Assembly (NCBI GenBank): GCA_964426385.1
Contig: CAYRQF010000001.1
Span: 21,712 to 85,711 of the forward strand
Direction of reading: 5' to 3'
DNA length: 64,000 nt
Source of the DNA: an uncultured Candidatus Saccharibacteria bacterium
GTDB taxonomy: Bacteria > Patescibacteriota > Minisyncoccia > Phycocordibacterales > CSBR16-119
The notes beneath the pieces are model-generated. The model did no database searches. It saw only the letters and a list, made by a program, of their open reading frames with translations, and had not been told where the DNA came from. Below are positions 1 through 64,000 of this stretch, piece after piece (the first letter of the stretch is position 1; each line of letters opens with the position of its first letter). The position numbers were made by a program, and so were the translations under genes.

Positions 1-198
1 CGTCTAGAGTCTGATATACATCAACAGATAGCTCGCTAGGCTCTTCTTCTGGGGTGGACCACTCTTTGCCCACAGGTTCGACGTCTCTATCTTTGCCGAG
101 TACGGGTAAACCTTCATCGCCAGTGAAATTATCTTCATCACTTTCGCGAAGAGAGAGTCCTCCAGTTAATTTTTGAAAAAATGATCTTTTTTTAAACA
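1..198 (-). CDS. Hsp20/alpha-crystallin family small heat-shock protein, N-terminal part; gene runs off the window edge
   Basis: Reverse-strand ATG at 196-198; translation MFKKRSFFQKLTGG...ELSVDVYQTLD shows the Hsp20 N-terminal xLxVDVYET motif; start sits 1 nt after the prsW-like stop. Confidence 0.45.
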
Positions 199-200
199 TG

Positions 201-881
201 TTACATTCTTCTTAGCTGTTCAAATAGCAGGAGTACTACGATTGTTACGCCCCACAAAAGGCTGAATACTCCGAATAATCCTTTGTCGCTACCAATTATA
301 AGAAAATTAAACGCAGAGTGCAAGGTGATAGCGGCCAAAAGTCCGCCAAGTAAGAAAATTTTCTTTGAATACCATCCACGATAGAAAGAAAGTCCGAGTG
401 CGATACCGATTATACCCGAACAGATAGTGTGTAGAAGCATCGCGCCGAGGAATCTGAAGTTACCTGTGAGTAGACTGACTGTCGCATTGCCGAGTGTGAC
501 AGGGTCGAGAAGAAAAAGTGCATTTTCCATGGCAGCAAATCCGAGTGCGCCAGTCATCAGGTATATGGCGAAGTCTACTGGCTCATCAGCCGCCTTGCTT
601 TTGAGTGCAACGAAGAGTACGGCAGAGTATTTGACGATCTCCTCTACCGCAGCCCAGGCTATGGTAAGAATCTTATCGTTAAAGATGAGGCTTCCAACTA
701 GATTCTGGAGGGGGAGAACGACGAATACTGATACCATGCCGATAATAAATGTCAGGACGAGCAGTCCTCGTGGTTCAGGCTTCTCGTCATCTTCGTTGAG
801 CCAGAACCATAACCACAGAAATGCAGGAACAAGCCCTCCGAGGAGAGATATCGCTCCAACTTTGAAACTTATGTCGGCCAT
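201..881 (-). CDS. PrsW-family intramembrane metalloprotease-like polytopic membrane protein
   Basis: 226 aa, multiple TM helices; EExxK (AAVEEIVK), FxxxE (FAAMEN) and His motifs typical of PrsW/CAAX-like proteases. Confidence 0.5.
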   Translation of the reverse strand: MADISFKVGAISLLGGLVPAFLWLWFWLNEDDEKPEPRGLLVLTFIIGMVSVFVVLPLQNLVGSLIFNDKILTIAWAAVEEIVKYSAVLFVALKSKAADEPVDFAIYLMTGALGFAAMENALFLLDPVTLGNATVSLLTGNFRFLGAMLLHTICSGIIGIALGLSFYRGWYSKKIFLLGGLLAAITLHSAFNFLIIGSDKGLFGVFSLLWGVTIVVLLLFEQLRRM

Positions 882-3034
882 TCTTCAATTATAAGCAATT
901 TCTCTGGCTTTCCGTTGTGAATAAGACTCCAGACTTCTTCGGTAACGAATGGCATGAATGGATGAAGTATCTTGAGAGTCTTGTCGAGGAGCTCTCGCAG
1001 TGTTCTGGCTTTAGATTGGGAAGCCTCGTCACTTGTTGCTAGGATGGCTTTACTCTCTTCCAGAATTTTATCGGCAAGTGTATGCCAGGCATAATGATAG
1101 ACCTTCTCACTTGCTAGATGAAGACGTAAATTTTCTAAGTCCGATGTTATATCTTTTATAACTTCGGATTGTTCGGCCAATAATTTTTGATCTTCCGCGT
1201 TAAAATTTGCTGACGCATTGTAATTGTCTGTATTTTGTAAGATGAATCGAGTAACATTCCAGATTTTGTTTGCAAAGTTTTTATAGCCCTTAATCTTGTT
1301 TTCGTCGATACGCATGTCTGTGCCAGGAGCTGTACCAACAATGAGCGCCATACGTGCTGCGTCCGCACCGAACTTGTTTGCAACATCTACCGGGTCGAGT
1401 CCGTTACCAAGAGACTTGGACATCTTGCGTCCTTGGCCATCTCGCACGGTGCCGTGAAGATAAATCGTCTTGAATGGGACTTCACCTAGGGCATATTCAG
1501 TCATAAGTATCATACGGGCTATCCAGAAGAAAAGTATTTCGTAACCTGTTTCTAGGATATTAGTCGGATGGAAGAATTTCAAATCAGGAGTCTTCTCTGG
1601 CCAGCCCAAAGTTGAAAATGTCCAGAGGGCGGATGAGAACCAGGTATCTAGCGTGTCTTCATCTTGTTTCCATTCTGCTGACGGGGAAGTGTCACCAACA
1701 AAAACTTCCTCACCCTTGTACCATACCGGGATCCGATGTCCGTACCAGATCTGGCGTGATATGCACCAATCTCGTAGGTTCTCGATCCAGTGGAAGTAAG
1801 TTTTACCGAAGTAGTCAGGTACTATTTTAATATCACCATTCTCGACGGGCTTACGCATCAGGTCCTTGAGAGTCATATCTCGTCCAGGGATCTGTTTATT
1901 CACATCGACGAACCACTGGAGTTTAGGTAGGGGTTCCACAATACCACCGGTTCTTTCGGCTGTACCAACGTTTTGCTTTGAAACAGCTTCAGACTCTAGA
2001 AGCTGTTGTTCGCGCAGCCAAGAAACTATCGCCTCACGCGCCTCGGTCGTTTTTTTGCCGAGAATTCTTTCGTCACCAACAGACATCTTGGCATATTCAT
2101 TTATGACCGGAATAATAGGTAGATCATTTTTTTGAGCCATCTCCCAGTCAATCATAGAGTGTGCAGGTGTGACACCGAGCGCACCAGTACCAAATTCCAT
2201 CTCTACTGCAACGTCCGCAATTATTTTTACTGAAAGTTTTACTCCACAAAAATCCGGAATTTCGAAAGTTTGTCCTATGTATTTCTGATATCTAGTGTCT
2301 TCGGGGTGAACAGCCACTGCAACATCGCCTACCTTGGTCTCTGGACGGGTAGTTGAGATGGATATAGGGAAATCTTTTGAGTATTTGAAGGTGTAGAGCT
2401 TCGCCTCGCGTTCTTCATATACGATCTCATCGTCTGAGATTGTCGTCTGACCTTTGGGGTCCCAATTGACTATACGATACCCTCGATAGATGAGACCGTC
2501 GTCATACATTTTTTTGAAGATTGCATTGACTGCGATGTTTCTCTTTTCGTCGAGAGTAAAAGCTTCGCGTGACCAATCACAAGAAGATCCGAGAGTCTTA
2601 ATCTGGTTCATCATTGTGTCATGACTCTGTTGGGCGAATTCACGGATACGTCGTAGAAGCTCTTCGCGTCCTAGGTCATGACGTGAAAGACCTTCTTTTT
2701 TGTAGATCTCTTTTTCTACTTTAGACTGAGTGGCAATAGCAGCATGGTCGGTACCAGGAAGCCACAGAGCCTTTTTCCCACGCATACGCTCAAAACGGAT
2801 AAGAATATCTTGAATGGTGGTACCGAGAGCGTGTCCCATGTGTAGTGTGCCCGTCACATTTGGAGGGGGCATCATTATAGTAAAAGGTTCAATATGCCGT
2901 TCTGGCAAATTATCTGGATTGAAATAACCCGAATCTTCCCAGAGTTTGTAGACTCTGGATTCGGTACTTTGAGCATCGTAGGGCTTCATGAAAGCCTCGG
3001 GGATATCGGCGTATATCTTTTTTTCAGGTGGCAT
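869..3034 (-). CDS. valS: valyl-tRNA synthetase, short form without C-terminal coiled-coil
   Basis: PPPNVTGTLHMGH (HIGH) and KMSKS motifs; class Ia aaRS architecture; 721 aa. Confidence 0.85.
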   Translation of the reverse strand: MPPEKKIYADIPEAFMKPYDAQSTESRVYKLWEDSGYFNPDNLPERHIEPFTIMMPPPNVTGTLHMGHALGTTIQDILIRFERMRGKKALWLPGTDHAAIATQSKVEKEIYKKEGLSRHDLGREELLRRIREFAQQSHDTMMNQIKTLGSSCDWSREAFTLDEKRNIAVNAIFKKMYDDGLIYRGYRIVNWDPKGQTTISDDEIVYEEREAKLYTFKYSKDFPISISTTRPETKVGDVAVAVHPEDTRYQKYIGQTFEIPDFCGVKLSVKIIADVAVEMEFGTGALGVTPAHSMIDWEMAQKNDLPIIPVINEYAKMSVGDERILGKKTTEAREAIVSWLREQQLLESEAVSKQNVGTAERTGGIVEPLPKLQWFVDVNKQIPGRDMTLKDLMRKPVENGDIKIVPDYFGKTYFHWIENLRDWCISRQIWYGHRIPVWYKGEEVFVGDTSPSAEWKQDEDTLDTWFSSALWTFSTLGWPEKTPDLKFFHPTNILETGYEILFFWIARMILMTEYALGEVPFKTIYLHGTVRDGQGRKMSKSLGNGLDPVDVANKFGADAARMALIVGTAPGTDMRIDENKIKGYKNFANKIWNVTRFILQNTDNYNASANFNAEDQKLLAEQSEVIKDITSDLENLRLHLASEKVYHYAWHTLADKILEESKAILATSDEASQSKARTLRELLDKTLKILHPFMPFVTEEVWSLIHNGKPEKLLIIEEWPT

Positions 3035-3130
3035 TCTGTGATTTTATCATAAAATAAAGGTTTCCAAAGGGTTTGACTTTGATACTCGCCTGGGCTATTT
3101 TTAACCCGAACCAACCACAGATCATTCATT

Positions 3131-4168
3131 ATGGGAACCCAGGAAATCCTCACGAAACTTCTGGGCCAACAGTTGGTTCAGAAGGTTTACAAGTTTGGTG
3201 GCCAACATGTTGGCGCCATTGGAAACATCGATATCATCGCATCAGTGCTCGGCCTCCTTGCGCACATCGGACGTCCTGCGGGGCTCGTCTTCTCTGCTCC
3301 TCAAGGCTTCACGGAGAGACTCCGTCAGATGTTCTTGCTTACACACTCCGGACATCAAGGAAGAGCGCGTGATCAATTCAATCTGGCAATGGACGGATTG
3401 TACTCAGCGTGGACTAGTCTTCGGGACGAACTTGCGCAAGCAGTTTCGCCAGAGCGAAGGACTGAGTTCGACGTAAGATCTTCGGTCATTGATGATGAAG
3501 TGCTTCGACAGATCGCGAGCTTTAAGATGCAGATAGAGTCGATATTCCGAAGCGGAAATCAGATGAGGCCGGACTGTGCTGAGGCCAAATTCCTCGCGAT
3601 GGGCGAGCGCAGTTTCGGTGAGATCATCATGAGACCGCTTTGCGATATCCTGACGGAATTCTTCGGTATGAATTTCGTGTATTTGGATCCGATCCACTAC
3701 GTTGTCTCCCAGCGAAAGCAAGAAGGTTGTAAGGATTTAGATCCAGATATCTTCATTAGCGCAGCAAACCTGCGTGAACATATCGCTGGTCGGCAGAAAT
3801 GGACGAAGGGCGGACCGATCACGTTTGTCATGCCGGGCTTCTGTCTTGCGGTAAACAGAGGCTGGCAAATAGGAACGATGCCGTTCAACGGCTCAGACAT
3901 CTCGGCTTACATCTTGAGCCTAGCCTTCGGTCTCGATCCTGTCGAGCTTGTCTACATCAAGCGTGTCATGGGCGATGTGCCTACCGACATCCAGAGCTTG
4001 ATCGATCAGCAAAATGCGAGTGCTGGCGTTGATGGCAAAAGGAGTGAGCTGGTTGCCACGTTTGTGCTCGAGCAGCTTCGAGTCGCTCGCCGTGATCTAC
4101 AGCTCTACAACACGACAACTGGGACTTTTCATACTGTGCCCGTTGCAGTCGGGGTGTCTACTAGTTAG
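3131..4168 (+). CDS. amino-acid kinase family protein (aspartokinase-like catalytic domain only, no ACT domains)
   Basis: KVYKFGG N-terminal motif, GERSFGE (GExxS) and NGSDISAY (GGSDxTA-like) motifs of aspartokinase; higher GC than neighbours. Confidence 0.45.
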   Translation: MGTQEILTKLLGQQLVQKVYKFGGQHVGAIGNIDIIASVLGLLAHIGRPAGLVFSAPQGFTERLRQMFLLTHSGHQGRARDQFNLAMDGLYSAWTSLRDELAQAVSPERRTEFDVRSSVIDDEVLRQIASFKMQIESIFRSGNQMRPDCAEAKFLAMGERSFGEIIMRPLCDILTEFFGMNFVYLDPIHYVVSQRKQEGCKDLDPDIFISAANLREHIAGRQKWTKGGPITFVMPGFCLAVNRGWQIGTMPFNGSDISAYILSLAFGLDPVELVYIKRVMGDVPTDIQSLIDQQNASAGVDGKRSELVATFVLEQLRVARRDLQLYNTTTGTFHTVPVAVGVSTS

Positions 4169-4194
4169 ATATCCATCAGTTCTATCTTCACGAA

Positions 4195-4226
4195 GCCCCG
4201 GTGATACCCGGGGCTTTGTCGCTTGT
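4195..4226 (+). terminator. rho-independent terminator GCCCCGG-loop-CCGGGGC plus TTTGTCGCTT
   Basis: Perfect 7-bp GC stem followed by a T-rich tail directly after the 3131..4168 stop. Confidence 0.6.
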
Positions 4227-4309
4227 GGGGAGCCTTGTTTTGGTAGGGTAAATGGAGTAATCTCGATGGGAAAGACGAAAACAACGAACCTCAACAAACA
4301 CTCTTTGAC

Positions 4310-5485
4310 ATGGCTACCAAACCGCTAGACCGATACGCCCAAAGGGGTGTTTCATCTGGAAAAGAAGACGTCCACAAGGCCATCAAGAAGCTCGATAAGG
4401 GGCTATATCCAAATGCCTTTTGCAAAATTTTCCCGAGCATGCGCGGGGAGATGTATGGCTCGATAATGCATGCAGATGGGGCAGGTTCAAAGGCGGCGCT
4501 CGCTTATGCGTACTGGAAACAGACGGGAGATCTGACAGTCCTGCACGGACTAGCGCAGGATTCGATGGTCATGAACTTCGATGATCTGCTGTGTATCGGA
4601 GCAACTGGCCACATGGATGTATCAAGTACGCTCCAGCGCAACAAGCGACTGATCTCTGCTGAAGCTGTCCAGGCGATCATTGAGGGGACACAGATCTTCA
4701 TCGATGACATGAACAGCTACGGATATGATATGCGAAACATGGGTGGAGAAACCGCTGACCTCGGCGATCTGGTCCGAACCCTCGTACTCGATCACACTTT
4801 CCACACCGAGATGCATCGTGCTGAAGTGATCGATCTTGCCAATGTTCGTCCCGGTGATGTGATCGTTGGGCTTGCCTCGTACGGCCAGGCTTCCTATGAG
4901 AAGAACTACAACAGCGGTATGGGGAGCAACGGACTCACAAGTGCACGCCACGACATTTTCGGCAAATACATGGCCAAGCGCTTCCCAGACACGTTCGATC
5001 CCAAGATGAAGAAGAGCCTGCGCTATTGCGGCAAGCATACGCTTCTCGAGGTGGAGCCGGAAACCGGACGAACATTTGGACAGCTAGTGCTTTCGCCGAC
5101 ACGGACGTATGGTCCCATCATGAAGAAACTGTTCGAGTCGATGCCTAAGTCGTGGATCCATGGTATTGTGCACTGCTCTGGTGGTGGTCAGACGAAATGT
5201 CTGCACTACATTGACGGGATGCACATCGTGAAGGACAAAATGCTACCCGTCCCCCCGCTGTTCCGCATCATCCAGCAGGACACAGGAACACCACCGCATG
5301 AGATGTACCGTACATTCAACATGGGTCATCGTATGGAGATCTACCTGCCTGAAGTCTATGCGGAAACTGTGATAGAGGTTGCGAAGGGCTTCAACGTTGA
5401 GGCGCAAGTAATCGGGCGATGTGATCCGCATCGTGGTCATAGGCTCACCATTTACTCGCAGGAGTACGGCAAATTGAAGTACTAG
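4310..5485 (+). CDS. PurM (AIR synthetase)-family protein
   Basis: DGAGSK, NDLLCIGA and GGETADLG motifs match PurM-superfamily signatures (DGVGTK, NDL..GA, GGETAEMP). Confidence 0.55.
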   Translation: MATKPLDRYAQRGVSSGKEDVHKAIKKLDKGLYPNAFCKIFPSMRGEMYGSIMHADGAGSKAALAYAYWKQTGDLTVLHGLAQDSMVMNFDDLLCIGATGHMDVSSTLQRNKRLISAEAVQAIIEGTQIFIDDMNSYGYDMRNMGGETADLGDLVRTLVLDHTFHTEMHRAEVIDLANVRPGDVIVGLASYGQASYEKNYNSGMGSNGLTSARHDIFGKYMAKRFPDTFDPKMKKSLRYCGKHTLLEVEPETGRTFGQLVLSPTRTYGPIMKKLFESMPKSWIHGIVHCSGGGQTKCLHYIDGMHIVKDKMLPVPPLFRIIQQDTGTPPHEMYRTFNMGHRMEIYLPEVYAETVIEVAKGFNVEAQVIGRCDPHRGHRLTIYSQEYGKLKY

Positions 5486-5502
5486 GCCACCGTTCCTTCG
5501 AA

Positions 5503-5534
5503 GAAAGCCCCGCAGCATGTGCTGCGGGGCTTCG
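5503..5534. terminator. bidirectional terminator hairpin between convergent purM-like and tsaD
   Basis: AGCCCCGCAGC-ATGT-GCTGCGGGGCT perfect palindrome. Confidence 0.6.
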
Positions 5535-5538
5535 ACGT

Positions 5539-6714
5539 TTATAAGCTCCAATTCGAATCTGCTTTTATGGATTCAAGTGGCGGGACTGGTTTACCAGAAG
5601 CTATCTCCAAATATCCTGCGATGCCGATCATGATCGAGTTGTCACCAGAGAGGTGTTGGTCTGGAACATGGAGGATTACATTCGGGAAGTTTTTTTCGAT
5701 CATATTCTTCATCTCACTTTTTATATATCCGTTCGCGGAGACTCCACCACCGATGATGAGAGTCTCGATGCCGTATTCTTCTATCGCTCGTTTAGTCTTT
5801 TTTATCAATACTTCTGTCACCGCCGTTTCGAATTCTAACGCGATATCTGTTTTTGTTTGCTCGTCTAAATCTCCAAGCTTTTTTATTAGGTATAGCACCG
5901 CTGTCTTGATACCAGAGAACGAGAAATTATAATTGTCTGACCCGATCATCGGACGGGGAAGTTTGATGTCTTCTCGTTTTACTCCGAGACGTGCGAGTCT
6001 AGAAACCTCGGGTCCACCCGGGTATGGGAGACCGAGTAGTCGTGCGACCTTGTCGAAAGCTTCTCCGAGAGCGTCGTCGACGGTAGTACCGATCTTTTCG
6101 TATTGTAGCCAGCCTTTGATCAGCACTAGTTCAGTATGTCCACCGGAGATAAGGAGAGCGAGAGCTGGGAAATGAAAATCAGAAAGATTTATCTCTTGAG
6201 ATTCAGACTTCTTTGAGTCGATAAGCGTCGATAGAACATGACCCTCCATATGGTTCACTGGCATAACTGGTATGTCCCACATGTATCCGAGTGCTCGAGC
6301 GAAGTTCACCCCCACCCAAAGTGCTGGTTCGAGGCCGGGTCCTGTTGTGACGGCGATATGGTCAATATCAGGTTTTTTAATAGTCCTCGCGATATCGATA
6401 ACACTCTCGACGAGATCAGTTTCCCGCACGAGAAGCTCTCGTAGATAATTCTCTTTGCTTTCAGAAAATTTCGAATCAGAATCGCTATATAGTCCAGCAG
6501 ATTTTAAGTTTTCAATCAGAATGGGCGCGAGATTTTTAGCATGCTCACGTTTCGCTACTGTGGGGAATACACCGCCGAACTCTTTGTGAATTTCTATCTG
6601 AGACCGTACGAGGTTCGAAAGGATGCGAAAAGAAGGCGCATTTTTACCGCCTGTAATCTCGAGTATGGATATGGCTGTCTCATCACAACTTGTTTCGATA
6701 CTTAATATTTTCAT
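5539..6714 (-). CDS. tsaD: tRNA N6-adenosine threonylcarbamoyltransferase TsaD (Kae1/YgjD family)
   Basis: N-terminal MKILSIETSCDETAISIL signature. Confidence 0.85.
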   Translation of the reverse strand: MKILSIETSCDETAISILEITGGKNAPSFRILSNLVRSQIEIHKEFGGVFPTVAKREHAKNLAPILIENLKSAGLYSDSDSKFSESKENYLRELLVRETDLVESVIDIARTIKKPDIDHIAVTTGPGLEPALWVGVNFARALGYMWDIPVMPVNHMEGHVLSTLIDSKKSESQEINLSDFHFPALALLISGGHTELVLIKGWLQYEKIGTTVDDALGEAFDKVARLLGLPYPGGPEVSRLARLGVKREDIKLPRPMIGSDNYNFSFSGIKTAVLYLIKKLGDLDEQTKTDIALEFETAVTEVLIKKTKRAIEEYGIETLIIGGGVSANGYIKSEMKNMIEKNFPNVILHVPDQHLSGDNSIMIGIAGYLEIASGKPVPPLESIKADSNWSL

Positions 6715-6840
6715 ATACTGTTTCGCTTGCCCCGTATGAAGCCGGGCTTCGTATCGGGGTCACAGCTAGTCTCTATAGACAGGATTTTCATAAGAATTCA
6801 CTCACTATATACGAATATCCGAAAATGTTAAGATTTACCT

Positions 6841-7431
6841 ATGTCTAAATCGATTTTCATCATTGGCCAGTCTGGCTCGGGTAAGGACACTCTGGCCGCA
6901 AGCCTCATCGAATATTTGGGAGGAGAATCAAAAGTGCTCTATATATCGACAGGCGAGGAGCTCCGAAAATTTACAAAAGGAGAGTATCTGACTGCGAAGC
7001 TTGCCAAATCCAACAACGAGAAGGGTCACATTGCACCATGGTTTGTTATCGTGGGGTGCTGGTTCAGGAAACTGAGCGAAGAATTTACTGGAGAGCAAAT
7101 AATGCTCTGGAACGGAACACCACGGTCTGCCAAAGAATTCGAGATACTTTCTCAGATGATCGAGTTCTATGGCAGGCATGCAGATATGATTCACCTCCAG
7201 GTACCAGACGAGGAATGCTTGAAAAGGATCACAGACCGGCAAAATGCTATAGGACGAGAAGAAACAAAAACCGAACAATCAATAAGAAACAAGCTTCAGT
7301 TTTATTACGATAAAGTCTTGCCGGCTATTGAGCTAGCTAAGACAGATCAGAATTTCACCGTTCATGAGATAGATGGGGCGGGGAGTAAGGAGGAAGTTTT
7401 TGAGAGGGTGAAGAAAGCCCTGTCGATATAG
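6841..7431 (+). CDS. P-loop nucleotide/nucleoside kinase family protein (AAA_33 / adenylate-kinase-like)
   Basis: Walker A GQSGSGKDT at N-terminus; about 196 aa, typical NMP-kinase size. Confidence 0.45.
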   Translation: MSKSIFIIGQSGSGKDTLAASLIEYLGGESKVLYISTGEELRKFTKGEYLTAKLAKSNNEKGHIAPWFVIVGCWFRKLSEEFTGEQIMLWNGTPRSAKEFEILSQMIEFYGRHADMIHLQVPDEECLKRITDRQNAIGREETKTEQSIRNKLQFYYDKVLPAIELAKTDQNFTVHEIDGAGSKEEVFERVKKALSI

Positions 7432-7432
7432 G

Positions 7433-7505
7433 TGCGCGATAGAGGATTCGAACCTCTGACCTACCCCACGTCAAGGGGTCGCTCTACCAACTGAGCTAAC
7501 CGCGC
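7433..7505 (-). tRNA. tRNA-Val (anticodon GAC)
   Basis: Reverse complement folds as a cloverleaf: acceptor GCGCGGT/ATCGCGC, T-loop GGTTCGAATCC, anticodon loop TTGACGT; no encoded CCA. Confidence 0.85.
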
Positions 7506-7609
7506 GATAAGAGAAACAATACTATAAAAGCGGGCTTGATTCAAGTAAAATTAAGGCATAAGATAGTCCCCGAGAGAGAAGATCGTTTAACCCAACAACT
7601 CAAGAAGTC

Positions 7610-8005
7610 ATGATCAGCATAGCGGTTGTTTTGCCAACGATTGAAGAGGGGCAGGAACTCTTCTGTGTGTCTTACAGTACGATAGTGCACAAAGCGGATG
7701 GTGAGACCAAAGGCCACTTCTTCTTTGCCGAAGACCTGGAAGACCCGACCGTAAACCTTATATTGGAAAAGGTCCACAGTCTTCTCGAAGATCCAGAGTG
7801 GTCAGGATTTCTACTGATACTTCTTCGCGGTGAAGAAGAAATGGCAGGTAATATGCTTGGTTTGCTCGAAACCAAGCTAGCTGGTGAAAAACGACTGAGT
7901 ATTTTCATCGATGACCCTGGAGAAGAAGATCTGTCTGTTCCGCTCACGTTCGACATAATGCACAGAGCGTCACTGATCGGTTCCTTGGCGAACCACAAGA
8001 ACTGA
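7610..8005 (+). CDS. hypothetical protein (131 aa)
   Basis: ORF between two tRNAs, followed by a terminator hairpin at 8012-8040; no recognisable motif. Confidence 0.3.
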   Translation: MISIAVVLPTIEEGQELFCVSYSTIVHKADGETKGHFFFAEDLEDPTVNLILEKVHSLLEDPEWSGFLLILLRGEEEMAGNMLGLLETKLAGEKRLSIFIDDPGEEDLSVPLTFDIMHRASLIGSLANHKN

Positions 8006-8011
8006 GAAATG

Positions 8012-8040
8012 AGGGGCCTTTAATCAGGCCCTTTCTCGTT
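8012..8040 (+). terminator. rho-independent terminator GGGCCT-TTAATC-AGGCCC plus TTTCTCGTT
   Basis: Stem-loop followed by a T-run. Confidence 0.5.
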
Positions 8041-8102
8041 GCCAAAAAAGCGAAAAATGATATACTCTCATTGTTTTTAGGCTATGTGCCGAAAAGACAC
8101 AT

Positions 8103-8174
8103 GGCCCCATCGTCTAACGGTTAGGACAGCAGGTTTTCAATCTGTTAATCGGAGTTCGATTCTCCGTGGGGTCA
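8103..8174 (+). tRNA. tRNA-Glu (anticodon TTC)
   Basis: Acceptor GGCCCCA/TGGGGTC, T-loop GTTCGATTC, anticodon loop TTTTCAA; possible promoter TTGCCA-N16-TATACT at 8039-8066. Confidence 0.8.
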
Positions 8175-8251
8175 CAAAATAGAGAGCTAGTTCGAGCGCT
8201 CTAGAAGTGCTACAGGTTTATAAATAAGACAGTATTATTAAGTGTTAGCAA

Positions 8252-9727
8252 ATGAGTAAACCAATAAACCTATTGTCATTGGTGCAGGCAAAAAATACCC
8301 TGTCTAATTCAGCATTTGAAAATTTCAAAAGTCACTATCTTCTGGAATTTAGGGACAGCGAAATAGACGACTTGTCTTCCTTGATTATCTGCCTGAATGA
8401 AAGTGGGTGTTTAATTCCGGATTTGGACAACTTTGTAGTTGGATATAAAATACCTCAAATTGGAAAAGAGTTTGATCTTCTTCGTTTTGGGTATGAACTC
8501 ATAATTAACATAGAGTTAAAAAAGACGAGTGACGAAGAGAAAATTAAAAGACAGCTTGCACGAAATAAACACTACCTTAGTTTTGCAGGACTCAAGACGT
8601 GTCACTATATGTATTTGTCTGAGTCTGGTTTATTTTTTAAACTTGGTGGATCTGGTGAAATTGAGAACATAAAAATTCCAGAACTTACAAGACAGCTTAA
8701 AGAACAGGCTTTGTCACAAGAACAAAATTTAGATGATTTCTTTAATCCTGCAAGTTACTTAGTGTCCCCGTTCAATTCGACTGAAAGATTTCTTGCTGGC
8801 GAATATTTTCTAACTCATCAACAGGAAGAGGTCTCTGATACAGTGATGGATTATCTCGCAACACACACAGAACCTGGTTTTATCAGTCTCAAAGGGGGTG
8901 CTGGAACAGGTAAATCTTTGCTGGTCTATCATATTGCAAAAGACGCACTTAAAGCTGGCAAAAAAGTACTAATCATACATTGCGGAATACTCAACCAAGG
9001 CCACGACCTACTTAAATCGATAGGCTGGGAAGTTCAACCTATCCGCTTATATAAAGGCTTAAAAATCTCAGATTATGACCTAATAATCATAGATGAAGCG
9101 CAGCGTTTATTTGATTACCAATTCAAACACCTCTCAAAGGAAGTCAAAACCAGCAAGGCTTTGTGTATCTTTTCTTTCGACAAACTTCAAACCTTAGCTG
9201 CTTTTGAGGACAGATTTGATATTGAATGTCAAATATCTTCACTTATTCCAATCTCAGACCACACACTCTCAGAAAAAATAAGGTCGAACAAGGAAATTGT
9301 TGACTTTATTGTCATGTTGTTTAACAAGAATAAAAACTATGAAATTAGAGGAGGTAAAAACATATACTTAAAGTATTTTTCTACAAACAAAGATGCTAGT
9401 GATTATCTAAGTAGTTTGGATAAAGATGAGTGGCAATTGCTAAGATTTACGCCCTCACTGTTCAGTGTCGAACACCATGAGTCCTATTTTCGACAGGACA
9501 CACCAACATCTCATGGAATAATTGGGCAAGAATTCGACAATGTAGTTGTAGTGATTGATGAATTATTTTCTTACCACGAAAGTGGTCAGCTCGTTTATCG
9601 CGGTAGATCTTACTATCATCCGAGAAAAATGTTATTTCAGAATATCACTAGAGCAAGAAAGAAAGTACTAGTCGTAATCATTAACAACGAAGAGCTACTT
9701 GAGAGATGTGTGCAAATACTTAGATAA
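8252..9727 (+). CDS. DUF2075-like protein: N-terminal NERD/PD-(D/E)xK-like nuclease domain plus SF1 (Dda/RecD-like) helicase ATPase
   Basis: Walker A GGAGTGKS, Walker B IIIDEAQR, motif-VI-like NITRARKKVLVV; N-terminal EFDLL...ELIINIELKK resembles a PD-(D/E)xK core; about 33% GC, much lower than flanks; directly downstream of tRNA-Glu. Confidence 0.6.
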   Translation: MSKPINLLSLVQAKNTLSNSAFENFKSHYLLEFRDSEIDDLSSLIICLNESGCLIPDLDNFVVGYKIPQIGKEFDLLRFGYELIINIELKKTSDEEKIKRQLARNKHYLSFAGLKTCHYMYLSESGLFFKLGGSGEIENIKIPELTRQLKEQALSQEQNLDDFFNPASYLVSPFNSTERFLAGEYFLTHQQEEVSDTVMDYLATHTEPGFISLKGGAGTGKSLLVYHIAKDALKAGKKVLIIHCGILNQGHDLLKSIGWEVQPIRLYKGLKISDYDLIIIDEAQRLFDYQFKHLSKEVKTSKALCIFSFDKLQTLAAFEDRFDIECQISSLIPISDHTLSEKIRSNKEIVDFIVMLFNKNKNYEIRGGKNIYLKYFSTNKDASDYLSSLDKDEWQLLRFTPSLFSVEHHESYFRQDTPTSHGIIGQEFDNVVVVIDELFSYHESGQLVYRGRSYYHPRKMLFQNITRARKKVLVVIINNEELLERCVQILR

Positions 9728-9841
9728 GGCTCACAATCATATCTCTCGAGATGGGTCGAAGTGGTTATCAAGTAAACCGCCAGAAAAGCATTACTGGGTA
9801 ATAAATTTAATTGGTTCCATCTCGAGAAGGCTTACAATACC

Positions 9842-9876
9842 AAAAAGTCTTGGAAGTATTTCCAAGACTTTTTGTT
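9842..9876. terminator. bidirectional terminator AAAAGTCTTGGA-AGTAT-TTCCAAGACTTTT
   Basis: Perfect 12-bp palindrome flanked by A/T runs. Confidence 0.6.
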
Positions 9877-9890
9877 ATTGAACTAATATG

Positions 9891-9919
9891 AAAAAGCCGG
9901 CTGGTGGGCCGGCTGTTCC
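9891..9919 (-). terminator. terminator for the lpxC-like gene (GCCGGC-loop-GCCGGC with T-run on the minus strand)
   Basis: Hairpin plus AAAAA on the plus strand (TTTTT on the minus strand) immediately after the minus-strand stop. Confidence 0.5.
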
Positions 9920-9933
9920 AAAAGGTTCAATTT

Positions 9934-10731
9934 TCACCTCGCACAATTCTTGATGGCGAGGAAGTCTGGCTTGTGGCCGGACCGTACGCTGAGCAGGTGC
10001 CCCGCTGGCAACTCGGTGTGGTAGAGGAGGCTCATCGCCCCAAGCATGTCGCACAGGCGATGGCTGGCAGCATTCTGTAGCCAGAGATCGTGCGGCTCGA
10101 GATGAGGCCACGATACACGATGGTCGTGCTTCCAGATCCCAAGCAGTCTCAGAGCTGGAGCCATACTGCTCCACAATTTTCCGTACGCGGGGGCATAAGC
10201 TTTGAGATGACCTACCAACGCTACAGGATCTCCAGAGTTCCACGATAGCGAGTTCTCGCCGATGCCAGGATAGTCGATAGACACATCCACTCGGAGTTCC
10301 GTATCAGACCACCCTTGAGAGATCTCTGTCCGCGCCATCCCCGAAACCCCGGAAGTCTCGAACCTCCTGATGGCGAAGGGGATGAGACCGTCAATCCGAG
10401 TTTTGCTCTCTATTAATTCCCAGAGTTCGTAGGGTCTGCCGTGATATGGTGGCCAGCCGCTAGGGCAGTGGATCGTTACATTGTCTAGCCCGAGCCAACG
10501 CAAGACTCCGATATGCTCGTATACATTCAGTTGCTCGCCGTCTTCGTTCTGGAGCAGTAGACGCTTGAATCGATGTTGAAGTAATCGGTGATCTATAGGC
10601 AGTACTTCATCGGCGGTCTGCCACCACCAGCCTCGCTCAGCCATCGGTGTGAAGGTGATGGTCGAGGGGTGTCCCCAATAGTCTAGACCGGAGCAGGACA
10701 CTACGTCCGTGAGAACTTTTCTCGTGATCAT
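9934..10731 (-). CDS. LpxC-like UDP-3-O-acyl-N-acetylglucosamine deacetylase family zinc hydrolase
   Basis: Collinear LpxC motifs: VYEHIGVL (EH pair), SHRLCDMLGA (HKMLD, HxxxD zinc site), SGHKPDF (SGHALN); N-terminus TRKVLTDVVSCSGLDYWGH matches the LpxC start; probable start at internal Met (10731); about 58% GC and Trp-rich, atypical for this genome. Confidence 0.5.
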   Translation of the reverse strand: MITRKVLTDVVSCSGLDYWGHPSTITFTPMAERGWWWQTADEVLPIDHRLLQHRFKRLLLQNEDGEQLNVYEHIGVLRWLGLDNVTIHCPSGWPPYHGRPYELWELIESKTRIDGLIPFAIRRFETSGVSGMARTEISQGWSDTELRVDVSIDYPGIGENSLSWNSGDPVALVGHLKAYAPAYGKLWSSMAPALRLLGIWKHDHRVSWPHLEPHDLWLQNAASHRLCDMLGAMSLLYHTELPAGHLLSVRSGHKPDFLAIKNCAR

Positions 10732-11243
10732 TTCGTCGGATTTTGTAACCCTGCTTCGGCACAATGCCTCAGCTTCTGCGGATAGTCTATGGGAAGTCGT
10801 TTAAAAGGTCAATAAAAGCAAGAACACCTCAGATTTTCCGAGGTATTCTGTGTTGCGCCCAAACGATTTTTCAGGAAACGTCAACGGGCTTATTGACTTT
10901 TTATTCGCTTTATCACAATATTCGGATAGATCTTTCTGATATGGAAACCTACGAAGTACCAGCTGCGACGGCAGCGACGCAACAGCGCTTTGAGCGTATG
11001 AAGCGTAGACTCCGGGGTCTGTATGAGCAAGGAAGTGTTTCGGTTTCATTAGTGCAAAGGAGGATGCAAACCCTCTGTATGCCTGACGCAAGTCCAGTAC
11101 TGTCCGAGCTTACCCTCGGGACGTTCGTCAGTTTGTCCACCGGCAGAGCACACCCGTCTCTGCGATCAAAGCTATTGGTCCGTACACTTACCCTGTACAG
11201 ACTTCTTCACGCGGCTAGACTCGCGTGACACCCCCTACATGGG

Positions 11244-11270
11244 AAAAGGCCTCACACTGTGAGGCCTTTT
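11244..11270. terminator. bidirectional terminator AAAAGGCCTCACA-CTGTGAGGCCTTTT
   Basis: Perfect hairpin flanked by A- and T-runs, just downstream of the stop of the large minus-strand gene. Confidence 0.65.
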
Positions 11271-11282
11271 CTTCTGTCAGTT

Positions 11283-14200
11283 TTATATGGGGACTCCGCT
11301 CGAGTTTATATTTATCGGAAGCTCGCACGTGTAGATCATGTTCCAGTCTTTTCGACGTTCGTAGCTTTTGAGCGCAGTAAGCAGGGAGGCCGTACATGTT
11401 CTCTGAATACTATTACCGTTGATGTTGAGTGTGATCGGCTGAGAGAAATTCACCATATTCGGATGGAGCCAGACAGATAGGTTCGTGACATTGTTCGTTG
11501 TAACATTCACCGTGTTCCCGGTGATGGTCGCTTCAGCTTTTCCGGCCTGAAGATTGACTGTGTCTACTGCGAGACTCCAATTATTAAAGTTTGTCTGACT
11601 TGAACAGCCGCCGTCGCCCTGAGGTGTTGCACGATTGTAGGCGATCGTACCTGTGCCGTACGAGTTGATAGATAGCCACATTGTGTGTGGGCTCGGATCC
11701 TCGTTCCAGACAGCATTCCAATTACCGCCAACATTATAAGTTCTCCATGGGTTGATGGCGATGACATGATTGCGATATGGATTTCTGGAGTAGCTGTTAA
11801 CTGTACCCGTTTGGCCATTTAGGAAATTCCTCCAAGCCACTGCGCCAGGCTCTGTGGCTGTCGTCGAGGTATCGAAACCGTGTCCCGGGACCATTGGATA
11901 TTCTATAAGGCTGTCATTTGGATTGTTGGAGCCTATTAGCTGATGAGCTTGTCGTGCGAATTCTACAGCGGTCATGTGATTGCGGCACTCCATTTCTGGA
12001 TCAGCGTCGGTATTTTGATAGTAGGCGTCATTAGTTCCGTGAATAGTATGAATAGGTAGGTCGGTGAGAGACGCCCATGAGCCAAGTGACCAGGCTCCGC
12101 CATTGGCCATTACTGCCGAGAGTCTGTCATTCAAGCGATGTGCCATATGATACGATCCGATACCTCCCATAGATGTGCCGGTCACAACTATTTTGTTGTA
12201 ATCGATATTATATCGTGATGCGATCTCGGTAATGATGTCGATAAGGTAATCGTCTGCCGACGGTACGTCCCAGCGCGCAGGGTGAGTGAACATGTTTGCA
12301 TTGGTCTGGTATCCAGGAAGCATTGTACCGAACGGGGCGATAGGTGCCACGGCGATATAGTTTGAGTTATCGCTGTTCCTGCGGATAACAGATCTACCGG
12401 TCAGAGTCTCATCGTCGAGAACCCATTCGGTTATGTAACTATCGTTGGGGTCAGAAGTCCCTGGATAGTCGAGCTCTATAGGGTCAAATGATCCGCCCCA
12501 ATGTAGGAAAAACATAAGCCCGACCGGAGTATTCGGGCTGTAGTTCGGCGGAACTACCATATTGAACTCAGGTCTGTATGATTCTGTGGCAGGAGTAGCT
12601 GGGTCGTTCCATGCTGGGTATTTTGATACTAATGCAGGGAGAGTGAACTGTTGGTTGAACACTTCACCGGTTGGTTGCGCCACATAGTCATTGGGTTGGA
12701 CTTGGTCTATAACGCTATCGATAGAAGTGTTCCAGGCGGCGAGGTTCGGCTCGAGAGCTGTACGCGCTGCTCCTGATGCTGCGAGCCACTGCTCGGCTTG
12801 TGCGACTATCTCACTCTGCGATTGACCACTTCCGGCGGTAGCCCCACAGAGACCATTTATCGTTGCGGTGACGTCGATGATTTTATCCGAAGCGTAGCCG
12901 GCGGCGGTCATAGCGTTTATGATTCGTTGATTCATCGGCCATGGCCAGAGATCTTCATTGGTGAGCACGCCATCGACGTAGCGCTTCATGACAGTCGCGC
13001 CACCAGTAATACCTAGATTGTTCACAACGTTACCGCCGTTCGCAATGATGCTCGAGCAACTCGACGTGTTGTAGTTGTTCGATGTTGACCATTGGTTGTT
13101 GATACTCGTTCCACCGGTGCTCACGAAAGTGTTGTTCGTCGCTGAGTTGAAACCAGCTCCGCCGATATCACCGAGATATGGGTTACGGATATTGGTGTGG
13201 GATCCGGGCTCGATCACTCCTACACTATTCTCGAGTTGCACCCCTTTGATCTCTAGTGCAAACGGTCCAGCCCAGTCACGTGATGGGGTAGGGACATTGT
13301 GGAAACGTTGATCAGGTTTGAGATATGCGATAGAGCCTAGTATGCGAATATTTGCATTATCAGGATTGCCTTGCGCAAGGAAGGATGAATCAAATCCGTC
13401 GTGTCCAAATATTCCACTCGGCTGTTGGACGGTGTAGTTCGAGAAACTTTGCGTTGGGCTGACCTGTGTGCCGTTGTATTCGAGGAGGTTGTACGTAGCA
13501 GGCATACCGAGCGAATCCCATGTTCCGATACAGTTCTCACAGAGCGCGCCGTAACTGTTGTAGGACAAGGCAAATGCCTTTTTCGGTCCAGACATTTTCG
13601 AACCTTCCCATCGGGCGAACGCTCGACGGAACGTCGTATTGTCGCCCTCCTGAGAGTTACTAAAAGTTTTACGTGCACCTGCACCAAATCCGGCAACGTC
13701 TTCGAGTAGGTTGTTGTCACCGTGATGAACGCCGAAGATGTTGTTGTCGCCAGTATTCATCGGAGCCTTCCAGGCTACGACTCTGCGGATGATGTTGTTC
13801 GAAGAATAACCTAGAGATACGACACTTCCGCTAGAATCATAAGCGTCGAATCCTTCGAGGACGAACCAGTTGTTGTAACTGAGGTTTACAGGTTTGTTCG
13901 AACCTTGGCCATTAATTTTTACTGCACCGTCGTTCATCGCTCTCACGGTTATCGGACTTCCTGCGGTCCCGGATAGATTGTCCGGAGGGTCGATCATACT
14001 ATTCGCGCCTGTATACATACCATCTAGAAGTATGAGTGTCGCCCCTGGTCCAGCTACACTCCAAAAGTCATTTATTTTGAATGGGGAACTGATACTGAGT
14101 CCATTGCCAGTACCGGTCGGCGAAGCGTAGTAAGTTATCCCAGTTGTCCCGGTTGGTAGTTGCTCTACTACTATATTGTTCGGGGTTTGACCACCTACTG

Positions 14201-15362
14201 ATACGAGTATCGGGTCACGATCATTCCCAGACCCAGTGTATTTTACTGTGCCATTCATATTCACATCTGCTCCCGAATAGGTATTTATAATTTGATTATT
14301 TGGCGTCGAGCCTCCTACCGCAGTGAGTATGACGTCTCTGTCGTTGCCAACGCCTGCGTACTTAACCTCTCCATTACCGTTGACATCTCCAGGCCACAAA
14401 ACACGAACCCCACCTACAACTTTCGCGGCATTGGTCCCATATAGTGGAGCAGTAGATAGGTCTACCACAGAAGCTATGCTGACTGCGTTCGCGGTCATAA
14501 CAGCGAGGTGGTTTCTGTGGTGAACGGCGACATAGTAGGTTCCAGGAGTAAACGTCCCGAGTATCGGCGTTATACCATCGGTTGACATAACATCTCCATC
14601 AGCCTCTACTAGAGCCGGTTTGGATGCGACTATTGTCGCGGGGTTCGCAGAATTTCGTAACTCAACGACGATCCAGTCAACTATGGCATCATCACCGGTA
14701 GGATTTAGAACAGAACTCGATATAGTGCTTCCGGCACCACTAGTTAGAGTGTGGCCAAGGGCAGTATAGGGCTCTGTTAGAGGTATCAGGTTCGAATCAT
14801 TGAGTCCTGTGGACATTCTGTTCGTGGCCTGAATATATGGTCCCCCTAGAAAGACCCGGAGATTGTTGGTCGGGTTGTCCGGGCTTCTGCTCAAGCTATC
14901 ATCGGTAATATTGAATCGGTAGGTTACAGGTGGTCCGTCAACTCCAGTCGCTCTAGGGCCGGTGAATGCTCTAACAATGAGGTTATATTCACCTACTACC
15001 ATACTCGGACCGTAGAAGTTACCATTACTATCATCACGATATATGGCGTACGGAGCTTTGCTGTCTGACCTCTTCTTGCCGTTGATTTCAAACATAACAC
15101 TCCCTACTTCTTCTGGATCGGTCACAGCCTGAAAAGTAATCTTTTTGTTACCAGAGATATCGATAATAGCTCCATCAGCAAGTTCACCAATAGATAGCTC
15201 AGTTTCAGTATCGATAATAAGAACACTCTGTATCAGCTCATCAGAAACGATGGAGTCAGAGATACTAGCTGTAAATCTCTGATTCGAACTACTGCGCATC
15301 ACCGAGGCCGAGGATGCTAGTACAGCAACAACCGCGACCAAAAAGAGAACTTTTTGTTTCAT
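11283..15362 (-). CDS. large secreted multidomain protein: signal peptide, Ig-like region, dockerin-like Ca-binding repeats, right-handed beta-helix (pectin-lyase fold) and alpha/beta-hydrolase esterase domain
   Basis: MKQKVLFLVAVVAVLASSASV signal peptide (start probably 15362, not 15383); tandem GDVNGNGEVKYAGVGNDRDVIL / ADVNMNGTVKYTGSGNDRDPIL repeats; beta-helix-like GTTGITYYASPTGTGNG...; esterase nucleophile elbow VTGTSMGGIGS (GxSxG) and HGG-like FFLHWGGSFD. Confidence 0.7.
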   Translation of the reverse strand: MKQKVLFLVAVVAVLASSASVMRSSSNQRFTASISDSIVSDELIQSVLIIDTETELSIGELADGAIIDISGNKKITFQAVTDPEEVGSVMFEINGKKRSDSKAPYAIYRDDSNGNFYGPSMVVGEYNLIVRAFTGPRATGVDGPPVTYRFNITDDSLSRSPDNPTNNLRVFLGGPYIQATNRMSTGLNDSNLIPLTEPYTALGHTLTSGAGSTISSSVLNPTGDDAIVDWIVVELRNSANPATIVASKPALVEADGDVMSTDGITPILGTFTPGTYYVAVHHRNHLAVMTANAVSIASVVDLSTAPLYGTNAAKVVGGVRVLWPGDVNGNGEVKYAGVGNDRDVILTAVGGSTPNNQIINTYSGADVNMNGTVKYTGSGNDRDPILVSVGGQTPNNIVVEQLPTGTTGITYYASPTGTGNGLSISSPFKINDFWSVAGPGATLILLDGMYTGANSMIDPPDNLSGTAGSPITVRAMNDGAVKINGQGSNKPVNLSYNNWFVLEGFDAYDSSGSVVSLGYSSNNIIRRVVAWKAPMNTGDNNIFGVHHGDNNLLEDVAGFGAGARKTFSNSQEGDNTTFRRAFARWEGSKMSGPKKAFALSYNSYGALCENCIGTWDSLGMPATYNLLEYNGTQVSPTQSFSNYTVQQPSGIFGHDGFDSSFLAQGNPDNANIRILGSIAYLKPDQRFHNVPTPSRDWAGPFALEIKGVQLENSVGVIEPGSHTNIRNPYLGDIGGAGFNSATNNTFVSTGGTSINNQWSTSNNYNTSSCSSIIANGGNVVNNLGITGGATVMKRYVDGVLTNEDLWPWPMNQRIINAMTAAGYASDKIIDVTATINGLCGATAGSGQSQSEIVAQAEQWLAASGAARTALEPNLAAWNTSIDSVIDQVQPNDYVAQPTGEVFNQQFTLPALVSKYPAWNDPATPATESYRPEFNMVVPPNYSPNTPVGLMFFLHWGGSFDPIELDYPGTSDPNDSYITEWVLDDETLTGRSVIRRNSDNSNYIAVAPIAPFGTMLPGYQTNANMFTHPARWDVPSADDYLIDIITEIASRYNIDYNKIVVTGTSMGGIGSYHMAHRLNDRLSAVMANGGAWSLGSWASLTDLPIHTIHGTNDAYYQNTDADPEMECRNHMTAVEFARQAHQLIGSNNPNDSLIEYPMVPGHGFDTSTTATEPGAVAWRNFLNGQTGTVNSYSRNPYRNHVIAINPWRTYNVGGNWNAVWNEDPSPHTMWLSINSYGTGTIAYNRATPQGDGGCSSQTNFNNWSLAVDTVNLQAGKAEATITGNTVNVTTNNVTNLSVWLHPNMVNFSQPITLNINGNSIQRTCTASLLTALKSYERRKDWNMIYTCELPININSSGVPI

Positions 15363-15574
15363 AAAAATACTAGGACTTTGCAAAGCTGTTAATAGCCTAA
15401 TTATATGTCATTACGGCTCGTATAAATACGGATTTTGGGGGTGAGTGTGAACAACTAGACGGGTAGGCCGGGCGGTTAAGTTTAGTTGACAGTCAGATAA
15501 ATAGACGTTGTAAAACGGCCTGACGCTCCAACCAACTCAGGCATTTTACTTTGATTTCTGCCATACGTTTTAAT

Positions 15575-15615
15575 ACACTCCCACAAACCAAGGCTTGTGG
15601 GGGTGTATTCTTTTT
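15575..15615 (+). terminator. orphan terminator-like hairpin ACACTCCCACAA-loop-TTGTGGGGGTGT plus ATTCTTTTT; possible 3' end of a small RNA
   Basis: Strong stem plus T-run on the plus strand with no upstream plus-strand CDS. Confidence 0.35.
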
Positions 15616-15658
15616 CTGGATGTTATAGTGTACCCATTAGAAAGTTATTCCGACATAA

Positions 15659-16504
15659 ATGAATCTACGCGAAATAATCAGTATCTCTAGGCCACGCTTT
15701 TGGCTATATGAAATGGGGACATACTTTATCGGTGTACTTGTGGCGACACAATTCCTCGAGGACTTTTTACTACCAGACATCCTAATCTTCGGATTTTTCT
15801 TCTTGATACCGGCGAATATTCTGATTTACGGTATTAACGATATTTTTGACTATGAGACAGATCGGCTCAATCCGAAAAAGGTAGAATACGAAGCTCTCCT
15901 CGTCCCCGACAAGCACAGAGCAGTTTGGGTATGGATTCTCGCGACGAATATTCCATTCCTCGTTTACGCATTTACGATAAACGCGAAAACAGGATTATAC
16001 CTTCTCGTATTTTATTTCTTCGCGAGTTTTTATTCTGCGACACCTATCAGGGCGAAAATCCGGCCCTTACTAGATTCACTCTTTTCTGCCGGTCACTATA
16101 TCTTTACCGGGGTATTCGGCTACTTCCTCGCGGGTGGGGAGGGGTTTCCTCTAGTCGGTGTTGTCGCAGGTATGCTATGGGCGATGGCGATGCACGCATA
16201 CTCGGCTGTGCCTGATATTAAGGCAGATACCGATGCTGGTTTCAAAACTATAGCCACATGGCTAGGTAGAAATAAAACTATCGTTATGTGTCTCGTTTTC
16301 TATATTGCCTCTGCGGTGCTTTTCTCTACACTCATCGGAGTGTTTCCACTCATTGCAGTCCTAGCCTATGTATTCCTCATGATGAAGTCTTTGAGGACAA
16401 CGGACGATAATAGGTTATTTCAAATCTATACTTATTTCCCATGGGTGAACTTCATCACACCGATGGTGTGGTCAATAATTTACATGGTAACGAAGTTCGG
16501 TTGA
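15659..16504 (+). CDS. UbiA-superfamily prenyltransferase (lycopene-elongase/CrtEb-like candidate)
   Basis: Polytopic membrane protein; first Asp-rich motif YGINDIFDYETD (NDxxDxxxD) and second motif DIKADTDAG; divergent from the crtI-crtB-crtE block. Confidence 0.7.
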   Translation: MNLREIISISRPRFWLYEMGTYFIGVLVATQFLEDFLLPDILIFGFFFLIPANILIYGINDIFDYETDRLNPKKVEYEALLVPDKHRAVWVWILATNIPFLVYAFTINAKTGLYLLVFYFFASFYSATPIRAKIRPLLDSLFSAGHYIFTGVFGYFLAGGEGFPLVGVVAGMLWAMAMHAYSAVPDIKADTDAGFKTIATWLGRNKTIVMCLVFYIASAVLFSTLIGVFPLIAVLAYVFLMMKSLRTTDDNRLFQIYTYFPWVNFITPMVWSIIYMVTKFG

Positions 16505-16506
16505 GG

Positions 16507-18021
16507 CTAGAGCTCTTTTAGGGGGTTAGGGTGTTTTATACCTTCGATACGCTTATAGGCGAGCTCAGATGATATGAGGCATATCGGCATACCGATACCT
16601 GGGTTCGTGCCAGCGCCTACATAGTAAAGATTTTCGACGCGCTTACTTTTGTTGTTCGGTCTCATAAGTGTCTGCTTCAGAGTGTGAGCGAGTCCGAGAG
16701 CTGTTCCGCCGAAAGCGTTGTAGTCGGCCTTGAACTCTTCGTGAGTATACATCGATTCGTATTCGATGATGTCTTCCAAGTCCGGAATATCTAAATCTTT
16801 CTTCATCATATTTATCACCCTGTCACGGTACCCTTTCTTCTCTGCTTCGGTAAAAGATAGGTGAGACGCCACAGGAACTAGTACGAACAGTGTCTCTTTG
16901 CCCTCTGGTGCCACAGAGGCATCTGATTTTGATGGACAAGATACGTAGTACGAAGGATCGTCAGGGAATTTGGGATTGTCGAAAACTTCCTCAAAATTCT
17001 TCTTCCAGTCTTTGGAGAAGCGTAGGTTGTGATGAGTGAGAGATGGGACTTTGCGTGAGAGGCCGAGGAAAAGAATAAACGCCGATGGTCCCATAACGGC
17101 TTTGTCCCAATACTTTTTCTTATACGTTCGCAGACTATCTTCTTTTATCAAATTCATCTCGGTGAAATTCATGTCAGCATTTGAAACCACAAAGTCTCCG
17201 GTCACCATCTCTCCGGTAGAGAGTTTGATTCCAGTTACTTTGCTGTCCTCAACTAATATTTCAGAAACAGGGGAGTTGGTGTGGATTTTGGCGCCATGTT
17301 TTGTAGCGATATTCTCTAGCGTCTCGATGACTTTGTAGATTCCGCCATCTGGGTAGTACACGCCCATATCAAAGTCGATAAAGTTCATCATGTTGTATAG
17401 AGCTGGGGTCTTGTCTGGTGCGCTACCGAGGAAAACCAATGTATATTCTAGGATCTTTTTTAGTCTGTCATCTTTGAACCATTTGTTCAGGTAGCTTTCC
17501 ATCGTTTGAAAAGGATTCATCCGGAGGCCCTCTTTCATGAAATCTTTCTGCAAGAAATCAAAAATGGAATCATAATTCCTGTACATGAACTTATCTTTCG
17601 CAAGCTCGTATTGCTCGCCAGAGATTTTTAGGTATTTTTTGATTTTCTCGCCAGATCCGGCCTCGAGCTTCTCAAATGTCTCCAAATCCTTTGAAAGGTC
17701 TGAATACATATCTAGCACCGGGAATTTTTCGTCGCCAGGGAAGAACACCCTATAAGAAGGAGAAAGTTTTGTAAGTTTTAAATGGCTTTTTATGTCTTCG
17801 CCTAAAAGGTTAAAGAAATCCTCAAAGACATCTGGCATCAGATACCATGATGGTCCCATGTCAAAAATGAAGCCTTTTTCTTCAAAGACGCTCGCCCGTC
17901 CTCCCACATGGGCGTTCTTTTCGTATAGGCTCACCTGGTAACCCTTTTTCCCCAGGAGGCAGGCTAGTCCGAGTCCACCTATACCTCCACCGATTATGAC
18001 TACATGTTTTTTAGGTACCAT
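16507..18021 (-). CDS. crtI: phytoene desaturase (CrtI family)
   Basis: N-terminal FAD fold VVIIGGGIGGLGLA; C-terminal YYVGAGTNPGIGMP CrtI signature; 504 aa. Confidence 0.8.
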   Translation of the reverse strand: MVPKKHVVIIGGGIGGLGLACLLGKKGYQVSLYEKNAHVGGRASVFEEKGFIFDMGPSWYLMPDVFEDFFNLLGEDIKSHLKLTKLSPSYRVFFPGDEKFPVLDMYSDLSKDLETFEKLEAGSGEKIKKYLKISGEQYELAKDKFMYRNYDSIFDFLQKDFMKEGLRMNPFQTMESYLNKWFKDDRLKKILEYTLVFLGSAPDKTPALYNMMNFIDFDMGVYYPDGGIYKVIETLENIATKHGAKIHTNSPVSEILVEDSKVTGIKLSTGEMVTGDFVVSNADMNFTEMNLIKEDSLRTYKKKYWDKAVMGPSAFILFLGLSRKVPSLTHHNLRFSKDWKKNFEEVFDNPKFPDDPSYYVSCPSKSDASVAPEGKETLFVLVPVASHLSFTEAEKKGYRDRVINMMKKDLDIPDLEDIIEYESMYTHEEFKADYNAFGGTALGLAHTLKQTLMRPNNKSKRVENLYYVGAGTNPGIGMPICLISSELAYKRIEGIKHPNPLKEL

Positions 18022-18833
18022 GCGTATGTTTTTATACTGATAAGGATTTTTTGCCAGGCGTTTGTTTTCGCTCTTTTTGTAAATACGTCGTAGTCTTGTT
18101 TCTCTATCTGGTCCAATATGGCTTCGTATAGATTGCCAGCTAGGAGGATAGGGTAACGGGCAACCGGTGGAAGTAGGTGAATTCCCAATTTTGCTTTTGA
18201 AAAAAGTTGCCGAGCTTGGTTAATTTTAAAAATAATAAATTCCTTTGGAATATTTTGTGTCTTTATGTTATCCTCACCTATCCCATAGTTGTTCATCTCG
18301 TCTAATGGTAAGTATATCCTATCTTTTGTTTCGTAGTCCTCTCCTATATCACGCAAGAAATTAGTTAACTGCATGGCCTCAGCCAGTGCTGTCGCATAGG
18401 GCACAGCCTCATCTCTAAAGTCTCCAAATATGTGCATCATCATGAGACCTACAGATGTAGCTGACCCATACATATAGCCTTGAAGCTCACTCATATCAGC
18501 ATAACTACGCTTTTTGAAATCCATCAACATGGATGACAAAAAGGCGTCATTGTATTTATGAGGAATATTAAACTTATGCCTAGTCATCAGCATGGCATTC
18601 ATCTCAGGTCGTGCTGAAACGCCGACTTTTTCAGATGCTCGCCAGTCACTTATCCATTCGGCCAGCTTCTCTTCATTTCTTTCTATATCGACAATGTCGT
18701 CGGGGATTCTGGTCCAGGCATAAAGAGCGTATGTGCCGAGACGGATATGTTGCGGGAAGAATCTTGTTGCAAAATAGTACCCTTTACCGAATTTCTGGTG
18801 GATTCTTCTGCAGTATTCGAAGTCGTCTATCAT
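18000..18833 (-). CDS. crtB: phytoene synthase (squalene/phytoene synthase family)
   Basis: YCRRIHQKFGKGYYFATRFFP N-terminal region and MQLTNFLRDIGEDYE...RIYLP signature. Confidence 0.8.
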   Translation of the reverse strand: MIDDFEYCRRIHQKFGKGYYFATRFFPQHIRLGTYALYAWTRIPDDIVDIERNEEKLAEWISDWRASEKVGVSARPEMNAMLMTRHKFNIPHKYNDAFLSSMLMDFKKRSYADMSELQGYMYGSATSVGLMMMHIFGDFRDEAVPYATALAEAMQLTNFLRDIGEDYETKDRIYLPLDEMNNYGIGEDNIKTQNIPKEFIIFKINQARQLFSKAKLGIHLLPPVARYPILLAGNLYEAILDQIEKQDYDVFTKRAKTNAWQKILISIKTYAWYLKNM

Positions 18834-19810
18834 CTGTCACGTTTGGTTATCTTCAGAAGTAATGCATGCCATGTTTCTGCATCTGGAATTTTTCTTAGTA
18901 ATTTCTGAGTGTCAGCGATCAGCATGTCTCGCTCTGAGTTTATCTTTTCTAGTGTTCCTGAAGTGGTCACTAGGCTTCGAAGTGTGTCTCTTTCGGTTTG
19001 GTTCAGCACCTTGCCAAAATATTTCTTGAAAGCTTTGTTTTTAATTAGATAGAAAGATACCAGTGTTGCCTGGCGAGTTTCTATGTCCTGAAAAGTCTTC
19101 TTGTTGAGCTTCTTCTCATCACCGAATATGTCGAGGAGGTCATCATCTATCTGAAATAGCACGCCCATATTTTCATTGAGGGTGCTGTATGTTTTCTGAA
19201 GTTTCTTGGATACTTTGACCCGTCTTAGAGAGAGTCCTATTTCTGCAGGGTGGGTGAAAGTATATCGCGCTGATTTGAGGATTGTTTTCTCGTCTATTTC
19301 TGTTTTGGTCCAGTTCGTACGGGTAGACATCTCAACATCCATCATCTCGCCTATAGCTACCTGCTCGACTAGTTTGCAGAATATACTATGGGACTCTGCT
19401 TCTTTATTTTGCTTTATAAAAGCTTCATGAGCCCAGTTCAGTACGAGGTCTCCTGCTAGGAGGGCGTATGAATTTCCATAATGCTGATCTTTCTCCAGGC
19501 TGTGGAGTGTGCGGGTTCCGTGTCTGGACGGTGACTTGTCGATGATGTCGTCATGGATTATAGCCATCAGATGGACGAGCTCGATAGCGATAAGTTGGTT
19601 AATTATCTGGCGATCAAGCTTCGAGGACCCATATGCCAAGTAGGCGATATACGGGCGTATTCTTTTGCCATTCTCTGCAACTCGTCTTATGTGCCCTACG
19701 ATGGCGTGAGTTTTTTTACTAGAGGTGACAGTACAAGCTCTAGCGATAGACTTATCTAGGTGAGATAAGAAAAGAGGGTCAAAGACTGTTCTGAAGTCTC
19801 CAAGGTGCAT
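18830..19810 (-). CDS. crtE: polyprenyl (geranylgeranyl) diphosphate synthase
   Basis: GKRIRP, first DDxxD (IHDDIID) and second DDxxD (QIDDDLLD) motifs; likely start at internal Met 19810, 1 nt after the trxB stop. Confidence 0.75.
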   Translation of the reverse strand: MHLGDFRTVFDPLFLSHLDKSIARACTVTSSKKTHAIVGHIRRVAENGKRIRPYIAYLAYGSSKLDRQIINQLIAIELVHLMAIIHDDIIDKSPSRHGTRTLHSLEKDQHYGNSYALLAGDLVLNWAHEAFIKQNKEAESHSIFCKLVEQVAIGEMMDVEMSTRTNWTKTEIDEKTILKSARYTFTHPAEIGLSLRRVKVSKKLQKTYSTLNENMGVLFQIDDDLLDIFGDEKKLNKKTFQDIETRQATLVSFYLIKNKAFKKYFGKVLNQTERDTLRSLVTTSGTLEKINSERDMLIADTQKLLRKIPDAETWHALLLKITKRDR

Positions 19811-19811
19811 G

Positions 19812-20741
19812 TTAAGTATTCTTATGTAGATACATGTAGATATCCTCGAGAGCTTTGACTCCGTCACCAGCGGCGATGTTGTTCTGGTGGTAGAGCACAT
19901 CCGCACAGTCACCAGCAGCCCATATGCCTGGGACGCTCGTCATCTGAGTACGAGGGTCAGTTATGATTTTTTTGTATTTATCCATCTCGACTACACCCTC
20001 GGCAAATCCGGTATTTGGGATCTGTCCTATCTCTACGAAGATACCTTTGACAGGGAGTTCCGTCTCTACTTCACCAACTTTATATTTGAGTCCTGAGACG
20101 AATTTGTCACCGAGGATAGCTGTGATCTCTGCGTTCATTACAGCTTTGGCCTTCGGGTTCGCCAAAACTTTCTCGACAGTTATCTCGTCAGCGCGAAACT
20201 CGGTAGATCGTTGGATGATGGTGACAGATGAGCAATATGCGAGCAGTTGCGCAGCCGTTTCGAGCGCGGCGTTGCCACCGCCAAGTACGGCGACGTCCTG
20301 ACCTGAGAATAGTGGTCCATCACATGAGGCGCAGTAGGTGAGACCTCGGTGCTCGAGTGCATCAGCGCCGGGGATAGATGAGTCGAGTTTTCGGCGTCCG
20401 GAGCCTGAGGTGATGAGGACTGCGCGAGTTTCGAATGATTCTCCTGCGTTGGTTATCACAGAAAATACTTTGTCAGCTTTCGAGAGACCTTCGACTCGTG
20501 CACCAGTTTTGACCGTGAGGAACTCGCCCTCGTAGTAGGCGACGTGAGCGCGCAGGTCCTTGGCGAGCTGTGAGCCAGCGATCTCGGGCGTGCCGATCCA
20601 GTTGTAGATTTTCTCAGAGACGACAGATTGTCCACCGAATTCTTCGGCAACCATTAGGGTTTTAAGTTGCTTCCTCGCAGCATAGACTGCTGCAGCTGAG
20701 CCAGCAGGTCCAGCACCAATTATTATCAAATCGTATGTCAT
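19812..20741 (-). CDS. trxB: thioredoxin-disulfide reductase
   Basis: MTYDLIIIGAGPAG FAD motif, redox-active CASCDG, second NAD(P) fold GGGNAALE; real start at Met 20741 (track ORF is N-terminally over-extended). Confidence 0.85.
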   Translation of the reverse strand: MTYDLIIIGAGPAGSAAAVYAARKQLKTLMVAEEFGGQSVVSEKIYNWIGTPEIAGSQLAKDLRAHVAYYEGEFLTVKTGARVEGLSKADKVFSVITNAGESFETRAVLITSGSGRRKLDSSIPGADALEHRGLTYCASCDGPLFSGQDVAVLGGGNAALETAAQLLAYCSSVTIIQRSTEFRADEITVEKVLANPKAKAVMNAEITAILGDKFVSGLKYKVGEVETELPVKGIFVEIGQIPNTGFAEGVVEMDKYKKIITDPRTQMTSVPGIWAAGDCADVLYHQNNIAAGDGVKALEDIYMYLHKNT

Positions 20742-20763
20742 AATTTTTCGATTATAGCATAAA

Positions 20764-20791
20764 CAAAAAACACCCCGAAGGGTGTTTTTTG
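20764..20791 (-). terminator. terminator downstream of ftsZ (AAAAAACACCC-CGAAG-GGTGTTTTTTG)
   Basis: Perfect hairpin with flanking A/T runs (bidirectional). Confidence 0.6.
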
Positions 20792-20793
20792 TT

Positions 20794-21990
20794 CTACTTC
20801 TTTCTTCGAAGGAAGCTTGGGACGGCACTCCAGTCATTGTCATCCTTGTCATCATCAGAGAATGCGTCATCGATTATCTCGATGGATTCTTTTGGCGTAG
20901 AGGCAGGGATGAAGTCATCATCAGTTTCGATTACTTCTGGCTTTTTGACTTTCTTCTCGAACTTCTCAGGGAGTTCTGCTGTCTTCTTCACCTCCATCTC
21001 AGTCTGAGCTTGGAAAAGAGACTTGCGTGGAGAATCCGTTGGGAAGCCTGTAGCGATAACGGTGATACGTATCTCGCCCTTCTTCAGCTTCTCGTCACGA
21101 GTAGTTCCGAAGATGACTTTCGCATCAGGGTCGATAGACTCCGTGATGATTTTAGCAGCGATCTGAACTTCCTGGATACCGAGGTCTTCGTTACCAGCGA
21201 TAGAGAAGAGTACGCCTTTGGCACCGTTGATTGAGATCTCGAGAAGTGGTGAGTTGATAGCGCGTAGGGCAGCTTCTTCCGCGCGGTTGTCGCCAGCAGC
21301 GCGTCCGATACCCATGAGGGCAGATCCTGCGTCAGACATAATGGCTTTGATATCGGCGAAGTCGACGTTGATGATACCAGGTGTGGTGATGAGGTCAGTT
21401 ATACCTTCGACAGCTTGGCGGAGAACCTCGTCGCACATGGCAAAGGCGTCTTTGAATGTAGTTTCCTTGTCAGATATAGCGAGTAGTCTGTCGTTCGGGA
21501 TGATGACGATAGCGTCAACTTCTTTCTCGAGTTCTTTGATACCCATCTCAGCGAGGCGTCCGCGATGCGCTCCCTCAAACGCAAACGGGCGAGTGACGAC
21601 AGCAACTGTGAGGATACCCTGTTCCTTCGACGCGCGAGCGACGATCGGTGCGGCACCTGTTCCTGTTCCGCCTCCCATTCCGCAGGCGATGAAGACGAGG
21701 TCTGCACCTTTGATAACGTCCTGGATTTCAGCTTTGGTTTCTTCGGCAGCTTTCTTGCCAACCTCAGGATTCATACCAGCACCGAGACCTTTGGTTAGGT
21801 TCTTGCCCAAATTTATTTTCTTGTCAGCGAGAGACTTATGGAGATCCTGAACGTCAGTGTTCATGACGATGAATTCAACGCCGTTCACCTTGGAACCGAT
21901 CATGTGATTGACTGCATTTTTACCAGAGCCACCAACGCCAATGACTTTGATGCGGGCGAAAGTTTCGATATCCGGGTTTAATTTAGCCAT
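20794..21990 (-). CDS. ftsZ: cell division GTPase FtsZ
   Basis: GVGGSGKNAVN tubulin signature and GGGTGTGAAP; acidic C-terminal tail. Confidence 0.9.
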   Translation of the reverse strand: MAKLNPDIETFARIKVIGVGGSGKNAVNHMIGSKVNGVEFIVMNTDVQDLHKSLADKKINLGKNLTKGLGAGMNPEVGKKAAEETKAEIQDVIKGADLVFIACGMGGGTGTGAAPIVARASKEQGILTVAVVTRPFAFEGAHRGRLAEMGIKELEKEVDAIVIIPNDRLLAISDKETTFKDAFAMCDEVLRQAVEGITDLITTPGIINVDFADIKAIMSDAGSALMGIGRAAGDNRAEEAALRAINSPLLEISINGAKGVLFSIAGNEDLGIQEVQIAAKIITESIDPDAKVIFGTTRDEKLKKGEIRITVIATGFPTDSPRKSLFQAQTEMEVKKTAELPEKFEKKVKKPEVIETDDDFIPASTPKESIEIIDDAFSDDDKDDNDWSAVPSFLRRKK

Positions 21991-22060
21991 AATTTCATTA
22001 GTTAGTTTTTGTTAACCTGTGAGAGATATATTACCAGAAAATAGGGAATGTCAAAGGAGG

Positions 22061-22089
22061 CCTAAAAGGTTGACAAATAAGACAATATA
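22061..22089 (+). promoter_or_regulatory. perfect sigma70-type promoter TTGACA-N17-TATAAT
   Basis: Exact consensus hexamers with 17-nt spacer, about 65 nt upstream of ORF 22155. Confidence 0.55.
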
Positions 22090-22154
22090 CTATATAATAT
22101 AGACAACATGAACCGAGCGGACACGCTCATAAAAACACCCGACAGGGTAAAAAC

Positions 22155-22565
22155 ATGGAAAAGCAAGAACTGACGGCAAAGCTGCTTCAAGGGTCGTACC
22201 TTCTGCATCGGATGGAAGCAGATATCCAACAGATGGTCTCTATGATCATCGGCTATGCAAGAAAGGCGAGCCTTTCGCATTCAAAGGATTACGTTTCCGC
22301 GGAGAAAATATCCACATCCTGTGAATGGAGAATGGAAGCAAAGAGAAAAGGGATGTTTCATCAAATCAGTGTGAGATGCAGGATCATTGCATCCTATGAA
22401 TCGATGACAACAGGATATAGTTCCGATGGATCGATGAGCCTTCCACAGGAGTATGTTCAGACCGTTCACGAGGACCTACACCGCTTTGTTGAAATGATGG
22501 TCGCGGCATATCCGAACATCGAGAAGGCTTGGAAGCCGCTCCTTGATGTAGCAGATCACAAGTAG
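22155..22565 (+). CDS. small hypothetical protein (136 aa), paralogous to ORF 54680..55156, inserted antisense between ftsA and ftsZ
   Basis: Shares collinear motifs GxYLxxRMEAD, [IV]GY..RAS and CxRM with ORF 54680; consensus promoter upstream and hairpin terminator downstream. Confidence 0.4.
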   Translation: MEKQELTAKLLQGSYLLHRMEADIQQMVSMIIGYARKASLSHSKDYVSAEKISTSCEWRMEAKRKGMFHQISVRCRIIASYESMTTGYSSDGSMSLPQEYVQTVHEDLHRFVEMMVAAYPNIEKAWKPLLDVADHK

Positions 22566-22579
22566 AAGATCGTTCTTTC

Positions 22580-22613
22580 GAAGCCCAGCGGTGCATGCAC
22601 CACTGGGCTTTTT
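22580..22613 (+). terminator. hairpin terminator GAAGCCCAGCGGTGCA-TGCACCACTGGGCTTTTT
   Basis: Long imperfect palindrome plus T-run after ORF 22155..22565. Confidence 0.5.
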
Positions 22614-22619
22614 CGTTTT

Positions 22620-22650
22620 CTTAAATCTTAATTCCTAAATCTTAAATCTC
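22620..22650 (-). repeat. heptamer-array repeat (GATTTAR)x4, copy 1 of 3, reverse orientation
   Basis: Reverse complement GAGATTTAAGATTTAGGAATTAAGATTTAAG differs by 1 nt from 58388-58418. Confidence 0.7.
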
Positions 22651-22652
22651 GT

Positions 22653-23813
22653 CTACGGCATGAGCTGCTTCCCAATCCCACTAAAAATCTTTTTGATATT
22701 ATGCCAAGTTTGAGAGACGATGTTTGGATAACTGTTGTCTTTCTGAACGCCTTTGCCCACCATACATAGTCCATATGCAACAAACCACGTTGGATCGACA
22801 GAATTCTTACTTTTGAGACCATTCATCTTTGATGGTAGAGCTAGAGTTCTCTTCGAGATGTCTTCAATGCTTTTTACATTGGCGCCACCTCCGATGATGA
22901 TAGCTCCTGCAGGCAGACGTTCGTCTCTATTTATTTTCTTCAGGAATTTCTGGATAACGTCGAATATTTCGTTGATACGAGCATTGATGATGTCATCGAT
23001 TTTTCTCTGCTGGATGTCGGTCGTGATCTTGCCGAGCTTGATACCTTCGGCATCCTCGAGCGATATCTTGAGCCCGAGCGCGAGGTCGTTCGTTATATTA
23101 TTCGATCCGATAGGGAAGACTTTGAGCGAGATGATATTGCCGTCCTCGAATACGATAACAGAGGTGTTCTCGTCACCGATGTCGATGAGGATACACCCAG
23201 CAGTACGCTGACGCTCATCGAGTGCGACGTATGACGCTGATACTGGGCAGGCGATAACGTCTACGACATCTATACCTGCTGCATTGATAGAACTGACTAG
23301 GTCTTCGAGATGCTGATTGGCACAGTTGATGAATAGAGTAGTCACCTCTAGGCGAACTCCGCGCATGCCTTCGACTTTGCCGTATATTTCTTTGCTATCT
23401 AGTTTGAAAATTACAGGTAGTGTGTCGATGATATGTTTGTTCAGGTTTTTGAGAGACTGCTCCGAGTCTTTGACAGCTTTCTCCACATCGAGTCTGGTGA
23501 CTTCGTTATCAGCACGGGAAATTATCGCTGAGCCACGAGCCACCTTGGATTCGAGTGTGATACCGCCGATAGAAATAGTGGCTTGGCGGATCTTGATACC
23601 ACTAGAGACTTCGGCATCGTGGACCGCGAGCTCGATAGACTTCACGAGTTCTTTCTGGTCAGAAACGAAGCCTTTCTTGAGGCCTCTGGTCGGGGCGACA
23701 CCCGTTCCGATGATGCGTGAAGTTTTCGTGTCTTTATCTTTACCGTGTTCGACGACCATGACTTTGGTCGAGGAGCTACCGATATCGATACCGACAGTTA
23801 CATTTTTTGCCAT
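22653..23813 (-). CDS. ftsA: cell division protein FtsA
   Basis: Actin-like ATPase; N-terminal VGIDIGSSSTKVMVVE; SHS2 domain; immediately upstream of ftsZ. Confidence 0.85.
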   Translation of the reverse strand: MAKNVTVGIDIGSSSTKVMVVEHGKDKDTKTSRIIGTGVAPTRGLKKGFVSDQKELVKSIELAVHDAEVSSGIKIRQATISIGGITLESKVARGSAIISRADNEVTRLDVEKAVKDSEQSLKNLNKHIIDTLPVIFKLDSKEIYGKVEGMRGVRLEVTTLFINCANQHLEDLVSSINAAGIDVVDVIACPVSASYVALDERQRTAGCILIDIGDENTSVIVFEDGNIISLKVFPIGSNNITNDLALGLKISLEDAEGIKLGKITTDIQQRKIDDIINARINEIFDVIQKFLKKINRDERLPAGAIIIGGGANVKSIEDISKRTLALPSKMNGLKSKNSVDPTWFVAYGLCMVGKGVQKDNSYPNIVSQTWHNIKKIFSGIGKQLMP

Positions 23814-23862
23814 AGAGAATTAGATTATGGCGGATAGCTTTTAGCTCATACTTCAAAAAAGC

Positions 23863-24255
23863 TTAACTAGAAAACTTTGAAAACAAACGCTTTTCCGCAG
23901 CTTCCATTCTACTACCATGGACATGATGCGCCAAATGTAGCATTCCGTGGATAACTATATATTTCAAATGTTGTCGACAACCTCGGCCGTATTCCAAACA
24001 TTCTTTCTTTACTGTTTCGACACACACAACTATTTCTCCTAGATTATCTGATAATGGGAACGATAGTACGTTGGTGTGAGAGTCGTCACCTTTGTGGATA
24101 CGAGAAAGTTTCTTTATCTCTTTGAGCGAGACAAAAGACAGAGATAGTTCATACTTGTTTCCGAGAATTTCCTTCTTCATGCGTGCGAAAAGCGCTCTTG
24201 GTAGAGCGCTTTCCTTGAGGTTGTTTATGTCTAGATTATCTCCGGCCGTTTTCAT
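23863..24255 (-). CDS. ybeY: rRNA maturation endoribonuclease YbeY
   Basis: HGMLHLAHHVHG metal-binding motif (HxxxHxxxxxH). Confidence 0.75.
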   Translation of the reverse strand: MKTAGDNLDINNLKESALPRALFARMKKEILGNKYELSLSFVSLKEIKKLSRIHKGDDSHTNVLSFPLSDNLGEIVVCVETVKKECLEYGRGCRQHLKYIVIHGMLHLAHHVHGSRMEAAEKRLFSKFSS

Positions 24256-24491
24256 TAGGCGATTTTGCCGAGTTTCTTGAGTTTGGCGTACTCAGTCCTT
24301 TTCTCCATTCGCTTTAGGGCATTCTTCTTCATAACAAATGATGAAGGCTTGCGCTCACTGTAGCGTGTATCTTTGACATGGCGAACTATGCCAGTCTCGC
24401 GGATGCGTCGTGAAAACCGGCGCATAACTGAAGCGCTCGATTCGTTCCCGTTTTTCTTTATTTCTACTACTGTTCTTGCCATAGTTGCCAT
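24255..24491 (-). CDS. rpsU: 30S ribosomal protein S21
   Basis: Basic 78-aa protein with S21-like RRFSRRIRETGIV...RYSERKPSS core. Confidence 0.7.
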   Translation of the reverse strand: MATMARTVVEIKKNGNESSASVMRRFSRRIRETGIVRHVKDTRYSERKPSSFVMKKNALKRMEKRTEYAKLKKLGKIA

Positions 24492-24537
24492 ACCATATCA
24501 CACAATGTTTTGGCTTGCAATACCACCAGGGTGTTGA

Positions 24538-26406
24538 TTAGAAAAGGTTTTCCGGATTTAGCCGAATTTGCCATTCGGGACCGAGTCCGGAGAGTATCTG
24601 GGCGAGTTCCAAGTCTATCGTTACAGGGGTATTTATATTACCTTCATTCCACTCGGAAGCGGGAAGCTTGATGAGTATATTGGTCTCTATGTTGGGTCCA
24701 CGGTGTACAGAACGAGTGTTTGGATGATATCCTGACAGGTTCATGTCAACGAATTCTTTGATCCGGGCCCCTGCGCTCTCTTTGCCCACATGCGTGAGTT
24801 TGATAATCGTACTAAAAGGCGGATAGCGGAAGAGCTCACGACGGCCAACCTCGGCTCGGAAGAAATTTTCGAGGTCATTGTCTGTGAGGCTCGATAGAAT
24901 AGGATTATCAGGTGTGCGAGTTTGGATAATAGAGTTCTTCTCGGCGACACTCGTGACGGCGAGCGACAGGTGGAGCATGCGTTCGTATGCTTTGTAGCTT
25001 GGGATATTTTGGAGAGTCTCCATCGATATGATGACAGAGTTATCGATAGGCTCCGTGAGATAGGCGAGAGCCATCTCAGTGCCAACGAGTACGGCATCAG
25101 CCTCAGCGTAGAATTTCCCTGCGATATCTTTGGCTTTCTTCTCGCTACCCGTTACTTCTTTGTCTATATGGAATACTTTTTTCTTTGGAAATAGTTTCCG
25201 GACTTCTTCGGTGACTGTTTCCGTGCCGATACCTAGGCTGTCGAAATTCCAACTGTTGCATATAGGACAACGCAGGTTTTCATCGATAATTTTTCTAGTA
25301 TAGGCATTGCGAACTGTTCGTTTACCATCTCGCTCGTGGATAACTAGGGGTTGTCCATCGTCTTCCATTACATGTTTACAGTCGTGGCATACGACTTGGG
25401 TAGAGAGGCCTTTCCTGAGGGCAAAGAGAAAAGTCCTGCCAGGTTCTCGGATTAGGCTCGCTGTGTCGTTGGACAGCACGAAACTTTTCTTGAAAAGGTT
25501 TTCCTTGTTAGTCATGTCGCTAACGCTAAACGTTCGACTCCCAGCACTAAGTTCGAAGTCTAGAGTTTTCTTGTCGGTTGTACGAGCTATGGTTTCGACC
25601 GACAGGATGTCGTCAGCGAATATAAGATCAGTGTGCATATGACGAGCGATGAATCCTGCAAATGTGCGAATATCAAAATAAGGTTTTTTGATTGTGCGAT
25701 ATGACGACGATGATTCGTGTTCTACTATGTATGTTCCGATATCGTGACGAGGGATGAATAGAAATGCCGGCGTAGTGATGAGTAGTGTCGGTCCTGTCGA
25801 TTGCAAGACACTGTTATATTTTTCTACGATTTTTTTCTCCGATCCAAACATTGTGAAGATGTTTTCTATATCAACTCGCAGTAATTGCTCGAATTTTCGA
25901 ACTTCTTTGATTGTCGGGAGAACGAGGTGAACAGATTTACCATCAGCATGAGAATCAGAGATATATTTTTTATAAAAATCTATTCTTTTGGCGAGGGGTC
26001 GTTGCAAGGCAAAGAATCCAGCAGTATTCGATGAAACTCTCTTTTTAGGAACATCGATATCATCATACTTCTCTAGGAGGATGGAAGGGATAAAATAATT
26101 CATAACCTGCCCCACGTTACCGATGAAGTAGCGAGAGGCTTCTCTGCACGCTTCGAAGAATTCGGGGTAGAATTTCGCCCGACCTTTCACGCTTTCTATT
26201 TTCTTCAAGCCAAAACTTGCGGTTTTGATATCGCCTTTGGACTCGTTGATTGGTGAGACGCCGAGTACTATGGCGCTGATTAGCTTTTTGCGGACTTCAG
26301 TGTTTACCACATCTCCTACTTTTACCTCGCGCGCTGAGTAGTAGGTCAGAGAGTCTTTGTGGATGCTGGCCGATATGGGGCTGACCTCTATAAGTTTCAT
26401 ATTCAA
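24538..26406 (-). CDS. PriA-like primosomal protein with degenerate ATPase motifs
   Basis: N-terminal 3'-DNA-binding-domain-like region; Cys4 cluster CHDCKH...CPICN; GKSVHLVLPTI resembles the PriA segment after motif I, but no GxGK[ST] Walker A anywhere; DEEH replaced by IVEHESSSSY. Confidence 0.55.
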   Translation of the reverse strand: MNMKLIEVSPISASIHKDSLTYYSAREVKVGDVVNTEVRKKLISAIVLGVSPINESKGDIKTASFGLKKIESVKGRAKFYPEFFEACREASRYFIGNVGQVMNYFIPSILLEKYDDIDVPKKRVSSNTAGFFALQRPLAKRIDFYKKYISDSHADGKSVHLVLPTIKEVRKFEQLLRVDIENIFTMFGSEKKIVEKYNSVLQSTGPTLLITTPAFLFIPRHDIGTYIVEHESSSSYRTIKKPYFDIRTFAGFIARHMHTDLIFADDILSVETIARTTDKKTLDFELSAGSRTFSVSDMTNKENLFKKSFVLSNDTASLIREPGRTFLFALRKGLSTQVVCHDCKHVMEDDGQPLVIHERDGKRTVRNAYTRKIIDENLRCPICNSWNFDSLGIGTETVTEEVRKLFPKKKVFHIDKEVTGSEKKAKDIAGKFYAEADAVLVGTEMALAYLTEPIDNSVIISMETLQNIPSYKAYERMLHLSLAVTSVAEKNSIIQTRTPDNPILSSLTDNDLENFFRAEVGRRELFRYPPFSTIIKLTHVGKESAGARIKEFVDMNLSGYHPNTRSVHRGPNIETNILIKLPASEWNEGNINTPVTIDLELAQILSGLGPEWQIRLNPENLF

Positions 26407-26471
26407 ATATTAGCATTACCGGAGTTTCCTAACTACTATATGAGTGTTATCATGGAGATTCATTCATATAT

Positions 26472-27788
26472 ATGGAAACACAAGACAAAATCATCATACA
26501 AGGGGGCAAAAAGCTAGGGGGTACGATAGAGATCCAGGGAGCGAAGAACGAGGCGCTACAAGTTATATGCGCCACGCTTCTTTCTGACGAGACTGTTACA
26601 CTCGAGCGTGTACCAAAAATCCTCGACGTTATACACCTTATGGATACACTGCGTTATATCGGTGTTGATATAGAGAATCTCGGAGGCGGTACCTACAGCT
26701 TGAATTCTGCAAATCTAGATATCGAGAAGCTCCGTACTCCGGAGTGTCGTGCCATGGTGTCAAAAACTCGCGGAGCTCTGATGATCGCTGGGGCGCTTCT
26801 CGGACGATTCGGTGAGGCGTATATGTCGCGACCTGGCGGAGACAAGATAGGCATCCGACCGATAGATGTTCATCTCCAGGGCTTCGAGTCACTCGGTGCC
26901 AAGATCACTGACAAGAACCAAGAGTATAGAGAGATCAGGCTCGATCGGCTTATCACGTCAGATTTTTATCTATTTGAGATATCGGTAACAGGTACGGCGA
27001 ATATAATTCTCGCATCAGTTCTAACCAAAGGTGAGCCTGCGACTGTGACGATCAGAAATGCAGCGAGCGAGCCTTATGTTGTCGGGCTATGTAATATGTT
27101 GAATGCGATGGGTGCGCAGATTCACGGAGTCGGGACGAATACGCTACATATCGTCACAGTTCCGAAGCTTGCTGGGGCAACTCACCGACTTTCACCAGAC
27201 TTCGTCGAGGCAGGTAGCTTCATCGGTCTCGCCGCTCTGACAGGGTCTGAGATACAGCTCAAGAATATTACTCTTGCAGATCTCGGACATATGATTCCGT
27301 ATACTTTCAATATGCTCGGTATCAAGATTCGGGAAACCAAAGACGGCGTCATCGTGCCGGCACATAAACATTACAAAATCGAGAAGCTCCGAGATGGACA
27401 TATCAGAGAAATATATGATGCTCCTTGGCCAGGACTAACTCCCGATCTGTTGTCGATATTTCTAGTCGTCGCGACTCAGGCTGAGGGGGTGGTCAAGATT
27501 CATCAGAAAATGTTCGAGAAGAGATTATTGTTTGCCGACACTCTCCAGAACATGGGTGCGCAGGTAGAAATTTGCGATCCTCACCGTGCCATAGTCATCG
27601 GACTCAATCATGACTACAAACTTCATGGTACAGAGATGGTTTCTCCTGATATTCGTGCCGGCATGGCACTACTCATAGCCGCTCTCGCAGCCGACGGTGA
27701 GAGTGTTATAGAAAACGCAGATCAGATCAACCGAGGGTATGAGCATATATTTGATCGGTTACGTGCTCTAGGTGCCGATATCAAATAA
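26472..27788 (+). CDS. murA: UDP-N-acetylglucosamine 1-carboxyvinyltransferase
   Basis: IQGGKKLGGTIEIQGAKNEAL N-terminal signature; 438 aa. Confidence 0.85.
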   Translation: METQDKIIIQGGKKLGGTIEIQGAKNEALQVICATLLSDETVTLERVPKILDVIHLMDTLRYIGVDIENLGGGTYSLNSANLDIEKLRTPECRAMVSKTRGALMIAGALLGRFGEAYMSRPGGDKIGIRPIDVHLQGFESLGAKITDKNQEYREIRLDRLITSDFYLFEISVTGTANIILASVLTKGEPATVTIRNAASEPYVVGLCNMLNAMGAQIHGVGTNTLHIVTVPKLAGATHRLSPDFVEAGSFIGLAALTGSEIQLKNITLADLGHMIPYTFNMLGIKIRETKDGVIVPAHKHYKIEKLRDGHIREIYDAPWPGLTPDLLSIFLVVATQAEGVVKIHQKMFEKRLLFADTLQNMGAQVEICDPHRAIVIGLNHDYKLHGTEMVSPDIRAGMALLIAALAADGESVIENADQINRGYEHIFDRLRALGADIK

Positions 27789-27800
27789 TTTCTACAAAGG

Positions 27801-28871
27801 ATGAAAATCGAAGAAAATATTTCTCTACGAGAATACACAACTTTTAAAATCGGCGGACCCGCTAGGTATTTTGTGAGCGTTGATAATACGGAAGATATTT
27901 CAGAGATTGTTAAGTTTGCGAAAGAAAATAATCTAAAGATTTTTGTTTTAGGCGGTGGCTCGAACATTGTCGTGAGTGACCAGGGATTTGATGGCCTAGT
28001 TATCCATCCTACGATGAGAGGCATACAGATAGTATCTGAAGACGATAAAAAAGTAGTTTTGAAACTTGGCGCTGGAGAGAGTTGGGATGAGGCAGTTGCT
28101 TATGTGGTGGAGCAGGGTTGGTGGGGAATAGAGAATCTCTCACACATCCCAGGGAACTCTGCAGCGGTTGTGGTCCAGAACGTGGGCGCTTATGGCGAAG
28201 AGATCAGCTCAGTTTTCAAATCAGTCGAAGTGTTTGATATGGGGACAGCGAAACTCCGCAGTCTCACTCGAGCTGAATGCAAGTTCACATATCGTCATAG
28301 TATTTTTAACACGACACACAAGAACAAGTTCATCATACTCTCTGTGACACTAGAGCTTAGCAAGAGACCGAATCCGATTTTGACATACAGCGATGTCAAA
28401 AAATATTTTGAAGAGAATCCAACCATAGAACCAACACTTGCAGAAATAAGAAAAGCAATCATCACGATTCGCGATAGGAAATTCCCATTTCCTAGGTCTG
28501 CTGTAAACGGTAGCGCCGGATCATTCTTCCGAGGACCGATTATTACCAAAGGAAAGCTCGAGGAGATAAAGGAGAAGATAAAAAACGAGTTCGGTGATGA
28601 ATCTGCAAATCGCATTCCGAAAATGAAAGATAGTTTGCAAGTTCTCCAGGGTTACAAAACACCGACAGCATTTCTCATTGAACATGCGGGACTACGAGGG
28701 TTCCAGATAGGTGGAGTCAAGGTTCATGATGTTCAGCCAGCTATAGTTTTGAACGCTACGGGTACTGCATCGTCAGAGGATATTATGAATCTGGCAGAGC
28801 ATGTACGAGCGACTGTAAAAGACAAATTTGGTGTAGAATTGGAAATAGAGCCGGAACTTATTGGTTTTTAG
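27801..28871 (+). CDS. murB: UDP-N-acetylenolpyruvoylglucosamine reductase
   Basis: FAD-binding N-terminus LREYTTFKIGGPARYF...LGGGSN. Confidence 0.85.
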   Translation: MKIEENISLREYTTFKIGGPARYFVSVDNTEDISEIVKFAKENNLKIFVLGGGSNIVVSDQGFDGLVIHPTMRGIQIVSEDDKKVVLKLGAGESWDEAVAYVVEQGWWGIENLSHIPGNSAAVVVQNVGAYGEEISSVFKSVEVFDMGTAKLRSLTRAECKFTYRHSIFNTTHKNKFIILSVTLELSKRPNPILTYSDVKKYFEENPTIEPTLAEIRKAIITIRDRKFPFPRSAVNGSAGSFFRGPIITKGKLEEIKEKIKNEFGDESANRIPKMKDSLQVLQGYKTPTAFLIEHAGLRGFQIGGVKVHDVQPAIVLNATGTASSEDIMNLAEHVRATVKDKFGVELEIEPELIGF

Positions 28872-30315
28872 GCTTGCATCTATGATTCTAAAGGATTTGA
28901 TAATCGATTTACACCCTCTTTCAGTAGAAGGTGACGTCGAAATAGAGGTAAAACATATAACTCTCGATTCTCGCACCGCTGGTCCAGGCAGTCTTTTCTT
29001 TGCCGTTCGTGGTGTGAAAGTTGATGGACATGATTTCATAAATGAGGTTATCACTCACGGCGCGACTACTATAGTGTGCGAAGTTATCCCAGAGAATACA
29101 TATAAAGGAGTAACTTATATCAAGGTTTCAAAAGTAAGCGAGTGTGTCGGGATAATCGCCTCGGCTTTTTATGGGCACCCATCACTTGAACTAATCATTG
29201 TTGGAGTGACAGGTACGAATGGCAAGACCACCATCGCGACAACACTATATGAATTGTTTACGAAGCTTGGCCACAAATCAGGACTCATATCTACTGTTGA
29301 GAATAAGATCGGCAGTGACATAATCCCAGCCACTCACACCACACCGGACGCTATCTCTCTACAGGAGCATCTACGTAAAATGTCTGACGCTGACTGTAAA
29401 TATGTTTTTATGGAAGTGAGTTCGCATGCGGTGGATCAGGGTAGGATAAAAAATATATATTTCCTTGGCGGTATTTTTACCAACCTAACTCAGGATCACC
29501 TCGACTATCACAAAACGATGGGTGAGTACGCAGGAGCAAAAAAGGCATTTTTCGATAGTTTGCCTGAGACAGCATTTGCTCTTGCAAATATAGATGACGA
29601 ATATGGTGAGTTTATGATCAAAGATTCGATGGCTACACATATTACTTATGCCGAAGGTAAAGGAGATTTTGCTTTCACGATAAAAGACTCTACATCTGCT
29701 GGCATGACACTAACTATAAAAGATACCAGTGTTAGTTCGCCTCTCGTTGGAAAATTTAACGCGTATAATCTTACTGCCATATTTGCAACGGCAGTACTTC
29801 TCGATCAGCCGAGCGATAAAGTGGCGAGCGCACTTGGTGGTCTTACTGGCGCACGGGGTCGAATGGAGAAGATTCTAGGCGCTAGTGGCAAAATCGGTAT
29901 CGTTGATTATGCTCACACGCCTGACGCTCTCGAGAACGCTCTAACAACAGTGAATAATTTCAAAGGCACAAATAAAGTTATCACGGTATTCGGTGCCGGA
30001 GGAGATAGGGACAAAGGCAAGCGTCCTCTGATGGGTGCTATCGCAAGTAGTCTCTCGGACATAGCGATAGTTACATCGGATAATCCACGAACGGAGAATC
30101 CAGAAAGTATAATAGTAGACATTGTCGCTGGGGTTTCAGATAGGAAAAATATAGAGATAATCCCTGATCGCGAAGATGCCATCAGGCGTGCAGTGGAAAT
30201 AGCTGGAAGCGGGGATATAATATTGGTTGCAGGCAAAGGTCATGAGAACTATCAGGAGGTAAACGGTGTTAAGTCTCACTTTTCTGACAATGAGGTTCTA
30301 AAAAAATATCTATGA
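28861..30315 (+). CDS. murE: UDP-N-acetylmuramoyl-tripeptide synthetase (Mur ligase, MurE-type)
   Basis: DSRTAGPGSLFFAVRGVKVDGHDF N-terminus; P-loop GVTGTNGKTT; overlaps murB by 11 nt. Confidence 0.8.
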   Translation: MVFRLASMILKDLIIDLHPLSVEGDVEIEVKHITLDSRTAGPGSLFFAVRGVKVDGHDFINEVITHGATTIVCEVIPENTYKGVTYIKVSKVSECVGIIASAFYGHPSLELIIVGVTGTNGKTTIATTLYELFTKLGHKSGLISTVENKIGSDIIPATHTTPDAISLQEHLRKMSDADCKYVFMEVSSHAVDQGRIKNIYFLGGIFTNLTQDHLDYHKTMGEYAGAKKAFFDSLPETAFALANIDDEYGEFMIKDSMATHITYAEGKGDFAFTIKDSTSAGMTLTIKDTSVSSPLVGKFNAYNLTAIFATAVLLDQPSDKVASALGGLTGARGRMEKILGASGKIGIVDYAHTPDALENALTTVNNFKGTNKVITVFGAGGDRDKGKRPLMGAIASSLSDIAIVTSDNPRTENPESIIVDIVAGVSDRKNIEIIPDREDAIRRAVEIAGSGDIILVAGKGHENYQEVNGVKSHFSDNEVLKKYL

Positions 30316-31637
30316 TAGATCAAAACTACAAAGAGTTCCTGGCTAGTAAACGGGTGACAATAATGGGCCTCGGTCTTCTCGGTCGAGGGCTTAACGACGC
30401 CAAGTTTCTGGCAAAGTACTGTGCCGAAGTTCTTGTTACCGATCTCAAATCCGCCGAAGATCTAAAGAATTCTGTTTCCGAGCTGGAAGATCTGCCAAAT
30501 ATCAAATTTGTCCTAGGGGAACACCGATTATGTGATTTCCGTAAGCGTGACTTCATCCTAAAAGCTGCGGGGGTTCCTCTCGATTCAGAATATATCGCTC
30601 ATGCAAAAGAAAACGGTGTTCCTGTGTATATGGATGAGGCACTTTTCGTAATGCTTGCACCCAAGATTATGACTATAGGAGTGACCGGTACGCGTGGTAA
30701 GACGACAACGACGATGATGATTGATTCCATACTTTCTGCCTCAGGCAAGGGGTATTTTATCGGTGGCAATATCCGTGGCCTCGCGACTCTACCACTTCTC
30801 GAGGAGGTAAAAGGGGGCGATACAGTTCTAATGGAACTGTCATCATGGCAACTCCAGGGCTTCGGCGATCTATCTATGAGTCCTGACATAGGAGTATTTA
30901 CTAACTTTTATGACGACCATTTCAACTACTACAAGTCTGACACTGAAGCGTACTTCAACGACAAGTCATTCGTCTACAAATTCCAGAAGCCGTCCGACTC
31001 TATAATCTTTGGATCGGATATCATGGATCATTTCAAACAGCGAATCGTGCTCGCATCATCCGAGAAACACGAGATCAGTGCTTCAGATCTGCCAGCAGAT
31101 GTCGTATTGAAAATCCCAGGTGAGCACAATCGTTTCAACGCAGCCCTCGCCTGGAAGGTGGCTGAGACACTCGGTATCTCGCCCGAGGTCAGGAAGCGAG
31201 GCCTCGAATCCTTTACCGGCGTGCCTGGGAGACTCGAGCTTGTGCGTGTCACACACGGAATATCCTTTTATAACGACACCACGGCCACCACACCTGATGC
31301 TACGGTGAACGCCATCGAGGCACTAAAAGACAAGGGTCCGATTATTCTCATCATGGGTGGTTTCGACAAGGGCCTCGATATGCATATGATTTTCGACAGT
31401 GTATCCGTGGTGAAGAAAATAGTCCTTCTTCCTGGTACAGGTTCTGATTCGATTGTGGGCAAAGGCCTCACAAACTATGAAAAAGTCTCGAGTCTCCAAG
31501 AGGCGATTGACAAAGCGATGACTCTGGCAGATGCTGGAGATATAGTTCTTATGAGTCCAGCATTTGCCTCGTTCGGGTTATTCAAGAACGAATTCGACAG
31601 AGGAGATCAGTTCGACGCGATAGTAAAATCAATATGA
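30312..31637 (+). CDS. murD: UDP-N-acetylmuramoylalanine--D-glutamate ligase
   Basis: Rossmann N-terminus VTIMGLGLLGRG; P-loop GVTGTRGKTTTT; 4-nt overlap with murE. Confidence 0.8.
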   Translation: MIDQNYKEFLASKRVTIMGLGLLGRGLNDAKFLAKYCAEVLVTDLKSAEDLKNSVSELEDLPNIKFVLGEHRLCDFRKRDFILKAAGVPLDSEYIAHAKENGVPVYMDEALFVMLAPKIMTIGVTGTRGKTTTTMMIDSILSASGKGYFIGGNIRGLATLPLLEEVKGGDTVLMELSSWQLQGFGDLSMSPDIGVFTNFYDDHFNYYKSDTEAYFNDKSFVYKFQKPSDSIIFGSDIMDHFKQRIVLASSEKHEISASDLPADVVLKIPGEHNRFNAALAWKVAETLGISPEVRKRGLESFTGVPGRLELVRVTHGISFYNDTTATTPDATVNAIEALKDKGPIILIMGGFDKGLDMHMIFDSVSVVKKIVLLPGTGSDSIVGKGLTNYEKVSSLQEAIDKAMTLADAGDIVLMSPAFASFGLFKNEFDRGDQFDAIVKSI

Positions 31638-32941
31638 TAGAGAATTTCGATAATTTCAAAAAAATATATTTCGCCGGTGTTGGCGGTATTGGTATTTCAG
31701 CCGTAGCACGCCTCATGATAGCTGATGGCAAGGAGGTCTGGGGTTCTGATATGGCAGCGTCGACCGTGACTAACGAGCTCGAGAAAATCGGCGTCAAATT
31801 CCAAACCGGGCAGAATGTCGACCAGATCCCTAGAGACACTGATCTCGTCATCTACTCGATCGCTCTCGATGAGCTCGATCCTAATTTCATGTCAGCGCTA
31901 AAGGAAAAATTCCCGAATCATATGTCCTACCCGGAATCTTTGGCGATTATCTCAAAGAATAAAAAAACTATCGCTATAACCGGTACTCACGGCAAGACGA
32001 CAACGACATCCATGATCGCTACAGCGATGAAAGATCTCGGATTCGACCCGACTGTTATTGTCGGAAGTCTCCTCAAAGAGTGGAACAGTAACTTTCTCCC
32101 GGGTACGAGTGAGTATTTTGTTGTTGAGGGGTGTGAGTACAAGAAATCATTTTTGAATCTGCATCCATATATCCTAGTTATCACAAATATCGAAGAAGAT
32201 CACCTCGACTATTATAAAAATCTACAGAATATAAAAGATGCATTCCGCGAACTTGCCGAGCGTGTGCCGACAGATGGATACATCATCACTGACCTGGGTA
32301 ATCCAAATGTAGCCGAGGTTGTGGCTGGGCTCCAGTGTCACATTATCGATTATCGTGACGCTGATGTTGACGGTGTTGGCCTGGTCAAGATGCCAGGGGA
32401 GCATAACAGGAGTAATGCTCGAGTTGCCATGTCTGTCCTGCAGGCACTTGGGGCGAACACATCTGGGGTCAAGAATTCCCTCAGTAACTTCTCCGGTGTC
32501 TGGCGTAGGTTCGAGTACATCGGCAGGATGAAAACTGGTGCTCTCGTCTACGACGATTATGCCCATCACCCGACAGAGATCAAGGCGTTTCTCCGAGGAG
32601 CACGCGGAGCTTTTGTTGGCAAGAAAATCATCGCTATATTTCAGCCACACCTTTTTTCTAGGACCAAGGATTTTCTCGACGATTTCTCCCATTCGTTCGA
32701 GAATGCTGATGAGGTAATCATCCTTCCGATATACAAAGCGAGGGAAATAGATAACGGAGAGGTTTCTTCTGGAATGCTCGTCGAAAAGATTAGAAATACC
32801 GGCAAGCATGTCGATCTCATGACGAGCTTCGCTGACGTCGTCGAATACTTGAACTCCAAAAGCCATGAGAATACGATCATCGCAACCATCGGTGCAGGTG
32901 AGACGAACATTCTCGCTACTCAACTAGTTGAATCAGTATGA
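31634..32941 (+). CDS. murC: UDP-N-acetylmuramate--L-alanine ligase
   Basis: IYFAGVGGIGISAVARLM signature; P-loop AITGTHGKTTTT. Confidence 0.8.
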   Translation: MIENFDNFKKIYFAGVGGIGISAVARLMIADGKEVWGSDMAASTVTNELEKIGVKFQTGQNVDQIPRDTDLVIYSIALDELDPNFMSALKEKFPNHMSYPESLAIISKNKKTIAITGTHGKTTTTSMIATAMKDLGFDPTVIVGSLLKEWNSNFLPGTSEYFVVEGCEYKKSFLNLHPYILVITNIEEDHLDYYKNLQNIKDAFRELAERVPTDGYIITDLGNPNVAEVVAGLQCHIIDYRDADVDGVGLVKMPGEHNRSNARVAMSVLQALGANTSGVKNSLSNFSGVWRRFEYIGRMKTGALVYDDYAHHPTEIKAFLRGARGAFVGKKIIAIFQPHLFSRTKDFLDDFSHSFENADEVIILPIYKAREIDNGEVSSGMLVEKIRNTGKHVDLMTSFADVVEYLNSKSHENTIIATIGAGETNILATQLVESV

Positions 32942-34221
32942 CCCTAGAGAATCTCTACAAAGTGTTCGCAGAGAAGAGTCTGTCGGTGTCTATAGATACT
33001 CGTTCTATTCAACCTGGCGATATATTCTTTGGTATTAAGGGGGACACTTTTGATGGTAATACTTTCGCCATAGAGGCACTCAACAAGGGAGCCAGTTTCG
33101 TTGTCTCTGAAAGTCGTGACATGCCGATGGATGATAGATGTGTCCTTGTTGAAGACTCCCTGAAGTCTCTCCAGGAGTTCGCTTCGATTCATCGAGAGCA
33201 TTTGGATATCCCGATTATCGCCATCACTGGATCGAATGGTAAGACAACTACCAAAGAGCTCACCAGGGTTGTGCTCGATAAGAAATACAAAGTATGTGCG
33301 AGTCCGGCAAGTTTCAACAATCATATCGGCGTACCTCTCACTATCCTCGCTATCAAGTCGGAGCATCAAATAGTGGTTCTAGAGATGGGGGATAACCACG
33401 AGGGTGAGATCGCAAGACTCTGTGAGATCGCGCGTCCGACACACGGACTCATCACTAACATCGGGCGAGACCATATCGGCGAGGCTGGAGGATACGAAGC
33501 GAATATTAGAGCCAAGCTTGAACTTTACGAATACTTCAAAAGTTCTGGCAGTGTTAATTTCCTCAACAATGATGATCCGATGTTGGTGAAGAATTCCCTG
33601 GAATTAAACAATAGTAAGTATGCTGTGGGAGAGATCATCGATGCAAAGGATCTGCTTGTTATCAGAATCGATGGACAAGAAATAAAAACTAAATTCATTG
33701 GCGGGTATAATATCGATAACTTTATCGCTGCATACACGATAGGGAAATACTTCGAAGTTCCGACAGAAGACATCATTTCAGCGCTTGAAAGTTACGAGCC
33801 GAAGAATAACCGCTCGCAGAAGATTGAGTCTGGAACGAATACGATAATCATGGATGCATATAATGCCAACCCTGACAGCATGAAACTCGCACTCGAGAAC
33901 TTCGCGCTAATGAAAACTGACAAGAAAAAGGTCGTAATCCTCGGCGATATGTTTGATATGGGTGAGTTTGCTAGCGATATGCATAAAGAGATTATGGTTT
34001 TAGCTGAAACCCTCGAGTTCGACCATCGGTATTTTGTCGGTGCAGAATTTTACAAAATTCTTTGCGAGGGTGCTCCAATGTTTGGAGATGAGATTTTGTT
34101 TGAAAAAGTAGATGATTTGATCAAGTATCTTAGAGAAAATAAAATGGAAAACTCATTCATTCTCCTCAAAGGCTCTCGAGGAATGGCACTTGAAAAAATA
34201 TTGAAAGAAAATCTTCTGTAA
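32938..34221 (+). CDS. murF: UDP-N-acetylmuramoyl-tripeptide--D-alanyl-D-alanine ligase
   Basis: DTRSIQPGDIFFGIKGDTFDGNTF; P-loop AITGSNGKTTTK; last of the mur-ligase run. Confidence 0.8.
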   Translation: MTLENLYKVFAEKSLSVSIDTRSIQPGDIFFGIKGDTFDGNTFAIEALNKGASFVVSESRDMPMDDRCVLVEDSLKSLQEFASIHREHLDIPIIAITGSNGKTTTKELTRVVLDKKYKVCASPASFNNHIGVPLTILAIKSEHQIVVLEMGDNHEGEIARLCEIARPTHGLITNIGRDHIGEAGGYEANIRAKLELYEYFKSSGSVNFLNNDDPMLVKNSLELNNSKYAVGEIIDAKDLLVIRIDGQEIKTKFIGGYNIDNFIAAYTIGKYFEVPTEDIISALESYEPKNNRSQKIESGTNTIIMDAYNANPDSMKLALENFALMKTDKKKVVILGDMFDMGEFASDMHKEIMVLAETLEFDHRYFVGAEFYKILCEGAPMFGDEILFEKVDDLIKYLRENKMENSFILLKGSRGMALEKILKENLL

Positions 34222-34226
34222 AAAAG

Positions 34227-34265
34227 AAACCGCCCGAAAGCCAAGCGGCTCTCTGGGCGGTCGTT
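34227..34265. terminator. bidirectional terminator ACCGCCC-loop-GGGCGGT between murF and a convergent small gene
   Basis: 7-bp GC stem with long loop. Confidence 0.4.
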
Positions 34266-34268
34266 GCT

Positions 34269-34520
34269 TTATGCTACTATCACACGCTTACGGCGTATTT
34301 CGGAACCGATCACTACGGCCGATACCAGAAGCAGGCAGGTGGCGATCTTGAAACTCATGCCGGCTGCACGCAGATCTCGGTTCACCGCCAGTTCGTGGTG
34401 GTGTATGGCGACGAAGCCATAATCCTTTCCCGGGCGCTGCATCTTCTTGATGCCACCGATGGTTCCGAGGATGCTGAGGGAGAGGAAGATGCCGAGCAGG
34501 ACTTTGTTGTGGGTTTGCAT
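34269..34520 (-). CDS. small GC-rich two-TM membrane protein (about 83 aa)
   Basis: MQTHNKVLLGIFLSLSILGTIGG... two hydrophobic helices; local GC clearly above flanks; antisense RH-rich ORF 34288..34551 judged spurious. Confidence 0.3.
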   Translation of the reverse strand: MQTHNKVLLGIFLSLSILGTIGGIKKMQRPGKDYGFVAIHHHELAVNRDLRAAGMSFKIATCLLLVSAVVIGSEIRRKRVIVA

Positions 34521-34612
34521 GATGTACAGGTTTATAGGTATATAATACCACTTATTATAGTAAAAGTCAAGAGTATATAGCCCTATATTAAAAATGCTAT
34601 ACTCGGGTTTAC

Positions 34613-35626
34613 ATGGCATTTTTCTCGAAAAAAATCGGCATTGATTTGGGCACGGCTAATATATTGGTTTTTTTGCCTGGCAAAGGCGTCGTGTTGAACG
34701 AGCCATCTGTTGTCGCTGTCTCAGAGCAGGACAACAAGATTCTCGCCATTGGCGAAGAGGCCAAACAAATGATCGGCCGAACTCCTGACAATATCGTCGC
34801 TCATAGACCGATGAAAGACGGTGTCATCGCCGACTACCGCATGACTGAGGCGATGCTGAAATATTTCATCGGCAAAGCTCTAGGACCGTTCTCACTCTGG
34901 AAGCCTGATGTCATGGTCTCGGTTCCGGCAGGTGTCACCTCGACCGAACGACGCGCAGTCGTCGAGGCCACTATGAAAGCTGGTGCGAAGAACGCATATA
35001 TTGTGAAGGAACCGATTCTCGCCGCCATTGGCGCCGGTATCCCTATATACGAGCCTCGCGGACACATGATCGTCGATATCGGCGGAGGCACAACTGACGT
35101 AGCGGTGATATGTCTCGGTGGAATAGTCGCCTCGAACTCGGTCAAAGTGGCCGGGGATAAGATAGACGTAGCTATCGCCGACTATATCAAGAAAACTTTC
35201 AACCTCGCCATCGGAGACCGCACCGCAGAGCAAGTGAAGATCAAGATCGGTTCAGCTGTGATAATGGAGGAACCTCTCCTCGCTACTATCAAAGGCCGTG
35301 ACTTCGTCCAGGGGCTTCCACGTACTGCTCAGGTCACGACGAACGAGATAGTCAAAGCTATCGACAAAGAACTCCGTGCGATAGTGAAAGCGATCAAAGA
35401 CGTTTTGCAGGAAACTCCACCAGAGCTCGCATCAGATATTATCGACCACGGTATAATACTCACAGGTGGATCGTCGCTAATACGTAACTTACCGGAACTC
35501 ATATATCAGAAGACGGGAGTGAAAGCCCGCGTTGCTGATGAGCCACTTTATTGTGTTGTCAGAGGAACCGGTGTCGCGCTCGATCACCTAGATACATACA
35601 AACGTTCGATTATTTCTAAGAGATAG
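34613..35626 (+). CDS. mreB: rod-shape-determining actin homolog MreB
   Basis: IGIDLGTANILVF and DIGGGTTDVAV phosphate motifs; 337 aa. Confidence 0.9.
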   Translation: MAFFSKKIGIDLGTANILVFLPGKGVVLNEPSVVAVSEQDNKILAIGEEAKQMIGRTPDNIVAHRPMKDGVIADYRMTEAMLKYFIGKALGPFSLWKPDVMVSVPAGVTSTERRAVVEATMKAGAKNAYIVKEPILAAIGAGIPIYEPRGHMIVDIGGGTTDVAVICLGGIVASNSVKVAGDKIDVAIADYIKKTFNLAIGDRTAEQVKIKIGSAVIMEEPLLATIKGRDFVQGLPRTAQVTTNEIVKAIDKELRAIVKAIKDVLQETPPELASDIIDHGIILTGGSSLIRNLPELIYQKTGVKARVADEPLYCVVRGTGVALDHLDTYKRSIISKR

Positions 35627-35632
35627 GAACTT

Positions 35633-35752
35633 GTCCCGTTAGAGATGTTTTGTTAAAAATATTAGATCAAAGAAATAAATCAATGATTGTCGATTACTTA
35701 CAAAATATTAATCTGGGTATGCAAACGAAAGTTTGCTATCTCTAACGGGATG
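35633..35752 (+). promoter_or_regulatory. leader element with long-range inverted repeat GTCCCGTTAGAGATG ... CTATCTCTAACGGG abutting the holB ATG
   Basis: Left arm 35633-35647, right arm 35735-35749, ATG 35750; same architecture upstream of grpE and frr. Confidence 0.6.
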
Positions 35753-36415
35753 CAAATTATAAAAGAAGGCCTCAATCATCATGCGTATCTGATCGAAGGT
35801 GATATCGAGCTCTCTTATGCTGAACTGGTCCGCTCTCTCGAGGGACTCGGTTATCCGACTGCGGGTAACCCTGATATATTCATCAAAGATTATGAGAACC
35901 TCCTCATCGATCACGCTCGCGAGATCAAGGACTTTCAGAGTGAGTCGGCGAGTGCGAAGAATAAGAAGAAAATAATTATTCTAAAAACTCTCTCGTTTTC
36001 ATACCCAGCCCAGAATGCACTGCTGAAGGTTTTTGAAGAGCCTCGTCCAGGCGTCGTATTCTTCCTCCTGATGCCAGATACGACGAAACTTTATCCGACA
36101 CTTCGCTCCAGACTACAGTCGACGATAGGGGAGTACGCACCGGCAGATAGTCTGAAAAAGGATGCCAAGGTTTTTCTGAGTGCGAGTATCAAAGACCGTC
36201 TCGACTTCATAAAAAAGTTCACTGATGTCGAGTCCAAGCCCGCGCTCAAGGATAAGGCACTGAAGTTTCTCAATATGATTGAACATGAGATATCGCTCCG
36301 TAATACTTTGGTAGACAAAGAGAAGTGTCAGGATGTATATCTCGCCAAGAAATATATCGGTGATCAGGGTTCTAGTCCGAAGATACTCCTAGAGCATTTG
36401 GCTGTTACTCTCTAG
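35750..36415 (+). CDS. holB: DNA polymerase III delta-prime subunit-like (clamp-loader)
   Basis: NALLKVFEEPRPGVVFFLL...PTLRSR matches the delta-prime / gamma-tau sensor region; start at internal Met 35750. Confidence 0.65.
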   Translation: MQIIKEGLNHHAYLIEGDIELSYAELVRSLEGLGYPTAGNPDIFIKDYENLLIDHAREIKDFQSESASAKNKKKIIILKTLSFSYPAQNALLKVFEEPRPGVVFFLLMPDTTKLYPTLRSRLQSTIGEYAPADSLKKDAKVFLSASIKDRLDFIKKFTDVESKPALKDKALKFLNMIEHEISLRNTLVDKEKCQDVYLAKKYIGDQGSSPKILLEHLAVTL

Positions 36416-36433
36416 CACCACACATTTACACAC

Positions 36434-36461
36434 TTGACAAGTGTAAGGGAATTTATATAAT
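36434..36461 (+). promoter_or_regulatory. sigma70-type promoter TTGACA-N16-TATAAT overlapped by palindrome TTACACACTTGACAAGTGTAA (candidate operator)
   Basis: Consensus hexamers; -35 embedded in a 21-nt near-perfect palindrome. Confidence 0.5.
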
Positions 36462-36513
36462 ACTCCCATATCCGAACCATTCCGGTTTGGTAAAACCAAT
36501 CTGTCCTTTCAAC

Positions 36514-37098
36514 ATGAAGACGACCATCCTGTTGGCTGCGGTGCTCCTCGTGAGCTCCCCAGCGCTGGCGTGCCCCGATACGGGTCCGCCCATCGCTCCC
36601 ACGGAGCATAGTCAGAAGGAGAAGATGATCAACCGCACCGCTTGGGGCCTCCGGCCGCACATGGGCATCATCAAGATCGAGGTGAACGCCTTGCGCGACC
36701 TGCCGCTGCCGGACTTCGGCTACAGCCACTGGCTGACGCCGATGCCGTTCGATGTGGACTTCACGGAGAACCTGGCCATGAACCCTGACGTGGGATGGAC
36801 CAGCAGCTCGATCTACTATTGCAATTGCTACCTGATGAAGAGCGGCACCGGCGACACCGACGTGGGCATCAGCACCATGGCGTGGTACGACCTGATGAAG
36901 TTCAAGAGCATGGATATGGACGTGAGCAACCGGCCCGGCCTGGGTGCCTTCAAACAAAACGGTTTCAATTTGCGCGATCATGAATGTATCGCCCCGAACA
37001 CCGCTTTGCACTTGATGAGCCCCGCCGACAAGGTGAGCACCTACCGCCTCAGCAGCCCGCATCGCACTGTGATGCCGTGGCGAACGTGGCGGTGCTAG
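36514..37098 (+). CDS. secreted Cys-containing protein encoded on a GC-rich islet
   Basis: Signal peptide MKTTILLAAVLLVSSPALA; coding GC clearly elevated (estimated about 60%); overlapping antisense ORF 36412..37284 is an RH-rich GC artefact. Confidence 0.45.
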   Translation: MKTTILLAAVLLVSSPALACPDTGPPIAPTEHSQKEKMINRTAWGLRPHMGIIKIEVNALRDLPLPDFGYSHWLTPMPFDVDFTENLAMNPDVGWTSSSIYYCNCYLMKSGTGDTDVGISTMAWYDLMKFKSMDMDVSNRPGLGAFKQNGFNLRDHECIAPNTALHLMSPADKVSTYRLSSPHRTVMPWRTWRC

Positions 37099-37216
37099 CG
37101 AGCCCTCTGGCTGGTTAGCACCAACAACTTGCCGTTTTACCAAGCACCGAAGATGGCTCCTAGGCCCCGTAAGGTCTAGGAGCGCCATGAGGTCAAGGTA
37201 AGAGGACAACGGAATT

Positions 37217-37252
37217 ACGCCCCTGGCTTCGGCCAGGGGCGTTCCTTTTTTA
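37217..37252 (+). terminator. rho-independent terminator GCCCCTGGC-TTCG-GCCAGGGGC plus TTCCTTTTTT
   Basis: Perfect 9-bp stem plus T-run. Confidence 0.65.
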
Positions 37253-37285
37253 TAATCTCTTTTTCTGCTAAAATGGTGGAACAAC

Positions 37286-37389
37286 GTCCCGATAGTGATT
37301 ATTATCGGGATGAGGGCAATTATTTAGAATTAGACTTTTATTTGATAGTCTGTAATCGTATAGATTAATCAATAATCACTATCGGGATG
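37286..37389 (+). promoter_or_regulatory. leader element with 16-nt perfect inverted repeat CCCGATAGTGATTATT ... AATAATCACTATCGGG abutting the frr ATG
   Basis: Left arm 37288-37303, right arm 37371-37386, ATG 37387; the left arm is also followed by ATCGGGATG. Confidence 0.6.
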
Positions 37390-37941
37390 ATATACAACTT
37401 TTCCACTTTCAAGGACGCAATAGAAAAAACCCGCGAATGGCTCAGCCGGGAGTATTCGTCGATACATACAGGTCAGGCGAGTCCGAACGTTCTAGACGGT
37501 ATCAGTGTTGACTCTTATGGTACGAAACAACCACTTCGAAACGTCGCCTCTATATCTATCGAAGATCCGAAAACTCTCCGCGTCATTCCTTGGGATAAAC
37601 AGCAGGTCAAAGAGATCGAGAAGGAAATCCAGACTTCTGATCTCGGACTATCTGTTGCTGTCGATCAGACGGGACTTCGCGTGATTTTCCCGATGCTTAC
37701 GACCGAGAATCGCGAGAAGTTGGTCAAAGTTATCAAGTCTAAGCTCGAGGATGCGCGCGTCTCGATCAAAAAAGAGCGTGAGAATGTCGTTCGTGAGATA
37801 GACCGCATGGCTCGCGAGGGCGAGATGTCCGAGGACGAGAAAGAGAAGAGCAAGGCCGATCTCCAGACTTTGGTGAACAGTGGTAACGCCAAGCTCGAAG
37901 AAGTATTCAACGCCAAAGAAGCTATCGTAATGGGCAAATAA
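37387..37941 (+). CDS. frr: ribosome recycling factor
   Basis: 184 aa; RRF signature region (VIPWDKQQVKEIEKEIQTSDLGL) and acidic/basic coiled-coil C-terminus. Confidence 0.85.
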   Translation: MIYNFSTFKDAIEKTREWLSREYSSIHTGQASPNVLDGISVDSYGTKQPLRNVASISIEDPKTLRVIPWDKQQVKEIEKEIQTSDLGLSVAVDQTGLRVIFPMLTTENREKLVKVIKSKLEDARVSIKKERENVVREIDRMAREGEMSEDEKEKSKADLQTLVNSGNAKLEEVFNAKEAIVMGK

Positions 37942-37944
37942 TCC

Positions 37945-39033
37945 GTGTCAGTAATTATATTCATCCTAATACTCGCCGTACTTATCGTCGTGCATGAGCT
38001 CGGGCATTTTTTTATGGCGAGGAAGGGAGGTATCAGAGTCGACGAGTTCGGTCTCGGTTATCCTCCGAAGGCGCGCACTCTATGGAGGAAGAACGGTACA
38101 GATTTTACTCTCAACTGGCTACCATTCGGCGGGTTTGTAAAAATATTCGGTGAGAATCCTGACGATGAGTCGGTAAACGGTGTCCACAAGAGCGTGGCAT
38201 TCGTGAACAAACCGAAATGGGTCCAAGCACTAGTTCTATTCGCCGGGCCGTTCATGAACTTTTTCTTTGCTTGGCTGATTATCTTGGTTACACTTTTTGT
38301 GGGACTACCGACGACGATAAGCCCGGACATGGACCAGAGGTTTGTTACAGACAACACTATTATAATCACGAACATCTCTCCAGATTCTCCCGCATCAATG
38401 GCGGGGCTCAAGCCAGGGGATACGGTGACTCAGATAACACTAAAGGACGTAGTTTATAACAACATTGACAGTGTGGAGCTCCGAGCACTCGTCCTAGCAA
38501 ATCCGGAAGAGACTTTTACGATTACGACCGATTCTCCAGAGAATAATATCTTGGCGATAAAACCAGCTGATGTGAACGGAGAGAAGCTTCTCGGTCTCGG
38601 GCTCAGTGAGTTCGGTATCTATAAGCCTAATTTTGGAACTGCTTTTGTTGAGAGTTTCAGATTCACAGGCGCTATGATCGCGAACATCACACTAACTTTG
38701 GTGAACCTTATAGGTGGTGCATTTACAGGTACGGCAGACGTCTCTAACCTAGCGGGTCCGATAGGTATCGTCGGTTTGGTGGGGGATGCGAGCGAGATGG
38801 GACTTGTTTACTTGATGACATTTACGGCACTCATATCTATAAACCTCGGCGTTATCAACCTTATACCATTCCCAGCGCTCGATGGTGGCAGACTACTGTT
38901 TCTACTTATCGAAAAGATAAAGGGAGGACGTATAAACTACAAAGTCGCCAACACTTTGAATTTCGTGGGCTTCTCTCTTCTCATAATCCTAATGCTTTTC
39001 ATTAGCTACAAGGATATAGTCAGGCTTTTCTAG
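37945..39033 (+). CDS. rseP: RIP zinc metalloprotease RseP (site-2 protease)
   Basis: HELGHF (HExxH) in the first TM helix; PDZ-like middle; LDGG motif near C-terminus. Confidence 0.8.
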   Translation: MSVIIFILILAVLIVVHELGHFFMARKGGIRVDEFGLGYPPKARTLWRKNGTDFTLNWLPFGGFVKIFGENPDDESVNGVHKSVAFVNKPKWVQALVLFAGPFMNFFFAWLIILVTLFVGLPTTISPDMDQRFVTDNTIIITNISPDSPASMAGLKPGDTVTQITLKDVVYNNIDSVELRALVLANPEETFTITTDSPENNILAIKPADVNGEKLLGLGLSEFGIYKPNFGTAFVESFRFTGAMIANITLTLVNLIGGAFTGTADVSNLAGPIGIVGLVGDASEMGLVYLMTFTALISINLGVINLIPFPALDGGRLLFLLIEKIKGGRINYKVANTLNFVGFSLLIILMLFISYKDIVRLF

Positions 39034-39059
39034 TCCAAGTCAGGGTCTTGACAAGTTAG

Positions 39060-39088
39060 TTGACAGGTAATTGGTTTGATGATAGAAT
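39060..39088 (+). promoter_or_regulatory. sigma70-type promoter TTGACA-N17-TAGAAT, with a second TTGACA 12 nt upstream
   Basis: Tandem -35 hexamers at 39048 and 39060; -10 TAGAAT at 39083. Confidence 0.45.
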
Positions 39089-39149
39089 CAAAAACACAAA
39101 TTATATAAGAACTTTAGAAGCTTATTTATTAACAAATATAAAGCGATTT

Positions 39150-40178
39150 ATGGCGATTATTTCCTTCAGACCAAAACAAGTAAGTAAGAAGCTCCTGTCA
39201 TCACTAAAAGACAGATCTTTTGATGTCATAGCGAACCGTTATGGCCTAACTGACGATGCCGAGCGGAAGACCCTAGAAGCTATAGGCAAAAAGTACGGTA
39301 TTACCCGTGAGCGTGTTCGCCAGATCGAAAATACGGCGCTCAACACTATTCGTAAGTCAAAAGAGATGGATGAGCACAAAGCTGTTTTTGTAGAGCTCAA
39401 GGCACTACTACACTCTCTGGGTGCTGTCGTGTCCGAAGAAGAGTTCCTGGATCATGTCTCGAAGGACAAGTCTACACAGAACCATATCCACCTCGCCCTC
39501 GTTCTATCTGATGATTTCTATAAGGACAAAGAAGACGAGGATTTCCGATCTCGCTGGTCTATCGATCATGAGGTTGTCGACAGTGTCCATGAGGCGCTCG
39601 AGAAGCTCTACAGTTCTCTAGGAGATGATGAGCTCGTACCTGAGAGCAAGATGATAGAGAAATTCCTGTCACATGTAAAAAACCTTTCTGAAGAGCATCG
39701 TGATCAGGAGATCGCCAAGCGATGGCTCGGACTCTCAAAGAAGATCGCAAAGAACCCACTCAACGAATGGGGTCGCGCTGACTCGAAAAATGTTAAGACT
39801 CGCGGAGTCAAAGACTATACATTCCTCGTCATGCGACGCCACGGAGAGCCTATGCACTTCCGAGAAGTAGCCGAAGCCATCACAAAAACTTTTAACAGGA
39901 AAACTCTCGCCGCAACTACTCACAACGAACTTATCAAGGACCCACGTTTCGTTCTAGTGGGCCGAGGACGCTATGCTCTCAGAGATTGGGGATACAAGCC
40001 AGGAATAGTTCGTGAGGTTATCGCTGGCATTCTGAAGGAGCACGGACCGATGGGCAAGGACGATGTTGTGGATGCAGTGCTGAAGGAAAGATTCCTCAAG
40101 CGAAACACAATCCTAGTCAATCTCCACAACCCGAAATATTTCAAGAAGACAAAAGACGGAAAATACGATAACGCTTAA
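39150..40178 (+). CDS. sigma-70 region-4-like HTH plus C-terminal HARE-HTH domain protein
   Basis: LTDDAERKTLEAIGKKYGITRERVRQIENTAL resembles sigma region 4; C-terminal FVLVGRGRYALRDWGY resembles the HARE-HTH motif; start assumed at internal Met 39150. Confidence 0.4.
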   Translation: MAIISFRPKQVSKKLLSSLKDRSFDVIANRYGLTDDAERKTLEAIGKKYGITRERVRQIENTALNTIRKSKEMDEHKAVFVELKALLHSLGAVVSEEEFLDHVSKDKSTQNHIHLALVLSDDFYKDKEDEDFRSRWSIDHEVVDSVHEALEKLYSSLGDDELVPESKMIEKFLSHVKNLSEEHRDQEIAKRWLGLSKKIAKNPLNEWGRADSKNVKTRGVKDYTFLVMRRHGEPMHFREVAEAITKTFNRKTLAATTHNELIKDPRFVLVGRGRYALRDWGYKPGIVREVIAGILKEHGPMGKDDVVDAVLKERFLKRNTILVNLHNPKYFKKTKDGKYDNA

Positions 40179-40252
40179 TTAAAACTAAAGCAAAATCCCC
40201 GGAAAGGGGATTTTGCTTTTTGCAATGACACGAGAGGTGATAGAATTGTCTC

Positions 40253-41503
40253 ATGCCGGGATTTTTTGAACTATTCAATAGTCAATATATAAATTCACTC
40301 GATCAGACCATCAACATTATCCGATGGTTTGTTCCATTCGCACTGATTATTATCGGTTGGAAACTTTGGATCAAACATATAAACCTCGAATGGATCGCCA
40401 AACTTAAGTGGGTTATGCTCGAGGTCAAAGTCCCACGGGATATCTACAAGACTCCGATGGCCATGGAGATGGTCTTTGCTAACGCTTTTTTTCAGACCGG
40501 AGGTATCCCAACTCGCTACAAGAGATATTGGCTTGGACGCGTCCTACTATGGTTCTCTCTAGAGATAGTCTCGACTGAGGGCGAGATACATTTCTATATC
40601 AGAACGCCGGTTCAAATGCGTAATATTATCGAGAGTCAGATATACGCTCAGTATCCACAGGCAGAAGTTTTTGAAGTCGAAGACTATGCTATGAAAGTCC
40701 TCGCATCCATGCACGAAGAGGAGTGGGCTGTCTGGGGCTGTGAACAACGCAAGAAGAAAAATGGGGCATACCCCATAAAGACATATGTTGATTACAAGTT
40801 GGATAAGCCAACTACAAAGATAGAAGAAGAGGCTGGTCTCATAGATCCTATAACTGGAATTCTCGAGTGGATGGGTTCCATCGGCAAGGATGAGCATATA
40901 TGGTTTCAGATTATTATCCGCGGTAGCAAGAGAAGCTATCCTAAACCAGGCTCATTTTTTGGTGCACGTGAAGAATGGTCTGATAGAGCAAAACGTGAGA
41001 TTAAGAAAGTAAAAGAGAAGTTCGAGAGTCCAGGGGATGACGCCCTGGAAGCACTCGGTCAGAAACTCAAGATGACGAAACTCGAGCAGGAAACTATCAC
41101 AGCCATGGAGCGAGCACTCGATAAGCCCGCTTTCGATGTTGGGATGCGAACGATGTATTTGGCGAAGAAGTCTGCTTTTAAGGGCGAGCATATCCCAGGT
41201 CTAGTTGGCTTTCTTCGTCCATTCGGGTCAAATAACCTAAATGGTTTTAGAATTGGGGCAGAAACTGACTTTGATGACCCTTGGCAGGATATCACCGGAG
41301 ACCGTACGTGGCGCAGGAAGAGAGAGATGGTCAAGGAGTATGCCGAACGTCAATTCTTCTATCCTGATGCAAAAAGTTTCTTCACGCTTAATTCCGAAGA
41401 GCTCGCAACCATTTATCACTTCCCAGGACGTGTTTCTACCACACCTACATTCAAACGTATCGAGTCTAAAAAGTCCGATCCACCAGTGGATTTGCCGGTC
41501 TAG
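40253..41503 (+). CDS. hypothetical membrane-anchored protein (416 aa)
   Basis: N-terminal TM helix (VPFALIIIGWKLWI); no recognisable catalytic motif. Confidence 0.35.
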   Translation: MPGFFELFNSQYINSLDQTINIIRWFVPFALIIIGWKLWIKHINLEWIAKLKWVMLEVKVPRDIYKTPMAMEMVFANAFFQTGGIPTRYKRYWLGRVLLWFSLEIVSTEGEIHFYIRTPVQMRNIIESQIYAQYPQAEVFEVEDYAMKVLASMHEEEWAVWGCEQRKKKNGAYPIKTYVDYKLDKPTTKIEEEAGLIDPITGILEWMGSIGKDEHIWFQIIIRGSKRSYPKPGSFFGAREEWSDRAKREIKKVKEKFESPGDDALEALGQKLKMTKLEQETITAMERALDKPAFDVGMRTMYLAKKSAFKGEHIPGLVGFLRPFGSNNLNGFRIGAETDFDDPWQDITGDRTWRRKREMVKEYAERQFFYPDAKSFFTLNSEELATIYHFPGRVSTTPTFKRIESKKSDPPVDLPV

Positions 41504-41530
41504 TGATATGGTAAGATGGTTCTTTAATAT

Positions 41531-42529
41531 ATGTACGAATTCCACGTTGAGCCGGGGATAGAACCCCGGTCAAAAACAAAGATTAATTGGTGGCGGACTA
41601 TAGCGTCGCTCATAGCTCTCGTTATACTTTTATCTTTCGCGTCGATGATATTCCCGCCGTCAGATTTCCCGTCTGATGTAGTGGTGACCATAGAAGACGG
41701 CTCATCACTCGGTTCTATCGCCGAGGATTTTGAGGATAGGGGTATCGTAAAATCTTCGGGCATCTTCAAATCTATGGTTGTTTTCTTTGGTGCGGACAAG
41801 AGTATCTCTACTGGGGATTATCTATTCAAGCGTCCTATCGGAGTATTTGAAGTTGCTCGCCGTGTTGCCACAGGAGATTTTGGAGTTGAGAAGATTGCCG
41901 TGACATTGCCAGAGGGTCTCACTATCAAAGAGATGACAGAGATATTGGAAGTAAAATTGCCAGAGTTCAATTCTGAGGAGTTTATGTTCCTCGTTCAGGA
42001 CAAAGAGGGCTTCATGTTCCCGGATACTTACTTGCTATTTGCCTCGACGAAAACATCCGATGTGGTAGATGTTATGAAGGAAACTTTCGACAAGAAGGTC
42101 GTAAAAGCTTTTGACAAAGAGTTAGAGAGAAGTGAGCGAACACTCGAGGAGATTATCACCATGGCCTCCATCATAGAAGATGAGGCTTCTGGCGGGTATG
42201 AGGAGAAACAGATGGTTTCTGGGATTCTATGGAAGCGACTAGATATGGGCATGCTACTCCAGGTAGATGCGACATTGCGCTATGTAAACGGCAAAGAGTC
42301 CAAAGACCTGACGCTAACTGATTTGGCCGCTGATCACGAGTACAATACATATGTCCACAAGGGCTTACCACCGACGCCGATCGGCAACCCTGGCGTCGAC
42401 GCGATTCGTGCCGCTCTCAATCCAAAAGATTCGATATACTATTTCTATCTGCATGACAATGACGGGGGGATACATTACGCCAAGACTTTTGAAGATCACA
42501 AGAAAAACATCGCTACATATCTACGATAA
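41531..42529 (+). CDS. mltG: endolytic murein transglycosylase MltG (YceG family)
   Basis: N-terminal TM; C-terminal YNTYVHKGLPPTPIGNPG YceG signature. Confidence 0.8.
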   Translation: MYEFHVEPGIEPRSKTKINWWRTIASLIALVILLSFASMIFPPSDFPSDVVVTIEDGSSLGSIAEDFEDRGIVKSSGIFKSMVVFFGADKSISTGDYLFKRPIGVFEVARRVATGDFGVEKIAVTLPEGLTIKEMTEILEVKLPEFNSEEFMFLVQDKEGFMFPDTYLLFASTKTSDVVDVMKETFDKKVVKAFDKELERSERTLEEIITMASIIEDEASGGYEEKQMVSGILWKRLDMGMLLQVDATLRYVNGKESKDLTLTDLAADHEYNTYVHKGLPPTPIGNPGVDAIRAALNPKDSIYYFYLHDNDGGIHYAKTFEDHKKNIATYLR

Positions 42530-42532
42530 AAT

Positions 42533-43078
42533 ATGAAAAAGCATAACCTAGCATTCGTCGATATAGAGACTACTGGTCTCGACCCTGAAAAGCACGAGAT
42601 TATCGAGCTAGCTTTTGTGCTGGTCAAACAACTCGGTGACAAAGGTCAGGAGTTCGAAGTTATCGAGGAGATGGAATTCAAAATAAAACCTGAGCGTATC
42701 GAGGACGCTGACCCTCAGTCACTCAAGGTCAACGGCTACGAGCCGTCAGCTTGGATATTTGCCAATACTCTATCCGAGGCTATGAAGGTGTTCTCAGAGA
42801 AAACCAAGGATGCGATATTCGTCGCTCACAATCTCACGTTTGATTATTCGTTCATGGACAAAGCCTGGAAGAAGACAGGTGTACAAAACCAGATGTTTTA
42901 TCCGAAGATTGATACTATATCTATCGCCTATGCCAAACTTCACACGAATCCCAGGATAGATAAGTTTCGACTTCAGAAATTGTGTGAGTATTTCGGTATT
43001 GAGAATGCAAAAGCTCACTCAGCTCTCTCCGACACTAGGGCGCTGTTTGAGGTTTACAAGAAATTAATGAGCTTATAG
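42533..43078 (+). CDS. DEDDh 3'-5' exonuclease (DnaQ / Pol III epsilon-like)
   Basis: Exo I FVDIETTGLD, Exo II HNLTFDYSF, Exo III HSALSDTRAL. Confidence 0.75.
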   Translation: MKKHNLAFVDIETTGLDPEKHEIIELAFVLVKQLGDKGQEFEVIEEMEFKIKPERIEDADPQSLKVNGYEPSAWIFANTLSEAMKVFSEKTKDAIFVAHNLTFDYSFMDKAWKKTGVQNQMFYPKIDTISIAYAKLHTNPRIDKFRLQKLCEYFGIENAKAHSALSDTRALFEVYKKLMSL

Positions 43079-43150
43079 CTTATTGCTTTTAGCTTCTAGG
43101 AATCGCTATAAGCTAGCCTCTAAAAGCTATAAGCTTCGAGATATTGGCTT
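43067..43150. repeat. cluster of GCTATAAGC/GCTTATAGC palindromic repeats between the dnaQ-like gene and mnmA
   Basis: GAGCTTATAGC ... GCTATAAGCTAGC ... AGCTATAAGCTTCGAG; nested inverted repeats, likely a complex terminator or structured element. Confidence 0.4.
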
Positions 43151-43180
43151 TTTCTCAAAAAATAAATAAACTCTTTTAGT

Positions 43181-44221
43181 ATGCAGAAATCCCAGGGTAA
43201 AGTTTTCGTTGGCGTCTCAGGTGGAGTTGATAGCTCTGTTTCTTTGGCGTTACTCAAAGATGCGGGCTATGACGTCGTCGGATGCTTTATCCGGACATGG
43301 CAGCCTGATTTTATCGAGTGCACCTGGAAAGAAGAACGCCGTGATGCGATGCGTGTTTGTGCCAAACTTGGTGTGCCGTTCATTACTATCGACGCAGAGC
43401 AAGAATACAAAGAACTAGTAGGTGAGTATTTTATAAACGAGTACAGAATGGGACGTACACCGAACCCGGATGTTATGTGTAATCGTGAGATCAAGTTCGG
43501 CGTGTTCCTGCGATACGCTCTAGCGCACGGGGCAGACTATGTGGCGACAGGTCACTATGCCCGCACAAAAGACGCTAAGCTTCTGGCGGGTATAGATAAG
43601 TCCAAAGATCAGAGTTACTTCTTGTGGACCCTGACACCGGATCAGCTCAGTCATACATTGTTTCCGATAGGACATCTCGAGAAGACCGAGGTCAGGAAGC
43701 TTGCCGAAAAGTATGATCTGCCGACCGCTATGAAAAAAGACTCTCAAGGGGTGTGTTTTATGGGTCCGATCGATATGAAAGAATTCCTTGCACACTATAT
43801 AGAGAAGAAAAGGGGCGAGGTTTTAGATATTGATGGCAATGTTATCGGTTATCATGATGGCGCATTATTTTTCACACTTGGTGAACGTCATGGTTTTACT
43901 ATTACAAGTAAAGGCACGGATGATTCGCGTTTGTACGTTGTGGATAGAGACCTAGAAAAAAATACACTAACTGTTTCAACTAATGATATTAAATCTGAGA
44001 AGAGTAATAAAAGAATAATCCTAGAGAGTATTAACTGGATCGTTCCGCCGCTCGAGGGAAAAAAGTACGGCGCGCGAATCCGTTATCAGCAGGTTTTGCA
44101 AGATTGTTTTGTTGAGGGTCACACTGTAACCTTTGACATACCGCAGGACACCGCCACTTCTGGGCAGTCTATAGTCGTTTATGACGGTGACGTATGTCTC
44201 GGAGGAGCTATCATCGTTTAG
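43181..44221 (+). CDS. mnmA: tRNA-specific 2-thiouridylase
   Basis: PP-loop VSGGVDSSV; catalytic Cys in FIRTWQPDFIECTW; 346 aa. Confidence 0.85.
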   Translation: MQKSQGKVFVGVSGGVDSSVSLALLKDAGYDVVGCFIRTWQPDFIECTWKEERRDAMRVCAKLGVPFITIDAEQEYKELVGEYFINEYRMGRTPNPDVMCNREIKFGVFLRYALAHGADYVATGHYARTKDAKLLAGIDKSKDQSYFLWTLTPDQLSHTLFPIGHLEKTEVRKLAEKYDLPTAMKKDSQGVCFMGPIDMKEFLAHYIEKKRGEVLDIDGNVIGYHDGALFFTLGERHGFTITSKGTDDSRLYVVDRDLEKNTLTVSTNDIKSEKSNKRIILESINWIVPPLEGKKYGARIRYQQVLQDCFVEGHTVTFDIPQDTATSGQSIVVYDGDVCLGGAIIV

Positions 44222-44525
44222 GTTTGATTGTAAGGATTAGATTCATTGTTTTTCTGCAAGTGGCGGTCCTTTACATTTGACTTTTACTACAATATGTGTT
44301 AGGGTTTAGCAAACCTTAACATCCTACACATCACATGGCCAGGAAAAAGAAGCCGATTCTCACGCAACCGACCCGTGCAACCCAAGGCATCAAGGTCCGT
44401 CTTGATTCGCGGACGGTCATAACCCTTTCAAAGCTTGAAAACCTTGCTTTCTGGAAGGTGCGCTATCCGAACGCCGAGGTTATCGGCTGAACTCACACTC
44501 ACGCTCACTATAGATCGACAAGGAG

Positions 44526-44783
44526 ATGCCAAGACACGAAGAAACCAAGAAGAAGCACTTCTCATTCCTGAGCTCGCTCGCTGCTCCAGCTGCCGTGGTA
44601 CCAGAACAACAACCAAAGATCGGCCACATGGTCGTCAAAGGTGATAAGTTCGAGGTGACTACCGGTAACGCGAACAGATGGCTCAGAGAGCCAGGCGCCA
44701 GGATCATTGGTGTGTATGTGAAGGGTGAAGGGGGCCAGGTCGTGCTCAAAAAGCATGCAGAAGTCCTGGTCGAAGTACCTTAA
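44526..44783 (+). CDS. small hypothetical protein on a GC-rich patch
   Basis: ORF followed by terminator 44810-44840 with the conserved tail GGGGCTTTGTCGTTTTT; start uncertain. Confidence 0.25.
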   Translation: MPRHEETKKKHFSFLSSLAAPAAVVPEQQPKIGHMVVKGDKFEVTTGNANRWLREPGARIIGVYVKGEGGQVVLKKHAEVLVEVP

Positions 44784-44809
44784 TGAAGCACCCCGTCCTA
44801 ACAGACGAC

Positions 44810-44840
44810 GGCCCCACGCGAGTGGGGCTTTGTCGTTTTT
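44810..44840 (+). terminator. rho-independent terminator GGCCCCAC-GCGA-GTGGGGC plus TTTGTCGTTTTT
   Basis: Hairpin plus T-run; tail identical to terminators at 4195 and 45186. Confidence 0.6.
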
Positions 44841-44876
44841 AAGATCTGTATTAAAATATTTTAAACAAGTAACATC

Positions 44877-45170
44877 ATGCAACTAGAAATGTTTTCACAA
44901 CCAGGTGGATCAAAAAAGGAGAAAGTCCCCGTAGAACTTTCTCCTGCGGACAGAGAAAAGCGTGCGCTAGCTGAGAATCTTCCCGTCAAAGTGAAGTTCA
45001 GGAGGAAAGATGGTGACAACGCTGAGACAACCATGACTCTTCGTCCTGAAAGACAGCAATCTCTCGAGGAGAAGATTAAGTGGTGGCGTGGAATGCATCC
45101 TGATCTTTGGGTTAGTGAGATTATTGAGTCGCGTAAGGATGATCGCGATCCAACCTCTCTTGCTGCATAA
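44877..45170 (+). CDS. small hypothetical protein (97 aa, K/R/E-rich)
   Basis: ORF with own terminator at 45186-45214; no recognisable motif. Confidence 0.3.
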   Translation: MQLEMFSQPGGSKKEKVPVELSPADREKRALAENLPVKVKFRRKDGDNAETTMTLRPERQQSLEEKIKWWRGMHPDLWVSEIIESRKDDRDPTSLAA

Positions 45171-45185
45171 TTATTGAGCACAAGG

Positions 45186-45214
45186 ACACCCCCCTTCGGG
45201 GGCTTTGTCGTTTT
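45186..45214 (+). terminator. rho-independent terminator CCCCC-TTCG-GGGGG plus CTTTGTCGTTTT
   Basis: Hairpin plus T-run, conserved GGGGCTTTGTCGTTTT tail. Confidence 0.6.
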
Positions 45215-45239
45215 GGGTGTCTAATATATACTTTTCCTT

Positions 45240-46916
45240 ATGACTAGCCGAGAAATACGCCAAAAATACTTAGATTTTTTTGCTTCCAAAGGGCATGTCG
45301 TTTTACCGTCGGCATCGCTGGTGCCAGTGGGTGACTCGTCTGTTCTGTTCACCACAGCCGGTATGCAACCACTTGTGCCATATCTTCTGGGTGAAAATCA
45401 TCCAGCGGGTACAAAGCTCGCGAGTGCACAGAAATGCGTCCGTACCGGAGACATTGATGATATAGGCGATAACAGACATCTCACTTTTTTTGAAATGCTT
45501 GGTAATTGGTCTCTCGGCGATTACTTCAAAGACGAGTCCATCGCCTGGAGTTACGAGTTCCTAACTGACAAATCTGCCGGCCTCGGGCTCGATCCATCTC
45601 GACTATATATCACATGCTTCGAGGGCGACGACGATGCTCCACGTGACACAGAGTCCGCAGAGCTATGGATAAAAGCCGGTATTCCTTCGTCAAGAATTTA
45701 TTTCCTTGGCAAAGACGACAACTGGTGGGGACCTGGAGACAATGGTCCATGTGGACCAGATACTGAGATTTTTTATGACGTAACAGGAAAATATGGCGAA
45801 CTTTTACATGATGAATTTTTAAATGCACAGAAAACCGAGGGGGTGATTGAGATTTGGAATAATGTTTTCATGGAATACCGCTCTGAGAATGGGAAAGTTG
45901 TCGGTAAACTCGATCAGAAGAACGTCGACACGGGTATGGGACTCGAGCGCATAACTGCGGTGGTAAATGGTCTCGACAATGTTTACGAAACAGACTTGTT
46001 CAATGGGGAGAAAACGAAGAAAGAAAGAATCGTGGCAGATCACGTCAAAGCCGCACTATTTCTTATATCTGACGGAGTGCTTCCGGGCAATACCGGCCAG
46101 GGATATATCGTTCGCCGTTTGATTCGCAGGGCGGTAAGATTCTCTAATGAACCTCTTGCTACCAAGATTACTGCAGTCAAAGAACTTTATTCGGGCATCT
46201 ATAAGCTAGAAGACAATAGAGAAATCGCCAAAGAAGAAGAAAAGTTTCGAAAGACTCTAGAGAAGGGTATCAAAGAATTCGAGACCGGCACTGATCCGTT
46301 CACTTTGTTTACGACTTATGGTTTTCCAATCGAGTTAACAGAAGAATTGGCCAAAGAAAAAGGGGTCAAGATTGATCGAGCAGATTTCGACACCAAGATG
46401 TCCGAACATCAGAAGCTCTCTCAGACGTCATCCGCGGGCATGTTCAAGGGTGGTCTTGCGAACCATAACGAGGCGACGATCAAACTTCACACAGCGCACC
46501 ATCTACTACTAGCTGCGCTCCAGCAAGTGCTCGGGCCAGAGGTAAAACAGCGGGGAAGTAATATTACCGAGGAACGTCTACGTATCGACTTCGCTTTCGA
46601 CAGGAAGATGACAGATGAAGAGAAGAAGCGTGTCGAAGATATCGTAAATGATGCCATCTCAAAAGATCTAAAGGTTGTTAAGCGTGAGATGCCTCTAGCA
46701 GAGGCTCAGGCACTTGGCGCCGAGATGGAGTTCGGTGCTAAATATGGGGATGTGGTTTCTGTATACTTTATCGAAGATGAGAGTGGGTTTGCTCTATCCA
46801 AAGAGTTCTGTGGTGGTCCTCATGTCGAGCACACTGGTGTGATCGGCCACTTCAAAATACAAAAAGAAGAAGCCTCATCTGCCGGCGTCAGGCGTATCAA
46901 AGGAATATTGGAATAA
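45240..46916 (+). CDS. alaS: alanyl-tRNA synthetase, short form lacking the C-Ala domain
   Basis: Class II catalytic core (FTTAGMQPLVPYLLG, FFEMLGNWSLGDYFK); editing-domain HxxxH (HTAHHLLLAAL) and CGGPHV motifs; 558 aa. Confidence 0.8.
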   Translation: MTSREIRQKYLDFFASKGHVVLPSASLVPVGDSSVLFTTAGMQPLVPYLLGENHPAGTKLASAQKCVRTGDIDDIGDNRHLTFFEMLGNWSLGDYFKDESIAWSYEFLTDKSAGLGLDPSRLYITCFEGDDDAPRDTESAELWIKAGIPSSRIYFLGKDDNWWGPGDNGPCGPDTEIFYDVTGKYGELLHDEFLNAQKTEGVIEIWNNVFMEYRSENGKVVGKLDQKNVDTGMGLERITAVVNGLDNVYETDLFNGEKTKKERIVADHVKAALFLISDGVLPGNTGQGYIVRRLIRRAVRFSNEPLATKITAVKELYSGIYKLEDNREIAKEEEKFRKTLEKGIKEFETGTDPFTLFTTYGFPIELTEELAKEKGVKIDRADFDTKMSEHQKLSQTSSAGMFKGGLANHNEATIKLHTAHHLLLAALQQVLGPEVKQRGSNITEERLRIDFAFDRKMTDEEKKRVEDIVNDAISKDLKVVKREMPLAEAQALGAEMEFGAKYGDVVSVYFIEDESGFALSKEFCGGPHVEHTGVIGHFKIQKEEASSAGVRRIKGILE

Positions 46917-46965
46917 TTGACATTGAGCTTGGTAATTTGTAGTCTGATACAAAACCCAAACGGCC

Positions 46966-47313
46966 ATGTTACACATTTTCAACGTCTTCGTTCGCAGTAA
47001 GGGTGTCGCAGGTCACCCGAGTGCCAATTACATCTACACTGAACCGCTCACTGCGCTGACATTCGCGAGGAAGACCCGCGACGATCATAGTGGTATGATC
47101 GTGAGTGTCGCGATCTTGAAACAATTCCCAAGCCTTGGGATCGAGACGGAGCATGGTGACTTCAGCGAGGCGAGACAAAAAAGGGAAAAGGAGACCGTAT
47201 TCCTGACTACGTGGCCTTTGAACCCTGGAGACCCTTGGGTCGAGAAGTTCTCACCTGAGTTCGAAGAACTCATCAAAAGTCTGACATCTGAAGAAGAGGT
47301 TACTGTTGCGTAG
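46966..47313 (+). CDS. hypothetical protein (115 aa)
   Basis: ORF with possible promoter TTGACA-N17-TAGTCT at 46919 and a terminator at 47325-47372. Confidence 0.3.
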   Translation: MLHIFNVFVRSKGVAGHPSANYIYTEPLTALTFARKTRDDHSGMIVSVAILKQFPSLGIETEHGDFSEARQKREKETVFLTTWPLNPGDPWVEKFSPEFEELIKSLTSEEEVTVA

Positions 47314-47324
47314 CTGTACCGTTT

Positions 47325-47372
47325 GCCCACTCGAGAAGGCCCACGCCTTTTCAGGTGGGCTTTCTTGTTTTC
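47325..47372 (+). terminator. terminator GCCCAC-loop-GTGGGC plus TTTCTTGTTTTC
   Basis: Stem-loop plus T-run. Confidence 0.45.
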
Positions 47373-47413
47373 AACTTAGTGCATAGCGTTTTAGTTGATA
47401 CAATAGATTTGTA

Positions 47414-48556
47414 ATGGGCCTATTTTTTTCAAAAGATGAAGATCAGATTGTTGCCGTACTCGATGTGAACTCGGGGGGCGTTGGTGGCGCCATAGTTCTA
47501 AAAAACAAGAAGTCTCTTCCGCTCATAGTAGCCACAGCTCGTCGCAACTTTAAATTCCCAGCCAGTCCTGATGGCGCTCGACTCAAGCGTGAGATGTTGG
47601 CGTCTCTTGATCTCGTCTGCCAGGAATTATTGACCAAGACCACCAAGCGTCCCGACAGAGTTTATTGTGTCCTAGCGACACCATGGTCTCACGGAGAGCT
47701 CAGGGCGATAAAGTACGATAAGTCTGAAGAATTTCGCTTCACTGAGGCTTTCGCCGAAACTTTGGTGAAGAAGGAGATTGAGAAATTCCGAGTGGAAAAT
47801 ACTGCATTACGGCATGTGATGGACCGACGCATCACTCGGGTTAGTTTGAATGGGTATCCGGTGACCGAGCCTCACGGTCAGAACACACGTACGGTTACTC
47901 TCGATGTCTTTCTCAGCCTCTCATCTAAGCAGATCATCGACGAAGTTCAGGATTGTATCCACAAAACTTGGAAGTCACGCATAGCATTTACTTCCCAGAT
48001 TTTTAGTGATTTTGTTTTCGTCCGGGATATTTTTGATACGAAAAATGACTTCGTCGTTATTGATATCGGTGCAGAGATTACCGAGGTTATGGTTATGAAA
48101 AACGATCACTTGGAGGGTACAGCATTTTTCCCTTACGGTGATAGGAATATCGTTAGAGCCATATCCGTCCAACTGAACAGGAGTGTCTATGAGTCAATGT
48201 CGCTGTTCTCCCTGTATGGCGAGGAACTTCTCTCCCCGGAGAATACTACTATTATTACAGAAGCCGTCGAACATGCTGGCGAGCTATGGCGAAGTGAGTT
48301 GAAGAGGTTGCTCAGTGACATATCAGGGAACAGGCACTTACCCAAGAATATTTTTCTTTTGGCGCCAGCATCGATGGAGGCCTGGTTTCGGTCAATGTTT
48401 ACAACCGCAGTTTTCCCCGAATTCACAACCTCTGGCCGGGAGTTTAATGTTATAATCCCTAACAGGGAAATGCTGTATAACTTTTGCCATTATTCTGATT
48501 TGGCCGAGCAAGACGACGCCCTCAGCAGGAAATCTATTTTTATAAACAGAGTATAA
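47414..48556 (+). CDS. actin-fold (ASKHA) ATPase, PilM/FtsA-like
   Basis: Phosphate-1 IVAVLDVNSGGVGGAIV and phosphate-2 FVVIDIGAEITEVMV motifs. Confidence 0.4.
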   Translation: MGLFFSKDEDQIVAVLDVNSGGVGGAIVLKNKKSLPLIVATARRNFKFPASPDGARLKREMLASLDLVCQELLTKTTKRPDRVYCVLATPWSHGELRAIKYDKSEEFRFTEAFAETLVKKEIEKFRVENTALRHVMDRRITRVSLNGYPVTEPHGQNTRTVTLDVFLSLSSKQIIDEVQDCIHKTWKSRIAFTSQIFSDFVFVRDIFDTKNDFVVIDIGAEITEVMVMKNDHLEGTAFFPYGDRNIVRAISVQLNRSVYESMSLFSLYGEELLSPENTTIITEAVEHAGELWRSELKRLLSDISGNRHLPKNIFLLAPASMEAWFRSMFTTAVFPEFTTSGREFNVIIPNREMLYNFCHYSDLAEQDDALSRKSIFINRV

Positions 48557-48559
48557 GGT

Positions 48560-49873
48560 ATGAATAGAAACTATATTCACGATATAAAGCCAACGTCTCG
48601 CACCCAGAAACAGCGAGAGGCTTTTCATCGTGAACATGAACTTCGGATGAAGAAGATGGGTCTAGATAAATCAGAAGACATCGAGGAGTATGAAGCTCCG
48701 CGAGCGCGTAGACCGCGAGGTGGAGATTCTGGCCGAGGTGTCTGGTACGTGGCAGGACTCGCCATCATCATACTTGTATTTGCGCTAACCTTTGTCTTTG
48801 CTGGAGCAACAGTCTATGTGACTCCGCGTGAGGGCACTGTCGAGTTATCGGGTCCGATACTTGCCGAGAAGGAGCCTCGTTCAGGACTCGCCTTCGAGAT
48901 GTTGTCGACTGAGGATAGCCGAGCGACGAATGTCGCCGCTGGAGAGAAGACGATGGTAGAGAAGAAAGCAACTGGAACTGTTAGACTTTTCAACAATAAT
49001 GGATCTGTCGAGCAGAAGCTTCTTATAGATACTCGGCTCGAGGCACCAAACGGATACATCTACAAGACCAAGAAGCCAGTCGTCATACCAGGTCAGAAGC
49101 TAGTTAACGGCAAAACTACTCCAGGTTCAGTAGATGTCGAGGTTTACGCTGATGAAGCTGGGGATGTTTATAACACCGACAAGACCACGTTCAAGGTGGT
49201 CGGTTTCAGGGGGTCACCAAAATACAACAACTTCTACGGAGAGACAGTAACCGCCATATCTGGAGGATTCAAGGGTGAATCATTTGATATTAGTGACGAG
49301 GATTTGAAACGTGAGACCGATATACTGAAAGGAGAGCTTTCTACTAGCCTCCTAGAGAAGGCACGAGCTGAAGTTCCAAGCGAATTTATACTTTATGATA
49401 AGGCCGTTACCATTTCGTATGATGAGCCTACTATCAGTGCCGCTGATGAGTCCGGCAAGGTAGAGATCAAGCAGACAGGTATTCTAAATGCGGTTATCTT
49501 CAAGGAGGTGGACCTGACCAAATCTCTAGTAGGAAAGGTCATCGCTGATACTACAGAGCACAGCGTCACTATCCCAAATATCCGTGAGCTCAATATCGAG
49601 CTCGACAAGGCATCCGTCATAACAAACCCAGAAAATATGGAGTCAGTAAAAATAATCATTGATGATAAAATCCGCGTTGTGTGGGATATCAATGAAGCCG
49701 AGATCAAGGATGTGCTGGCTGGGATCAAGAAGAGAGACTTTGAACCTCAGATGTTAACGTTCAAGAATATTGAAAGCGCTGAACTATCACTGAAGCCGTT
49801 TTGGAAAAATACTCTACCGTCCAAGCCTAGCGCTATCAAGATCATCAATAACTTCTCCACAGATGCTATCTAG
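48560..49873 (+). CDS. bitopic membrane protein (short basic cytoplasmic N-terminus, one TM, large extracytoplasmic domain); possible partner of the upstream actin-like ATPase
   Basis: TM segment VWYVAGLAIIILVFALTFVFAGATVYV; 4-nt gap from upstream gene. Confidence 0.35.
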   Translation: MNRNYIHDIKPTSRTQKQREAFHREHELRMKKMGLDKSEDIEEYEAPRARRPRGGDSGRGVWYVAGLAIIILVFALTFVFAGATVYVTPREGTVELSGPILAEKEPRSGLAFEMLSTEDSRATNVAAGEKTMVEKKATGTVRLFNNNGSVEQKLLIDTRLEAPNGYIYKTKKPVVIPGQKLVNGKTTPGSVDVEVYADEAGDVYNTDKTTFKVVGFRGSPKYNNFYGETVTAISGGFKGESFDISDEDLKRETDILKGELSTSLLEKARAEVPSEFILYDKAVTISYDEPTISAADESGKVEIKQTGILNAVIFKEVDLTKSLVGKVIADTTEHSVTIPNIRELNIELDKASVITNPENMESVKIIIDDKIRVVWDINEAEIKDVLAGIKKRDFEPQMLTFKNIESAELSLKPFWKNTLPSKPSAIKIINNFSTDAI

Positions 49874-49916
49874 CTTGCTAACGAATGGTTTTGCTGTTAA
49901 TATCTCATTATTCTAA

Positions 49917-50138
49917 ATGAAGCAATTAAACGATAACGAGAGATTGATCGTCGGCACAGTAGTCGAATCATTACCAAATACAACTTTTCGCGTCGAATCA
50001 AGTGAGTCTGGCAAGATAATCTTGGCATATCTTTCTGGAAAGATGCGAAAGTTTAGGATTAAGATAATGATCGGCGATAAGGTAGAAGTAATGACCGATA
50101 AGGCAGAAGAAAAGGGTAGGATTTCTAGGAGACTATAG
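49917..50138 (+). CDS. infA: translation initiation factor IF-1
   Basis: 73 aa S1-like; [15 protein letters not shown]...[20 protein letters not shown]. Confidence 0.9.
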
Positions 50139-50322
50139 GGCTTCTAGGTATCCCCTTGCCCCCACACCAAATTTTCGATCGCGCCCTTGGCGCTTTCACA
50201 GAAAAATCGAAAAATTGGTGTAGGGGCTTGCATTAATATTCCTTTTAGGTTACTATTTAAACCTGCATTAAGGGCTTACCCCTTAATTTTGAAATTTTAA
50301 ATCAAAACAAGAAATCTTTAGT

Positions 50323-50445
50323 ATGAAAATAAAGGCGTCCATAAAACGAGCCGGTTTGGTACAAGGCGACCAGCTTGTCAAAAGAAGGGGTAAAATTTAC
50401 AGGATAAACAAGAAGAACCCTCGCCGTAAAGCAAGGCAGGGATAA
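50323..50445 (+). CDS. rpmJ: 50S ribosomal protein L36, cysteine-less variant (40 aa; not in the ORF track)
   Basis: MKIKASIKR...VKRRGKIYRINKKNPRRKARQG aligns to L36 (MKVRASVKK..C..CK.VKRRG...KHKQRQG) at the canonical infA-rpmJ-rpsM position; all four Zn ligands replaced. Confidence 0.6.
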   Translation: MKIKASIKRAGLVQGDQLVKRRGKIYRINKKNPRRKARQG

Positions 50446-50450
50446 TCAAT

Positions 50451-50831
50451 ATGCGAATTTCAGGAATAACAATAAAAGATAACGAGCGTATAGAGATGGG
50501 GCTAACAGCCATTTTTGGAATTGGCCGATCCAGGGCTCACAAGATTCTCGACGTGGCCAAGGTTGACTACAGTAAGAAGTCAAAAGACCTTACGACTGAC
50601 GAAGAGAACGAGATCCGCAAAGTTGTCGAACAGTACAACATAGAAGGAAACCTCAAGCGTGAGATATCTGCGAACATCAAGCGTCTCAAGGATATCGGAT
50701 CATACCGAGGCTCTCGTCACACCAAGCGTCTCCCGTCTCGTGGTCAGAGGACTAAAACCAACTCTCGAACTATCAGAGGTAACGTCAGAAAGACTATGGC
50801 ATCCGGACGAGTAACCGCTACAAAGACATAA
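50451..50831 (+). CDS. rpsM: 30S ribosomal protein S13
   Basis: MRISGITIKDNERIEMGLTAIFGIGRSRA signature. Confidence 0.9.
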   Translation: MRISGITIKDNERIEMGLTAIFGIGRSRAHKILDVAKVDYSKKSKDLTTDEENEIRKVVEQYNIEGNLKREISANIKRLKDIGSYRGSRHTKRLPSRGQRTKTNSRTIRGNVRKTMASGRVTATKT

Positions 50832-50837
50832 AATAAT

Positions 50838-51260
50838 ATGGGAAAGAAAAGAATTGTAAAAGGAGGTGAATCTGCATCAAAAGCAAAATCTACCTCAAAG
50901 GCCGTCAAGAAAAAGCTCACAGAAGGAGTACTCTTCGTTGAGGCAACTTTTAATAACACGAAAGTCTCTTTCGCTGACAAGAAAGGTAACGTAGTTTTCT
51001 GGTCATCATCTGGTGCTCTCGGATTCAAGGGTGCGAAGAAAGGAACTCCTTTCGCTGCCGCCAAAGTCGGTGATCTTATCGGAGAGAAGGCCGAATCTAT
51101 CGGTGTCAAAGAAGCCGAGGTTATCGTAAAGGGCGTCGGAACAGGCCGTGAGTCAGCTATCCGTGCGTTTATGACACGAGGCATCGAGATCTCATCTATC
51201 CGAGACAAGACCCCGATACCATTTAACGGTCCTCGTCCGCCTAAACCTCGAAGAGTTTAA
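50838..51260 (+). CDS. rpsK: 30S ribosomal protein S11
   Basis: Conserved S11 core (FNNTKVSFADKKGNVV...GFKGAKKGTPFAA). Confidence 0.9.
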   Translation: MGKKRIVKGGESASKAKSTSKAVKKKLTEGVLFVEATFNNTKVSFADKKGNVVFWSSSGALGFKGAKKGTPFAAAKVGDLIGEKAESIGVKEAEVIVKGVGTGRESAIRAFMTRGIEISSIRDKTPIPFNGPRPPKPRRV

Positions 51261-51291
51261 AAAATAATGTATTAATAAGATTGATTGAGTT

Positions 51292-51900
51292 ATGAAAATA
51301 GGACCAAAATACAAAATAGCAAGAAGGCTTGGAAGCGCTGTGTTCGATAGGACACAGACGCCGCGTTTTGCTACTTCAGAGGCTCGTCACGCAAAAGGTG
51401 CCAAGTCCAAGAAGCGCAAGCAGGTCTCTGAATACGGCCTTCAGCTCAATGAGAAGCAGAAGATTCGATATACCTACGGCGTATCTGAGAAGCAGTTCAG
51501 TAACTACGTGAAGGAAGCCGTCGAGACAAAAGGTGGTAACGCCGGTGAGCTCCTCCAGAGATTCCTTGAACAGCGCCTAGACAATATCGTCTACCGATTC
51601 GGTCTAGCCACAACTAGAGCTGCAGCACGCCAGATGGTATCTCACGGACATTTCCGAGTTAACGGCAAGAGAGTGACAGTCCCGTCCTACAGGACTAACG
51701 AGGGAGATGTTATCTCTGTTCGCGAGGGTAGTAGATCGAGCAAGCTTTTCGAAGACCTTACGAAGAAGCTCGACAAATATATGTATCCAGCATGGCTAGC
51801 ATTCGATCCAGCTTCGATGGAAGGTAGCGTCAAGAGCAAGCCGACCAAGGAAGGTTCGCTTCTCGATTTCGGACGAGTCCTCGAATTCTACAGTCGTTAA
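51292..51900 (+). CDS. rpsD: 30S ribosomal protein S4
   Basis: 202 aa; S4 domain RLDNIVYRFGLATTRAAARQMVSHGHFRVNGKRV. Confidence 0.9.
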   Translation: MKIGPKYKIARRLGSAVFDRTQTPRFATSEARHAKGAKSKKRKQVSEYGLQLNEKQKIRYTYGVSEKQFSNYVKEAVETKGGNAGELLQRFLEQRLDNIVYRFGLATTRAAARQMVSHGHFRVNGKRVTVPSYRTNEGDVISVREGSRSSKLFEDLTKKLDKYMYPAWLAFDPASMEGSVKSKPTKEGSLLDFGRVLEFYSR

Positions 51901-51931
51901 AATTTAATTATTTATTATTAGTAAAAATTCT

Positions 51932-52918
51932 ATGGTTGAATCAAATATTATATTGCCATCGAAGCCTAGGCTTGTCTCCGAAGAGGGGAACAAGGGTATT
52001 TACGAGATCGACAATCTGTACCCTGGCTATGGCCACACCCTCGGGAACTCTCTCCGCAGGATAATCCTGTCGTCACTTTCTGGTGCCGCTATTACAAGTC
52101 TCAAGATCGACGGTGTTGATCATGAGTTCGCTGTGATGGACGGAGTCAAAGAGGATGTTTTGAATATAATACTCAACCTGAAGCGTATCCGTTTCAAGCT
52201 TCTCACAGACGAGCCTCAGATCGTCAACCTCAAGTGGAAAGGTGTCGGAATAGTGAAAGCTAGCGACATCGAAGTCTCTGGTCAGGTAGAGGTACTCACT
52301 CCAGATCAGTACATCTGCGAGGCCACTGACAAGAAAACTGAACTCAATATGGAGATCTACGTCCAGAAGGGCCTAGGTTATGTCTCGAAGGAAGACATCC
52401 AGAAGGAGAAGATGTCAGTTGGTCACATCTCTATGGACGCCATCTTTACACCAATCCGCCGAGTATCATACGAGGTAGAGAATATGCGCGTTGGCGACTC
52501 GACGAACTACAACCGCCTCCGCATTGCTGTCGAAACTGACGGTACATACACTGCACGCGAAGCTGTCGAGAAATCTATCGAGATCATGATCGTTCAGCTC
52601 CAGTCTATACACGACTTCAAAGGCCTCGATGAGAAGCCTGAGGAAATCATCGAAGCAGTCGAGAAAGAAATCAAAGACGTTCACGATGAGAAGGAGAGTG
52701 CTGAGGGTGAAGAAGAGAAAGAGACTATGAAAACTCGCATCGAAGACCTCAATCTCTCTACTCGAACACTCAATGCACTCGCCAATGCGAAGATCCGAAC
52801 TGTCGGCGGCATCGCTAGGAAGACGAGCGAGGACCTACTCGCTGTCGAGGGTATGGGAGACAAGGGATTGCAGGAAATCAAAAGGACCTTGAGTAATTTT
52901 GGTATTCTGCTAAAGTAA
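51932..52918 (+). CDS. rpoA: DNA-directed RNA polymerase alpha subunit
   Basis: N-terminal LYPGYGHTLGNSLRRIILSSL; C-terminal domain with LNLSTRTLNAL. Confidence 0.9.
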   Translation: MVESNIILPSKPRLVSEEGNKGIYEIDNLYPGYGHTLGNSLRRIILSSLSGAAITSLKIDGVDHEFAVMDGVKEDVLNIILNLKRIRFKLLTDEPQIVNLKWKGVGIVKASDIEVSGQVEVLTPDQYICEATDKKTELNMEIYVQKGLGYVSKEDIQKEKMSVGHISMDAIFTPIRRVSYEVENMRVGDSTNYNRLRIAVETDGTYTAREAVEKSIEIMIVQLQSIHDFKGLDEKPEEIIEAVEKEIKDVHDEKESAEGEEEKETMKTRIEDLNLSTRTLNALANAKIRTVGGIARKTSEDLLAVEGMGDKGLQEIKRTLSNFGILLK

Positions 52919-52938
52919 TACGGACCTAATCAGGAGAT

Positions 52939-53295
52939 ATGAGACATCACAATAAAAACAGAAAATTCGGACGACCAACGAGCCAGAGAGCGGCGCTTCT
53001 TAAGAGTCTCGCCTTGTCTCTAGTCAAAGCCGGTCGTATCCGCACTACAGAGGCCAAAGCCAAGGAACTACGACCTTTTATGGAGAAGCTCGTTACTCGG
53101 GCCAAAGTGGGAACCCTAGCCTCAAAGCGTATTATCGTATCTCGCCTTATGAACCGCGTCCCAGAGTCAAAGATCCTGATCGAAGAGATCGCACCACGTT
53201 TCAAGGGCGTAGCTGGCGGTTATACCCGTGTCTTGAAGCTTCCGCCTCGTAAGTCTGACGGAGCCAAGATGGCGCTTATCGAATTTGTAAAATAA
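52939..53295 (+). CDS. rplQ: 50S ribosomal protein L17
   Basis: MRHHNKNRKFGRPTSQRAALL N-terminus. Confidence 0.9.
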   Translation: MRHHNKNRKFGRPTSQRAALLKSLALSLVKAGRIRTTEAKAKELRPFMEKLVTRAKVGTLASKRIIVSRLMNRVPESKILIEEIAPRFKGVAGGYTRVLKLPPRKSDGAKMALIEFVK

Positions 53296-53296
53296 T

Positions 53297-53641
53297 ATGG
53301 AACACCAGATAGATGCAAAAGGGAAGAAACTCGGTCGCGTAGCTCAAGAAGCTGCGGCACTACTTATGGGTAAAAATGACCCATCTTTTGAACGCAACAA
53401 GCTTCAGGCAGTAAAGGTAACCATCCTTAACGCTTCGCAGGCTGATATCTCAGCTGAGAAGCTCGAGAACAAGGAATATGAACGATACTCCGGTTATCCA
53501 GGAGGCCTCGTTTACGAGAAAATGAAGCGAACTGTCGAGAAGCACGGCTACGGTGAAGTTTTCCGATTGGCTGTTATGGGTATGCTCCCAGCAAACCGAC
53601 TAGCAGATAAGATGATGAAGAATCTCATCGTAAAAGAATAA
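53297..53641 (+). CDS. rplM: 50S ribosomal protein L13 (short)
   Basis: GKKLGRVAQEAA and AVMGMLPANRL motifs. Confidence 0.75.
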   Translation: MEHQIDAKGKKLGRVAQEAAALLMGKNDPSFERNKLQAVKVTILNASQADISAEKLENKEYERYSGYPGGLVYEKMKRTVEKHGYGEVFRLAVMGMLPANRLADKMMKNLIVKE

Positions 53642-53647
53642 TTATTT

Positions 53648-54058
53648 ATGACAACTGCAAATAAAGAAAAATATTTTGAGGCAGTAGGACGCAGGAAGAC
53701 TGCGACAGCACGTGTGAGACTCACTGCTTCTACTAAGCCTACGTTTACAGTGAACGACAAGACTCTCGAAGAATACTTCCGAGTAGCAGACCTCCGAGCT
53801 ATCGCCACAGAGGCATTCGAGAAGAATCCTATCGACAAGAAATTCTCAGTGTCAGCTCATGTTAATGGCGGGGGGATGAACGCTCAGGCAGAATCTATCC
53901 GTCACGGAATCACACGATGCCTCGTTGAGTTCGATGAGTCATTACGTGCTCCGCTCAAGAAGCTCGGTTTCCTCAAGCGCGATCCTCGTTCACGCGAACG
54001 TCGCAAGGCCGGTCTCGCTCAGGCTGCTCGTAAGCGCAAGCAGTGGAGTAAGCGCTAA
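53648..54058 (+). CDS. rpsI: 30S ribosomal protein S9
   Basis: GRRKTATARVRL start and C-terminal ARKRKQWSKR. Confidence 0.9.
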   Translation: MTTANKEKYFEAVGRRKTATARVRLTASTKPTFTVNDKTLEEYFRVADLRAIATEAFEKNPIDKKFSVSAHVNGGGMNAQAESIRHGITRCLVEFDESLRAPLKKLGFLKRDPRSRERRKAGLAQAARKRKQWSKR

Positions 54059-54079
54059 TCTCAAATACAATATCTCGAC

Positions 54080-54107
54080 AAAATCCCCCACGGGGATTTT
54101 GTCTTTT
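54080..54107 (+). terminator. rho-independent terminator AAAATCCCCCA-CGGGGATTTT plus GTCTTTT
   Basis: Perfect hairpin plus T-run after rpsI. Confidence 0.65.
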
Positions 54108-54215
54108 AGGGGAGATATGCATATTTTATCCACCGTGATATGGGACAAGCCCTGTCCTATAGGAGTACAATGTTTAGAGAATCGTTTCTCTTTCACCAAC
54201 CAAATCCTCAACGCC

Positions 54216-54503
54216 ATGAGAGCTAGAACGTCGCTGTTCGTTTTGTTGATGGCAGGTACGACCAGTCTTCTCGCCCAGAAGCCGGTCTATCCGAACCCCG
54301 CAGGAGATATGGTCAAGATCGAAGCACCAGATAGCTCGGTCGTTACCATCGTCAATGCGACGGGAGGTGAAGTCAGGCGCGGCGTTACCGCGAATGGCTA
54401 TATCGAGCTCGATACCAAAGAGCTCGGTGAAGGGCTGTACTTCGTGAATGTGGTAACGGCTAACCGGCCGACCACCACGAGGCTCATCGTGGAGCACAAA
54501 TAA
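54216..54503 (+). CDS. minimal secreted protein: signal peptide plus Por/T9SS-type C-terminal sorting-domain-like module (95 aa)
   Basis: Signal MRARTSLFVLLMAGTTSLLAQ; remainder YPNPAGDMVKIEAPDSSVVTIVNATGGEVRRGVTANGYIELDTKELGEGLYFVNVVTANRPTTTRLIVEHK matches Por_Secre_tail pattern (YPNPa...i.n..G..v......g...ld...l..G.YFv.v.....t.klv); upstream in-frame extension overlapping rpsI judged spurious. Confidence 0.5.
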   Translation: MRARTSLFVLLMAGTTSLLAQKPVYPNPAGDMVKIEAPDSSVVTIVNATGGEVRRGVTANGYIELDTKELGEGLYFVNVVTANRPTTTRLIVEHK

Positions 54504-54589
54504 CAAGAGGGAACTAACCCTCAGAAGGACGACCATCACCCTGGCCGTCCTTCTAATAGGAACCGCACAATAGTGGTCTTTTTAATATA

Positions 54590-54618
54590 TTGACAGAACT
54601 ATTCTAATATAGTATAAT
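54590..54618 (+). promoter_or_regulatory. perfect sigma70-type promoter TTGACA-N17-TATAAT
   Basis: Exact consensus hexamers with 17-nt spacer, about 60 nt upstream of ORF 54680. Confidence 0.55.
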
Positions 54619-54679
54619 ATGCTATTAATTTTCTTTGAACAAACCACCTGTATAAACACAGGTCCAACAACAACAGAAC

Positions 54680-55156
54680 ATGGACAGCCTTGATTTCAAA
54701 ATCGCCGTTGGGATCTTAGAAGAGATCCGACAGACCCTCAAATTAGCCCAACGTGACGTGCTCCATTTGCATCATGCCGAGGTTTACGTTTCGCCTTATA
54801 ACAGTAATGGCGAAGGATACCTTGTGCGCATGGAAGCTGATCGAGGAAAGAGTATCAGCGGTCCGACGAAGCTCATCAGCGCTCATCTTCAGGTAGGATA
54901 TGATGATGATCGGGCTAGTGTCGCCGGTCTTGTGCTGCACCTCTTTCGTGAAGATGAATGTCACCGCATGGCAACGGTTGAGAACGTGTTCGATGCTATC
55001 CATGGCAAGGGGAGCATCAACGGTGATGTGATAAATGAAAGGACGTGGAAAGCGGCCATTTGCCACTTCCTACGTGCCGCCATTCAGGAGCTGAGGTCGC
55101 GACCTGAAGATGCCAGGGCAGAGGAGGTTGCATCTATCTTGTCCAAGTTCCTATGA
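54680..55156 (+). CDS. small hypothetical protein (158 aa), paralogous to ORF 22155..22565
   Basis: Shares GxYL[LV]xRMEAD, [IV]GY..RAS and CxRM collinear motifs with ORF 22155; own consensus promoter and terminator. Confidence 0.4.
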   Translation: MDSLDFKIAVGILEEIRQTLKLAQRDVLHLHHAEVYVSPYNSNGEGYLVRMEADRGKSISGPTKLISAHLQVGYDDDRASVAGLVLHLFREDECHRMATVENVFDAIHGKGSINGDVINERTWKAAICHFLRAAIQELRSRPEDARAEEVASILSKFL

Positions 55157-55162
55157 AGAAGT

Positions 55163-55196
55163 GAAGGGCGCTCCGTAAGGCGCTCTTTTGCTTTTT
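55163..55196. terminator. bidirectional terminator AAGGGCGCTCC-GTAA-GGCGCTCTT plus TTGCTTTTT
   Basis: Imperfect GC hairpin plus T-run between convergent genes. Confidence 0.45.
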
Positions 55197-55713
55197 ATTT
55201 AATATCAAAACTTTTCTTTAGAGATTCTTCTGTGATCGGATCTATGTGTTGAGTAACAACGATAATTATTTCGTCGTGTAGTCCTAGATCTGTTTTTATA
55301 TTTAAGAAAAGATGCTCGAATGGATAGGGTGATACCCAGACCGAGTTTTTCATACAGAGGAATCCTGCCTTTTTTAGGATGTAACGGATCGAGTCGCGTT
55401 CGCTTTTCCTAGACTCGGGCAGGTCGAGCATGACCATGCGCCAGAAACCGTCCCAGCGAGTGTCGACGAGACTTTTCGGATTACTTAGTTTTATATTACG
55501 GAGTTTCTGACGACCTTCAGGGGTGATGCGGATGAACGATGACTGAGCGGTCTCGATCTCTTCTACGAGTCCGGCCTCTGACAGATTCTTCAGACTGCGG
55601 GTCAGGGCGTAGCGGTCCTTTTGTCCGTCAGCAGAGAGGTCAGCCCTATTCAGGGCTTTTTTTGAGGCCAGGGTTTCGAGGATTTCCTCTTGGATTTTAG
55701 CTTTTCTTGACAT
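55195..55713 (-). CDS. winged-helix transcriptional regulator with PaaX-C/Cas2-fold-like C-terminal domain; divergent from grpE-dnaK-dnaJ
   Basis: N-terminal wHTH-like EEILETLASKKALNRADLS...LEKLSEAGLVE; C-terminal WDGFWRMVMLDLPESRKSERDSIRYILKKAGFLCMKNSVWVSPYP resembles the PaaX C-terminal WxGxW...P...R motif. Confidence 0.35.
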   Translation of the reverse strand: MSRKAKIQEEILETLASKKALNRADLSADGQKDRYALTRSLKNLSEAGLVEEIETAQSSFIRITPEGRQKLRNIKLSNPKSLVDTRWDGFWRMVMLDLPESRKSERDSIRYILKKAGFLCMKNSVWVSPYPFEHLFLNIKTDLGLHDEIIIVVTQHIDPITEESLKKSFDIK

Positions 55714-55770
55714 ATATGCAAAATAGCATATATTTTAGTTATTGACAATACTTATGCGACCACGAAAAAC

Positions 55771-55798
55771 TTGTCAAAGTTATAAATATGAATATAAT
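55771..55798 (+). promoter_or_regulatory. candidate grpE-operon promoter TTGTCA-N16-TATAAT
   Basis: Near-consensus hexamers; predicted +1 lies just before the GTCCCGTTAGAGATG left arm. Confidence 0.4.
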
Positions 55799-55810
55799 GT
55801 AGTGATATTG

Positions 55811-64000: not shown

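Follow-up and report, generated by a model that had tools for sequence, protein, structure and literature searches.

A mobile Nhi/AbiO-family cassette at tRNA-Glu and an unrelated, resident LpxC-like gene in a probable Patescibacterium

Introduction

In a probable member of the ultra-small Patescibacteria, two convergent genes of opposite base composition lie side by side just past a tRNA-Glu gene, one AT-rich and encoding a protein of 491 aa, the other GC-rich and encoding an LpxC-like protein of 265 aa. The arrangement raises the question of whether the locus records two separate acquisitions at a tRNA-proximal hotspot, as the opposite GC skews had been taken to imply, and of what the two proteins do. 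We analyzed the locus within a 64-kb stretch of DNA (the whole of the sequence studied, referred to here as the window) and compared it with related loci. The reading that we consider probable is that a Nhi cassette, mobile at tRNA-Glu, abuts by chance an unrelated, long-resident gene from a Patescibacterial branch of LpxC-like proteins.

Results

Organization and composition of the locus

The tRNA-Glu gene (anticodon TTC; 8103..8175, + strand) was identified by ARAGORN and by Rfam (59.4 bits), and a consensus scan placed a promoter-like site, TTGCCA-16-TATACT, at its entry (8039–8066). The open reading frame of the 491-aa protein (8252..9727, + strand), referred to here as nhi, starts 76 nt past the end of the tRNA gene. 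The LpxC-like gene (9934..10731, − strand) is convergent to it and encodes 265 aa from an ATG, or 276 aa if an upstream TTG is used. Upstream of this gene is a weak promoter-like site, TTGACC-17-TAGACT (10784..10812, − strand), picked up solely by the consensus scan with 9 of 12 matches. The tRNA gene, both reading frames and the motifs listed in the original prediction were thus all present in the sequence.

The GC content of the whole window is 46.2%. The nhi gene is the window minimum (GC 36.0%, GC3 33.1%; z = −3.0 against 48 ORFs), so that its AT-richness was borne out, although at 36.0% rather than the ≈33% first estimated. Similarly, the LpxC-like gene is GC-rich, but at 55.6% (z = +2.4) rather than ≈58%. 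Its GC3 of 63.2% (z = +2.1) is the window maximum; however, three further window genes have a GC3 of 61–62%, so that the value is marginal for a native gene but does not stand clearly apart.

The two genes are separated by a spacer of 198 nt containing three hairpins. The spacer folds with −69.9 kcal/mol, compared to −43.1 ± 4.4 kcal/mol for shuffled sequences (z = −6.1), and these intergenic structures are real and non-random. An AT-rich hairpin with 21-bp arms (9835..9880, no strand assigned) could act as a bidirectional terminator, as originally proposed. It is assigned to the native flank, outside the cassette described below, because strain L025 has it too, although the cassette sequence of the window is missing there. 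The LpxC-like gene has a GC-rich intrinsic terminator (9895..9914, − strand), which is kept in L025 and in the relative L003 (AGCCGGCTTACCCCGGCTTTTTC).

Pfam was run on 43 window ORFs with a length of 131 aa or more; three ORFs of a carotenoid cluster were labelled solely by precomputed annotations. No phage or prophage was visible in the window.

The 491-aa protein belongs to the Nhi/AbiO family

The AT-rich gene had been described as a candidate defense gene encoding a DUF2075-like NERD-helicase. The defense assignment was supported by PADLOC, in which the protein matched two models end to end: PDLC02372 (Nhi) with an E-value of 2.2e-167, residues 3–490 aligning with profile positions 2–469 of 470, and PDLC02350 (AbiO) with an E-value of 1.2e-171 over the full length. 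Pfam PF09848 also matched (29.9 bits, cutoff 24), as did AAA_30 and Viral_helicase1, and the N-terminal D...ExK motif was found; the label "NERD", on the other hand, had no HMM support. Judged by its sequence, the protein is a full-length member of the known Nhi/AbiO family of anti-phage nuclease-helicases. AbiO is an abortive-infection gene from a Lactococcus lactis plasmid, with an experimentally established role in defense.

The family motifs are intact. The segment EFDLL...IELKK (residues 73–91) carries the N-terminal nuclease motif of the PD-(D/E)xK type (D75, E88 and K90), which together with E37, D40 and Q101 falls in columns with a conservation of at least 95% in an alignment of 117 homologues. 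The SF1 helicase core includes the segments GGAGTGKS (214–221), DEAQ (281–284) and NITRARKKV (464–472), and its motifs Walker A (G215–K221), Walker B (DEAQR, 281–285) and QNITRxR (463–469; motif VI with its arginine finger) likewise fall in invariant columns. Of the 175 positions that reach this 95% level in the family, the protein has the family residue at 173, and the two departures (H107 for Y and V350 for A) are outside the named motifs.

Full-length homologues with 30–47% identity are found on plasmids of Bacillus, Enterococcus, Pantoea and Providencia and in a few phages, while a close clade at 64–78% identity was seen only in metagenomic and MAG contigs. The window protein thus shares with Nhi and AbiO, to which it is related through the family profiles, the arrangement of an N-terminal nuclease motif followed by an SF1 helicase, in a stand-alone gene on mobile DNA. 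It differs from them in its host, a probable Patescibacterium, in belonging to this separate clade, and in being carried by a 1.66-kb cassette linked to tRNA-Glu rather than by an SCC-type cassette or a plasmid.

Nhi was described as nuclease-helicase immunity in Staphylococcus epidermidis RP62a (Bari et al. 2022, Cell Host Microbe 30:570). As a homologue of this protein, the 491-aa protein most likely protects against phage. Based on the mechanism reported in the literature (PMC10732053, PMC11084316, PMC13381803), in which the phage SSB has been implicated as trigger, it would recognize intermediates of phage replication and would then unwind and degrade the phage DNA, thereby blocking accumulation of the phage genome.

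The nhi gene resides on a compact cassette at tRNA-Glu

Two independent comparisons delimited a mobile Nhi cassette of ≈1.66 kb (≈8171..9835, + strand), made up of a leader, nhi and a structured 3' end. Window positions 8171–9837 align with positions 139–1810 of L031 at 78% nucleotide identity, and the homology ends there. Strain L025, which is 97% identical, aligns from 10815 to 9834 and diverges exactly at 9834. The cassette holds one ORF and has a GC content of 36%, compared to 46% for the window.

The left junction is the 3' end of the tRNA-Glu (...GGGGTCAC), and the tRNA itself is native. The leader (AAAATAGAGAGCTAGTTCGAGCGCTCTAGAAG...; 8176..8251, + strand) is conserved, with homologous sequences in L027, L031 and L032. 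In L032, a second leader copy directly follows the right end of the cassette, creating a junction that resembles a tandem array. The conserved 3' end contains the inverted repeat that had been noted in the spacer, TCTCGAGATGG / CCATCTCGAGA (9744..9827, + strand), which has perfect arms of 11 nt (9744–9754 and 9817–9827) enclosing 62 nt. Since CTCGAG is palindromic, it can also be read as a direct repeat, TCTCGAGAWGG. The position of the first arm is conserved in L027, L031 and L032.

The right end, GGTTCCATCTCGAGAAGGCTTAC (9813..9835, + strand), recurs where three cassettes (those of the window, L031 and L032) stop on the right, and it resembles, in degenerate form, the 3' end of tRNA-Glu (GGAGTTCGATTCTCCGTGGGGTCAC). 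The junction always falls after YAC, and the other sequence found at the same junction in strain L025 likewise ends in GGGTCAC. We regard the right end as a putative att-type repeat. As the two sequences match at only ≈14 of 28 positions, this reading is suggestive and not proof of site-specific integration, which we infer. The cassette sits immediately 3' of a native tRNA-Glu, and it has landed repeatedly downstream of this tRNA. No integrase or transposase was found in the cassette or in the Pfam-scanned ORFs of the 64-kb window, and as the cassette carries no recombinase of its own, insertion would presumably be catalyzed in trans.

In several respects the cassette resembles the islands and integrative elements that target tRNA genes: it sits right at the tRNA 3' end, it has a putative, degenerate tRNA-end-like repeat at its far boundary, its boundaries are sharp, and its presence varies between close strains. 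Unlike these elements, it is not accompanied by an integrase, and at 1.66 kb and one gene it is far smaller than is typical. The comparison extends to cassettes moved by a recombinase in trans, such as the SCC-adjacent Nhi-RM cassette. As a secondary possibility, a Nhi cassette with tRNA-like ends and no recombinase could represent a new kind of small mobile defense cassette in Patescibacteria.

The cassette has spread among distantly related hosts

The nearest relatives lack nhi at this locus. In L026 the order is LpxC-like gene, terminator, tRNA-Val, 28 nt and tRNA-Glu, and in L003 it is LpxC-like gene, terminator and tRNA-Val. The tRNA-Glu of the window is 94.5% identical to that of L026. 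In the window, tRNA-Val and tRNA-Glu follow one another in a different order and orientation than in L026 and L003, so that a simple insertion alone does not explain the locus.

Elsewhere, nhi recurs at 64–78% identity in distantly related hosts, with a GC content of ≈35% in every host examined. The Nhi protein of the window is 75% identical to the copy in L029, whose host resembles Saccharibacteria, whereas MurF is only 25% identical between the two. A tRNA-Glu on the same strand lies upstream of nhi three times (in the window, L027/L028 and L029/L030). Among five contexts (the window, L027, L029, L031 and L032), nhi is the only shared gene, and it is therefore a single gene with no conserved partner. 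The cassette thus moves horizontally among distantly related Patescibacteria and is linked to tRNA-Glu. For nhi, the proposal of an acquisition at a tRNA-Glu hotspot holds: the gene is low in GC, it is absent from the locus in the nearest relatives, its boundaries are sharp, and its link to tRNA-Glu recurs.

We considered the possibility that the cassette is primarily selfish, with a nuclease-helicase that helps it to move, for example by homing into tRNA-Glu-like sites, rather than defending the host. A single gene between conserved ends, the repeated association with tRNA-Glu, the absence of a recombinase and the adjoining right-end and left-leader motifs in L032 would all fit such an element. 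However, the family is experimentally a defense family, both for Nhi in S. epidermidis and for AbiO in Lactococcus, and the copies in L029 and L032 lack one or both of the conserved ends. Furthermore, S. epidermidis Nhi is mobilized in trans by Ccr recombinases (PMC11470126). We therefore judge selfish mobility very unlikely, and retain defense as the probable role of the cassette.

The 265-aa protein is a remote homologue of LpxC

The window protein on its own gave no Pfam or PDB sequence match, and Pfam LpxC (PF03331) did not match it at E ≤ 0.1. The same model matched five of seven family members, weakly (best E-value 1.1e-9). A profile of the family, however, matched Aquifex LpxC with an E-value of 2.4e-11, collinear over 7–267. 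An AF2 model of the protein (pLDDT 82.4, pTM 0.82) was compared with the PDB using Foldseek, and the best 50 matches were all LpxC (E-values of 4e-14 to 4e-12, TM-scores of 0.69–0.74). The 265-aa protein is thus a remote LpxC homologue, only 17–18% identical to canonical LpxC but with the same two-domain fold (TM 0.71–0.74) and collinear over its full length.

The active site is largely conserved. Residues E72, H73, H224, R225, D228, H253 and D256 are kept in 141–148 of 148 family members. Five of these (H73, H224, D228, E72 and H253; present in 145–148 of 148) align with Aquifex LpxC residues and correspond to the zinc ligands His79, His238 and Asp242 and the catalytic Glu78 and His265 of E. 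coli LpxC. The EH, HxxxD and GH motifs noted originally are therefore intact, and the basic residue next to the second histidine is also kept, as Arg here and Lys in LpxC. In contrast, the equivalent of Asp246, the partner of His265, is absent, being A232 in the window and predominantly Ala in the family (A 93, D 7 of 148). The equivalent of Thr191, which stabilizes the oxyanion, is variable in the family (T 67, A 26, P 26, S 25; n = 148) and is A180 in the window. The family has its own invariant residues, W35, P95, Y96, W200, H202, W208 and D256.

An exhaustive HMM search yielded at least 214 clusters at 50% identity (E ≤ 1e-30). The family clusters separately, has no more than a few hundred representatives and appears to be undescribed. 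No lpxA, lpxD, fabZ, lpxB or lpxK was found in the 64-kb window or in the annotated flanks of related loci, and the family has no conserved operon partner. Taken together, the protein is probably a metal-dependent deacetylase or amidohydrolase from a branch of the LpxC superfamily that is apparently confined to Patescibacteria.

A genuine LpxC of lipid A synthesis in a diderm host would account for the fold and for the metal and catalytic residues. Two features of the window might also suggest such a host: one relative of its FtsZ (83% identity) is labelled "Bacteroidetes bacterium", and ORF 53925–54503 has a Por_Secre_tail domain (T9SS sorting). However, the other named FtsZ relatives (72–76% identity) are Paceibacterota/Paceibacteria, and the ValS/TsaD synteny and the named carriers of the family all point to Patescibacteria. 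Moreover, no lipid A gene was detected in the 64-kb window (43 Pfam-scanned ORFs ≥ 131 aa), as had been predicted, nor was any lpx, kdt, lpt or bam gene found in the 64 kb. The failure of the Pfam LpxC model, the substituted Asp246 and Thr191 equivalents and the small, separate family argue in the same direction. To our knowledge, Patescibacteria have neither an outer membrane nor lipid A synthesis. A lipid A enzyme is thus most improbable, and we favor an active, metal-dependent deacetylase of the cytoplasm. Its substrate is most likely something other than the lipid A precursor, perhaps a different N-acetylated sugar or nucleotide-sugar used in envelope or salvage metabolism.

A further possibility is that the gene is decaying, or encodes a non-catalytic pseudoenzyme, in the window lineage. 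The protein is only 48% identical to that of L003, compared to 77–91% for neighboring genes, and relative to strain L025 it has six nonsynonymous and seven synonymous differences, whereas the gene next to it has 12 and 83. In addition, the L026 copy is 3'-truncated, ending before HxxxD. This divergence, the ratio of changes and the truncation make relaxed constraint or loss of function possible, and loss of the Asp246 and Thr191 equivalents would be compatible with it. On the other hand, the reading frame is unbroken and is served by a promoter-like site and a terminator of its own, the seven near-invariant family residues are all kept and none is touched by the six strain differences, and the AF2 model is confident (pLDDT 82). 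Decay therefore seems unlikely, though less so than a lipid A function, and an active enzyme remains our preferred interpretation.

The LpxC-like gene is a long-term resident

The GC-rich gene had been suggested to be a recent transfer from a Gram-negative donor and a second acquisition at the hotspot. Its GC3, the highest in the window, would be consistent with import, as would the strain-variable segments on both sides of it, namely the Nhi cassette and, on the far side, segment 10816–11280, which is replaced in L025. However, canonical LpxC is distant (only 17–18% identity), and the closest relatives of the gene are confined to Patescibacteria. Its nearest homologues, at 48%, 45% and then ≤34% identity, are metagenome proteins on contigs syntenic with the window, and all seven named genomes with a relative, which carry more distant members of the family, are Patescibacteria. 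The neighborhood is also preserved: the order FtsA, FtsZ, TrxB ... LpxC-like is common to the window and L003, and the Paceibacterota locus L007 has ValS ... LpxC-like, TsaD, kinase, MurE and MurD. Finally, the GC content of the gene exceeds that of its own locus in 12 of 13 related loci, whatever the GC content of the host, so that the excess is a property of the gene and not a scar of transfer. By these sequence comparisons, the LpxC-like gene has long resided in this part of the chromosome and is not a recent import.

The model of two recent acquisitions, with a Gram-negative donor of LpxC, is thus largely refuted and hardly tenable: the opposite GC skews reflect an acquisition in the case of nhi, but not for the LpxC-like gene. 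The two are independent, unrelated neighbors, since each is found elsewhere without the other.

Discussion

[quoted passage not shown] The Nhi protein described here adds a new member to a known family, and its occurrence indicates that a known defense enzyme circulates in Patescibacteria on a compact cassette targeting tRNA-Glu. The cassette provides a concrete marker with which to look for the mobile defense genes of these bacteria and for the recombinase responsible for their movement.

The presence of an LpxC-fold enzyme whose active site is intact, in bacteria without lipid A, points to an unassigned deacetylation step in envelope or salvage metabolism. Somewhat tentatively, we propose that it represents an undescribed, Patescibacteria-restricted LpxC branch that acts on something else than the precursor of lipid A, and that could be a relic of lipid A synthesis in a diderm ancestor, now repurposed for envelope or salvage chemistry in cells with no outer membrane. 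The nhi and LpxC-like findings are of an ordinary kind and leave current understanding in place, but they provide useful leads, and the LpxC-like family may bear on whether the ancestors of Patescibacteria had an outer membrane.

Layout and Composition of the Locus

The original prediction described an accessory islet beside a tRNA-Glu gene, and as a description it was accurate: the tRNA, the two open reading frames, the inverted repeat and the terminator structures were all recovered. ARAGORN and Rfam placed tRNA-Glu(ttc) at 8103–8175 (+) and tRNA-Val(gac) at 7431–7505 (−), and Rfam at its gathering threshold found nothing else in the whole window. A 491-residue ORF (8252–9727, +), denoted nhi, converges on an LpxC-like ORF (9934–10731, −) that encodes 265 residues from its ATG, the length of the database protein. 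The 206-nt spacer between them contains three structures: a perfect 11-nt inverted repeat (9744–9754/9817–9827), an AT-rich hairpin with 21-nt arms (9835–9880), and a GC-rich terminator on the minus strand (9895–9914). Folding of the spacer was much stronger than that of shuffled controls (z = −6.1), and permissive Rfam scans of 9700–9940 and 10700–11320 returned terminator-like chance matches only.

Composition was recomputed across the 48 ORFs of the window, which has an overall GC content of 46.2%. The nhi gene is the minimum (GC 36.0%, GC3 33.1%, z = −3.0), while the LpxC-like gene lies at the other end (GC 55.6%, GC3 63.2%, z = +2.4); its GC3 is the window maximum, with three further genes at 61–62%. 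The opposite skews had thus been called in the right directions, with slightly exaggerated figures. The remaining genes are housekeeping genes (PrsW, ValS, TsaD, a carotenoid cluster, FtsA/Z, MurA-F, MreB, RRF, RpoA, DnaK/J, CysS and CorA), and, as predicted, no other lipid A gene was found within the window. The tRNA-Glu, nhi and LpxC-like block is enclosed by a 15-nt inverted repeat (8079–8093/10755–10769; AGGCTATGTGCCGAA/TTCGGCACAATGCCT), of which 13 of 15 positions can pair; it is probably due to chance, since pairs of equal quality exist elsewhere in the region.

The 491-Residue Protein

The PADLOC models for AbiO (E = 1.2e-171) and for Nhi (E = 2.2e-167) both match over the full length, which bears out the suggestion that nhi is a candidate defense gene. 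In Pfam, the match to PF09848 (formerly DUF2075, now SLFN-g3_helicase) was modest (29.9 bits; cutoff 24) and was accompanied by generic P-loop matches. The DUF2075-type label therefore stands, whereas the NERD domain proposed for the same protein had no Pfam match. When 117 homologues were aligned, 175 columns were at least 95% conserved, and the protein of the window has the family residue in 173 of them, including D75, E88-x-K90, GxAGTGK (215–221), DEAQR (281–285) and QNITRxR (463–469); the two deviating columns, at positions 107 and 350, lie outside these motifs. Plasmids of Bacillus, Enterococcus, Pantoea and Providencia encode full-length homologues with 30–47% identity, as do a few phages; the Bacillus examples include ≈182-kb plasmids of B. 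anthracis. Nhi is a single multifunctional nuclease-helicase that senses phage-specific replication intermediates and degrades them, with phage SSB implicated in its activation (PMC11084316, PMC10732053, PMC13381803). Judged by its sequence, the 491-residue protein is a new member of this known defense family. PADLOC found no further defense gene among ten unannotated window ORFs; thus, Nhi is solitary here and does not lie in a defense island.

Boundaries and Spread of the Nhi Cassette

The nhi gene is absent from the nearest relatives that have the LpxC-like gene, L026 (LpxC-like, terminator, tRNA-Val(−), 28 nt, tRNA-Glu(−)) and L003 (LpxC-like, terminator, tRNA-Val(−)). The near-identical strain L025 (97% nucleotide identity) follows the window sequence between 10815 and 9834 and diverges past 9834; its 62-nt tail contains no recognizable tRNA. 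An independent boundary came from L031 (Nhi 78% identical), which shares the block 8171–9837 and stops matching at both ends. Together, the L025 break and the ends of the L031 block define a 1.66-kb cassette that extends from the final bases of tRNA-Glu through the base preceding the AT-rich hairpin, which is native because it is also present in L025. Both the leader, AAAATAGAGAGCTAGTTCGAGCGCTC..., and the right end, GGTTCCATCTCGAGAAGGCTYAC, are conserved, and the inverted repeat noted originally falls within the conserved 3' end. The right end resembles the 3' end of tRNA-Glu at only ≈14 of 28 positions; a repeat search found no exact direct repeat of this 3' end, and alignments gave only a degenerate look-alike. 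In L025 the junction is occupied by a different sequence, likewise ending in GGGTCAC. Insertion into a specific site at the 3' end of a tRNA gene would be expected to produce this anatomy. Since neither the cassette nor the Pfam-scanned window ORFs yielded a recombinase, we can only infer such a mechanism.

Upstream of nhi, on the same strand, tRNA-Glu was found in three independent contexts: at 76 nt in the window, at 236 nt in L027/L028, and at 2.2 kb, with small ORFs between, in L029/L030. Along with the absence of nhi from L026 and L003 and the sharp ends of the cassette, this upholds the proposal that the helicase gene was acquired at a tRNA-linked hotspot. The Nhi clade (64–78% identity) is confined to metagenome and MAG contigs, and nhi has a GC content of 34–36% across all hosts examined. 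Between the window and L029, Nhi is 75% identical, but MurF only 25%. L029 matches a Saccharibacteria MAG in PBP (49% identity) and MurF (44%). The named relatives of the window FtsZ at 72–76% identity are Paceibacterota/Paceibacteria, and the window ValS (62%) and TsaD (49%) match a Paceibacterota MAG in which they are syntenic. These comparisons indicate that the cassette moves among distant hosts. Pfam searches with the small ORFs next to nhi, or next to the LpxC-like gene, at other loci gave nothing useful.

In another nhi-carrying contig (L032, 6541–6612), the right-end motif is followed immediately by a second leader copy, with the appearance of a tandem-cassette or att-like junction; the surrounding locus, which encodes a reverse transcriptase, a GIY-YIG nuclease, an N6/N4 methyltransferase and an SNF2 helicase, resembles a defense island. 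Relatives have tRNA-Glu and tRNA-Val side by side next to the LpxC-like gene, on one strand and separated by 28 nt (L026, 1620–1795). In the window (7431–8175), the orientation of tRNA-Val is reversed and 600 nt separate it from the downstream tRNA-Glu; an orphan 131-residue ORF (7610–8005) with its own terminator-like hairpin (8014–8031) lies in between. This arrangement is a further rearrangement at the locus.

The LpxC-like Gene

As a single query, the 265-residue protein matched nothing in Pfam, NCBIfam, PADLOC or PDB sequences, and a family profile was required to detect its homology to LpxC. A word-indexed search yielded only seven relatives, four with a weak PF03331 annotation. Their profile matched Aquifex LpxC (E = 2.4e-11), collinear over residues 7–267, with the EH, HxxxD and GH motifs aligned. 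The AlphaFold model (pLDDT 82.4, pTM 0.82) had LpxC as all of its best 50 PDB matches (E ≈ 1e-14, TM 0.71–0.74, 17–18% identity), in agreement with the original assignment. An exhaustive HMM search through 1.84 billion representative proteins gave 214 matches at E ≤ 1e-30 and 421 at E ≤ 1e-3, so the family is small and clearly set apart from canonical LpxC, a far larger family; the best 150 matches listed are mostly ≈260–300 residues long. E72, H73, H224, R225, D228, G252, H253 and D256 are each present in 137–148 of 148 members. The equivalent of Asp246 (E. coli numbering) is Ala in most members, that of Thr191 varies (T, S, A or P), and W35, P95, Y96, W200, H202 and W208 are conserved in this family alone. 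Sequence conservation and the predicted structure suggest that the protein is most likely an active metal-dependent amidohydrolase with a substrate differing from that of LpxC. Gene-neighborhood inference was unproductive: the family has no conserved operon, and its neighbors vary (UvrB/C, LysS, MraZ, EF-P, TsaD and others).

We considered the possibility, raised originally, that the gene was a recent import from a Gram-negative donor. The seven named genomes that encode a relative all belong to Patescibacteria (four to Saccharibacteria, the others to Paceibacterota, Parcubacteria and Minisyncoccia). L003 has the same gene order towards the LpxC-like gene, with FtsA, FtsZ and TrxB 81%, 91% and 77% identical to those of the window, and the distant Paceibacterota locus L007 has ValS ... 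LpxC-like, TsaD, kinase, MurE, MurD. In 12 of the 13 relatives, the gene was richer in GC than the rest of its own locus (e.g., 50.8 vs. 43.7%, 41.3 vs. 35.7% and 44.7 vs. 36.0%), and the excess is therefore intrinsic to the gene. The gene is thus a resident rather than an import, which removes one of the "two acquisitions" originally proposed. Since nhi and the LpxC-like gene are each found elsewhere without the other, their adjacency here is coincidental.

The resident gene also evolves fast. Its product is only 48% identical to the L003 copy, and it differs from L025 by 6 nonsynonymous and 7 synonymous changes, compared with 12 and 83 in a neighboring gene. In L026 (873–1693) the gene is truncated at its 3' end just ahead of HxxxD, and the ORF continues through the terminator hairpin into tRNA-Val; this copy is probably a pseudogene. 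Because of the low identity, the 6 vs. 7 changes and the L026 truncation, relaxed constraint may apply. A metagenome scan found no relative close enough to display the locus in more strains.

Other Features of the Window

The 1366-residue product of the gene at 11283–15383 (−) had no Pfam match; a C-terminal esterase-like GxSxG motif (GTSMGG) was seen by eye. This gene, 97% identical in nucleotides in L025, is the one with 12 nonsynonymous and 83 synonymous changes, indicating strong purifying selection. The block 10866–11198, inside a 154-residue ORF (10764–11228, +), is 71% identical to L003 4603–4944 and as conserved as neighboring coding genes, with many 1–2-nt indels and no codon periodicity; with no homologues, the ORF is probably not a gene. 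The block has perfectly conserved 14–17-nt stretches, a conserved promoter-like site (TTGACT-N18-AATATT, 10893–10922) and, beyond it, a palindromic terminator (11243–11271). It had no Rfam match and an MFE z-score of only −0.9. Two-sequence RNAalifold gave eight compensatory pairs. In L025, window 10816–11280 is replaced by 432 unrelated nt. Possible explanations for the block are a non-coding RNA and a regulatory region.

ORF 53925–54503 has a Por_Secre_tail domain (type IX secretion C-terminal sorting; E = 1e-10), unexpected for a presumed monoderm Patescibacterium. An FtsZ relative at 83% identity is labeled "Bacteroidetes bacterium", possibly a mislabeled MAG. A 172-residue ORF (55195–55713, −) matched the PaaX central Cas2-like domain (E = 3e-21) and, weakly, CARF-type PADLOC models (E = 5e-5), with neither CRISPR nor cas genes seen in the vicinity.

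Discussion

The LpxC-like family appears to be undescribed in the literature searched and, with its putative function, is the more novel element of the locus compared with the Nhi gene. The nhi gene of the window, for its part, places a known defense family in an under-explored phylum.

Follow-up and report, generated by a model that had tools for sequence, protein, structure and literature searches.

Saccharibacteria live attached to other bacteria, and the means by which they attach and feed are largely unknown. In Southlakia epibionticum, Tn-seq identified an essential envelope protein with a dockerin domain, which was proposed to target host glycans (PMC10633639). The locus analyzed here, in a 64,000-nucleotide stretch of DNA from an uncultured Candidatus Saccharibacteria bacterium (the window), offers a concrete candidate of such a dockerin-type envelope protein, in which a docking module is joined to two candidate degradative domains.

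The ORF listing of the window places the gene on the minus strand at 11283..15383 with a TTG start. The ATG at 15362 yields a protein of 1359 aa that is 100% identical to database protein P0001, and at 4080 nt the gene occupies 6.4% of the window, in agreement with the single ORF of about 6% given in the preliminary description. The gene runs from 15362 to 11283, and the strand is corrected here accordingly. Scans with Rfam and for tRNAs returned nothing relevant near the gene. Its GC content of 0.46-0.53 is mildly above the window average and the flanks are themselves heterogeneous, so that we dropped a compositional island as evidence of transfer.

Based on AF2 models (pLDDT 86 and 84) and fold searches, the protein consists of a signal peptide, an Ig/Fn3-like domain, a dockerin-like module, a beta-helix, an alpha/beta hydrolase, and a C-terminal beta-sandwich (Table 1). 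Structure prediction had been suggested as a check of the preliminary description, and AF2 with Foldseek indeed recovered the beta-helix and alpha/beta-hydrolase folds. Scanned against Pfam and NCBIfam, both in full and piece by piece, the protein gave only weak alpha/beta-hydrolase matches, and none for the beta-helix, the dockerin-like module, or the C-terminal domain. The N terminus (MKQK, followed by VLFLVAVVAVLA and SSASV) follows the n/h/c pattern of Sec signals, and AF2 predicts a helix at residues 2-19 followed by a disordered stretch at 20-40, consistent with a Sec-type export signal. Each 50-aa block of the module, the helix, and the esterase is 78-90% conserved among eight full-length homologs, which we count as evidence of selection.

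Table 1. Features of the gene and its flanks; nucleotide positions are counted from the first letter of the window.
Feature	Position	Strand	Residues, basis or context
Whole gene	11283..15362	minus	1359 codons and TAA stop at 11283-11285
Predicted Sec-type signal peptide (MKQKVLFLVAVVAVLASSASV)	15300..15362	minus	about aa 1-21; sequence layout and AF2
Ig/Fn3-like beta-sandwich	14889..15239	minus	aa 42-158
X-module/dockerin-like module	14154..14867	minus	aa 166-403
Repeat 1 (WPGDVNGNGEVKYAGVGNDRDVILTAVGGSTPNN...)	14277..14396	minus	aa 323-362
Repeat 2 (SGADVNMNGTVKYTGSGNDRDPILVSVGGQTPNN...)	14157..14276	minus	aa 363-402
Right-handed parallel beta-helix	12903..14153	minus	aa 404-820; AF2, Foldseek, profile match, invariant columns
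Helical linker	12693..12902	minus	aa ~821-890; AF2 helices 408-485 (model numbering)
Alpha/beta-hydrolase esterase domain	11793..12680	minus	aa ~895-1190
Ser1064	12171-12173	minus	
Asp1112	12027-12029	minus	
His1161	11880-11882	minus	
C-terminal beta-sandwich	11286..11780	minus	aa ~1195-1359; AF2 pLDDT ~90; blastp
12-bp GC-rich hairpin	11244..11270		between convergent stop codons 11228 and 11283
15-bp hairpin, then T-run	15572..15609	plus	intergenic, between this gene and the divergent UbiA gene

Comparison with other genomes divides the protein in two. In related genomes, assigned to Saccharibacteria by synteny, the same locus holds a short form of 399-408 aa with signal peptide, Ig domain, and module. 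At the syntenic site lie the short forms P0225 and P0226, facing away from UbiA or following ftsZ-trxB with TsaD and LeuRS in the neighborhood, and long forms are located after ftsA-ftsZ-trxB. Bacteroidota, Bdellovibrionota, and Myxococcota have the beta-helix/esterase cassette of about 950 aa as a stand-alone unit, at about 50% identity; for Sphingobacteriales, Chitinophagaceae, Halobacteriovoraceae, and Sandaracinaceae this identity extends over 98% of the length. Given the short form at the same locus and the cassette alone in other phyla, the long protein is best read as a fusion. Unit 1 (aa 1-403) would comprise the signal peptide, the Ig-like domain, and the X-module/dockerin-like module, which form a complete protein in the sister genomes. 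Unit 2 (aa 404-1359) would be a mobile catalytic cassette of a PL9/PL6-like beta-helix, a helical linker, a Ser-Asp-His esterase, and the beta-sandwich, the last of which every full cassette homolog contains (50-65% identity). Several cassette homologs add CBM9, PKD, or laminin-G carbohydrate-type modules. Their neighborhoods in Halobacteriovoraceae, Sphingobacteriales, and the P0122 MAG contain housekeeping genes only, with no polysaccharide-utilization locus or substrate clue.

The beta-helix proposed earlier as pectin-lyase-like is well supported at the level of fold. AF2 pLDDT is mostly above 95 from aa 404 to about 800, and Foldseek matches the domain to the PL9 pectate/rhamnogalacturonan lyases Pel9A (1ru4, E 1.2e-7) and BT4170 (5olq) and to lyases of PL31 (6kfn) and PL6 (7o84; the family also includes chondroitinase B, 1dbg/1ofl), with E values of 1e-7 to 1e-5 and right-handed parallel helices of similar length. 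With a profile of the beta-helix family, matches (~5e-6; chondroitinase B 4.5e-6) were obtained to the cap at the N terminus of chondroitinase B and of PL6 lyases. This cap motif is shared with PL9/PL31/PL6-type lyases, and the sequence similarity is confined to it, a generic feature. Identity to these lyases is 11-15%, and the query family differs from them in having its own conserved C-terminal cap, WPWPMNQRI (aa 806-814). The query helix had no Pfam match at E<=1, and neither Pel9A-like_beta_helix nor Chondroitinas_B reached its gathering score with it. Cassette homologs show weak Pfam matches to these two families and to Esterase; against the two beta-helix families their best score is 24.8 bits, with the match limited to the first ~80 of the profile's 426 positions.

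It is possible, although somewhat doubtful, that the beta-helix is a glycoside hydrolase or a noncatalytic adhesin or passenger rather than a beta-elimination lyase. The fold is common to many GH families, with GH120 (3vst) and GH136 (5gqc) among the weaker matches, the catalytic region is covered by no lyase family HMM, and Foldseek TM-scores to lyases are only 0.5-0.6. However, the top matches are all lyases, and twelve residues are invariant, seven of them charged or polar and placed on successive coils as in PL9/PL31/PL6 lyases, which argues for catalysis over adhesion. Across 71 beta-helix sequences, E554, D555, R564, R580, Y601, E609, and N610 do not vary, and a calcium-dependent lyase would be expected to have such a mix of acidic and basic residues in its cleft. 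Lyases of PL1, PL6, and PL9 usually have invariant Arg and Lys next to Glu, Asp, and Asn.

The repeats belong to an X-module/dockerin-like unit, which in Flavobacteriales usually forms a C-terminal tag. This unit is built from an extended N-terminal segment, a seven-strand sandwich carrying VDWIVVELR (aa 228-236) and HHRNH (aa 281-285), two loop-helix repeats, and an EQLP end. The two tandem GDVNGNG-type repeats recognized earlier were confirmed: GDVNGNG begins at aa 325 and ADVNMNG at aa 365, 23 of 40 positions are identical between the units, and AF2 places a helix after each loop (341-348 and 382-388). VDWIVVELR does precede the repeats as first described; it is not a separate element, and forms one 238-aa module with them. 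The loop opens D-V-N-G-N-G, the 12th-position acidic ligand of the canonical F-hand is displaced by a six-residue insertion, and the DxNxNG loop of repeat 1 is variable across the module family. The sequence EQLPTGTTG at the module end was considered as a sortase motif and rejected, as LPTG is not LPxTG, is not conserved in homologs, and is followed by no transmembrane tail.

By fold search, the module resembles solved dockerins in three dimensions, and its best whole-module match is an X-Doc dyad, that of Clostridium thermocellum CipA (5g5d_B, 3kcp_A). Sequence identity to the CipA XDoc is only 16%. Unlike the latter, the query module lacks a Dockerin_1 match (Pfam PF00404; isolated module, E<=10), and a module profile found dockerin 3ul4_B among PDB sequences only at E 0.95. 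Further differences are the length of the repeats (40 aa each, with KYxGxGN inserted ahead of an invariant NDRD motif), an additional N-terminal segment of about 55 aa, the distribution (mostly Flavobacteriales and CPR for the module, cellulolytic Firmicutes for XDoc), and the internal position in the query protein, which we attribute to gene fusion.

The module could alternatively be a carbohydrate- or cell-wall-binding domain through which the enzyme would bind a substrate or cell-surface glycan directly, and not a protein-docking dockerin, although we consider this unlikely. The missing Dockerin_1 match would fit, as would P0227, P0246, P0342, and P0348, which combine the module with PG_binding_1 domains, and P0240, which is a signal peptide and the module alone. 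An invariant D-W-E-R...H-R-N-H set in the Ig sandwich could form a ligand site. Against this, the best structural match is the X-Doc dyad and not a CBM, and in carrier P0013 the module comes right after a true Cohesin domain (3.3e-16), in a scaffoldin-like arrangement. Identity of about 50% across thousands of paralogs with unrelated passenger domains is also better explained by one common partner than by varied glycans.

The alpha/beta hydrolase with a GxSxG elbow was likewise borne out. The nucleophile elbow is GTSMGG at aa 1062-1067 (G1062-T-S1064-M-G1066), and the triad of Ser1064, Asp1112, and His1161 is preserved in about 25 cassette homologs and lines up with the motifs of 3wyd and 3doh. 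A scan of the isolated domain puts Abhydrolase_2 marginally above its cut-off (25.3 versus 23 bits), and the full-length protein gives 22.8 bits; 3wyd is recovered by phmmer (2e-7), and Foldseek finds 3wyd (TM-score 0.80 normalized to target, E 8.7e-8) and 3doh (E 4.7e-8), as well as CE1 feruloyl esterases. The domain thus shares its fold, its GxSMGG elbow, and the order of its Ser-Asp-His triad with the C-terminal esterase domain of LC-Est1 (3wyd), a Thermotoga maritima esterase (3doh), and CE1 feruloyl/acetyl-xylan esterases. It differs from these in its identity of only about 19%, in large insertions (low pLDDT near model residues 560-600 and 750-790), and in being always embedded between the helical linker and the C-terminal beta-sandwich.

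That the protein acts on a polyester or lipid, with an esterase of PHA-depolymerase or cutinase type, appears highly improbable. The best NCBIfam match is indeed a partial one (1e-6) to the catalytic domain of extracellular short-chain-length PHA depolymerase type 1, homolog P0135 is named poly(3-hydroxybutyrate) depolymerase by JGI, and cutinase 7qjt was matched at 0.005. However, these matches span only ~60-100 residues around the nucleophile elbow and, at 28.5 bits where 150 are required, score far below the family cut-offs, the esterase invariably comes with the lyase-like beta-helix fused to it, and the carbohydrate-type modules of several homologs point to polysaccharide.

As the fold-level claims hold (secreted, dockerin-like repeats, beta-helix, GxSxG esterase), the most reasonable reading of the predicted domains is an extracellular, surface-associated polysaccharide-modifying enzyme, likely one that is docked at the surface and both deacylates and cleaves its polysaccharide. 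For the protein as a whole we favor, with modest confidence, a Sec-secreted multidomain enzyme that arose by fusion of the two units and combines docking, deacylation, and backbone cleavage. What we infer for the docking partner, calcium binding, lyase chemistry, and substrate, and for any host role, is as follows. After export, the dockerin-like module would hold the protein at a cell surface by noncovalent, probably calcium-assisted binding to a receptor of cohesin-like or other type. The Cohesin domain of carrier P0013 is the one indirect hint of such a partner; no cohesin came to light in the genome itself, where about 23 of the window's 58 larger ORFs were scanned. The esterase would remove acyl, probably acetyl, groups from a substituted and probably acidic polysaccharide, and the beta-helix would next bind and cleave its backbone. 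Attack on the cell wall of a host is speculation.

A search for the VDWIVVELR module in other proteins, proposed in the preliminary description, showed that at least 5680 protein clusters contain it. Of 258 carriers examined, 243 have the module as their extreme C terminus, ending in QLP; the named carriers are secreted proteins of Flavobacteriales, and one Flavobacteriales locus has at least five consecutive genes ending in the module. In this respect it resembles T9SS C-terminal domains (type A Por_Secre_tail and type B), which are also a common C-terminal tag on many unrelated secreted proteins of Bacteroidota. By contrast with these, the module is three times longer, has another fold at its end, and occurs in Saccharibacteria-type proteins; neither the module nor four Flavobacteriales carriers matched Por_Secre_tail, TIGR04183, or TIGR04131. 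The same Flavobacteriales locus also encodes proteins with a canonical Por_Secre_tail, which sets the module apart as a separate class, and we rejected its assignment as a T9SS C-terminal domain.

The idea that the module is a Bacteroidota T9SS-type sorting signal, carried along by gene transfer and without function in Saccharibacteria, is hardly credible: its strictly C-terminal position on very diverse cargo in Flavobacteriales and its presence on a Porphyromonas-type peptidylarginine deiminase, a classic T9SS cargo type, are outweighed by the missing matches to T9SS models and the coexisting Por_Secre_tail proteins, by a length of 238 aa with dockerin-like repeats at the end compared with a sandwich of ~80 aa, by conservation equal to that of the catalytic domains (79-84% per block in the eight full-length homologs), and by short forms at the syntenic locus that end in the module. 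Saccharibacteria are not known to have an outer membrane or a T9SS.

The Saccharibacteria module shows 50-57% similarity to Flavobacteriales copies, no less than these show among themselves. A reading built on this, which we regard as improbable, is that the X-Doc-like module, present on dozens of unrelated secreted proteins, defines a large docking-tag system of Flavobacteriales and was captured by the epibiont for its own Ig protein and degradative enzyme, using the same receptor. Such a receptor could be displayed by a Flavobacteriales partner cell, and the capture would then amount to mimicry of a host tag.

The enzyme parts of the protein are ordinary folds, and the docking module is widespread yet missing from Pfam and NCBIfam. 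Searches of the literature on T9SS and dockerins, Saccharibacteria and polysaccharide lyases, and noncellulosomal dockerins of Flavobacteria turned up neither the module nor the cassette. A Pfam or NCBIfam model of this abundant C-terminal module of Flavobacteriales would improve the annotation of thousands of proteins, and the module raises the question of a cohesin-dockerin-like display system alongside T9SS sorting. The locus also offers a natural pair of short and long forms at one site and clear residues to mutate.

The gene was earlier described as flanked by strong terminators and an upstream orphan hairpin. Both hairpins are present; the downstream one (-23.8 kcal/mol, z -5.6), a probable bidirectional terminator, was not scored as a terminator in a consensus scan because its T-run is only four long. 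The upstream hairpin (-22.8 kcal/mol) belongs to no obvious upstream gene.

The gene of the secreted protein occupies a minus-strand open reading frame at window positions 11283..15383, and translation from the ATG at 15362 gives 1359 amino acids, identical to database protein P0001. Each of the motifs quoted in the preliminary description was located in this translation, and its reading of the protein proved largely right at the level of fold. Two AlphaFold2 models calculated from family alignments, covering residues 404-1359 (pLDDT 86) and 1-420 (pLDDT 84), establish the predicted folds of all domains. The N terminus (MKQK-VLFLVAVVAVLA-SSASV) is laid out like a Sec signal, and the model shows it as a helix that runs into a disordered stretch, consistent with a Sec-type signal and predicted export.

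Features of the secreted protein (amino acid residues, aa) and of its genomic surroundings (window positions)
Feature	Position	Strand	Remarks
X-module/dockerin-like module	aa 166-403		compact, pLDDT >90
VDWIVVELR	aa 228-236
HHRNH	aa 281-285
GDVNGNG	from aa 325
ADVNMNG	from aa 365
Right-handed beta-helix	aa 404-~820		pLDDT mostly >95
Helical linker	between beta-helix and alpha/beta hydrolase		AlphaFold2
Alpha/beta hydrolase	aa ~895-1190		AlphaFold2
GTSMGG	aa 1062-1067
C-terminal beta-sandwich	after alpha/beta hydrolase		AlphaFold2
Schlafen-like/SF1 helicase gene	8252-9727		low GC, 0.35-0.39
ORF, 276 aa	9934-10764	-	no Pfam match; gene call in Logan contig too
ORF, 154 aa	10764-11228	+	no Pfam match; gene call in Logan contig too
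12-bp GC-rich hairpin	11244-11270		-23.8 kcal/mol; between stop of the secreted-protein gene and stop of convergent ORF 10764-11228
15-bp hairpin with T-run	15572-15609	+	-22.8 kcal/mol; divergent intergenic region, ~50 nt upstream of UbiA start
UbiA prenyltransferase	15659-16504	+
Amino-oxidase/phytoene-desaturase-like	16507-18021	-
SQS_PSY phytoene-synthase-like	18000-18833	-
Polyprenyl synthetase	18830-19912	-

A search for the module in other secreted proteins, proposed as a check in the preliminary description, showed that residues 169-403 share ~50% identity with the C-terminal ~240 residues of over 100 secreted proteins that are unrelated in their other parts, among them metalloproteases (reprolysin-type and others), subtilases, PKD, Kelch and beta-propeller proteins, and a Porphyromonas-type peptidylarginine deiminase. 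Carriers with a source name are proteins of Flavobacteriales MAGs. When 1.84 billion representatives were searched exhaustively with phmmer, the module was found in 8714 clusters at E<=1e-3 and in 5680 at E<=1e-10. It lies within three residues of the C terminus in 243 of the 258 carriers examined (94%), with [E/Q/A]-Q-[L/V/I]-P as the nearly constant ending, and 178 of the 227 with a complete N terminus begin with a signal-peptide-like segment. The distribution of the module is tag-like. In one Flavobacteriales MAG (GCA_964649165.1, locus L046, positions 1-9817), at least five consecutive genes end in this same ~240-aa QLP-terminated module, and an apparent sixth is cut off by the locus edge; among the passenger proteins are three Cys-rich unknowns of ~470 aa, a reprolysin-type protease and a PPAD-like deiminase.

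The label "dockerin-like" is supported at the level of fold, but the module does not belong to the Dockerin_1 sequence family, and it gave no match even at E<=10 in Pfam-A (2025) or NCBIfam (June 2026). It is a divergent, widespread dockerin-like variant modeled by neither collection. Protein P0013 (853 aa, ENA; 10 member sequences) carries a Cohesin domain (residues 441-556, 3.3e-16) directly before its C-terminal module, a scaffoldin-like order in a protein with no relation to cellulolytic Firmicutes. Alternatively, the module could bind a glycan or the cell wall, as suggested by the PG_binding_1 partner domains of P0227 and P0246. Another reading would make the module a T9SS signal that has lost its function; no T9SS C-terminal-domain matches were found in the module carriers scanned, and the presence of ordinary Por_Secre_tail genes near the module genes of L046 argues for a tag class of its own.

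The module is not C-terminal in all of its carriers. P0227, P0246, P0342 and P0348 (521-537 aa; sequences from short metagenome contigs) make up a family composed of a signal peptide, PG_binding_1, the module and an unknown ~150-aa C-terminal domain, so that the module is internal, as in the 1359-aa protein. In P0282 (1403 aa) it is positioned near the N terminus (residues 171-409), followed by Big_1, macroglobulin-like and Fib_succ_major domains, indicating that internal placement arose more than once. P0238 (1083 aa) has a subtilase-like N terminus, after which the sandwich half of the module (VDWILLELR ... HRNHLAIMS) occurs three times in tandem in more divergent form; behind every copy comes a repeat region of a different, shorter kind.

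The enzyme domains represent new members of folds already known. The beta-helix gave no match in Pfam. A profile of 71 beta-helix sequences matched chondroitinase B and PL6 lyases at their N-terminal cap (~5e-6), and the best fold matches by Foldseek were PL9 Pel9A, a PL9 rhamnogalacturonan lyase, a PL31 alginate lyase and PL6 alginate lyases; together with the model, these matches bear out the pectin-lyase-like fold that had been proposed. The family has twelve invariant columns, including E554, D555, R564, R580, Y601, E609 and N610, and a conserved C-terminal cap around WPWPMNQRI is among them. This set fits the pattern of a calcium-dependent lyase cleft, and lyase activity may be inferred from it; the beta-helix could alternatively be a hydrolase or an adhesin.

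The proposed GxSxG esterase was likewise recovered. Scanned alone, the region scored 25.3 bits against Abhydrolase_2 (cut-off, 23 bits), and sequence matches were obtained to LC-Est1C (3wyd, 2e-7) and to the Thermotoga esterase 3doh. Foldseek returned 3wyd (TM-score 0.80, normalized to the target) and then CE1 feruloyl esterases. Ser1064, Asp1112 and His1161 fall on the corresponding motifs in alignments with 3wyd and 3doh and are kept in ~25 homologs; the predicted catalytic triad is intact and conserved. A rival interpretation is that of a polyester depolymerase, and models of PHA-depolymerase-type esterases matched over the elbow region only.

Based on these domains, we infer that the module, probably with the help of calcium, tethers the enzyme to a cohesin-like or other surface receptor, where the esterase would strip acyl groups and the beta-helix would cleave an acidic polysaccharide. 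In an epibiont, the docked enzyme could serve in attachment or in feeding on the envelope or matrix of the partner. Earlier Tn-seq work in Southlakia described a dockerin-domain envelope protein as essential and proposed host-glycan targeting (PMC10633639), a precedent that makes such a role plausible. The finding of a receptor for the module, above all on a partner cell, would render the protein more significant.

Only seven other full-length homologs (67-77% identity) were present in a collection of 5.8 billion proteins, one of which, P0004, originates from an "uncultured Candidatus Saccharibacteria" MAG. Across the eight homologs, purifying selection is similar for all parts of the protein. 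Two short proteins, P0225 (408 aa) and P0226 (399 aa), comprise a signal peptide, the Ig domain of the long protein (39-40% identity) and the module, and end in ...ELPD or ...AQLP. Both genes are at the syntenic position: the P0225 gene and a UbiA gene are divergently oriented, like their counterparts in the window, and the P0226 gene directly follows ftsZ-trxB, with tsaD and leuS nearby. The gene of the long protein P0005 directly follows ftsA-ftsZ-trxB. Since 94% of carriers have the module at their C terminus, the long gene is most simply explained by fusion of a transferred ~950-aa catalytic cassette (residues 404-1359) to the 3' end of the short gene, which would account for the unusual internal position of the module. 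One alternative is that the module was inserted into an Ig-cassette protein, in support of which an Ig domain 31% identical to that of the 1359-aa protein heads the cassette proteins P0125 and P0132. The reverse course, loss of the cassette from a long form, is a further alternative; no cassette remnant was found downstream of P0225.

Other organisms have the whole cassette without the N-terminal 400 residues: its identity is ~50%, across 98% of the length, in MAGs that include Sphingobacteriales, Chitinophagaceae, Halobacteriovoraceae and Sandaracinaceae, and 41-45% in Absconditabacterales as well as in a second Saccharibacteria MAG. Genes neighboring three cassette homologs held no clue to the substrate. 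Without the rest of the cassette, the beta-helix is common among Acidobacteriota, Binatia and deltaproteobacterial MAGs, where two or three paralogs often lie in tandem. Beta-helix-only genes, 40-47% identical to the 1359-aa protein, form groups of 2-3 tandem paralogs at L014, L019, L020 and L022 (Acidiferrales, Omnitrophota and deltaproteobacterial MAGs), suggesting a diversifying enzyme family there.

Housekeeping genes within the window (ftsA, ftsZ, trxB-like, priA, tsaD, several aminoacyl-tRNA synthetases, dnaK and dnaJ) are in the same order as on the contigs of homologs. Judged by this synteny and by the closest homolog, rather than by a marker gene, the source is presumably a Saccharibacteria-type CPR bacterium. 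The orphan upstream hairpin of the preliminary description was found again at 15572-15609; it has no upstream plus-strand gene to terminate and matched no Rfam family, and may represent a regulatory element or mark where a small RNA ends. Composition changes sharply across 8252-11228, where the Schlafen-like/SF1 helicase gene is followed by a high-GC stretch (0.55-0.57) containing two ORFs. Between trxB and the gene of the secreted protein, this presumed Saccharibacteria genome carries a carotenoid-type cluster (window positions 15659-19912), which looks like an insertion, since trxB directly adjoins the long or short gene in the relatives L039 and L045.

What the first reader, a model, noticed from the sequence alone, without database searches (positions are those of the whole stretch)
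24538..26406. PriA-like primosomal protein lacking Walker A and with a degenerate DEEH box
The 622-aa protein keeps the PriA N-terminal 3'-DNA-binding-like region, the segment following motif I (GKSVHLVLPTI), an SSSSY segment after a mutated DExH (IVEHESSSSY) and the Cys4 zinc ribbon. No GxGK[ST] P-loop occurs anywhere in the protein. This would make it an ATPase-dead PriA acting only as a replication-restart scaffold or DnaB-loader. It is co-transcribed with rpsU and ybeY.
Basis: seen in the sequence. Interest (0 to 1): 0.5.

Follow-up and report, generated by a model that had tools for sequence, protein, structure and literature searches.

The report
ATPase-dead PriA in candidate-phyla bacteria
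This gene encodes a stripped-down relative of the replication-restart helicase PriA that keeps the DNA-fork-binding parts but has lost every ATP-burning motif, and the same dead form is conserved across hundreds of Patescibacteria (candidate phyla radiation, CPR) species, a second natural case after Deinococcus.

Summary
ORF 24538-26406 (-) is a real PriA homologue. NCBIfam priA scores 152 bits, PDB PriA E~1e-18, and the AlphaFold model (pLDDT 89.6) matches PriA structures at Foldseek E 2e-36, TM 0.72.

No Walker A occurs in any of the six frames. DEEH reads EHES. Motif III, the second half of motif V and the motif VI arginine fingers are also gone. The winged-helix domain is deleted, and only 4 of the 8 CRR cysteines remain.

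This is neither an artefact nor decay. The identical protein appears in independent assemblies, and none of 384 relatives retrieved (down to ~30% identity, Parcubacteria/Paceibacteria type, at least 250 species genomes) has both Walker motifs.

The family keeps the DNA-contacting positions: Tyr18/Lys61 of the 3' end pocket, motifs Ia, IV and first half of V, the ARL arginine, and the outer zinc site. It also has its own conserved replacements, such as Arg at the Walker lysine and a basic residue at the catalytic Glu.

Best reading: a conserved PriA pseudohelicase that recognises forks and recruits the replicative helicase without ATP.

The kind is already known (Deinococcus radiodurans PriA; E. 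coli priA300). I found no description for CPR, and the degeneration here goes much further. Verdict: new variant of a known kind, moderate interest.

The parts
24538..26406 (-). priA-like gene, 622 aa (620 aa from the ATG at 26400): PriA pseudohelicase
   Evidence: ORF; PriA homology; fold match to PriA structures; identical protein in independent assemblies
26086..26406 (-). 3' DNA-binding domain (res 1-107). The pocket residues Tyr22 (= E. coli Y18) and Lys68 (= K61) are kept; D17 is replaced by Thr21.
   Evidence: Pfam PF17764 23.6 bits. Family conservation: Y 379/380, K/R 378/380, T/S 373/380. Pocket residues as listed in PMC5778457.
26020..26085 (-). Short linker (res 108-129) where canonical PriA has the ~90-residue winged-helix domain and the start of helicase lobe 1
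   Evidence: Alignment with E. coli PriA shows E. coli ~106-220 unmatched. No PriA-like_WH Pfam hit, whereas E. coli PriA hits it at 105.6 bits. The dWH E. coli PriA structure 6dcr is the second-best fold match.
25507..26019 (-). Degenerate RecA-like lobe 1 (res ~130-300)
   Evidence: phmmer/MAFFT alignment to PriA; AF2 alpha/beta pattern; no DEAD/ResIII Pfam hit versus the E. coli control
25969..26010 (-). Motif I remnant ALQRPLAKRIDFYK (res 133-146): no glycine-rich P-loop, and Arg141 at the Walker lysine position
   Evidence: R at the K230 column in 362/380 relatives.
25711..25722 (-). Motif II remnant EHES (res 229-232) in place of DEEH
   Evidence: Family: D320->E/D, E321->K/H/R in ~300/380, E322->E in 371/380.
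25663..25689 (-). Aromatic-rich-loop equivalent KKPYFDIRT (res 240-248); Arg247 is conserved
   Evidence: Aligned to E. coli 330-338; R338 column R in 364/380; ARL role from PMC5175346
25588..25623 (-). Motif III remnant IFADDILSVETI (GSATP lost)
   Evidence: S356 -> D in 342/380
24787..25506 (-). RecA-like lobe 2 (res ~301-540, includes the CRR). Motif IV LRKGL and the first half of motif V, VGTEM, are kept. The KGHH half of motif V and the motif VI GRAGR are lost.
   Evidence: R427 374/380, G429 377/380, T539 376/380; no Helicase_C Pfam hit
25249..25395 (-). Reduced Cys-rich region (res 338-386). Only the outer CxxC...CxxC zinc site remains (C340, C343, C380, C383). Asp342 and the near-invariant Trp386 lie at the positions of the E. 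coli PriB-docking residues.
   Evidence: Cys pattern CC----CC in the query clade versus 8 Cys in 87 wider relatives. D438 column D in 360/380, T482 column W in 375/380. Docking residues from PMC10175261.
24538..24786 (-). C-terminal domain (res 541-622) plus stop codon
   Evidence: AF2 beta-alpha-beta fold; full-length fold match to PriA; relatives hit Pfam PriA_C
24255..24491 (-). Downstream 78-aa S21-like gene (probable divergent rpsU), 46 bp after priA
   Evidence: Sub-threshold S21 hits in Pfam and NCBIfam; conserved next to priA in 39/80 loci
23863..24255 (-). ybeY (rRNA maturation RNase); its start overlaps the S21-like stop by 1 nt
   Evidence: Pfam YbeY 83.9 bits, TIGR00043 78.5 bits; sequence
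22653..23813 (-). ftsA, the next gene of the conserved priA-S21-ybeY-ftsA-ftsZ string
   Evidence: Pfam FtsA/SHS2_FTSA; synteny

Best explanation
The gene encodes the PriA (primosomal protein N') of a Patescibacteria/CPR bacterium in a form that has become a pseudohelicase.

Shown computationally: it has the PriA fold, made of the 3' end-binding domain, two RecA-like lobes, a zinc-bound Cys-rich insert and a C-terminal domain. It lacks the winged-helix domain and every element that binds or hydrolyses ATP.

Inferred mechanism: it still recognises abandoned forks or D-loops. It would do so by capturing the leading-strand 3' end in the conserved 3'BD pocket and gripping the template strands with the retained nucleic-acid-contacting motifs (Ia, ARL arginine, IV, first half of V, CTD). 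It would then serve as a passive landing pad that recruits the replicative helicase DnaB, directly or through an unidentified partner. The likely docking site is the conserved CRR surface (Asp342 ... Ser-Trp-Asn 385-387).

It cannot translocate or unwind. Any lagging-strand clearing must be done by another helicase, or restart is limited to forks that already expose single-stranded DNA.

The dead state is ancient and under purifying selection across a large Parcubacteria/Paceibacteria-type clade. The window's own subclade has gone one step further and lost the inner zinc site.
For: - **PriA homology:** NCBIfam priA E 2e-44; PDB PriA E~1e-18; AF2 pLDDT 89.6, pTM 0.87. The top nine Foldseek PDB hits are all PriA (E 2.4e-36, TM 0.72), followed by a gap to generic helicases at E~5e-8, TM~0.3.
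- **ATP site lost:** no P-loop in any frame. Motifs I, II, III, V (second half) and VI are replaced. There are no DEAD, ResIII or Helicase_C Pfam hits, while E. coli PriA hits all three.
- **Not an error or a pseudogene:** the identical protein is found in an NCBI record and two Logan assemblies. There are 797 50%-identity clusters at E<=1e-30 and 250 species genomes. Of 384 retrieved relatives, 375 have neither the Walker A nor the DExH pattern and none has both.
- **Selective retention of DNA-binding positions and conserved lineage-specific replacements:**
- **Precedent that PriA works without ATPase:** E. coli K230R (PMC5778457) and the D. radiodurans PriA pseudohelicase, which binds fork DNA and DnaB (PMC4504706).
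Against: - No biochemical data exist for this family. ATPase loss, fork binding and DnaB recruitment are all inferred.
- I could not read whole genomes, so a second, canonical PriA in the same organisms is not excluded. Only the window and 80 flanks, 1.02 Mb in total, were negative.
- The score to the curated priA equivalog model is below its cutoff (151.9 vs 230.35).
- Alignment within the motif I remnant is uncertain. It aligns as a gap in one run and as substitutions in others, so 'Arg at the Walker lysine' is tentative.
- No replication-partner genes lie in the window.
Confidence: 0.75

Rival explanations
1. Neofunctionalised PriA paralogue. The organisms keep a canonical PriA elsewhere, and this ATPase-dead copy does something else. 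One possibility is a DNA-structure-binding factor tied to the conserved S21-like/ybeY/ftsA/ftsZ neighbourhood, such as coordination of division or chromosome handling.
For: The gene is linked on the same strand to S21-like, ybeY, ftsA and ftsZ in 39/80 loci. It falls below the NCBIfam priA equivalog cutoff, and NCBI often names it 'hypothetical protein'. Whole genomes could not be inspected.
Against: No second PriA-like sequence was found in the window or in 80 related loci, 1.02 Mb in total. The full PriA architecture and the 3' end pocket residues are kept, which fits the ancestral job. CPR genomes are small and rarely keep paralogues of housekeeping genes (general knowledge). Linkage of priA to translation or division genes is also seen in model bacteria: E. 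coli priA lies beside cytR-ftsN.
Confidence: 0.12
2. Still an active motor. ATP (or another NTP) is bound through a non-canonical site, and the protein unwinds DNA.
For: The two RecA-like lobes are intact and confidently modelled. A Glu at the third DEEH position and an Arg near the old P-loop are conserved. A second, weaker nucleotide site has been proposed for E. coli PriA (PMC5778457).
Against: The P-loop, the Walker B catalytic Glu (now basic), motif III, the motif V KGHH and both motif VI arginines are lost together, in all 380 aligned relatives. A single K230R change already kills E. coli PriA ATPase. The Deinococcus protein, which is much less degenerate, is inactive.
Confidence: 0.04
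3. Decaying gene or sequencing/assembly artefact (a frameshift hiding the Walker A).
For: Reduced genomes do lose repair genes, and the Pfam support is marginal.
Against: There is no P-loop in any frame. The reading frame is uninterrupted and alignable end to end with relatives at 30-59% identity. The identical protein occurs in independent assemblies. There are 16 invariant and ~60 near-invariant positions across 82 sequences, and the fold is high-confidence.
Confidence: 0.02

Closest known systems
Deinococcus-Thermus PriA pseudohelicase (D. radiodurans PriA; Lopper et al. 2015, PMC4504706)
   Same: [quoted passage not shown] In Deinococcus the protein is shown to lack ATPase and helicase activity, yet it binds fork DNA and DnaB. 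The organisms lack recognisable PriB/DnaT.
   Different: According to that paper, Deinococcus keeps a recognisable GxGRT-type loop; the paper discusses only motifs I and II. Here the glycine-rich loop is gone altogether. Motifs III, V (second half) and VI are also lost, the winged-helix domain is deleted, and in this subclade one of the two CRR zinc sites is lost. The phylum is different (Patescibacteria), so an independent origin is inferred but was not tested, because no Deinococcus sequence was available to me. There is no biochemistry for this family.
E. coli PriA K230R/A/D (priA300) engineered ATPase-dead alleles
   Same: They show that PriA can assemble a primosome and support restart without ATP hydrolysis (PMC5778457). 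The window protein is the natural, fixed equivalent.
   Different: priA300 is a point mutant with every domain intact, and it depends on PriB/DnaT. It fails in the PriC pathway, in Mu replication and in other settings. The CPR protein has been remodelled throughout the nucleotide site and lacks WH. Its partners are unknown.
Canonical PriA (primosomal protein N'; TIGR00595, PDB 4NL4/6DGD/8FAK)
   Same: Same overall fold and domain order (3'BD, HD1, HD2 with CRR insert, CTD). It conserves the 3' end pocket Tyr/Lys, motif Ia Pro, motif IV RxG, motif V GT(E/Q)M, the PP(F/W) element and the outer zinc site.
   Different: No WH domain, no ATPase motifs, half a CRR, and about 110 residues shorter. 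It scores below the curated equivalog cutoff.
E. coli PriA winged-helix deletion construct (PDB 6DCR)
   Same: It is the second-best structural match (E 5.6e-31, TM 0.71). The CPR protein is in effect a natural dWH PriA.
   Different: 6DCR is an engineered, catalytically competent helicase.

Membership tests
PriA / primosomal protein N' (canonical replication-restart helicase) | N-terminal 3' DNA-binding domain (Pfam PF17764) | tested here: met
   23.6 bits vs cutoff 22.7, residues 19-107. Pocket Tyr and Lys are conserved family-wide.
PriA / primosomal protein N' (canonical replication-restart helicase) | Overall PriA three-dimensional architecture (3'BD, two RecA lobes, CRR, CTD) | tested here: met
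   AF2 pLDDT 89.6. The top nine Foldseek PDB hits are all PriA, E 2.4e-36, TM 0.72, then a 28-order gap in E-value.
PriA / primosomal protein N' (canonical replication-restart helicase) | SF2 helicase motifs I (GxGKT) and II (DEEH) for ATP binding and hydrolysis | tested here: not met
   No P-loop in any frame. DEEH reads EHES. No DEAD/ResIII Pfam hit, in contrast to the E. coli control.
PriA / primosomal protein N' (canonical replication-restart helicase) | Motifs III, V (KGHH) and VI (GRAGR arginine fingers) | tested here: not met
   Replaced by ADDIL, ALAYL and TSVAEK. No Helicase_C hit.
PriA / primosomal protein N' (canonical replication-restart helicase) | Winged-helix DNA-binding domain (PF21213) | tested here: not met
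   E. coli residues ~106-198 have no counterpart. No Pfam hit, versus 105.6 bits for E. coli.
PriA / primosomal protein N' (canonical replication-restart helicase) | Cys-rich region binding two zinc ions (8 Cys) | tested here: not met
   Only the outer 4 Cys are present in the query and its clade of 31 close relatives. 87 wider relatives keep all 8.
PriA / primosomal protein N' (canonical replication-restart helicase) | Score above the curated equivalog cutoff (NCBIfam TIGR00595, 230.35 bits) | tested here: not met
   151.9 bits; E. coli PriA scores 729.6.
PriA pseudohelicase (kind defined by D. radiodurans PriA) | Clear descent from PriA, with non-consensus Walker A and B conserved across a lineage | tested here: met
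   for descent. for lineage-wide loss: none of 384 relatives has both motifs.
PriA pseudohelicase (kind defined by D. radiodurans PriA) | Walker lysine replaced by arginine | tested here: inconclusive
   R aligns to K230 in 362/380. The surrounding loop is so degenerate that the alignment there differs between runs.
PriA pseudohelicase (kind defined by D. radiodurans PriA) | No ATPase or helicase activity in vitro; binding to fork DNA and DnaB retained | not testable with these tools
   Needs purified protein. The assays are described in PMC4504706.
PriA pseudohelicase (kind defined by D. radiodurans PriA) | Shared ancestry with the Deinococcus-Thermus pseudohelicase clade | not tested
An independent origin is inferred from the different phylum and the different pattern of loss.

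The most novel reading that the evidence does not exclude
A large part of the candidate phyla radiation (Parcubacteria/Paceibacteria-type lineages) may run replication restart with a single, minimal, obligately ATP-independent PriA. In this reading the former nucleotide pocket has been refilled by a conserved charge network: acidic residues plus Arg in place of the P-loop, and a basic residue in place of the catalytic Glu. That network would lock the two RecA lobes in one conformation. The conserved CRR surface (Asp ... Ser-Trp-Asn/Arg) would have been retooled to dock DnaB or a still-unknown CPR loader directly, without PriB or DnaT. That would be an independent, much deeper repeat of the Deinococcus case and a natural minimal PriA scaffold.
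Probability: 0.2. Interest if true: 0.65.

Novelty: new variant of a known kind. Interest (0 to 1): 0.42.

Why it matters
[quoted passage not shown] This finding adds a second and far larger exception. It spans hundreds of species-level genomes of a major uncultivated radiation, and the loss goes much further: the P-loop, Walker B, motif III, the arginine fingers and the winged helix are all lost, and in this subclade one zinc site as well.

The family is in effect a natural separation-of-function experiment. The positions kept across ~380 diverged sequences mark what PriA needs for fork recognition and partner recruitment. The positions lost mark what is needed only for motor activity.

It also gives annotators a concrete reason why these proteins fall below curated PriA thresholds and are often called 'hypothetical'. 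Finally, it raises a testable question of how CPR bacteria with tiny genomes reload DnaB.

Tried and rejected
- **Frameshift or cryptic Walker A:** scanned all six frames of the gene +-300 nt and found none.
- **Chance occurrence of the P-loop pattern:** it appears in 2 of 384 relatives, at non-homologous positions (P0215 res 161, P0351 res 590), so it is a chance match and not a displaced motif.
- **Walking outward to find where canonical motifs reappear:** I searched from P0231, the most canonical-looking relative, which still reads DEEH. This returned 118 more Parcubacteria-type proteins, all without a P-loop. The boundary with canonical PriA was not reached.
- **Second PriA copy:** tblastn of E. 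coli PriA and of the query against the window plus 80 related loci (1.02 Mb) found only the known gene. This is a weak test, because each locus covers only ~2% of a genome.
- **Literature:** no paper in the library links PriA to Patescibacteria, Parcubacteria or CPR beyond a passing mention in another phylum. Searches for other degenerate PriA lineages returned only the Deinococcus work.
- **Foldseek against AFDB:** the library was not available.
- **Model coordinates:** not exposed, so the proposed salt-bridge network in the vestigial pocket could not be measured.
- **Promoter/terminator scan:** not informative, since counts were at or below shuffle expectation.
- **Organism labels:** 'uncultured Candidatus Saccharibacteria' on many TPA MAGs sit interleaved with Nomurabacteria/Paceibacterota records of the same similarity. 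I treat them as generic Patescibacteria labels, not as evidence for Saccharibacteria.
Full report
**The observation**

The minus-strand ORF 24538..26406 exists and encodes 622 aa from a TTG. Public gene calls for the identical protein start at the ATG two codons downstream, giving 620 aa (P0001). A regex scan of all six frames of the gene plus 300 nt on each side finds no [AG]xxxxGK[ST] and no GxGK[ST]. The only in-frame GK[ST] is the ADGKS that aligns downstream of motif I. A Walker A hidden by a frameshift is therefore excluded. The same protein sequence is recorded from an NCBI contig and two independent Logan assemblies.

**Is it a PriA homologue?**

Yes.
- Pfam recognises only the PriA 3' DNA-binding domain, just above threshold (23.6 vs 22.7 bits).
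- NCBIfam priA models match over residues 145-548 at E 2e-44 to 5e-46, although below the curated equivalog cutoffs (151.9 vs 230.35 bits for TIGR00595).
- phmmer against PDB sequences finds only PriA chains (E~1e-18, residues 146-535).
- An AlphaFold2 model built on an 82-sequence alignment is confident (mean pLDDT 89.6, pTM 0.87, no segment below 50).
- Foldseek against the PDB returns nine PriA chains first (8FAK E 2.4e-36, TM 0.72). The next hits are generic SF1/SF2 helicases at E~5e-8, TM~0.3.
- The second-best match is the engineered winged-helix-deletion PriA, 6DCR.

**Anatomy relative to E. coli PriA**

I fetched E. coli priA as a reference and aligned it with the query and its relatives.

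| Element | E. coli PriA | Query | Status |
|---|---|---|---|
| Motif I | LLAGVTGSGKTEVYL | FALQRPLAKRIDFYK | no glycine-rich loop |
| Motif II | DEEH | EHES | lost |
| Motif III | GSATP | ADDIL | lost |
| Motif V, second half | KGHH | LAYL | lost |
| Motif VI | GRAGR | no counterpart | both arginine fingers lost |
| Motif Ia | VPEI | LPTI | kept |
| ARL arginine | R338 | FDIR | kept |
| Motif IV | NRRGF | LRKGL | kept |
| Motif V, first half | IGTQM | VGTEM | kept |

- By established knowledge of SF2 helicases, the first five elements bind or hydrolyse NTP, and the last four contact nucleic acid.
- E. coli residues ~106-220 have no counterpart. This stretch covers the winged-helix domain and the N-terminal edge of lobe 1.
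- As a control, E. coli PriA hits Pfam PriA_3primeBD, PriA-like_WH, DEAD, ResIII, Helicase_C, PriA_C and Zn_ribbon_PriA. The query hits only the first. Relatives add only PriA_C and Zn_ribbon_PriA.
- The CRR keeps only the outer CxxC...CxxC pair. The inner four cysteines of the two-zinc E. coli CRR read -/D/N/T.

**It is a family, not an accident**

- The first homologue search gave 199 hits. The 120 listed are all 576-674 aa proteins of Patescibacteria, named where named at all as Nomurabacteria, Paceibacterota or Minisyncoccia, at 32-59% identity.
- An exhaustive HMMER search of 1.84 billion cluster representatives gave 797 proteins at E<=1e-30 and 9,691 at E<=1e-3.
- A scan of one genome per GTDB species found 250 genomes encoding a relative.
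- A second search started from the most canonical-looking member (P0231, which still reads DEEH). It added 118 further Parcubacteria-type proteins, such as Zambryskibacteria and Pacebacteria.
- Of the 384 proteins collected, 375 have neither a Walker A nor a DExH pattern and none has both. The two Walker-A-like matches are at non-homologous positions.

In an alignment of 380 full-length members with E. coli PriA:

| E. coli position | Family residue (count out of 380) |
|---|---|
| K230 (Walker lysine) | Arg 362 |
| D320 | Glu/Asp |
| E321 (catalytic Glu) | Lys/His/Arg, about 300 |
| E322 | Glu 371 |
| S356 | Asp 342 |
| Y18 (3'BD pocket) | Tyr 379 |
| K61 (3'BD pocket) | Lys/Arg 378 |
| D17 (3'BD pocket) | Thr/Ser 373 |
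| P253 | 374 |
| R338 | 364 |
| R427 | 374 |
| G429 | 377 |
| T539 | 376 |
| P631 / P632 | 377 / 380 |

The 3'BD pocket roles are those described in PMC5778457. This pattern, with the nucleotide site rewritten and then frozen while DNA-contacting positions are preserved, is what purifying selection on a non-catalytic DNA-binding protein would produce.

The window's own clade (31 closest relatives, at least 39% identity) additionally lost the inner zinc site. By contrast, 87 of the more distant relatives keep all eight cysteines. Some short members (576-589 aa) seem to have deleted the motif I segment altogether.

**Context**

- The gene lies in a housekeeping region: murA-F, mreB, holB, ftsA/ftsZ, aminoacyl-tRNA synthetases, dnaK/dnaJ/rpoA.
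- Downstream on the same strand are a 78-aa S21-like gene after a 46-bp spacer, ybeY overlapping it by 1 nt, then ftsA and ftsZ.
- The S21 assignment is sub-threshold in both Pfam and NCBIfam (18.8 and 17.4 bits). ybeY is solid.
- No minus-strand terminator-like site lies between priA and ftsA, but that scan has little power.
- The string priA / S21-like / ybeY / ftsA / ftsZ is conserved on one strand in 39 of 80 related loci. Co-transcription is plausible but not demonstrated.
- No DnaB, loader, PriB, DnaT or SSB gene is in the window. No second PriA-like sequence occurs in the window or the 80 loci (1.02 Mb).

**Mechanism**

Shown: PriA fold, no ATP site, and conserved fork-contacting residues.

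Inferred, using the E. coli PriA/PriB/fork cryo-EM structure as a guide (PMC10175261):
- The 3'BD binds the leading-strand 3' end.
- HD1, with the ARL, wedges at the junction.
- HD2, CRR and CTD hold the lagging-strand template.
- In E. coli the CRR surface formed by Asp438 and Ser481-Thr482-His483 docks PriB. In this family those columns are Asp (360/380), Ser/Gly, a near-invariant Trp (375/380) and Asn/Arg/Lys. That suggests a conserved but retooled partner surface.
- PriA ATPase is dispensable for the PriA-PriB route in E. coli (K230R). D. radiodurans PriA, a natural pseudohelicase, binds forks and DnaB directly.
- So the most likely job is ATP-independent fork recognition and recruitment of DnaB, or of a loader.

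I put about 0.9 on 'catalytically dead' and about 0.65-0.7 on 'still the restart initiator', which gives 0.75 for the combined statement as worded.

**Rivals**
- **Paralogue with a new role (0.12).** It cannot be excluded without whole genomes.
- **Non-canonical ATPase (0.04).** It is contradicted by the simultaneous loss of all five NTP elements.
- **Decay or artefact (0.02).** It is refuted by family-wide conservation and independent assemblies.

**Comparison with what is known, and novelty**

The kind is established: a PriA that has become a pseudohelicase in Deinococcus-Thermus (PMC4504706). The 2017 review lists Deinococcus as the sole exception to conservation of PriA helicase activity (PMC5778457).

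I found no paper in the searchable library describing this for Patescibacteria/CPR. Databases name these proteins 'primosomal protein N'' or 'hypothetical protein' without comment.

Compared with the Deinococcus case as that paper describes it (a recognisable loop with GKT changed to GRT, and poor motif II), this family has lost far more. It lacks the P-loop, motifs III and VI, the winged-helix domain and, in this subclade, one zinc site. It also belongs to a different phylum. I could not obtain a Deinococcus sequence, so independence is inferred and not tested.

I therefore rate it a new variant of a known kind. It is of moderate interest to replication-restart specialists, and useful as a natural minimal PriA and as an annotation fix.

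Noticed in passing
window 15659-19912: A run of isoprenoid/carotenoid-type genes: UbiA prenyltransferase (15659-16504, +), flavin amine-oxidase/phytoene-desaturase-like (16507-18021, -), squalene/phytoene synthase (18000-18833, -) and polyprenyl synthetase (18830-19912, -). A pigment- or squalene-type pathway seems unusual for a metabolically reduced CPR genome.
   Followed up: no
window 7433-10000: A low-GC segment (0.379 for 8001-10000, against ~0.45 elsewhere) lies next to two tRNA genes (7433-7505 -, 8103-8174 +). It carries a 491-aa ORF (8252-9727, +) with weak SF1-helicase/AAA_30/Schlafen-helicase hits. This may be an integrated or defence-type island.
   Followed up: no
window 11283-15383 (-): A 1366-aa ORF with no family assignment apart from a sub-threshold Abhydrolase_2 match (22.7 vs 23 bits). 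It is a large protein of unknown function.
   Followed up: no
window 24255-24491 (-): The 78-aa 'rpsU' is only a weak, sub-threshold S21 match in two libraries, yet it is conserved next to priA and ybeY in 39/80 related loci. It is probably a divergent CPR form of S21.
   Followed up: partly
loci L004-L083 (record titles): Many 'MAG TPA_asm: uncultured Candidatus Saccharibacteria bacterium' records carry this Parcubacteria-type PriA. They are interleaved in similarity with Nomurabacteria/Paceibacterota records. The Saccharibacteria label looks like a generic placeholder for Patescibacteria rather than a true placement.
   Followed up: no
proteins P0231, P0267, P0291: A few family members still read DEEH at or near the motif II position (confirmed by alignment only for P0231) while lacking any P-loop. 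These could be relics of the ancestral state or reversions, and may help order the steps of motif loss.
   Followed up: partly
window 47414-49873 (+): A second actin/FtsA-like ORF (380 aa; FtsA domain 30.3 bits, just under the 31.8 cutoff) is followed by a 437-aa ORF with no family hit. This may be a PilM-like or divergent cytoskeletal pair.
   Followed up: no
window 39060-40178 (+): A 372-aa protein combines sigma-70 region 4 with a HARE-HTH domain, which is an unusual architecture for a sigma-like factor.
   Followed up: no

What the first reader, a model, noticed from the sequence alone, without database searches (positions are those of the whole stretch)
54216..54503. Stand-alone signal-peptide plus T9SS-type C-terminal sorting-domain-like miniprotein right after the rpsI operon
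The 95-aa ORF consists only of a signal peptide and about 70 residues that match the Por_Secre_tail/T9SS CTD consensus (YPNPA start, central G..V, GxYFV, terminal hydrophobic beta-strand). Such CTDs normally terminate large cargo proteins of Bacteroidota-type secretion. A cargo-less copy in an otherwise CPR-like gene context suggests horizontal acquisition, a decayed remnant, or a different role such as an Ig-like adhesin stub.
Basis: partly seen in the sequence, partly recalled or inferred. Interest (0 to 1): 0.5.

Follow-up and report, generated by a model that had tools for sequence, protein, structure and literature searches.

The report
Cargo-less secretion-tag miniprotein in CPR bacterium
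A real 95-residue gene in a candidate-phyla-radiation (Parcubacteria-type) bacterium encodes only an export signal plus the small beta-sandwich "sorting tag" that Bacteroidota attach to type IX secretion cargo; it sits in a hypervariable slot after the ribosomal gene rpsI, where near-identical genomes carry very different versions, so it most likely acts as a variable exported surface protein and not as a secretion tag.

Summary
ORF 54216-54503 (+) encodes a Sec signal peptide (residues 1-20) directly followed by a complete type A T9SS C-terminal domain. It scores 44.2 bits against PF18962 (cut-off 27) and 42.4 bits against TIGR04183 (cut-off 23). The predicted fold matches the PorZ and mirolase CTDs.

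The host is a Patescibacteria (Paceibacteria/Parcubacteria-type) genome. No T9SS component was found in the 64 kb window.

The gene is neither an assembly artefact nor a decayed remnant:
- It has its own promoter-like site and terminators.
- There is no trace of lost cargo upstream.
- Signal-peptide-plus-CTD proteins of 95-100 aa occupy the same rpsI-to-paaX-like slot in several relatives.
- Other relatives carry 261-364 aa signal-peptide-plus-cargo-plus-CTD proteins in that slot.

Between this window and a near-identical genome (RpoA, L17 and S9 100% identical), nucleotide similarity stops 6 nt into the coding sequence and resumes after the stop codon. The two miniproteins share 41% identity. 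Within one allele type dN/dS is about 0.2.

Best reading, by inference: a Sec-exported, T9SS-independent, polymorphic Ig-like surface or extracellular binding module, kept as exchangeable alleles. I class it as a new variant of a known domain family, of moderate interest.

The parts
53648..54058 (+). rpsI (ribosomal protein S9), last gene of the infA-rpmJ-rpsM-rpsK-rpsD-rpoA-rplQ-rplM-rpsI run. It forms the conserved left border of the variable slot.
   Evidence: ORF list. The gene at the same position in L005 and L008 carries PF00380. It is 100% identical in aa to L036.
54077..54107 (+). Intrinsic terminator of rpsI: a 12-bp stem (GACAAAAUCCCC / GGGGAUUUUGUC) followed by UUUU.
   Evidence: RNA fold -18.8 kcal/mol, z -4.6. 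Nearly invariant in five relatives.
54113..54129 (+). Conserved AT-rich element AGATATGCATATTTTAT that contains the 10-bp palindrome ATATGCATAT (54115-54124). Possibly an operator or UP-like element; this is inference.
   Evidence: The palindrome occurs twice in the window against 0.04 expected. It is conserved across allele types I-III.
54142..54171 (+). Promoter-like site GGGACA-18-TACAAT dedicated to the miniprotein gene.
   Evidence: Consensus scan, 9 of 12 matches. The GGACA and TAnAAT boxes are conserved in L036, L037, L007 and L008.
54191..54203 (+). 13-mer TTTCACCAACCAA in the C/A-rich leader, invariant across relatives; there is no Shine-Dalgarno sequence.
   Evidence: Alignment A4. 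Most genes in the window also lack a Shine-Dalgarno sequence.
54216..54275 (+). Sec-type signal peptide, residues 1-20 (MRARTSLFVLLMAGTTSLLA), with predicted cleavage before Q21.
   Evidence: Read from the sequence. All orthologues have the same layout, with cleavage 2-4 residues before the YPNPA motif.
54276..54503 (+). Mature 75-aa protein, a type A T9SS-CTD-fold beta-sandwich. The Pfam match covers residues 24-92, nt 54285-54491. The stop codon is 54501-54503.
   Evidence: PF18962 44.2 bits and TIGR04183 42.4 bits. Model and fold matches. PDB profile hits.
54507..54585 (+). Three 3' hairpins, the last followed by CUUUUU: the terminator region of the miniprotein gene.
   Evidence: RNA fold -33 kcal/mol, z -5.6. 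The hairpins are conserved in L008 and L001. Terminator-like site at 54562-54577.
54222..54542 (+). Hypervariable block 1. It has no nucleotide similarity to the otherwise 94%-identical genome L036 and coincides with the miniprotein coding sequence.
   Evidence: blastn break-points. Miniprotein 41% aa identity against 97-100% for its neighbours.
54590..55156 (+). Second cassette of the slot: a perfect TTGACA-17-TATAAT promoter (54590-54618) followed by orphan ORF158 (54680-55156). It co-occurs with the type I miniprotein. In L036 an unrelated 87-aa membrane protein takes its place, and it is absent in L008.
   Evidence: No Pfam, PADLOC or PHROG match.
55195..55713 (-). PaaX_M-domain winged-helix protein, the conserved right border of the slot, followed by grpE-dnaK.
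   Evidence: PF20803, E 3e-21. Present at the same place in L008, L036, L038, L041 and L044-L046.

Best explanation
The gene encodes a small exported protein that is nothing but a T9SS-type-A-CTD-fold (Ig-like, seven-strand) beta-sandwich.

Proposed mechanism. The gene is transcribed as its own monocistronic unit from a conserved promoter just after the rpsI terminator. The product is exported by Sec, its signal peptide is cleaved after A20, and a 75-aa domain is released outside the cytoplasmic membrane of a Paceibacteria (CPR) cell.

This lineage has, as far as is known, no outer membrane and no type IX machinery. The domain therefore cannot act there as an outer-membrane sorting tag. It most likely works as a free-standing surface or extracellular binding module. 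It belongs to a clade-specific set of signal-peptide-plus-(cargo)-plus-CTD proteins housed in a hypervariable slot between rpsI and a paaX-like gene.

The slot behaves like a polymorphic surface-protein locus. Regulatory flanks are conserved, while the coding sequence is replaced by deeply divergent alleles even between conspecific genomes. This is the pattern expected under diversifying or frequency-dependent selection from a host, a phage or a competitor.

Shown: domain identity, predicted fold, taxon, gene autonomy, positional orthologues, allele replacement, and purifying selection within an allele type.

Inferred: export and cleavage, absence of T9SS from the whole genome, the binding function, and the selective agent.
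For: - Domain and fold.
- Taxon: every named RpoA relative is Patescibacteria/Paceibacterota. The window has short aminoacyl-tRNA synthetases (LeuRS 720 aa, AlaRS 558 aa) and no T9SS, LPS or Bam component among about 55 proteins scanned.
- Own promoter-like site and terminators, conserved across relatives.
- Signal-peptide-plus-CTD-only orthologues in the same rpsI-to-paaX slot: L008/P0073, L036/P0162. L037/P0163 lies directly after rpsI on a contig that ends there. L007/P0014 shares the same leader. All pass the Pfam cut-off.
- Cargo-bearing CTD proteins in the same slot: L010 261 aa, L041 263 + 360 aa, L046 264 + 364 aa.
- Allele replacement: against L036, RpoA, L17 and S9 are 100% identical in aa and the DNA is 94.4% identical up to nt 54221. 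No nucleotide similarity is detectable over 54222-54542, and similarity resumes at 54543. Miniprotein identity is 41% (dN 0.69, dS about 3.2), against flanking dS values of 0.2-0.9.
- Purifying selection within allele type II: dN/dS 0.17-0.24.
- Foreign-looking composition: CTD genes have GC 0.52-0.57 and GC3 0.58-0.70, against backgrounds of 0.41-0.49. The miniprotein's GC3 of 0.656 exceeds that of all 39 other window genes measured (mean 0.50, sd 0.06).
- Precedent for cargo-less CTD proteins that do not need the translocon: Fjoh_0547, 112 aa, is still secreted in sprA and porV mutants (PMC7712824).
Against: - There are no expression or localisation data.
- Only 64 kb of the genome, from a 273-kb contig, could be checked for T9SS components. 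The claim that CPR bacteria lack an outer membrane rests on general knowledge, not on this genome.
- The only residues invariant across the clade's CTDs are PNPA, G50, D66, GxY and R89. PNPA, GxY and R89 look like the canonical CTD motifs B, D and E (my assignment; the review gives no sequences), which it describes as surface-exposed contacts for PorV and PorM (PMC10202324). Their retention could mean that a CTD-recognising partner still exists.
- No binding partner or ligand was identified.
- The allele types are as far from one another as from generic Bacteroidota CTDs. Independent imports into one slot therefore cannot be told apart from in-situ diversification.
Confidence: 0.55

Rival explanations
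1. Host-directed CTD mimic. The CPR cell secretes CTD-bearing proteins, and this CTD-only one, that are recognised from outside by the PorV/PorU attachment complex of a neighbouring or host Bacteroidota cell. That would either dock CPR proteins onto the host surface or, for the cargo-less form, compete with the host's own T9SS cargo.
For: The residues I equate with CTD motifs B, D and E, which the review describes as PorV/PorM contacts, are the only invariant residues in the clade's CTDs. The window's allele scores better against generic CTDs, mostly of unknown source organism (about 50 bits), than against other clade alleles (27-37 bits), although that pool was pre-selected as its best hits. 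[quoted passage not shown] Many CPR bacteria are thought to be epibionts (general knowledge). Rapid allele turnover fits host-interaction genes.
Against: There is no evidence that this Paceibacteria clade associates with Bacteroidota. No co-occurrence data were available. A cargo-less CTD would deliver nothing after PorU cleavage. The motif E lysines needed for secretion are replaced by arginine. The idea is entirely speculative.
Confidence: 0.07
2. Polymorphic secreted factor plus cognate partner, in the manner of a bacteriocin-immunity or signal-receptor cassette. The miniprotein and the gene after it (ORF158 here, an 87-aa membrane protein in L036) would be swapped together as matched pairs.
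For: Both coding sequences are replaced between the window and L036, while the spacer between them and its promoter are conserved. ORF158 accompanies the type I allele in all four assemblies that reach it (the window, L001, L005; L006 holds only its first 51 codons). The partner in L036 is a small protein with hydrophobic stretches that look like membrane segments (by eye), as many immunity proteins are.
Against: The type III allele in L008 has no partner gene. A 75-aa Ig-like domain has no toxin-like feature. ORF158 and the other slot genes match nothing in Pfam, PADLOC or PHROGs. The ORF158 model is unusable at pLDDT 43. The sample of allele-partner pairs is tiny.
Confidence: 0.1
3. A genuine T9SS substrate or regulator, like Fjoh_0547 or PorA, in an organism that does have a type IX system.
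For: Full-length matches to PF18962 and TIGR04183 above the curated cut-offs, plus the CTD fold. NCBI's rule would name it a 'T9SS type A sorting domain-containing protein'.
Against: The genome is Patescibacteria. T9SS is described as confined to Bacteroidota and the FCB group (PMC10202324; PMC12398890 abstract). No T9SS component was found among the window's proteins. No paper in the library links T9SS with CPR bacteria.
Confidence: 0.03
4. A decaying remnant of a larger cargo protein, or a spurious ORF or assembly artefact.
For: Relatives have longer CTD proteins in the same slot, so a deletion origin of the miniprotein is conceivable historically.
Against: The ORF is intact, with its signal peptide fused directly to the CTD, in five or more lineages. 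dN/dS is about 0.2. The promoter-like site and terminator are conserved. No cargo remnants were found. The same sequence appears in four independent assemblies.
Confidence: 0.04

Closest known systems
Type A C-terminal domain (CTD) of type IX secretion cargo (PF18962 / TIGR04183), e.g. the CTDs of RgpB, PorZ, mirolase and NucA
   Different: This copy has no cargo. The host is a CPR bacterium with no known outer membrane or T9SS. The motif E lysines are mostly replaced by arginine. The gene lies in a hypervariable allele-swapping slot. Its function as an outer-membrane sorting or attachment signal is therefore not expected.
Fjoh_0547 of Flavobacterium johnsoniae (112-aa CTD-containing protein)
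   Same: An almost cargo-less signal-peptide-plus-CTD protein. It is reported to be secreted even in sprA and porV mutants, so it is independent of the translocon (PMC7712824).
   Different: It belongs to a T9SS-bearing Bacteroidota organism. No sequence comparison was made here. Its function is also unknown.
DUF3244 stand-alone Ig-like proteins of Bacteroides (BT_3571 3sd2, BT_1867 4g5a, BVU_0276 3d33)
   Different: Only 15-18% identity. The miniprotein matches PF18962, not the DUF3244 family. These are Bacteroides proteins of unknown function.
PorA (PGN_0123) of Porphyromonas gingivalis
   Same: A small CTD protein that reaches the surface without the T9SS translocon and whose CTD form is itself functional, in PorXY-SigP signalling (PMC7712824; PMC12152298).
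   Different: It is 246 aa with a FimH-like N-terminal ligand-binding domain. It acts within a T9SS regulatory circuit that is absent here.

Membership tests
Type A T9SS C-terminal domain family (PF18962 / TIGR04183), as a domain family | Profile-HMM match above the curated threshold, covering the whole model | tested here: met
   PF18962 44.2 bits against a cut-off of 27, model positions 1-75 of 75. TIGR04183 42.4 bits against 23. All clade orthologues score 30-45 bits.
Type A T9SS C-terminal domain family (PF18962 / TIGR04183), as a domain family | Ig-like beta-sandwich of seven strands in two antiparallel sheets | tested here: met
Type A T9SS C-terminal domain family (PF18962 / TIGR04183), as a domain family | Conserved motifs B (PNP), D (GxY) and E (C-terminal Lys-containing strand) | tested here: inconclusive
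   P26-N27-P28-A29 and G73-x-Y75 are invariant in the clade. At the motif E position there is an invariant Arg (R89) in place of Lys, and only the window allele ends in K95.
Type A T9SS C-terminal domain family (PF18962 / TIGR04183), as a domain family | Located at the extreme C-terminus of a Sec-exported protein | tested here: met
   The domain ends 3 residues before the stop codon. An N-terminal signal peptide is present, read from the sequence.
T9SS substrate (functional class) | An N-terminal cargo or functional domain is carried by the CTD | tested here: not met
   The signal-peptide cleavage site lies 4-5 residues before the YPNPA motif. No cargo remnant is present upstream. Relatives in the same slot do carry cargo.
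T9SS substrate (functional class) | The organism encodes the T9SS machinery (SprA/Sov, PorV, PorU, PorK/L/M/N) and has an outer membrane with A-LPS | tested here: inconclusive
   None was found among about 55 window proteins with Pfam and NCBIfam. The taxon is Patescibacteria, which by general knowledge lacks an outer membrane and LPS. The rest of the genome could not be scanned.
T9SS substrate (functional class) | CTD-dependent secretion, PorU cleavage and A-LPS attachment | not testable with these tools
   Requires experiments.
DUF3244 (stand-alone Bacteroides Ig-like proteins) | Sequence match to the family profile | tested here: not met
   The Pfam scan at E <= 10 returns only PF18962. The similarity is structural only, at 15-18% identity.
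Diversity-generating retroelement (DGR) target | A variable repeat with a nearby template repeat and a reverse transcriptase | tested here: not met
   The coding sequence has no repeat elsewhere in the window. No reverse transcriptase was found among the scanned ORFs. Divergence spans the whole coding sequence. The bAvd-like protein at 58428-58808 matches the 23S rRNA intervening-sequence protein family (123 bits) and scores below the cut-off for bAvd.

The most novel reading that the evidence does not exclude
A CPR (Paceibacteria) lineage has adopted the Bacteroidota type IX sorting tag for inter-species use. Its Sec-exported CTD proteins would be recognised from outside by the PorV/PorU attachment complex of a T9SS-bearing host or neighbour. 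Cargo-bearing versions would be covalently planted on the host surface. The cargo-less miniprotein would act as a competitive blocker or decoy. Host counter-evolution would drive the allele turnover.
Probability: 0.07. Interest if true: 0.9.

Novelty: new variant of a known kind. Interest (0 to 1): 0.55.

Why it matters
The type A CTD is treated as the hallmark sorting signal of type IX secretion in Bacteroidota and the FCB group. Here it appears in a different setting: a family of such domains, with and without cargo, maintained under selection in a candidate-phyla-radiation lineage that should have neither an outer membrane nor a T9SS.

Two conclusions are possible. Either the fold has a T9SS-independent role, for example as an envelope or ligand-binding module, or CPR cells interact with the T9SS machinery of other bacteria.

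There is also a practical caution. Automatic labels such as 'T9SS type A sorting domain-containing protein' should not be taken as evidence of type IX secretion outside the FCB group.

Finally, the rpsI-to-paaX slot is a sharply bounded hypervariable locus. Coding sequences are exchanged while promoters and terminators are kept. It offers a tractable marker for strain-level diversification and surface-protein evolution in uncultivated Paceibacteria.

Tried and rejected
1. Paralogous CTDs elsewhere in the window. phmmer with the miniprotein and two custom CTD HMMs, run against the six-frame translation, found none.

2. Upstream cargo remnants. tblastn with the cargo parts of the 261-364 aa relatives against the region and against the whole window gave only noise, with E > 0.1 for the cargo queries (best 0.12).

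3. A DGR origin for the hypervariability. There is no template repeat and no reverse transcriptase.

4. A structured RNA in the conserved leader. Rfam at E <= 1 found nothing over 53900-54800. The 5' UTR fold is not unusual, at z -1.1.

5. T9SS components in the window. Pfam and NCBIfam scans found none.

6. Defence-system or phage affiliation of the slot genes. PADLOC and PHROGs found nothing for the miniprotein, ORF158 or the other small slot genes. Only the PIF1/RecD-like helicase of L041 matched.

7. Structure of ORF158 from a single sequence. pLDDT was 42.7, which is unusable, so no fold search was run.

8. The GTDB representative-genome scan with the miniprotein returned only generic Bacteroidales and Fluviicola CTDs.

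9. The afdb50 fold library was unavailable.

10. Literature searches linking the T9SS CTD with CPR, Patescibacteria or Parcubacteria returned nothing relevant.

11. A test for monophyly of the clade's CTD alleles was inconclusive. The domains are short and saturated, and the comparison pool was biased towards the window allele.

Full report
**1. The observation**

The ORF runs from the ATG at 54216 to the stop codon ending at 54503 and encodes 95 aa: MRARTSLFVLLMAGTTSLLAQKPVYPNPAGDMVKIEAPDSSVVTIVNATGGEVRRGVTANGYIELDTKELGEGLYFVNVVTANRPTTTRLIVEHK.

Residues 24-92 match the entire Pfam model PF18962 (Por_Secre_tail) at E 2.5e-11 and 44.2 bits, against a gathering cut-off of 27. They also match TIGR04183 at 42.4 bits against a cut-off of 23. 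A profile built from the protein and its relatives finds solved T9SS CTDs by sequence alone: NucA CTD 8glk_D (E 8e-11), FspA CTD 8glj_D, mirolase CTD 8qb1, and PorZ 5m11.

The first 20 residues have the form of a Sec signal peptide: a basic n-region, a hydrophobic core, and the site LLA|QK. This was read from the sequence, because no predictor was available. The mature protein is therefore about 75 aa and consists essentially of the CTD.

**2. The organism**

A search with the window's RpoA returns thousands of relatives. Every one that carries an organism name, at 62-78% identity, is labelled Candidatus Paceibacterota, Parcubacteria, Patescibacteria group, Wolfebacteria, Nomurabacteria or Pacebacteria.

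Gene content fits a CPR genome. The window holds short LeuRS (720 aa) and AlaRS (558 aa), the mur genes, MreB, FtsA/PilM-like proteins, and a run of rpsM-rpsK-rpsD-rpoA-rplQ-rplM-rpsI followed by grpE-dnaK-dnaJ. Shine-Dalgarno sequences are largely absent.

None of about 55 proteins scanned with Pfam and NCBIfam is a T9SS, LPS or Bam component. That CPR bacteria lack an outer membrane is general knowledge and was not tested here. The rest of the genome, of which the window's parent contig covers 273 kb, could not be examined.

**3. The gene is real and native**

The identical protein, in the identical context, occurs in two independent Logan assemblies (L005, L006). A 98% identical copy occurs in an ENA assembly (L001).

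The gene is an autonomous unit:
- A strong rpsI terminator hairpin precedes it (54077-54107; -18.8 kcal/mol, z -4.6).
- A promoter-like site GGGACA-18-TACAAT lies at 54142-54171.
- The leader is C/A-rich and contains an invariant 13-mer, TTTCACCAACCAA.
- Three hairpins follow the stop codon (54507-54585; -33 kcal/mol, z -5.6).

These flanking elements are conserved in relatives whose coding sequences are very different (alignments A1 and A4). There is no trace of a lost cargo domain. The 157-bp spacer is filled by the terminator and promoter, and tblastn with the cargo parts of related proteins finds nothing.

**4. Relatives: a family in a hypervariable slot**

An exhaustive HMMER search of 1.84 billion representatives found only generic CTDs at 30-45% identity. 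Most of the 28 short hits I fetched and read were fragments lacking a signal peptide; two were true signal-peptide-plus-CTD miniproteins, P0014 and P0073.

P0073 (100 aa) lies in L008 at exactly the same place, in the order S9, miniprotein, PaaX_M gene (opposite strand), GrpE, DnaK. A profile search then found P0162 and P0163 (98 aa each). P0162 (L036) lies in the same slot; P0163 (L037) lies directly after rpsI on a contig that ends there. P0014, on a 620-bp contig, shares the conserved leader.

Other relatives hold longer signal-peptide-plus-cargo-plus-CTD proteins in the slot:
- L010: 261 aa.
- L041: 263 aa and 360 aa, together with a PIF1/RecD-like helicase and two small ORFs.
- L046: 264 aa and 364 aa, plus a 118-aa signal-peptide protein.

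All of these CTDs pass the Pfam threshold. Three close relatives have no CTD gene in the slot: L038 has a 150-aa orphan, L045 a 77-aa ORF, and L044 nothing. Of the more distant relatives (S9 at or below 70% identity), those whose contigs extend beyond rpsI carry unrelated small membrane or lipoprotein-like genes, other unrelated genes, or nothing.

The clade therefore uses this domain natively, with and without cargo. Within the DNA available it is confined to this one variable locus.

**5. Allele replacement**

Against L036, the window's RpoA, L17 and S9 are 100% identical in amino acids, L13 is 97% and PaaX 99%. Their dS values are 0.2-0.9, which is roughly species-level relatedness. The miniprotein is only 41% identical, with dN 0.69 and dS about 3.2.

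The nucleotide pattern along the region, is as follows:

| Window coordinates | Similarity to L036 | What lies there |
|---|---|---|
| 51346-54221 | 94.4% | Conserved genes, up to 6 nt into the miniprotein CDS |
| 54222-54542 | none detectable | Miniprotein CDS |
| 54543-54682 | 77% | Terminators plus the promoter of the next gene |
| 54683-55163 | none detectable | ORF158 here; an unrelated 87-aa membrane protein in L036 |
| 55164 onward | 88% | PaaX-like gene and beyond |

The break-points coincide with the borders of the coding sequences. Because dS is also far higher than in the flanks, this is replacement by old, divergent alleles, through recombination across the conserved flanks. It is not simply fast amino-acid change.

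Within allele type II (L007, L036, L037; 66-83% identity) dN/dS is 0.17-0.24, so the protein is under purifying selection.

All CTD genes of the clade are richer in G+C than their genomes: GC 0.52-0.57 and GC3 0.58-0.70, against backgrounds of 0.41-0.49. The miniprotein's GC3 of 0.656 exceeds that of all 39 other window genes measured (mean 0.50, sd 0.06). This is consistent with a pool of cassettes that circulates among related genomes.

A DGR mechanism was examined and rejected. There is no template repeat and no reverse transcriptase, and the divergence spans the whole coding sequence.

**6. How it most likely works**

Shown:
- It is a complete type A CTD-fold domain behind a signal peptide.
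- It is its own transcription unit.
- It lies in a Patescibacteria genome.
- It is conserved in position.
- It is polymorphic as discrete alleles.
- It is selectively maintained.

Inferred:
- It is exported by Sec, cleaved after A20, and released or held at the cell surface.
- It cannot serve as an outer-membrane sorting or attachment signal, because the lineage should lack an outer membrane, A-LPS and a T9SS.
- It acts as a small Ig-like binding module on or near the cell surface.
- Its allele turnover reflects diversifying or frequency-dependent selection by a host, a phage or a competitor.

Confidence in this reading is about 0.55.

The main unresolved point is the pattern of conservation. 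The only residues invariant across the clade's CTDs are PNPA, G50, D66, GxY and R89. PNPA, GxY and R89 look like CTD motifs B, D and E (my assignment). The T9SS review describes those motifs as surface-exposed contacts for PorV and PorM (PMC10202324). That could reflect folding constraints, or it could reflect a conserved partner.

This observation feeds the most novel reading that the evidence does not exclude: CTD mimicry directed at the PorV/PorU attachment complex of T9SS-bearing neighbours. Such processing is at least possible in trans. [quoted passage not shown] I put this reading at about 7%.

The other rivals are:
- a secreted factor with a cognate partner cassette, here ORF158, at about 10%;
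- a genuine T9SS substrate, at about 3%;
- a remnant or artefact, at about 4%.

**7. Comparison with what is known**

As a domain, it is a member of the type A CTD family. The HMM thresholds, the fold and the C-terminal position are all met. Motif E is only partly met.

As a functional class, 'T9SS substrate' should not be claimed. The cargo criterion is not met in this gene, the machinery criterion is unsupported, and secretion dependence cannot be tested here.

Near-cargo-less CTD proteins are not unprecedented in Bacteroidota. Fjoh_0547 (112 aa) is secreted even without SprA or PorV, and PorA (246 aa) reaches the surface without the translocon (PMC7712824). The DUF3244 proteins are structural look-alikes that stand alone.

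What is new here is the setting:
- the host is a CPR lineage;
- the clade holds its own set of CTD proteins;
- the locus is sharply bounded and swaps alleles.

No paper in the searchable library connects the T9SS CTD with CPR or Patescibacteria. The one apparent hit concerns SAR406, not CPR bacteria.

**8. Verdict**

This is a real feature, correctly spotted. It is best described as a new variant of a known domain family in an unexpected host. The locus behaviour is interesting and the function is unknown but testable. Interest is 0.55.

Noticed in passing
window 8252-9727 (+), next to tRNA-Glu 8103-8175 and tRNA-Val 7431-7505: A 491-aa protein matches the anti-phage defence helicase-nucleases AbiO and Nhi almost end to end (PADLOC E 1e-171 and 2e-167). 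It lies in the lowest-GC stretch of the window (0.38 against an average of 0.46), beside tRNA genes. It looks like a horizontally acquired defence island in a CPR genome.
   Followed up: partly
window 58389-58822; gene at 58428-58811 (+): A 127-aa protein of the 23S rRNA intervening-sequence family (four-helix, bAvd-like) sits between dnaK and dnaJ. It is flanked by 23-24-nt inverted repeats (58389-58418 and 58792-58822). Relatives hold different genes in this dnaK-dnaJ gap (L038: 216 aa plus a tRNA_edit protein; L041: 89 aa; L044: nothing). This is a second variable slot and possibly a small mobile insertion.
   Followed up: partly
window 54590-55156 (+): Orphan ORF158 has a perfect TTGACA-17-TATAAT promoter and no match in Pfam, PADLOC or PHROGs. 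It accompanies the type I miniprotein allele in every assembly that reaches it. In L036 an unrelated 87-aa membrane protein replaces it behind the same conserved promoter region. The single-sequence structure model was unusable.
   Followed up: partly
window 15659-19912: A cluster of isoprenoid or carotenoid-type genes: UbiA prenyltransferase (15659-16504), phytoene-desaturase-like amine oxidase (16507-18021), squalene/phytoene synthase (18000-18833) and polyprenyl synthetase (18830-19912). This is unusual biosynthetic capacity for a CPR genome.
   Followed up: no
window 11283-15383 (-): A very large ORF of 1365 aa. Its only match is a weak esterase or PHB-depolymerase-like segment around residues 1040-1120. 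It may be a large surface or secreted protein.
   Followed up: no
window 54113-54129 (and 31378-31387): A perfect 10-bp palindrome, ATATGCATAT, lies within an AT-rich element upstream of the miniprotein's promoter-like site. It is conserved in relatives with different alleles. It occurs twice in the window against 0.04 expected. It may be an operator, for instance for the adjacent PaaX-like regulator.
   Followed up: partly
window-wide; examples at 50451, 51932, 53648, 56502: Most confidently identified genes, ribosomal protein genes included, have no Shine-Dalgarno motif within 25 nt upstream of the start codon. The leaders are A/T- or C/A-rich.
   Followed up: no
L041 12235-17129 and L046 11269-13720: In two relatives the same slot holds a 263/264-aa and a 360/364-aa signal-peptide-plus-cargo-plus-CTD protein. 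The cargo domains are Cys-containing and match nothing in Pfam. In L041 the slot also holds a PIF1/RecD-like helicase and two small ORFs. The 261-264-aa proteins are 82% identical between L010 and L041.
   Followed up: partly
window 39060-40178 (+): A 372-aa protein combines sigma-70 region 4 with a HARE-HTH domain and has no recognisable regions 2 or 3. This is an atypical sigma-like architecture.
   Followed up: no
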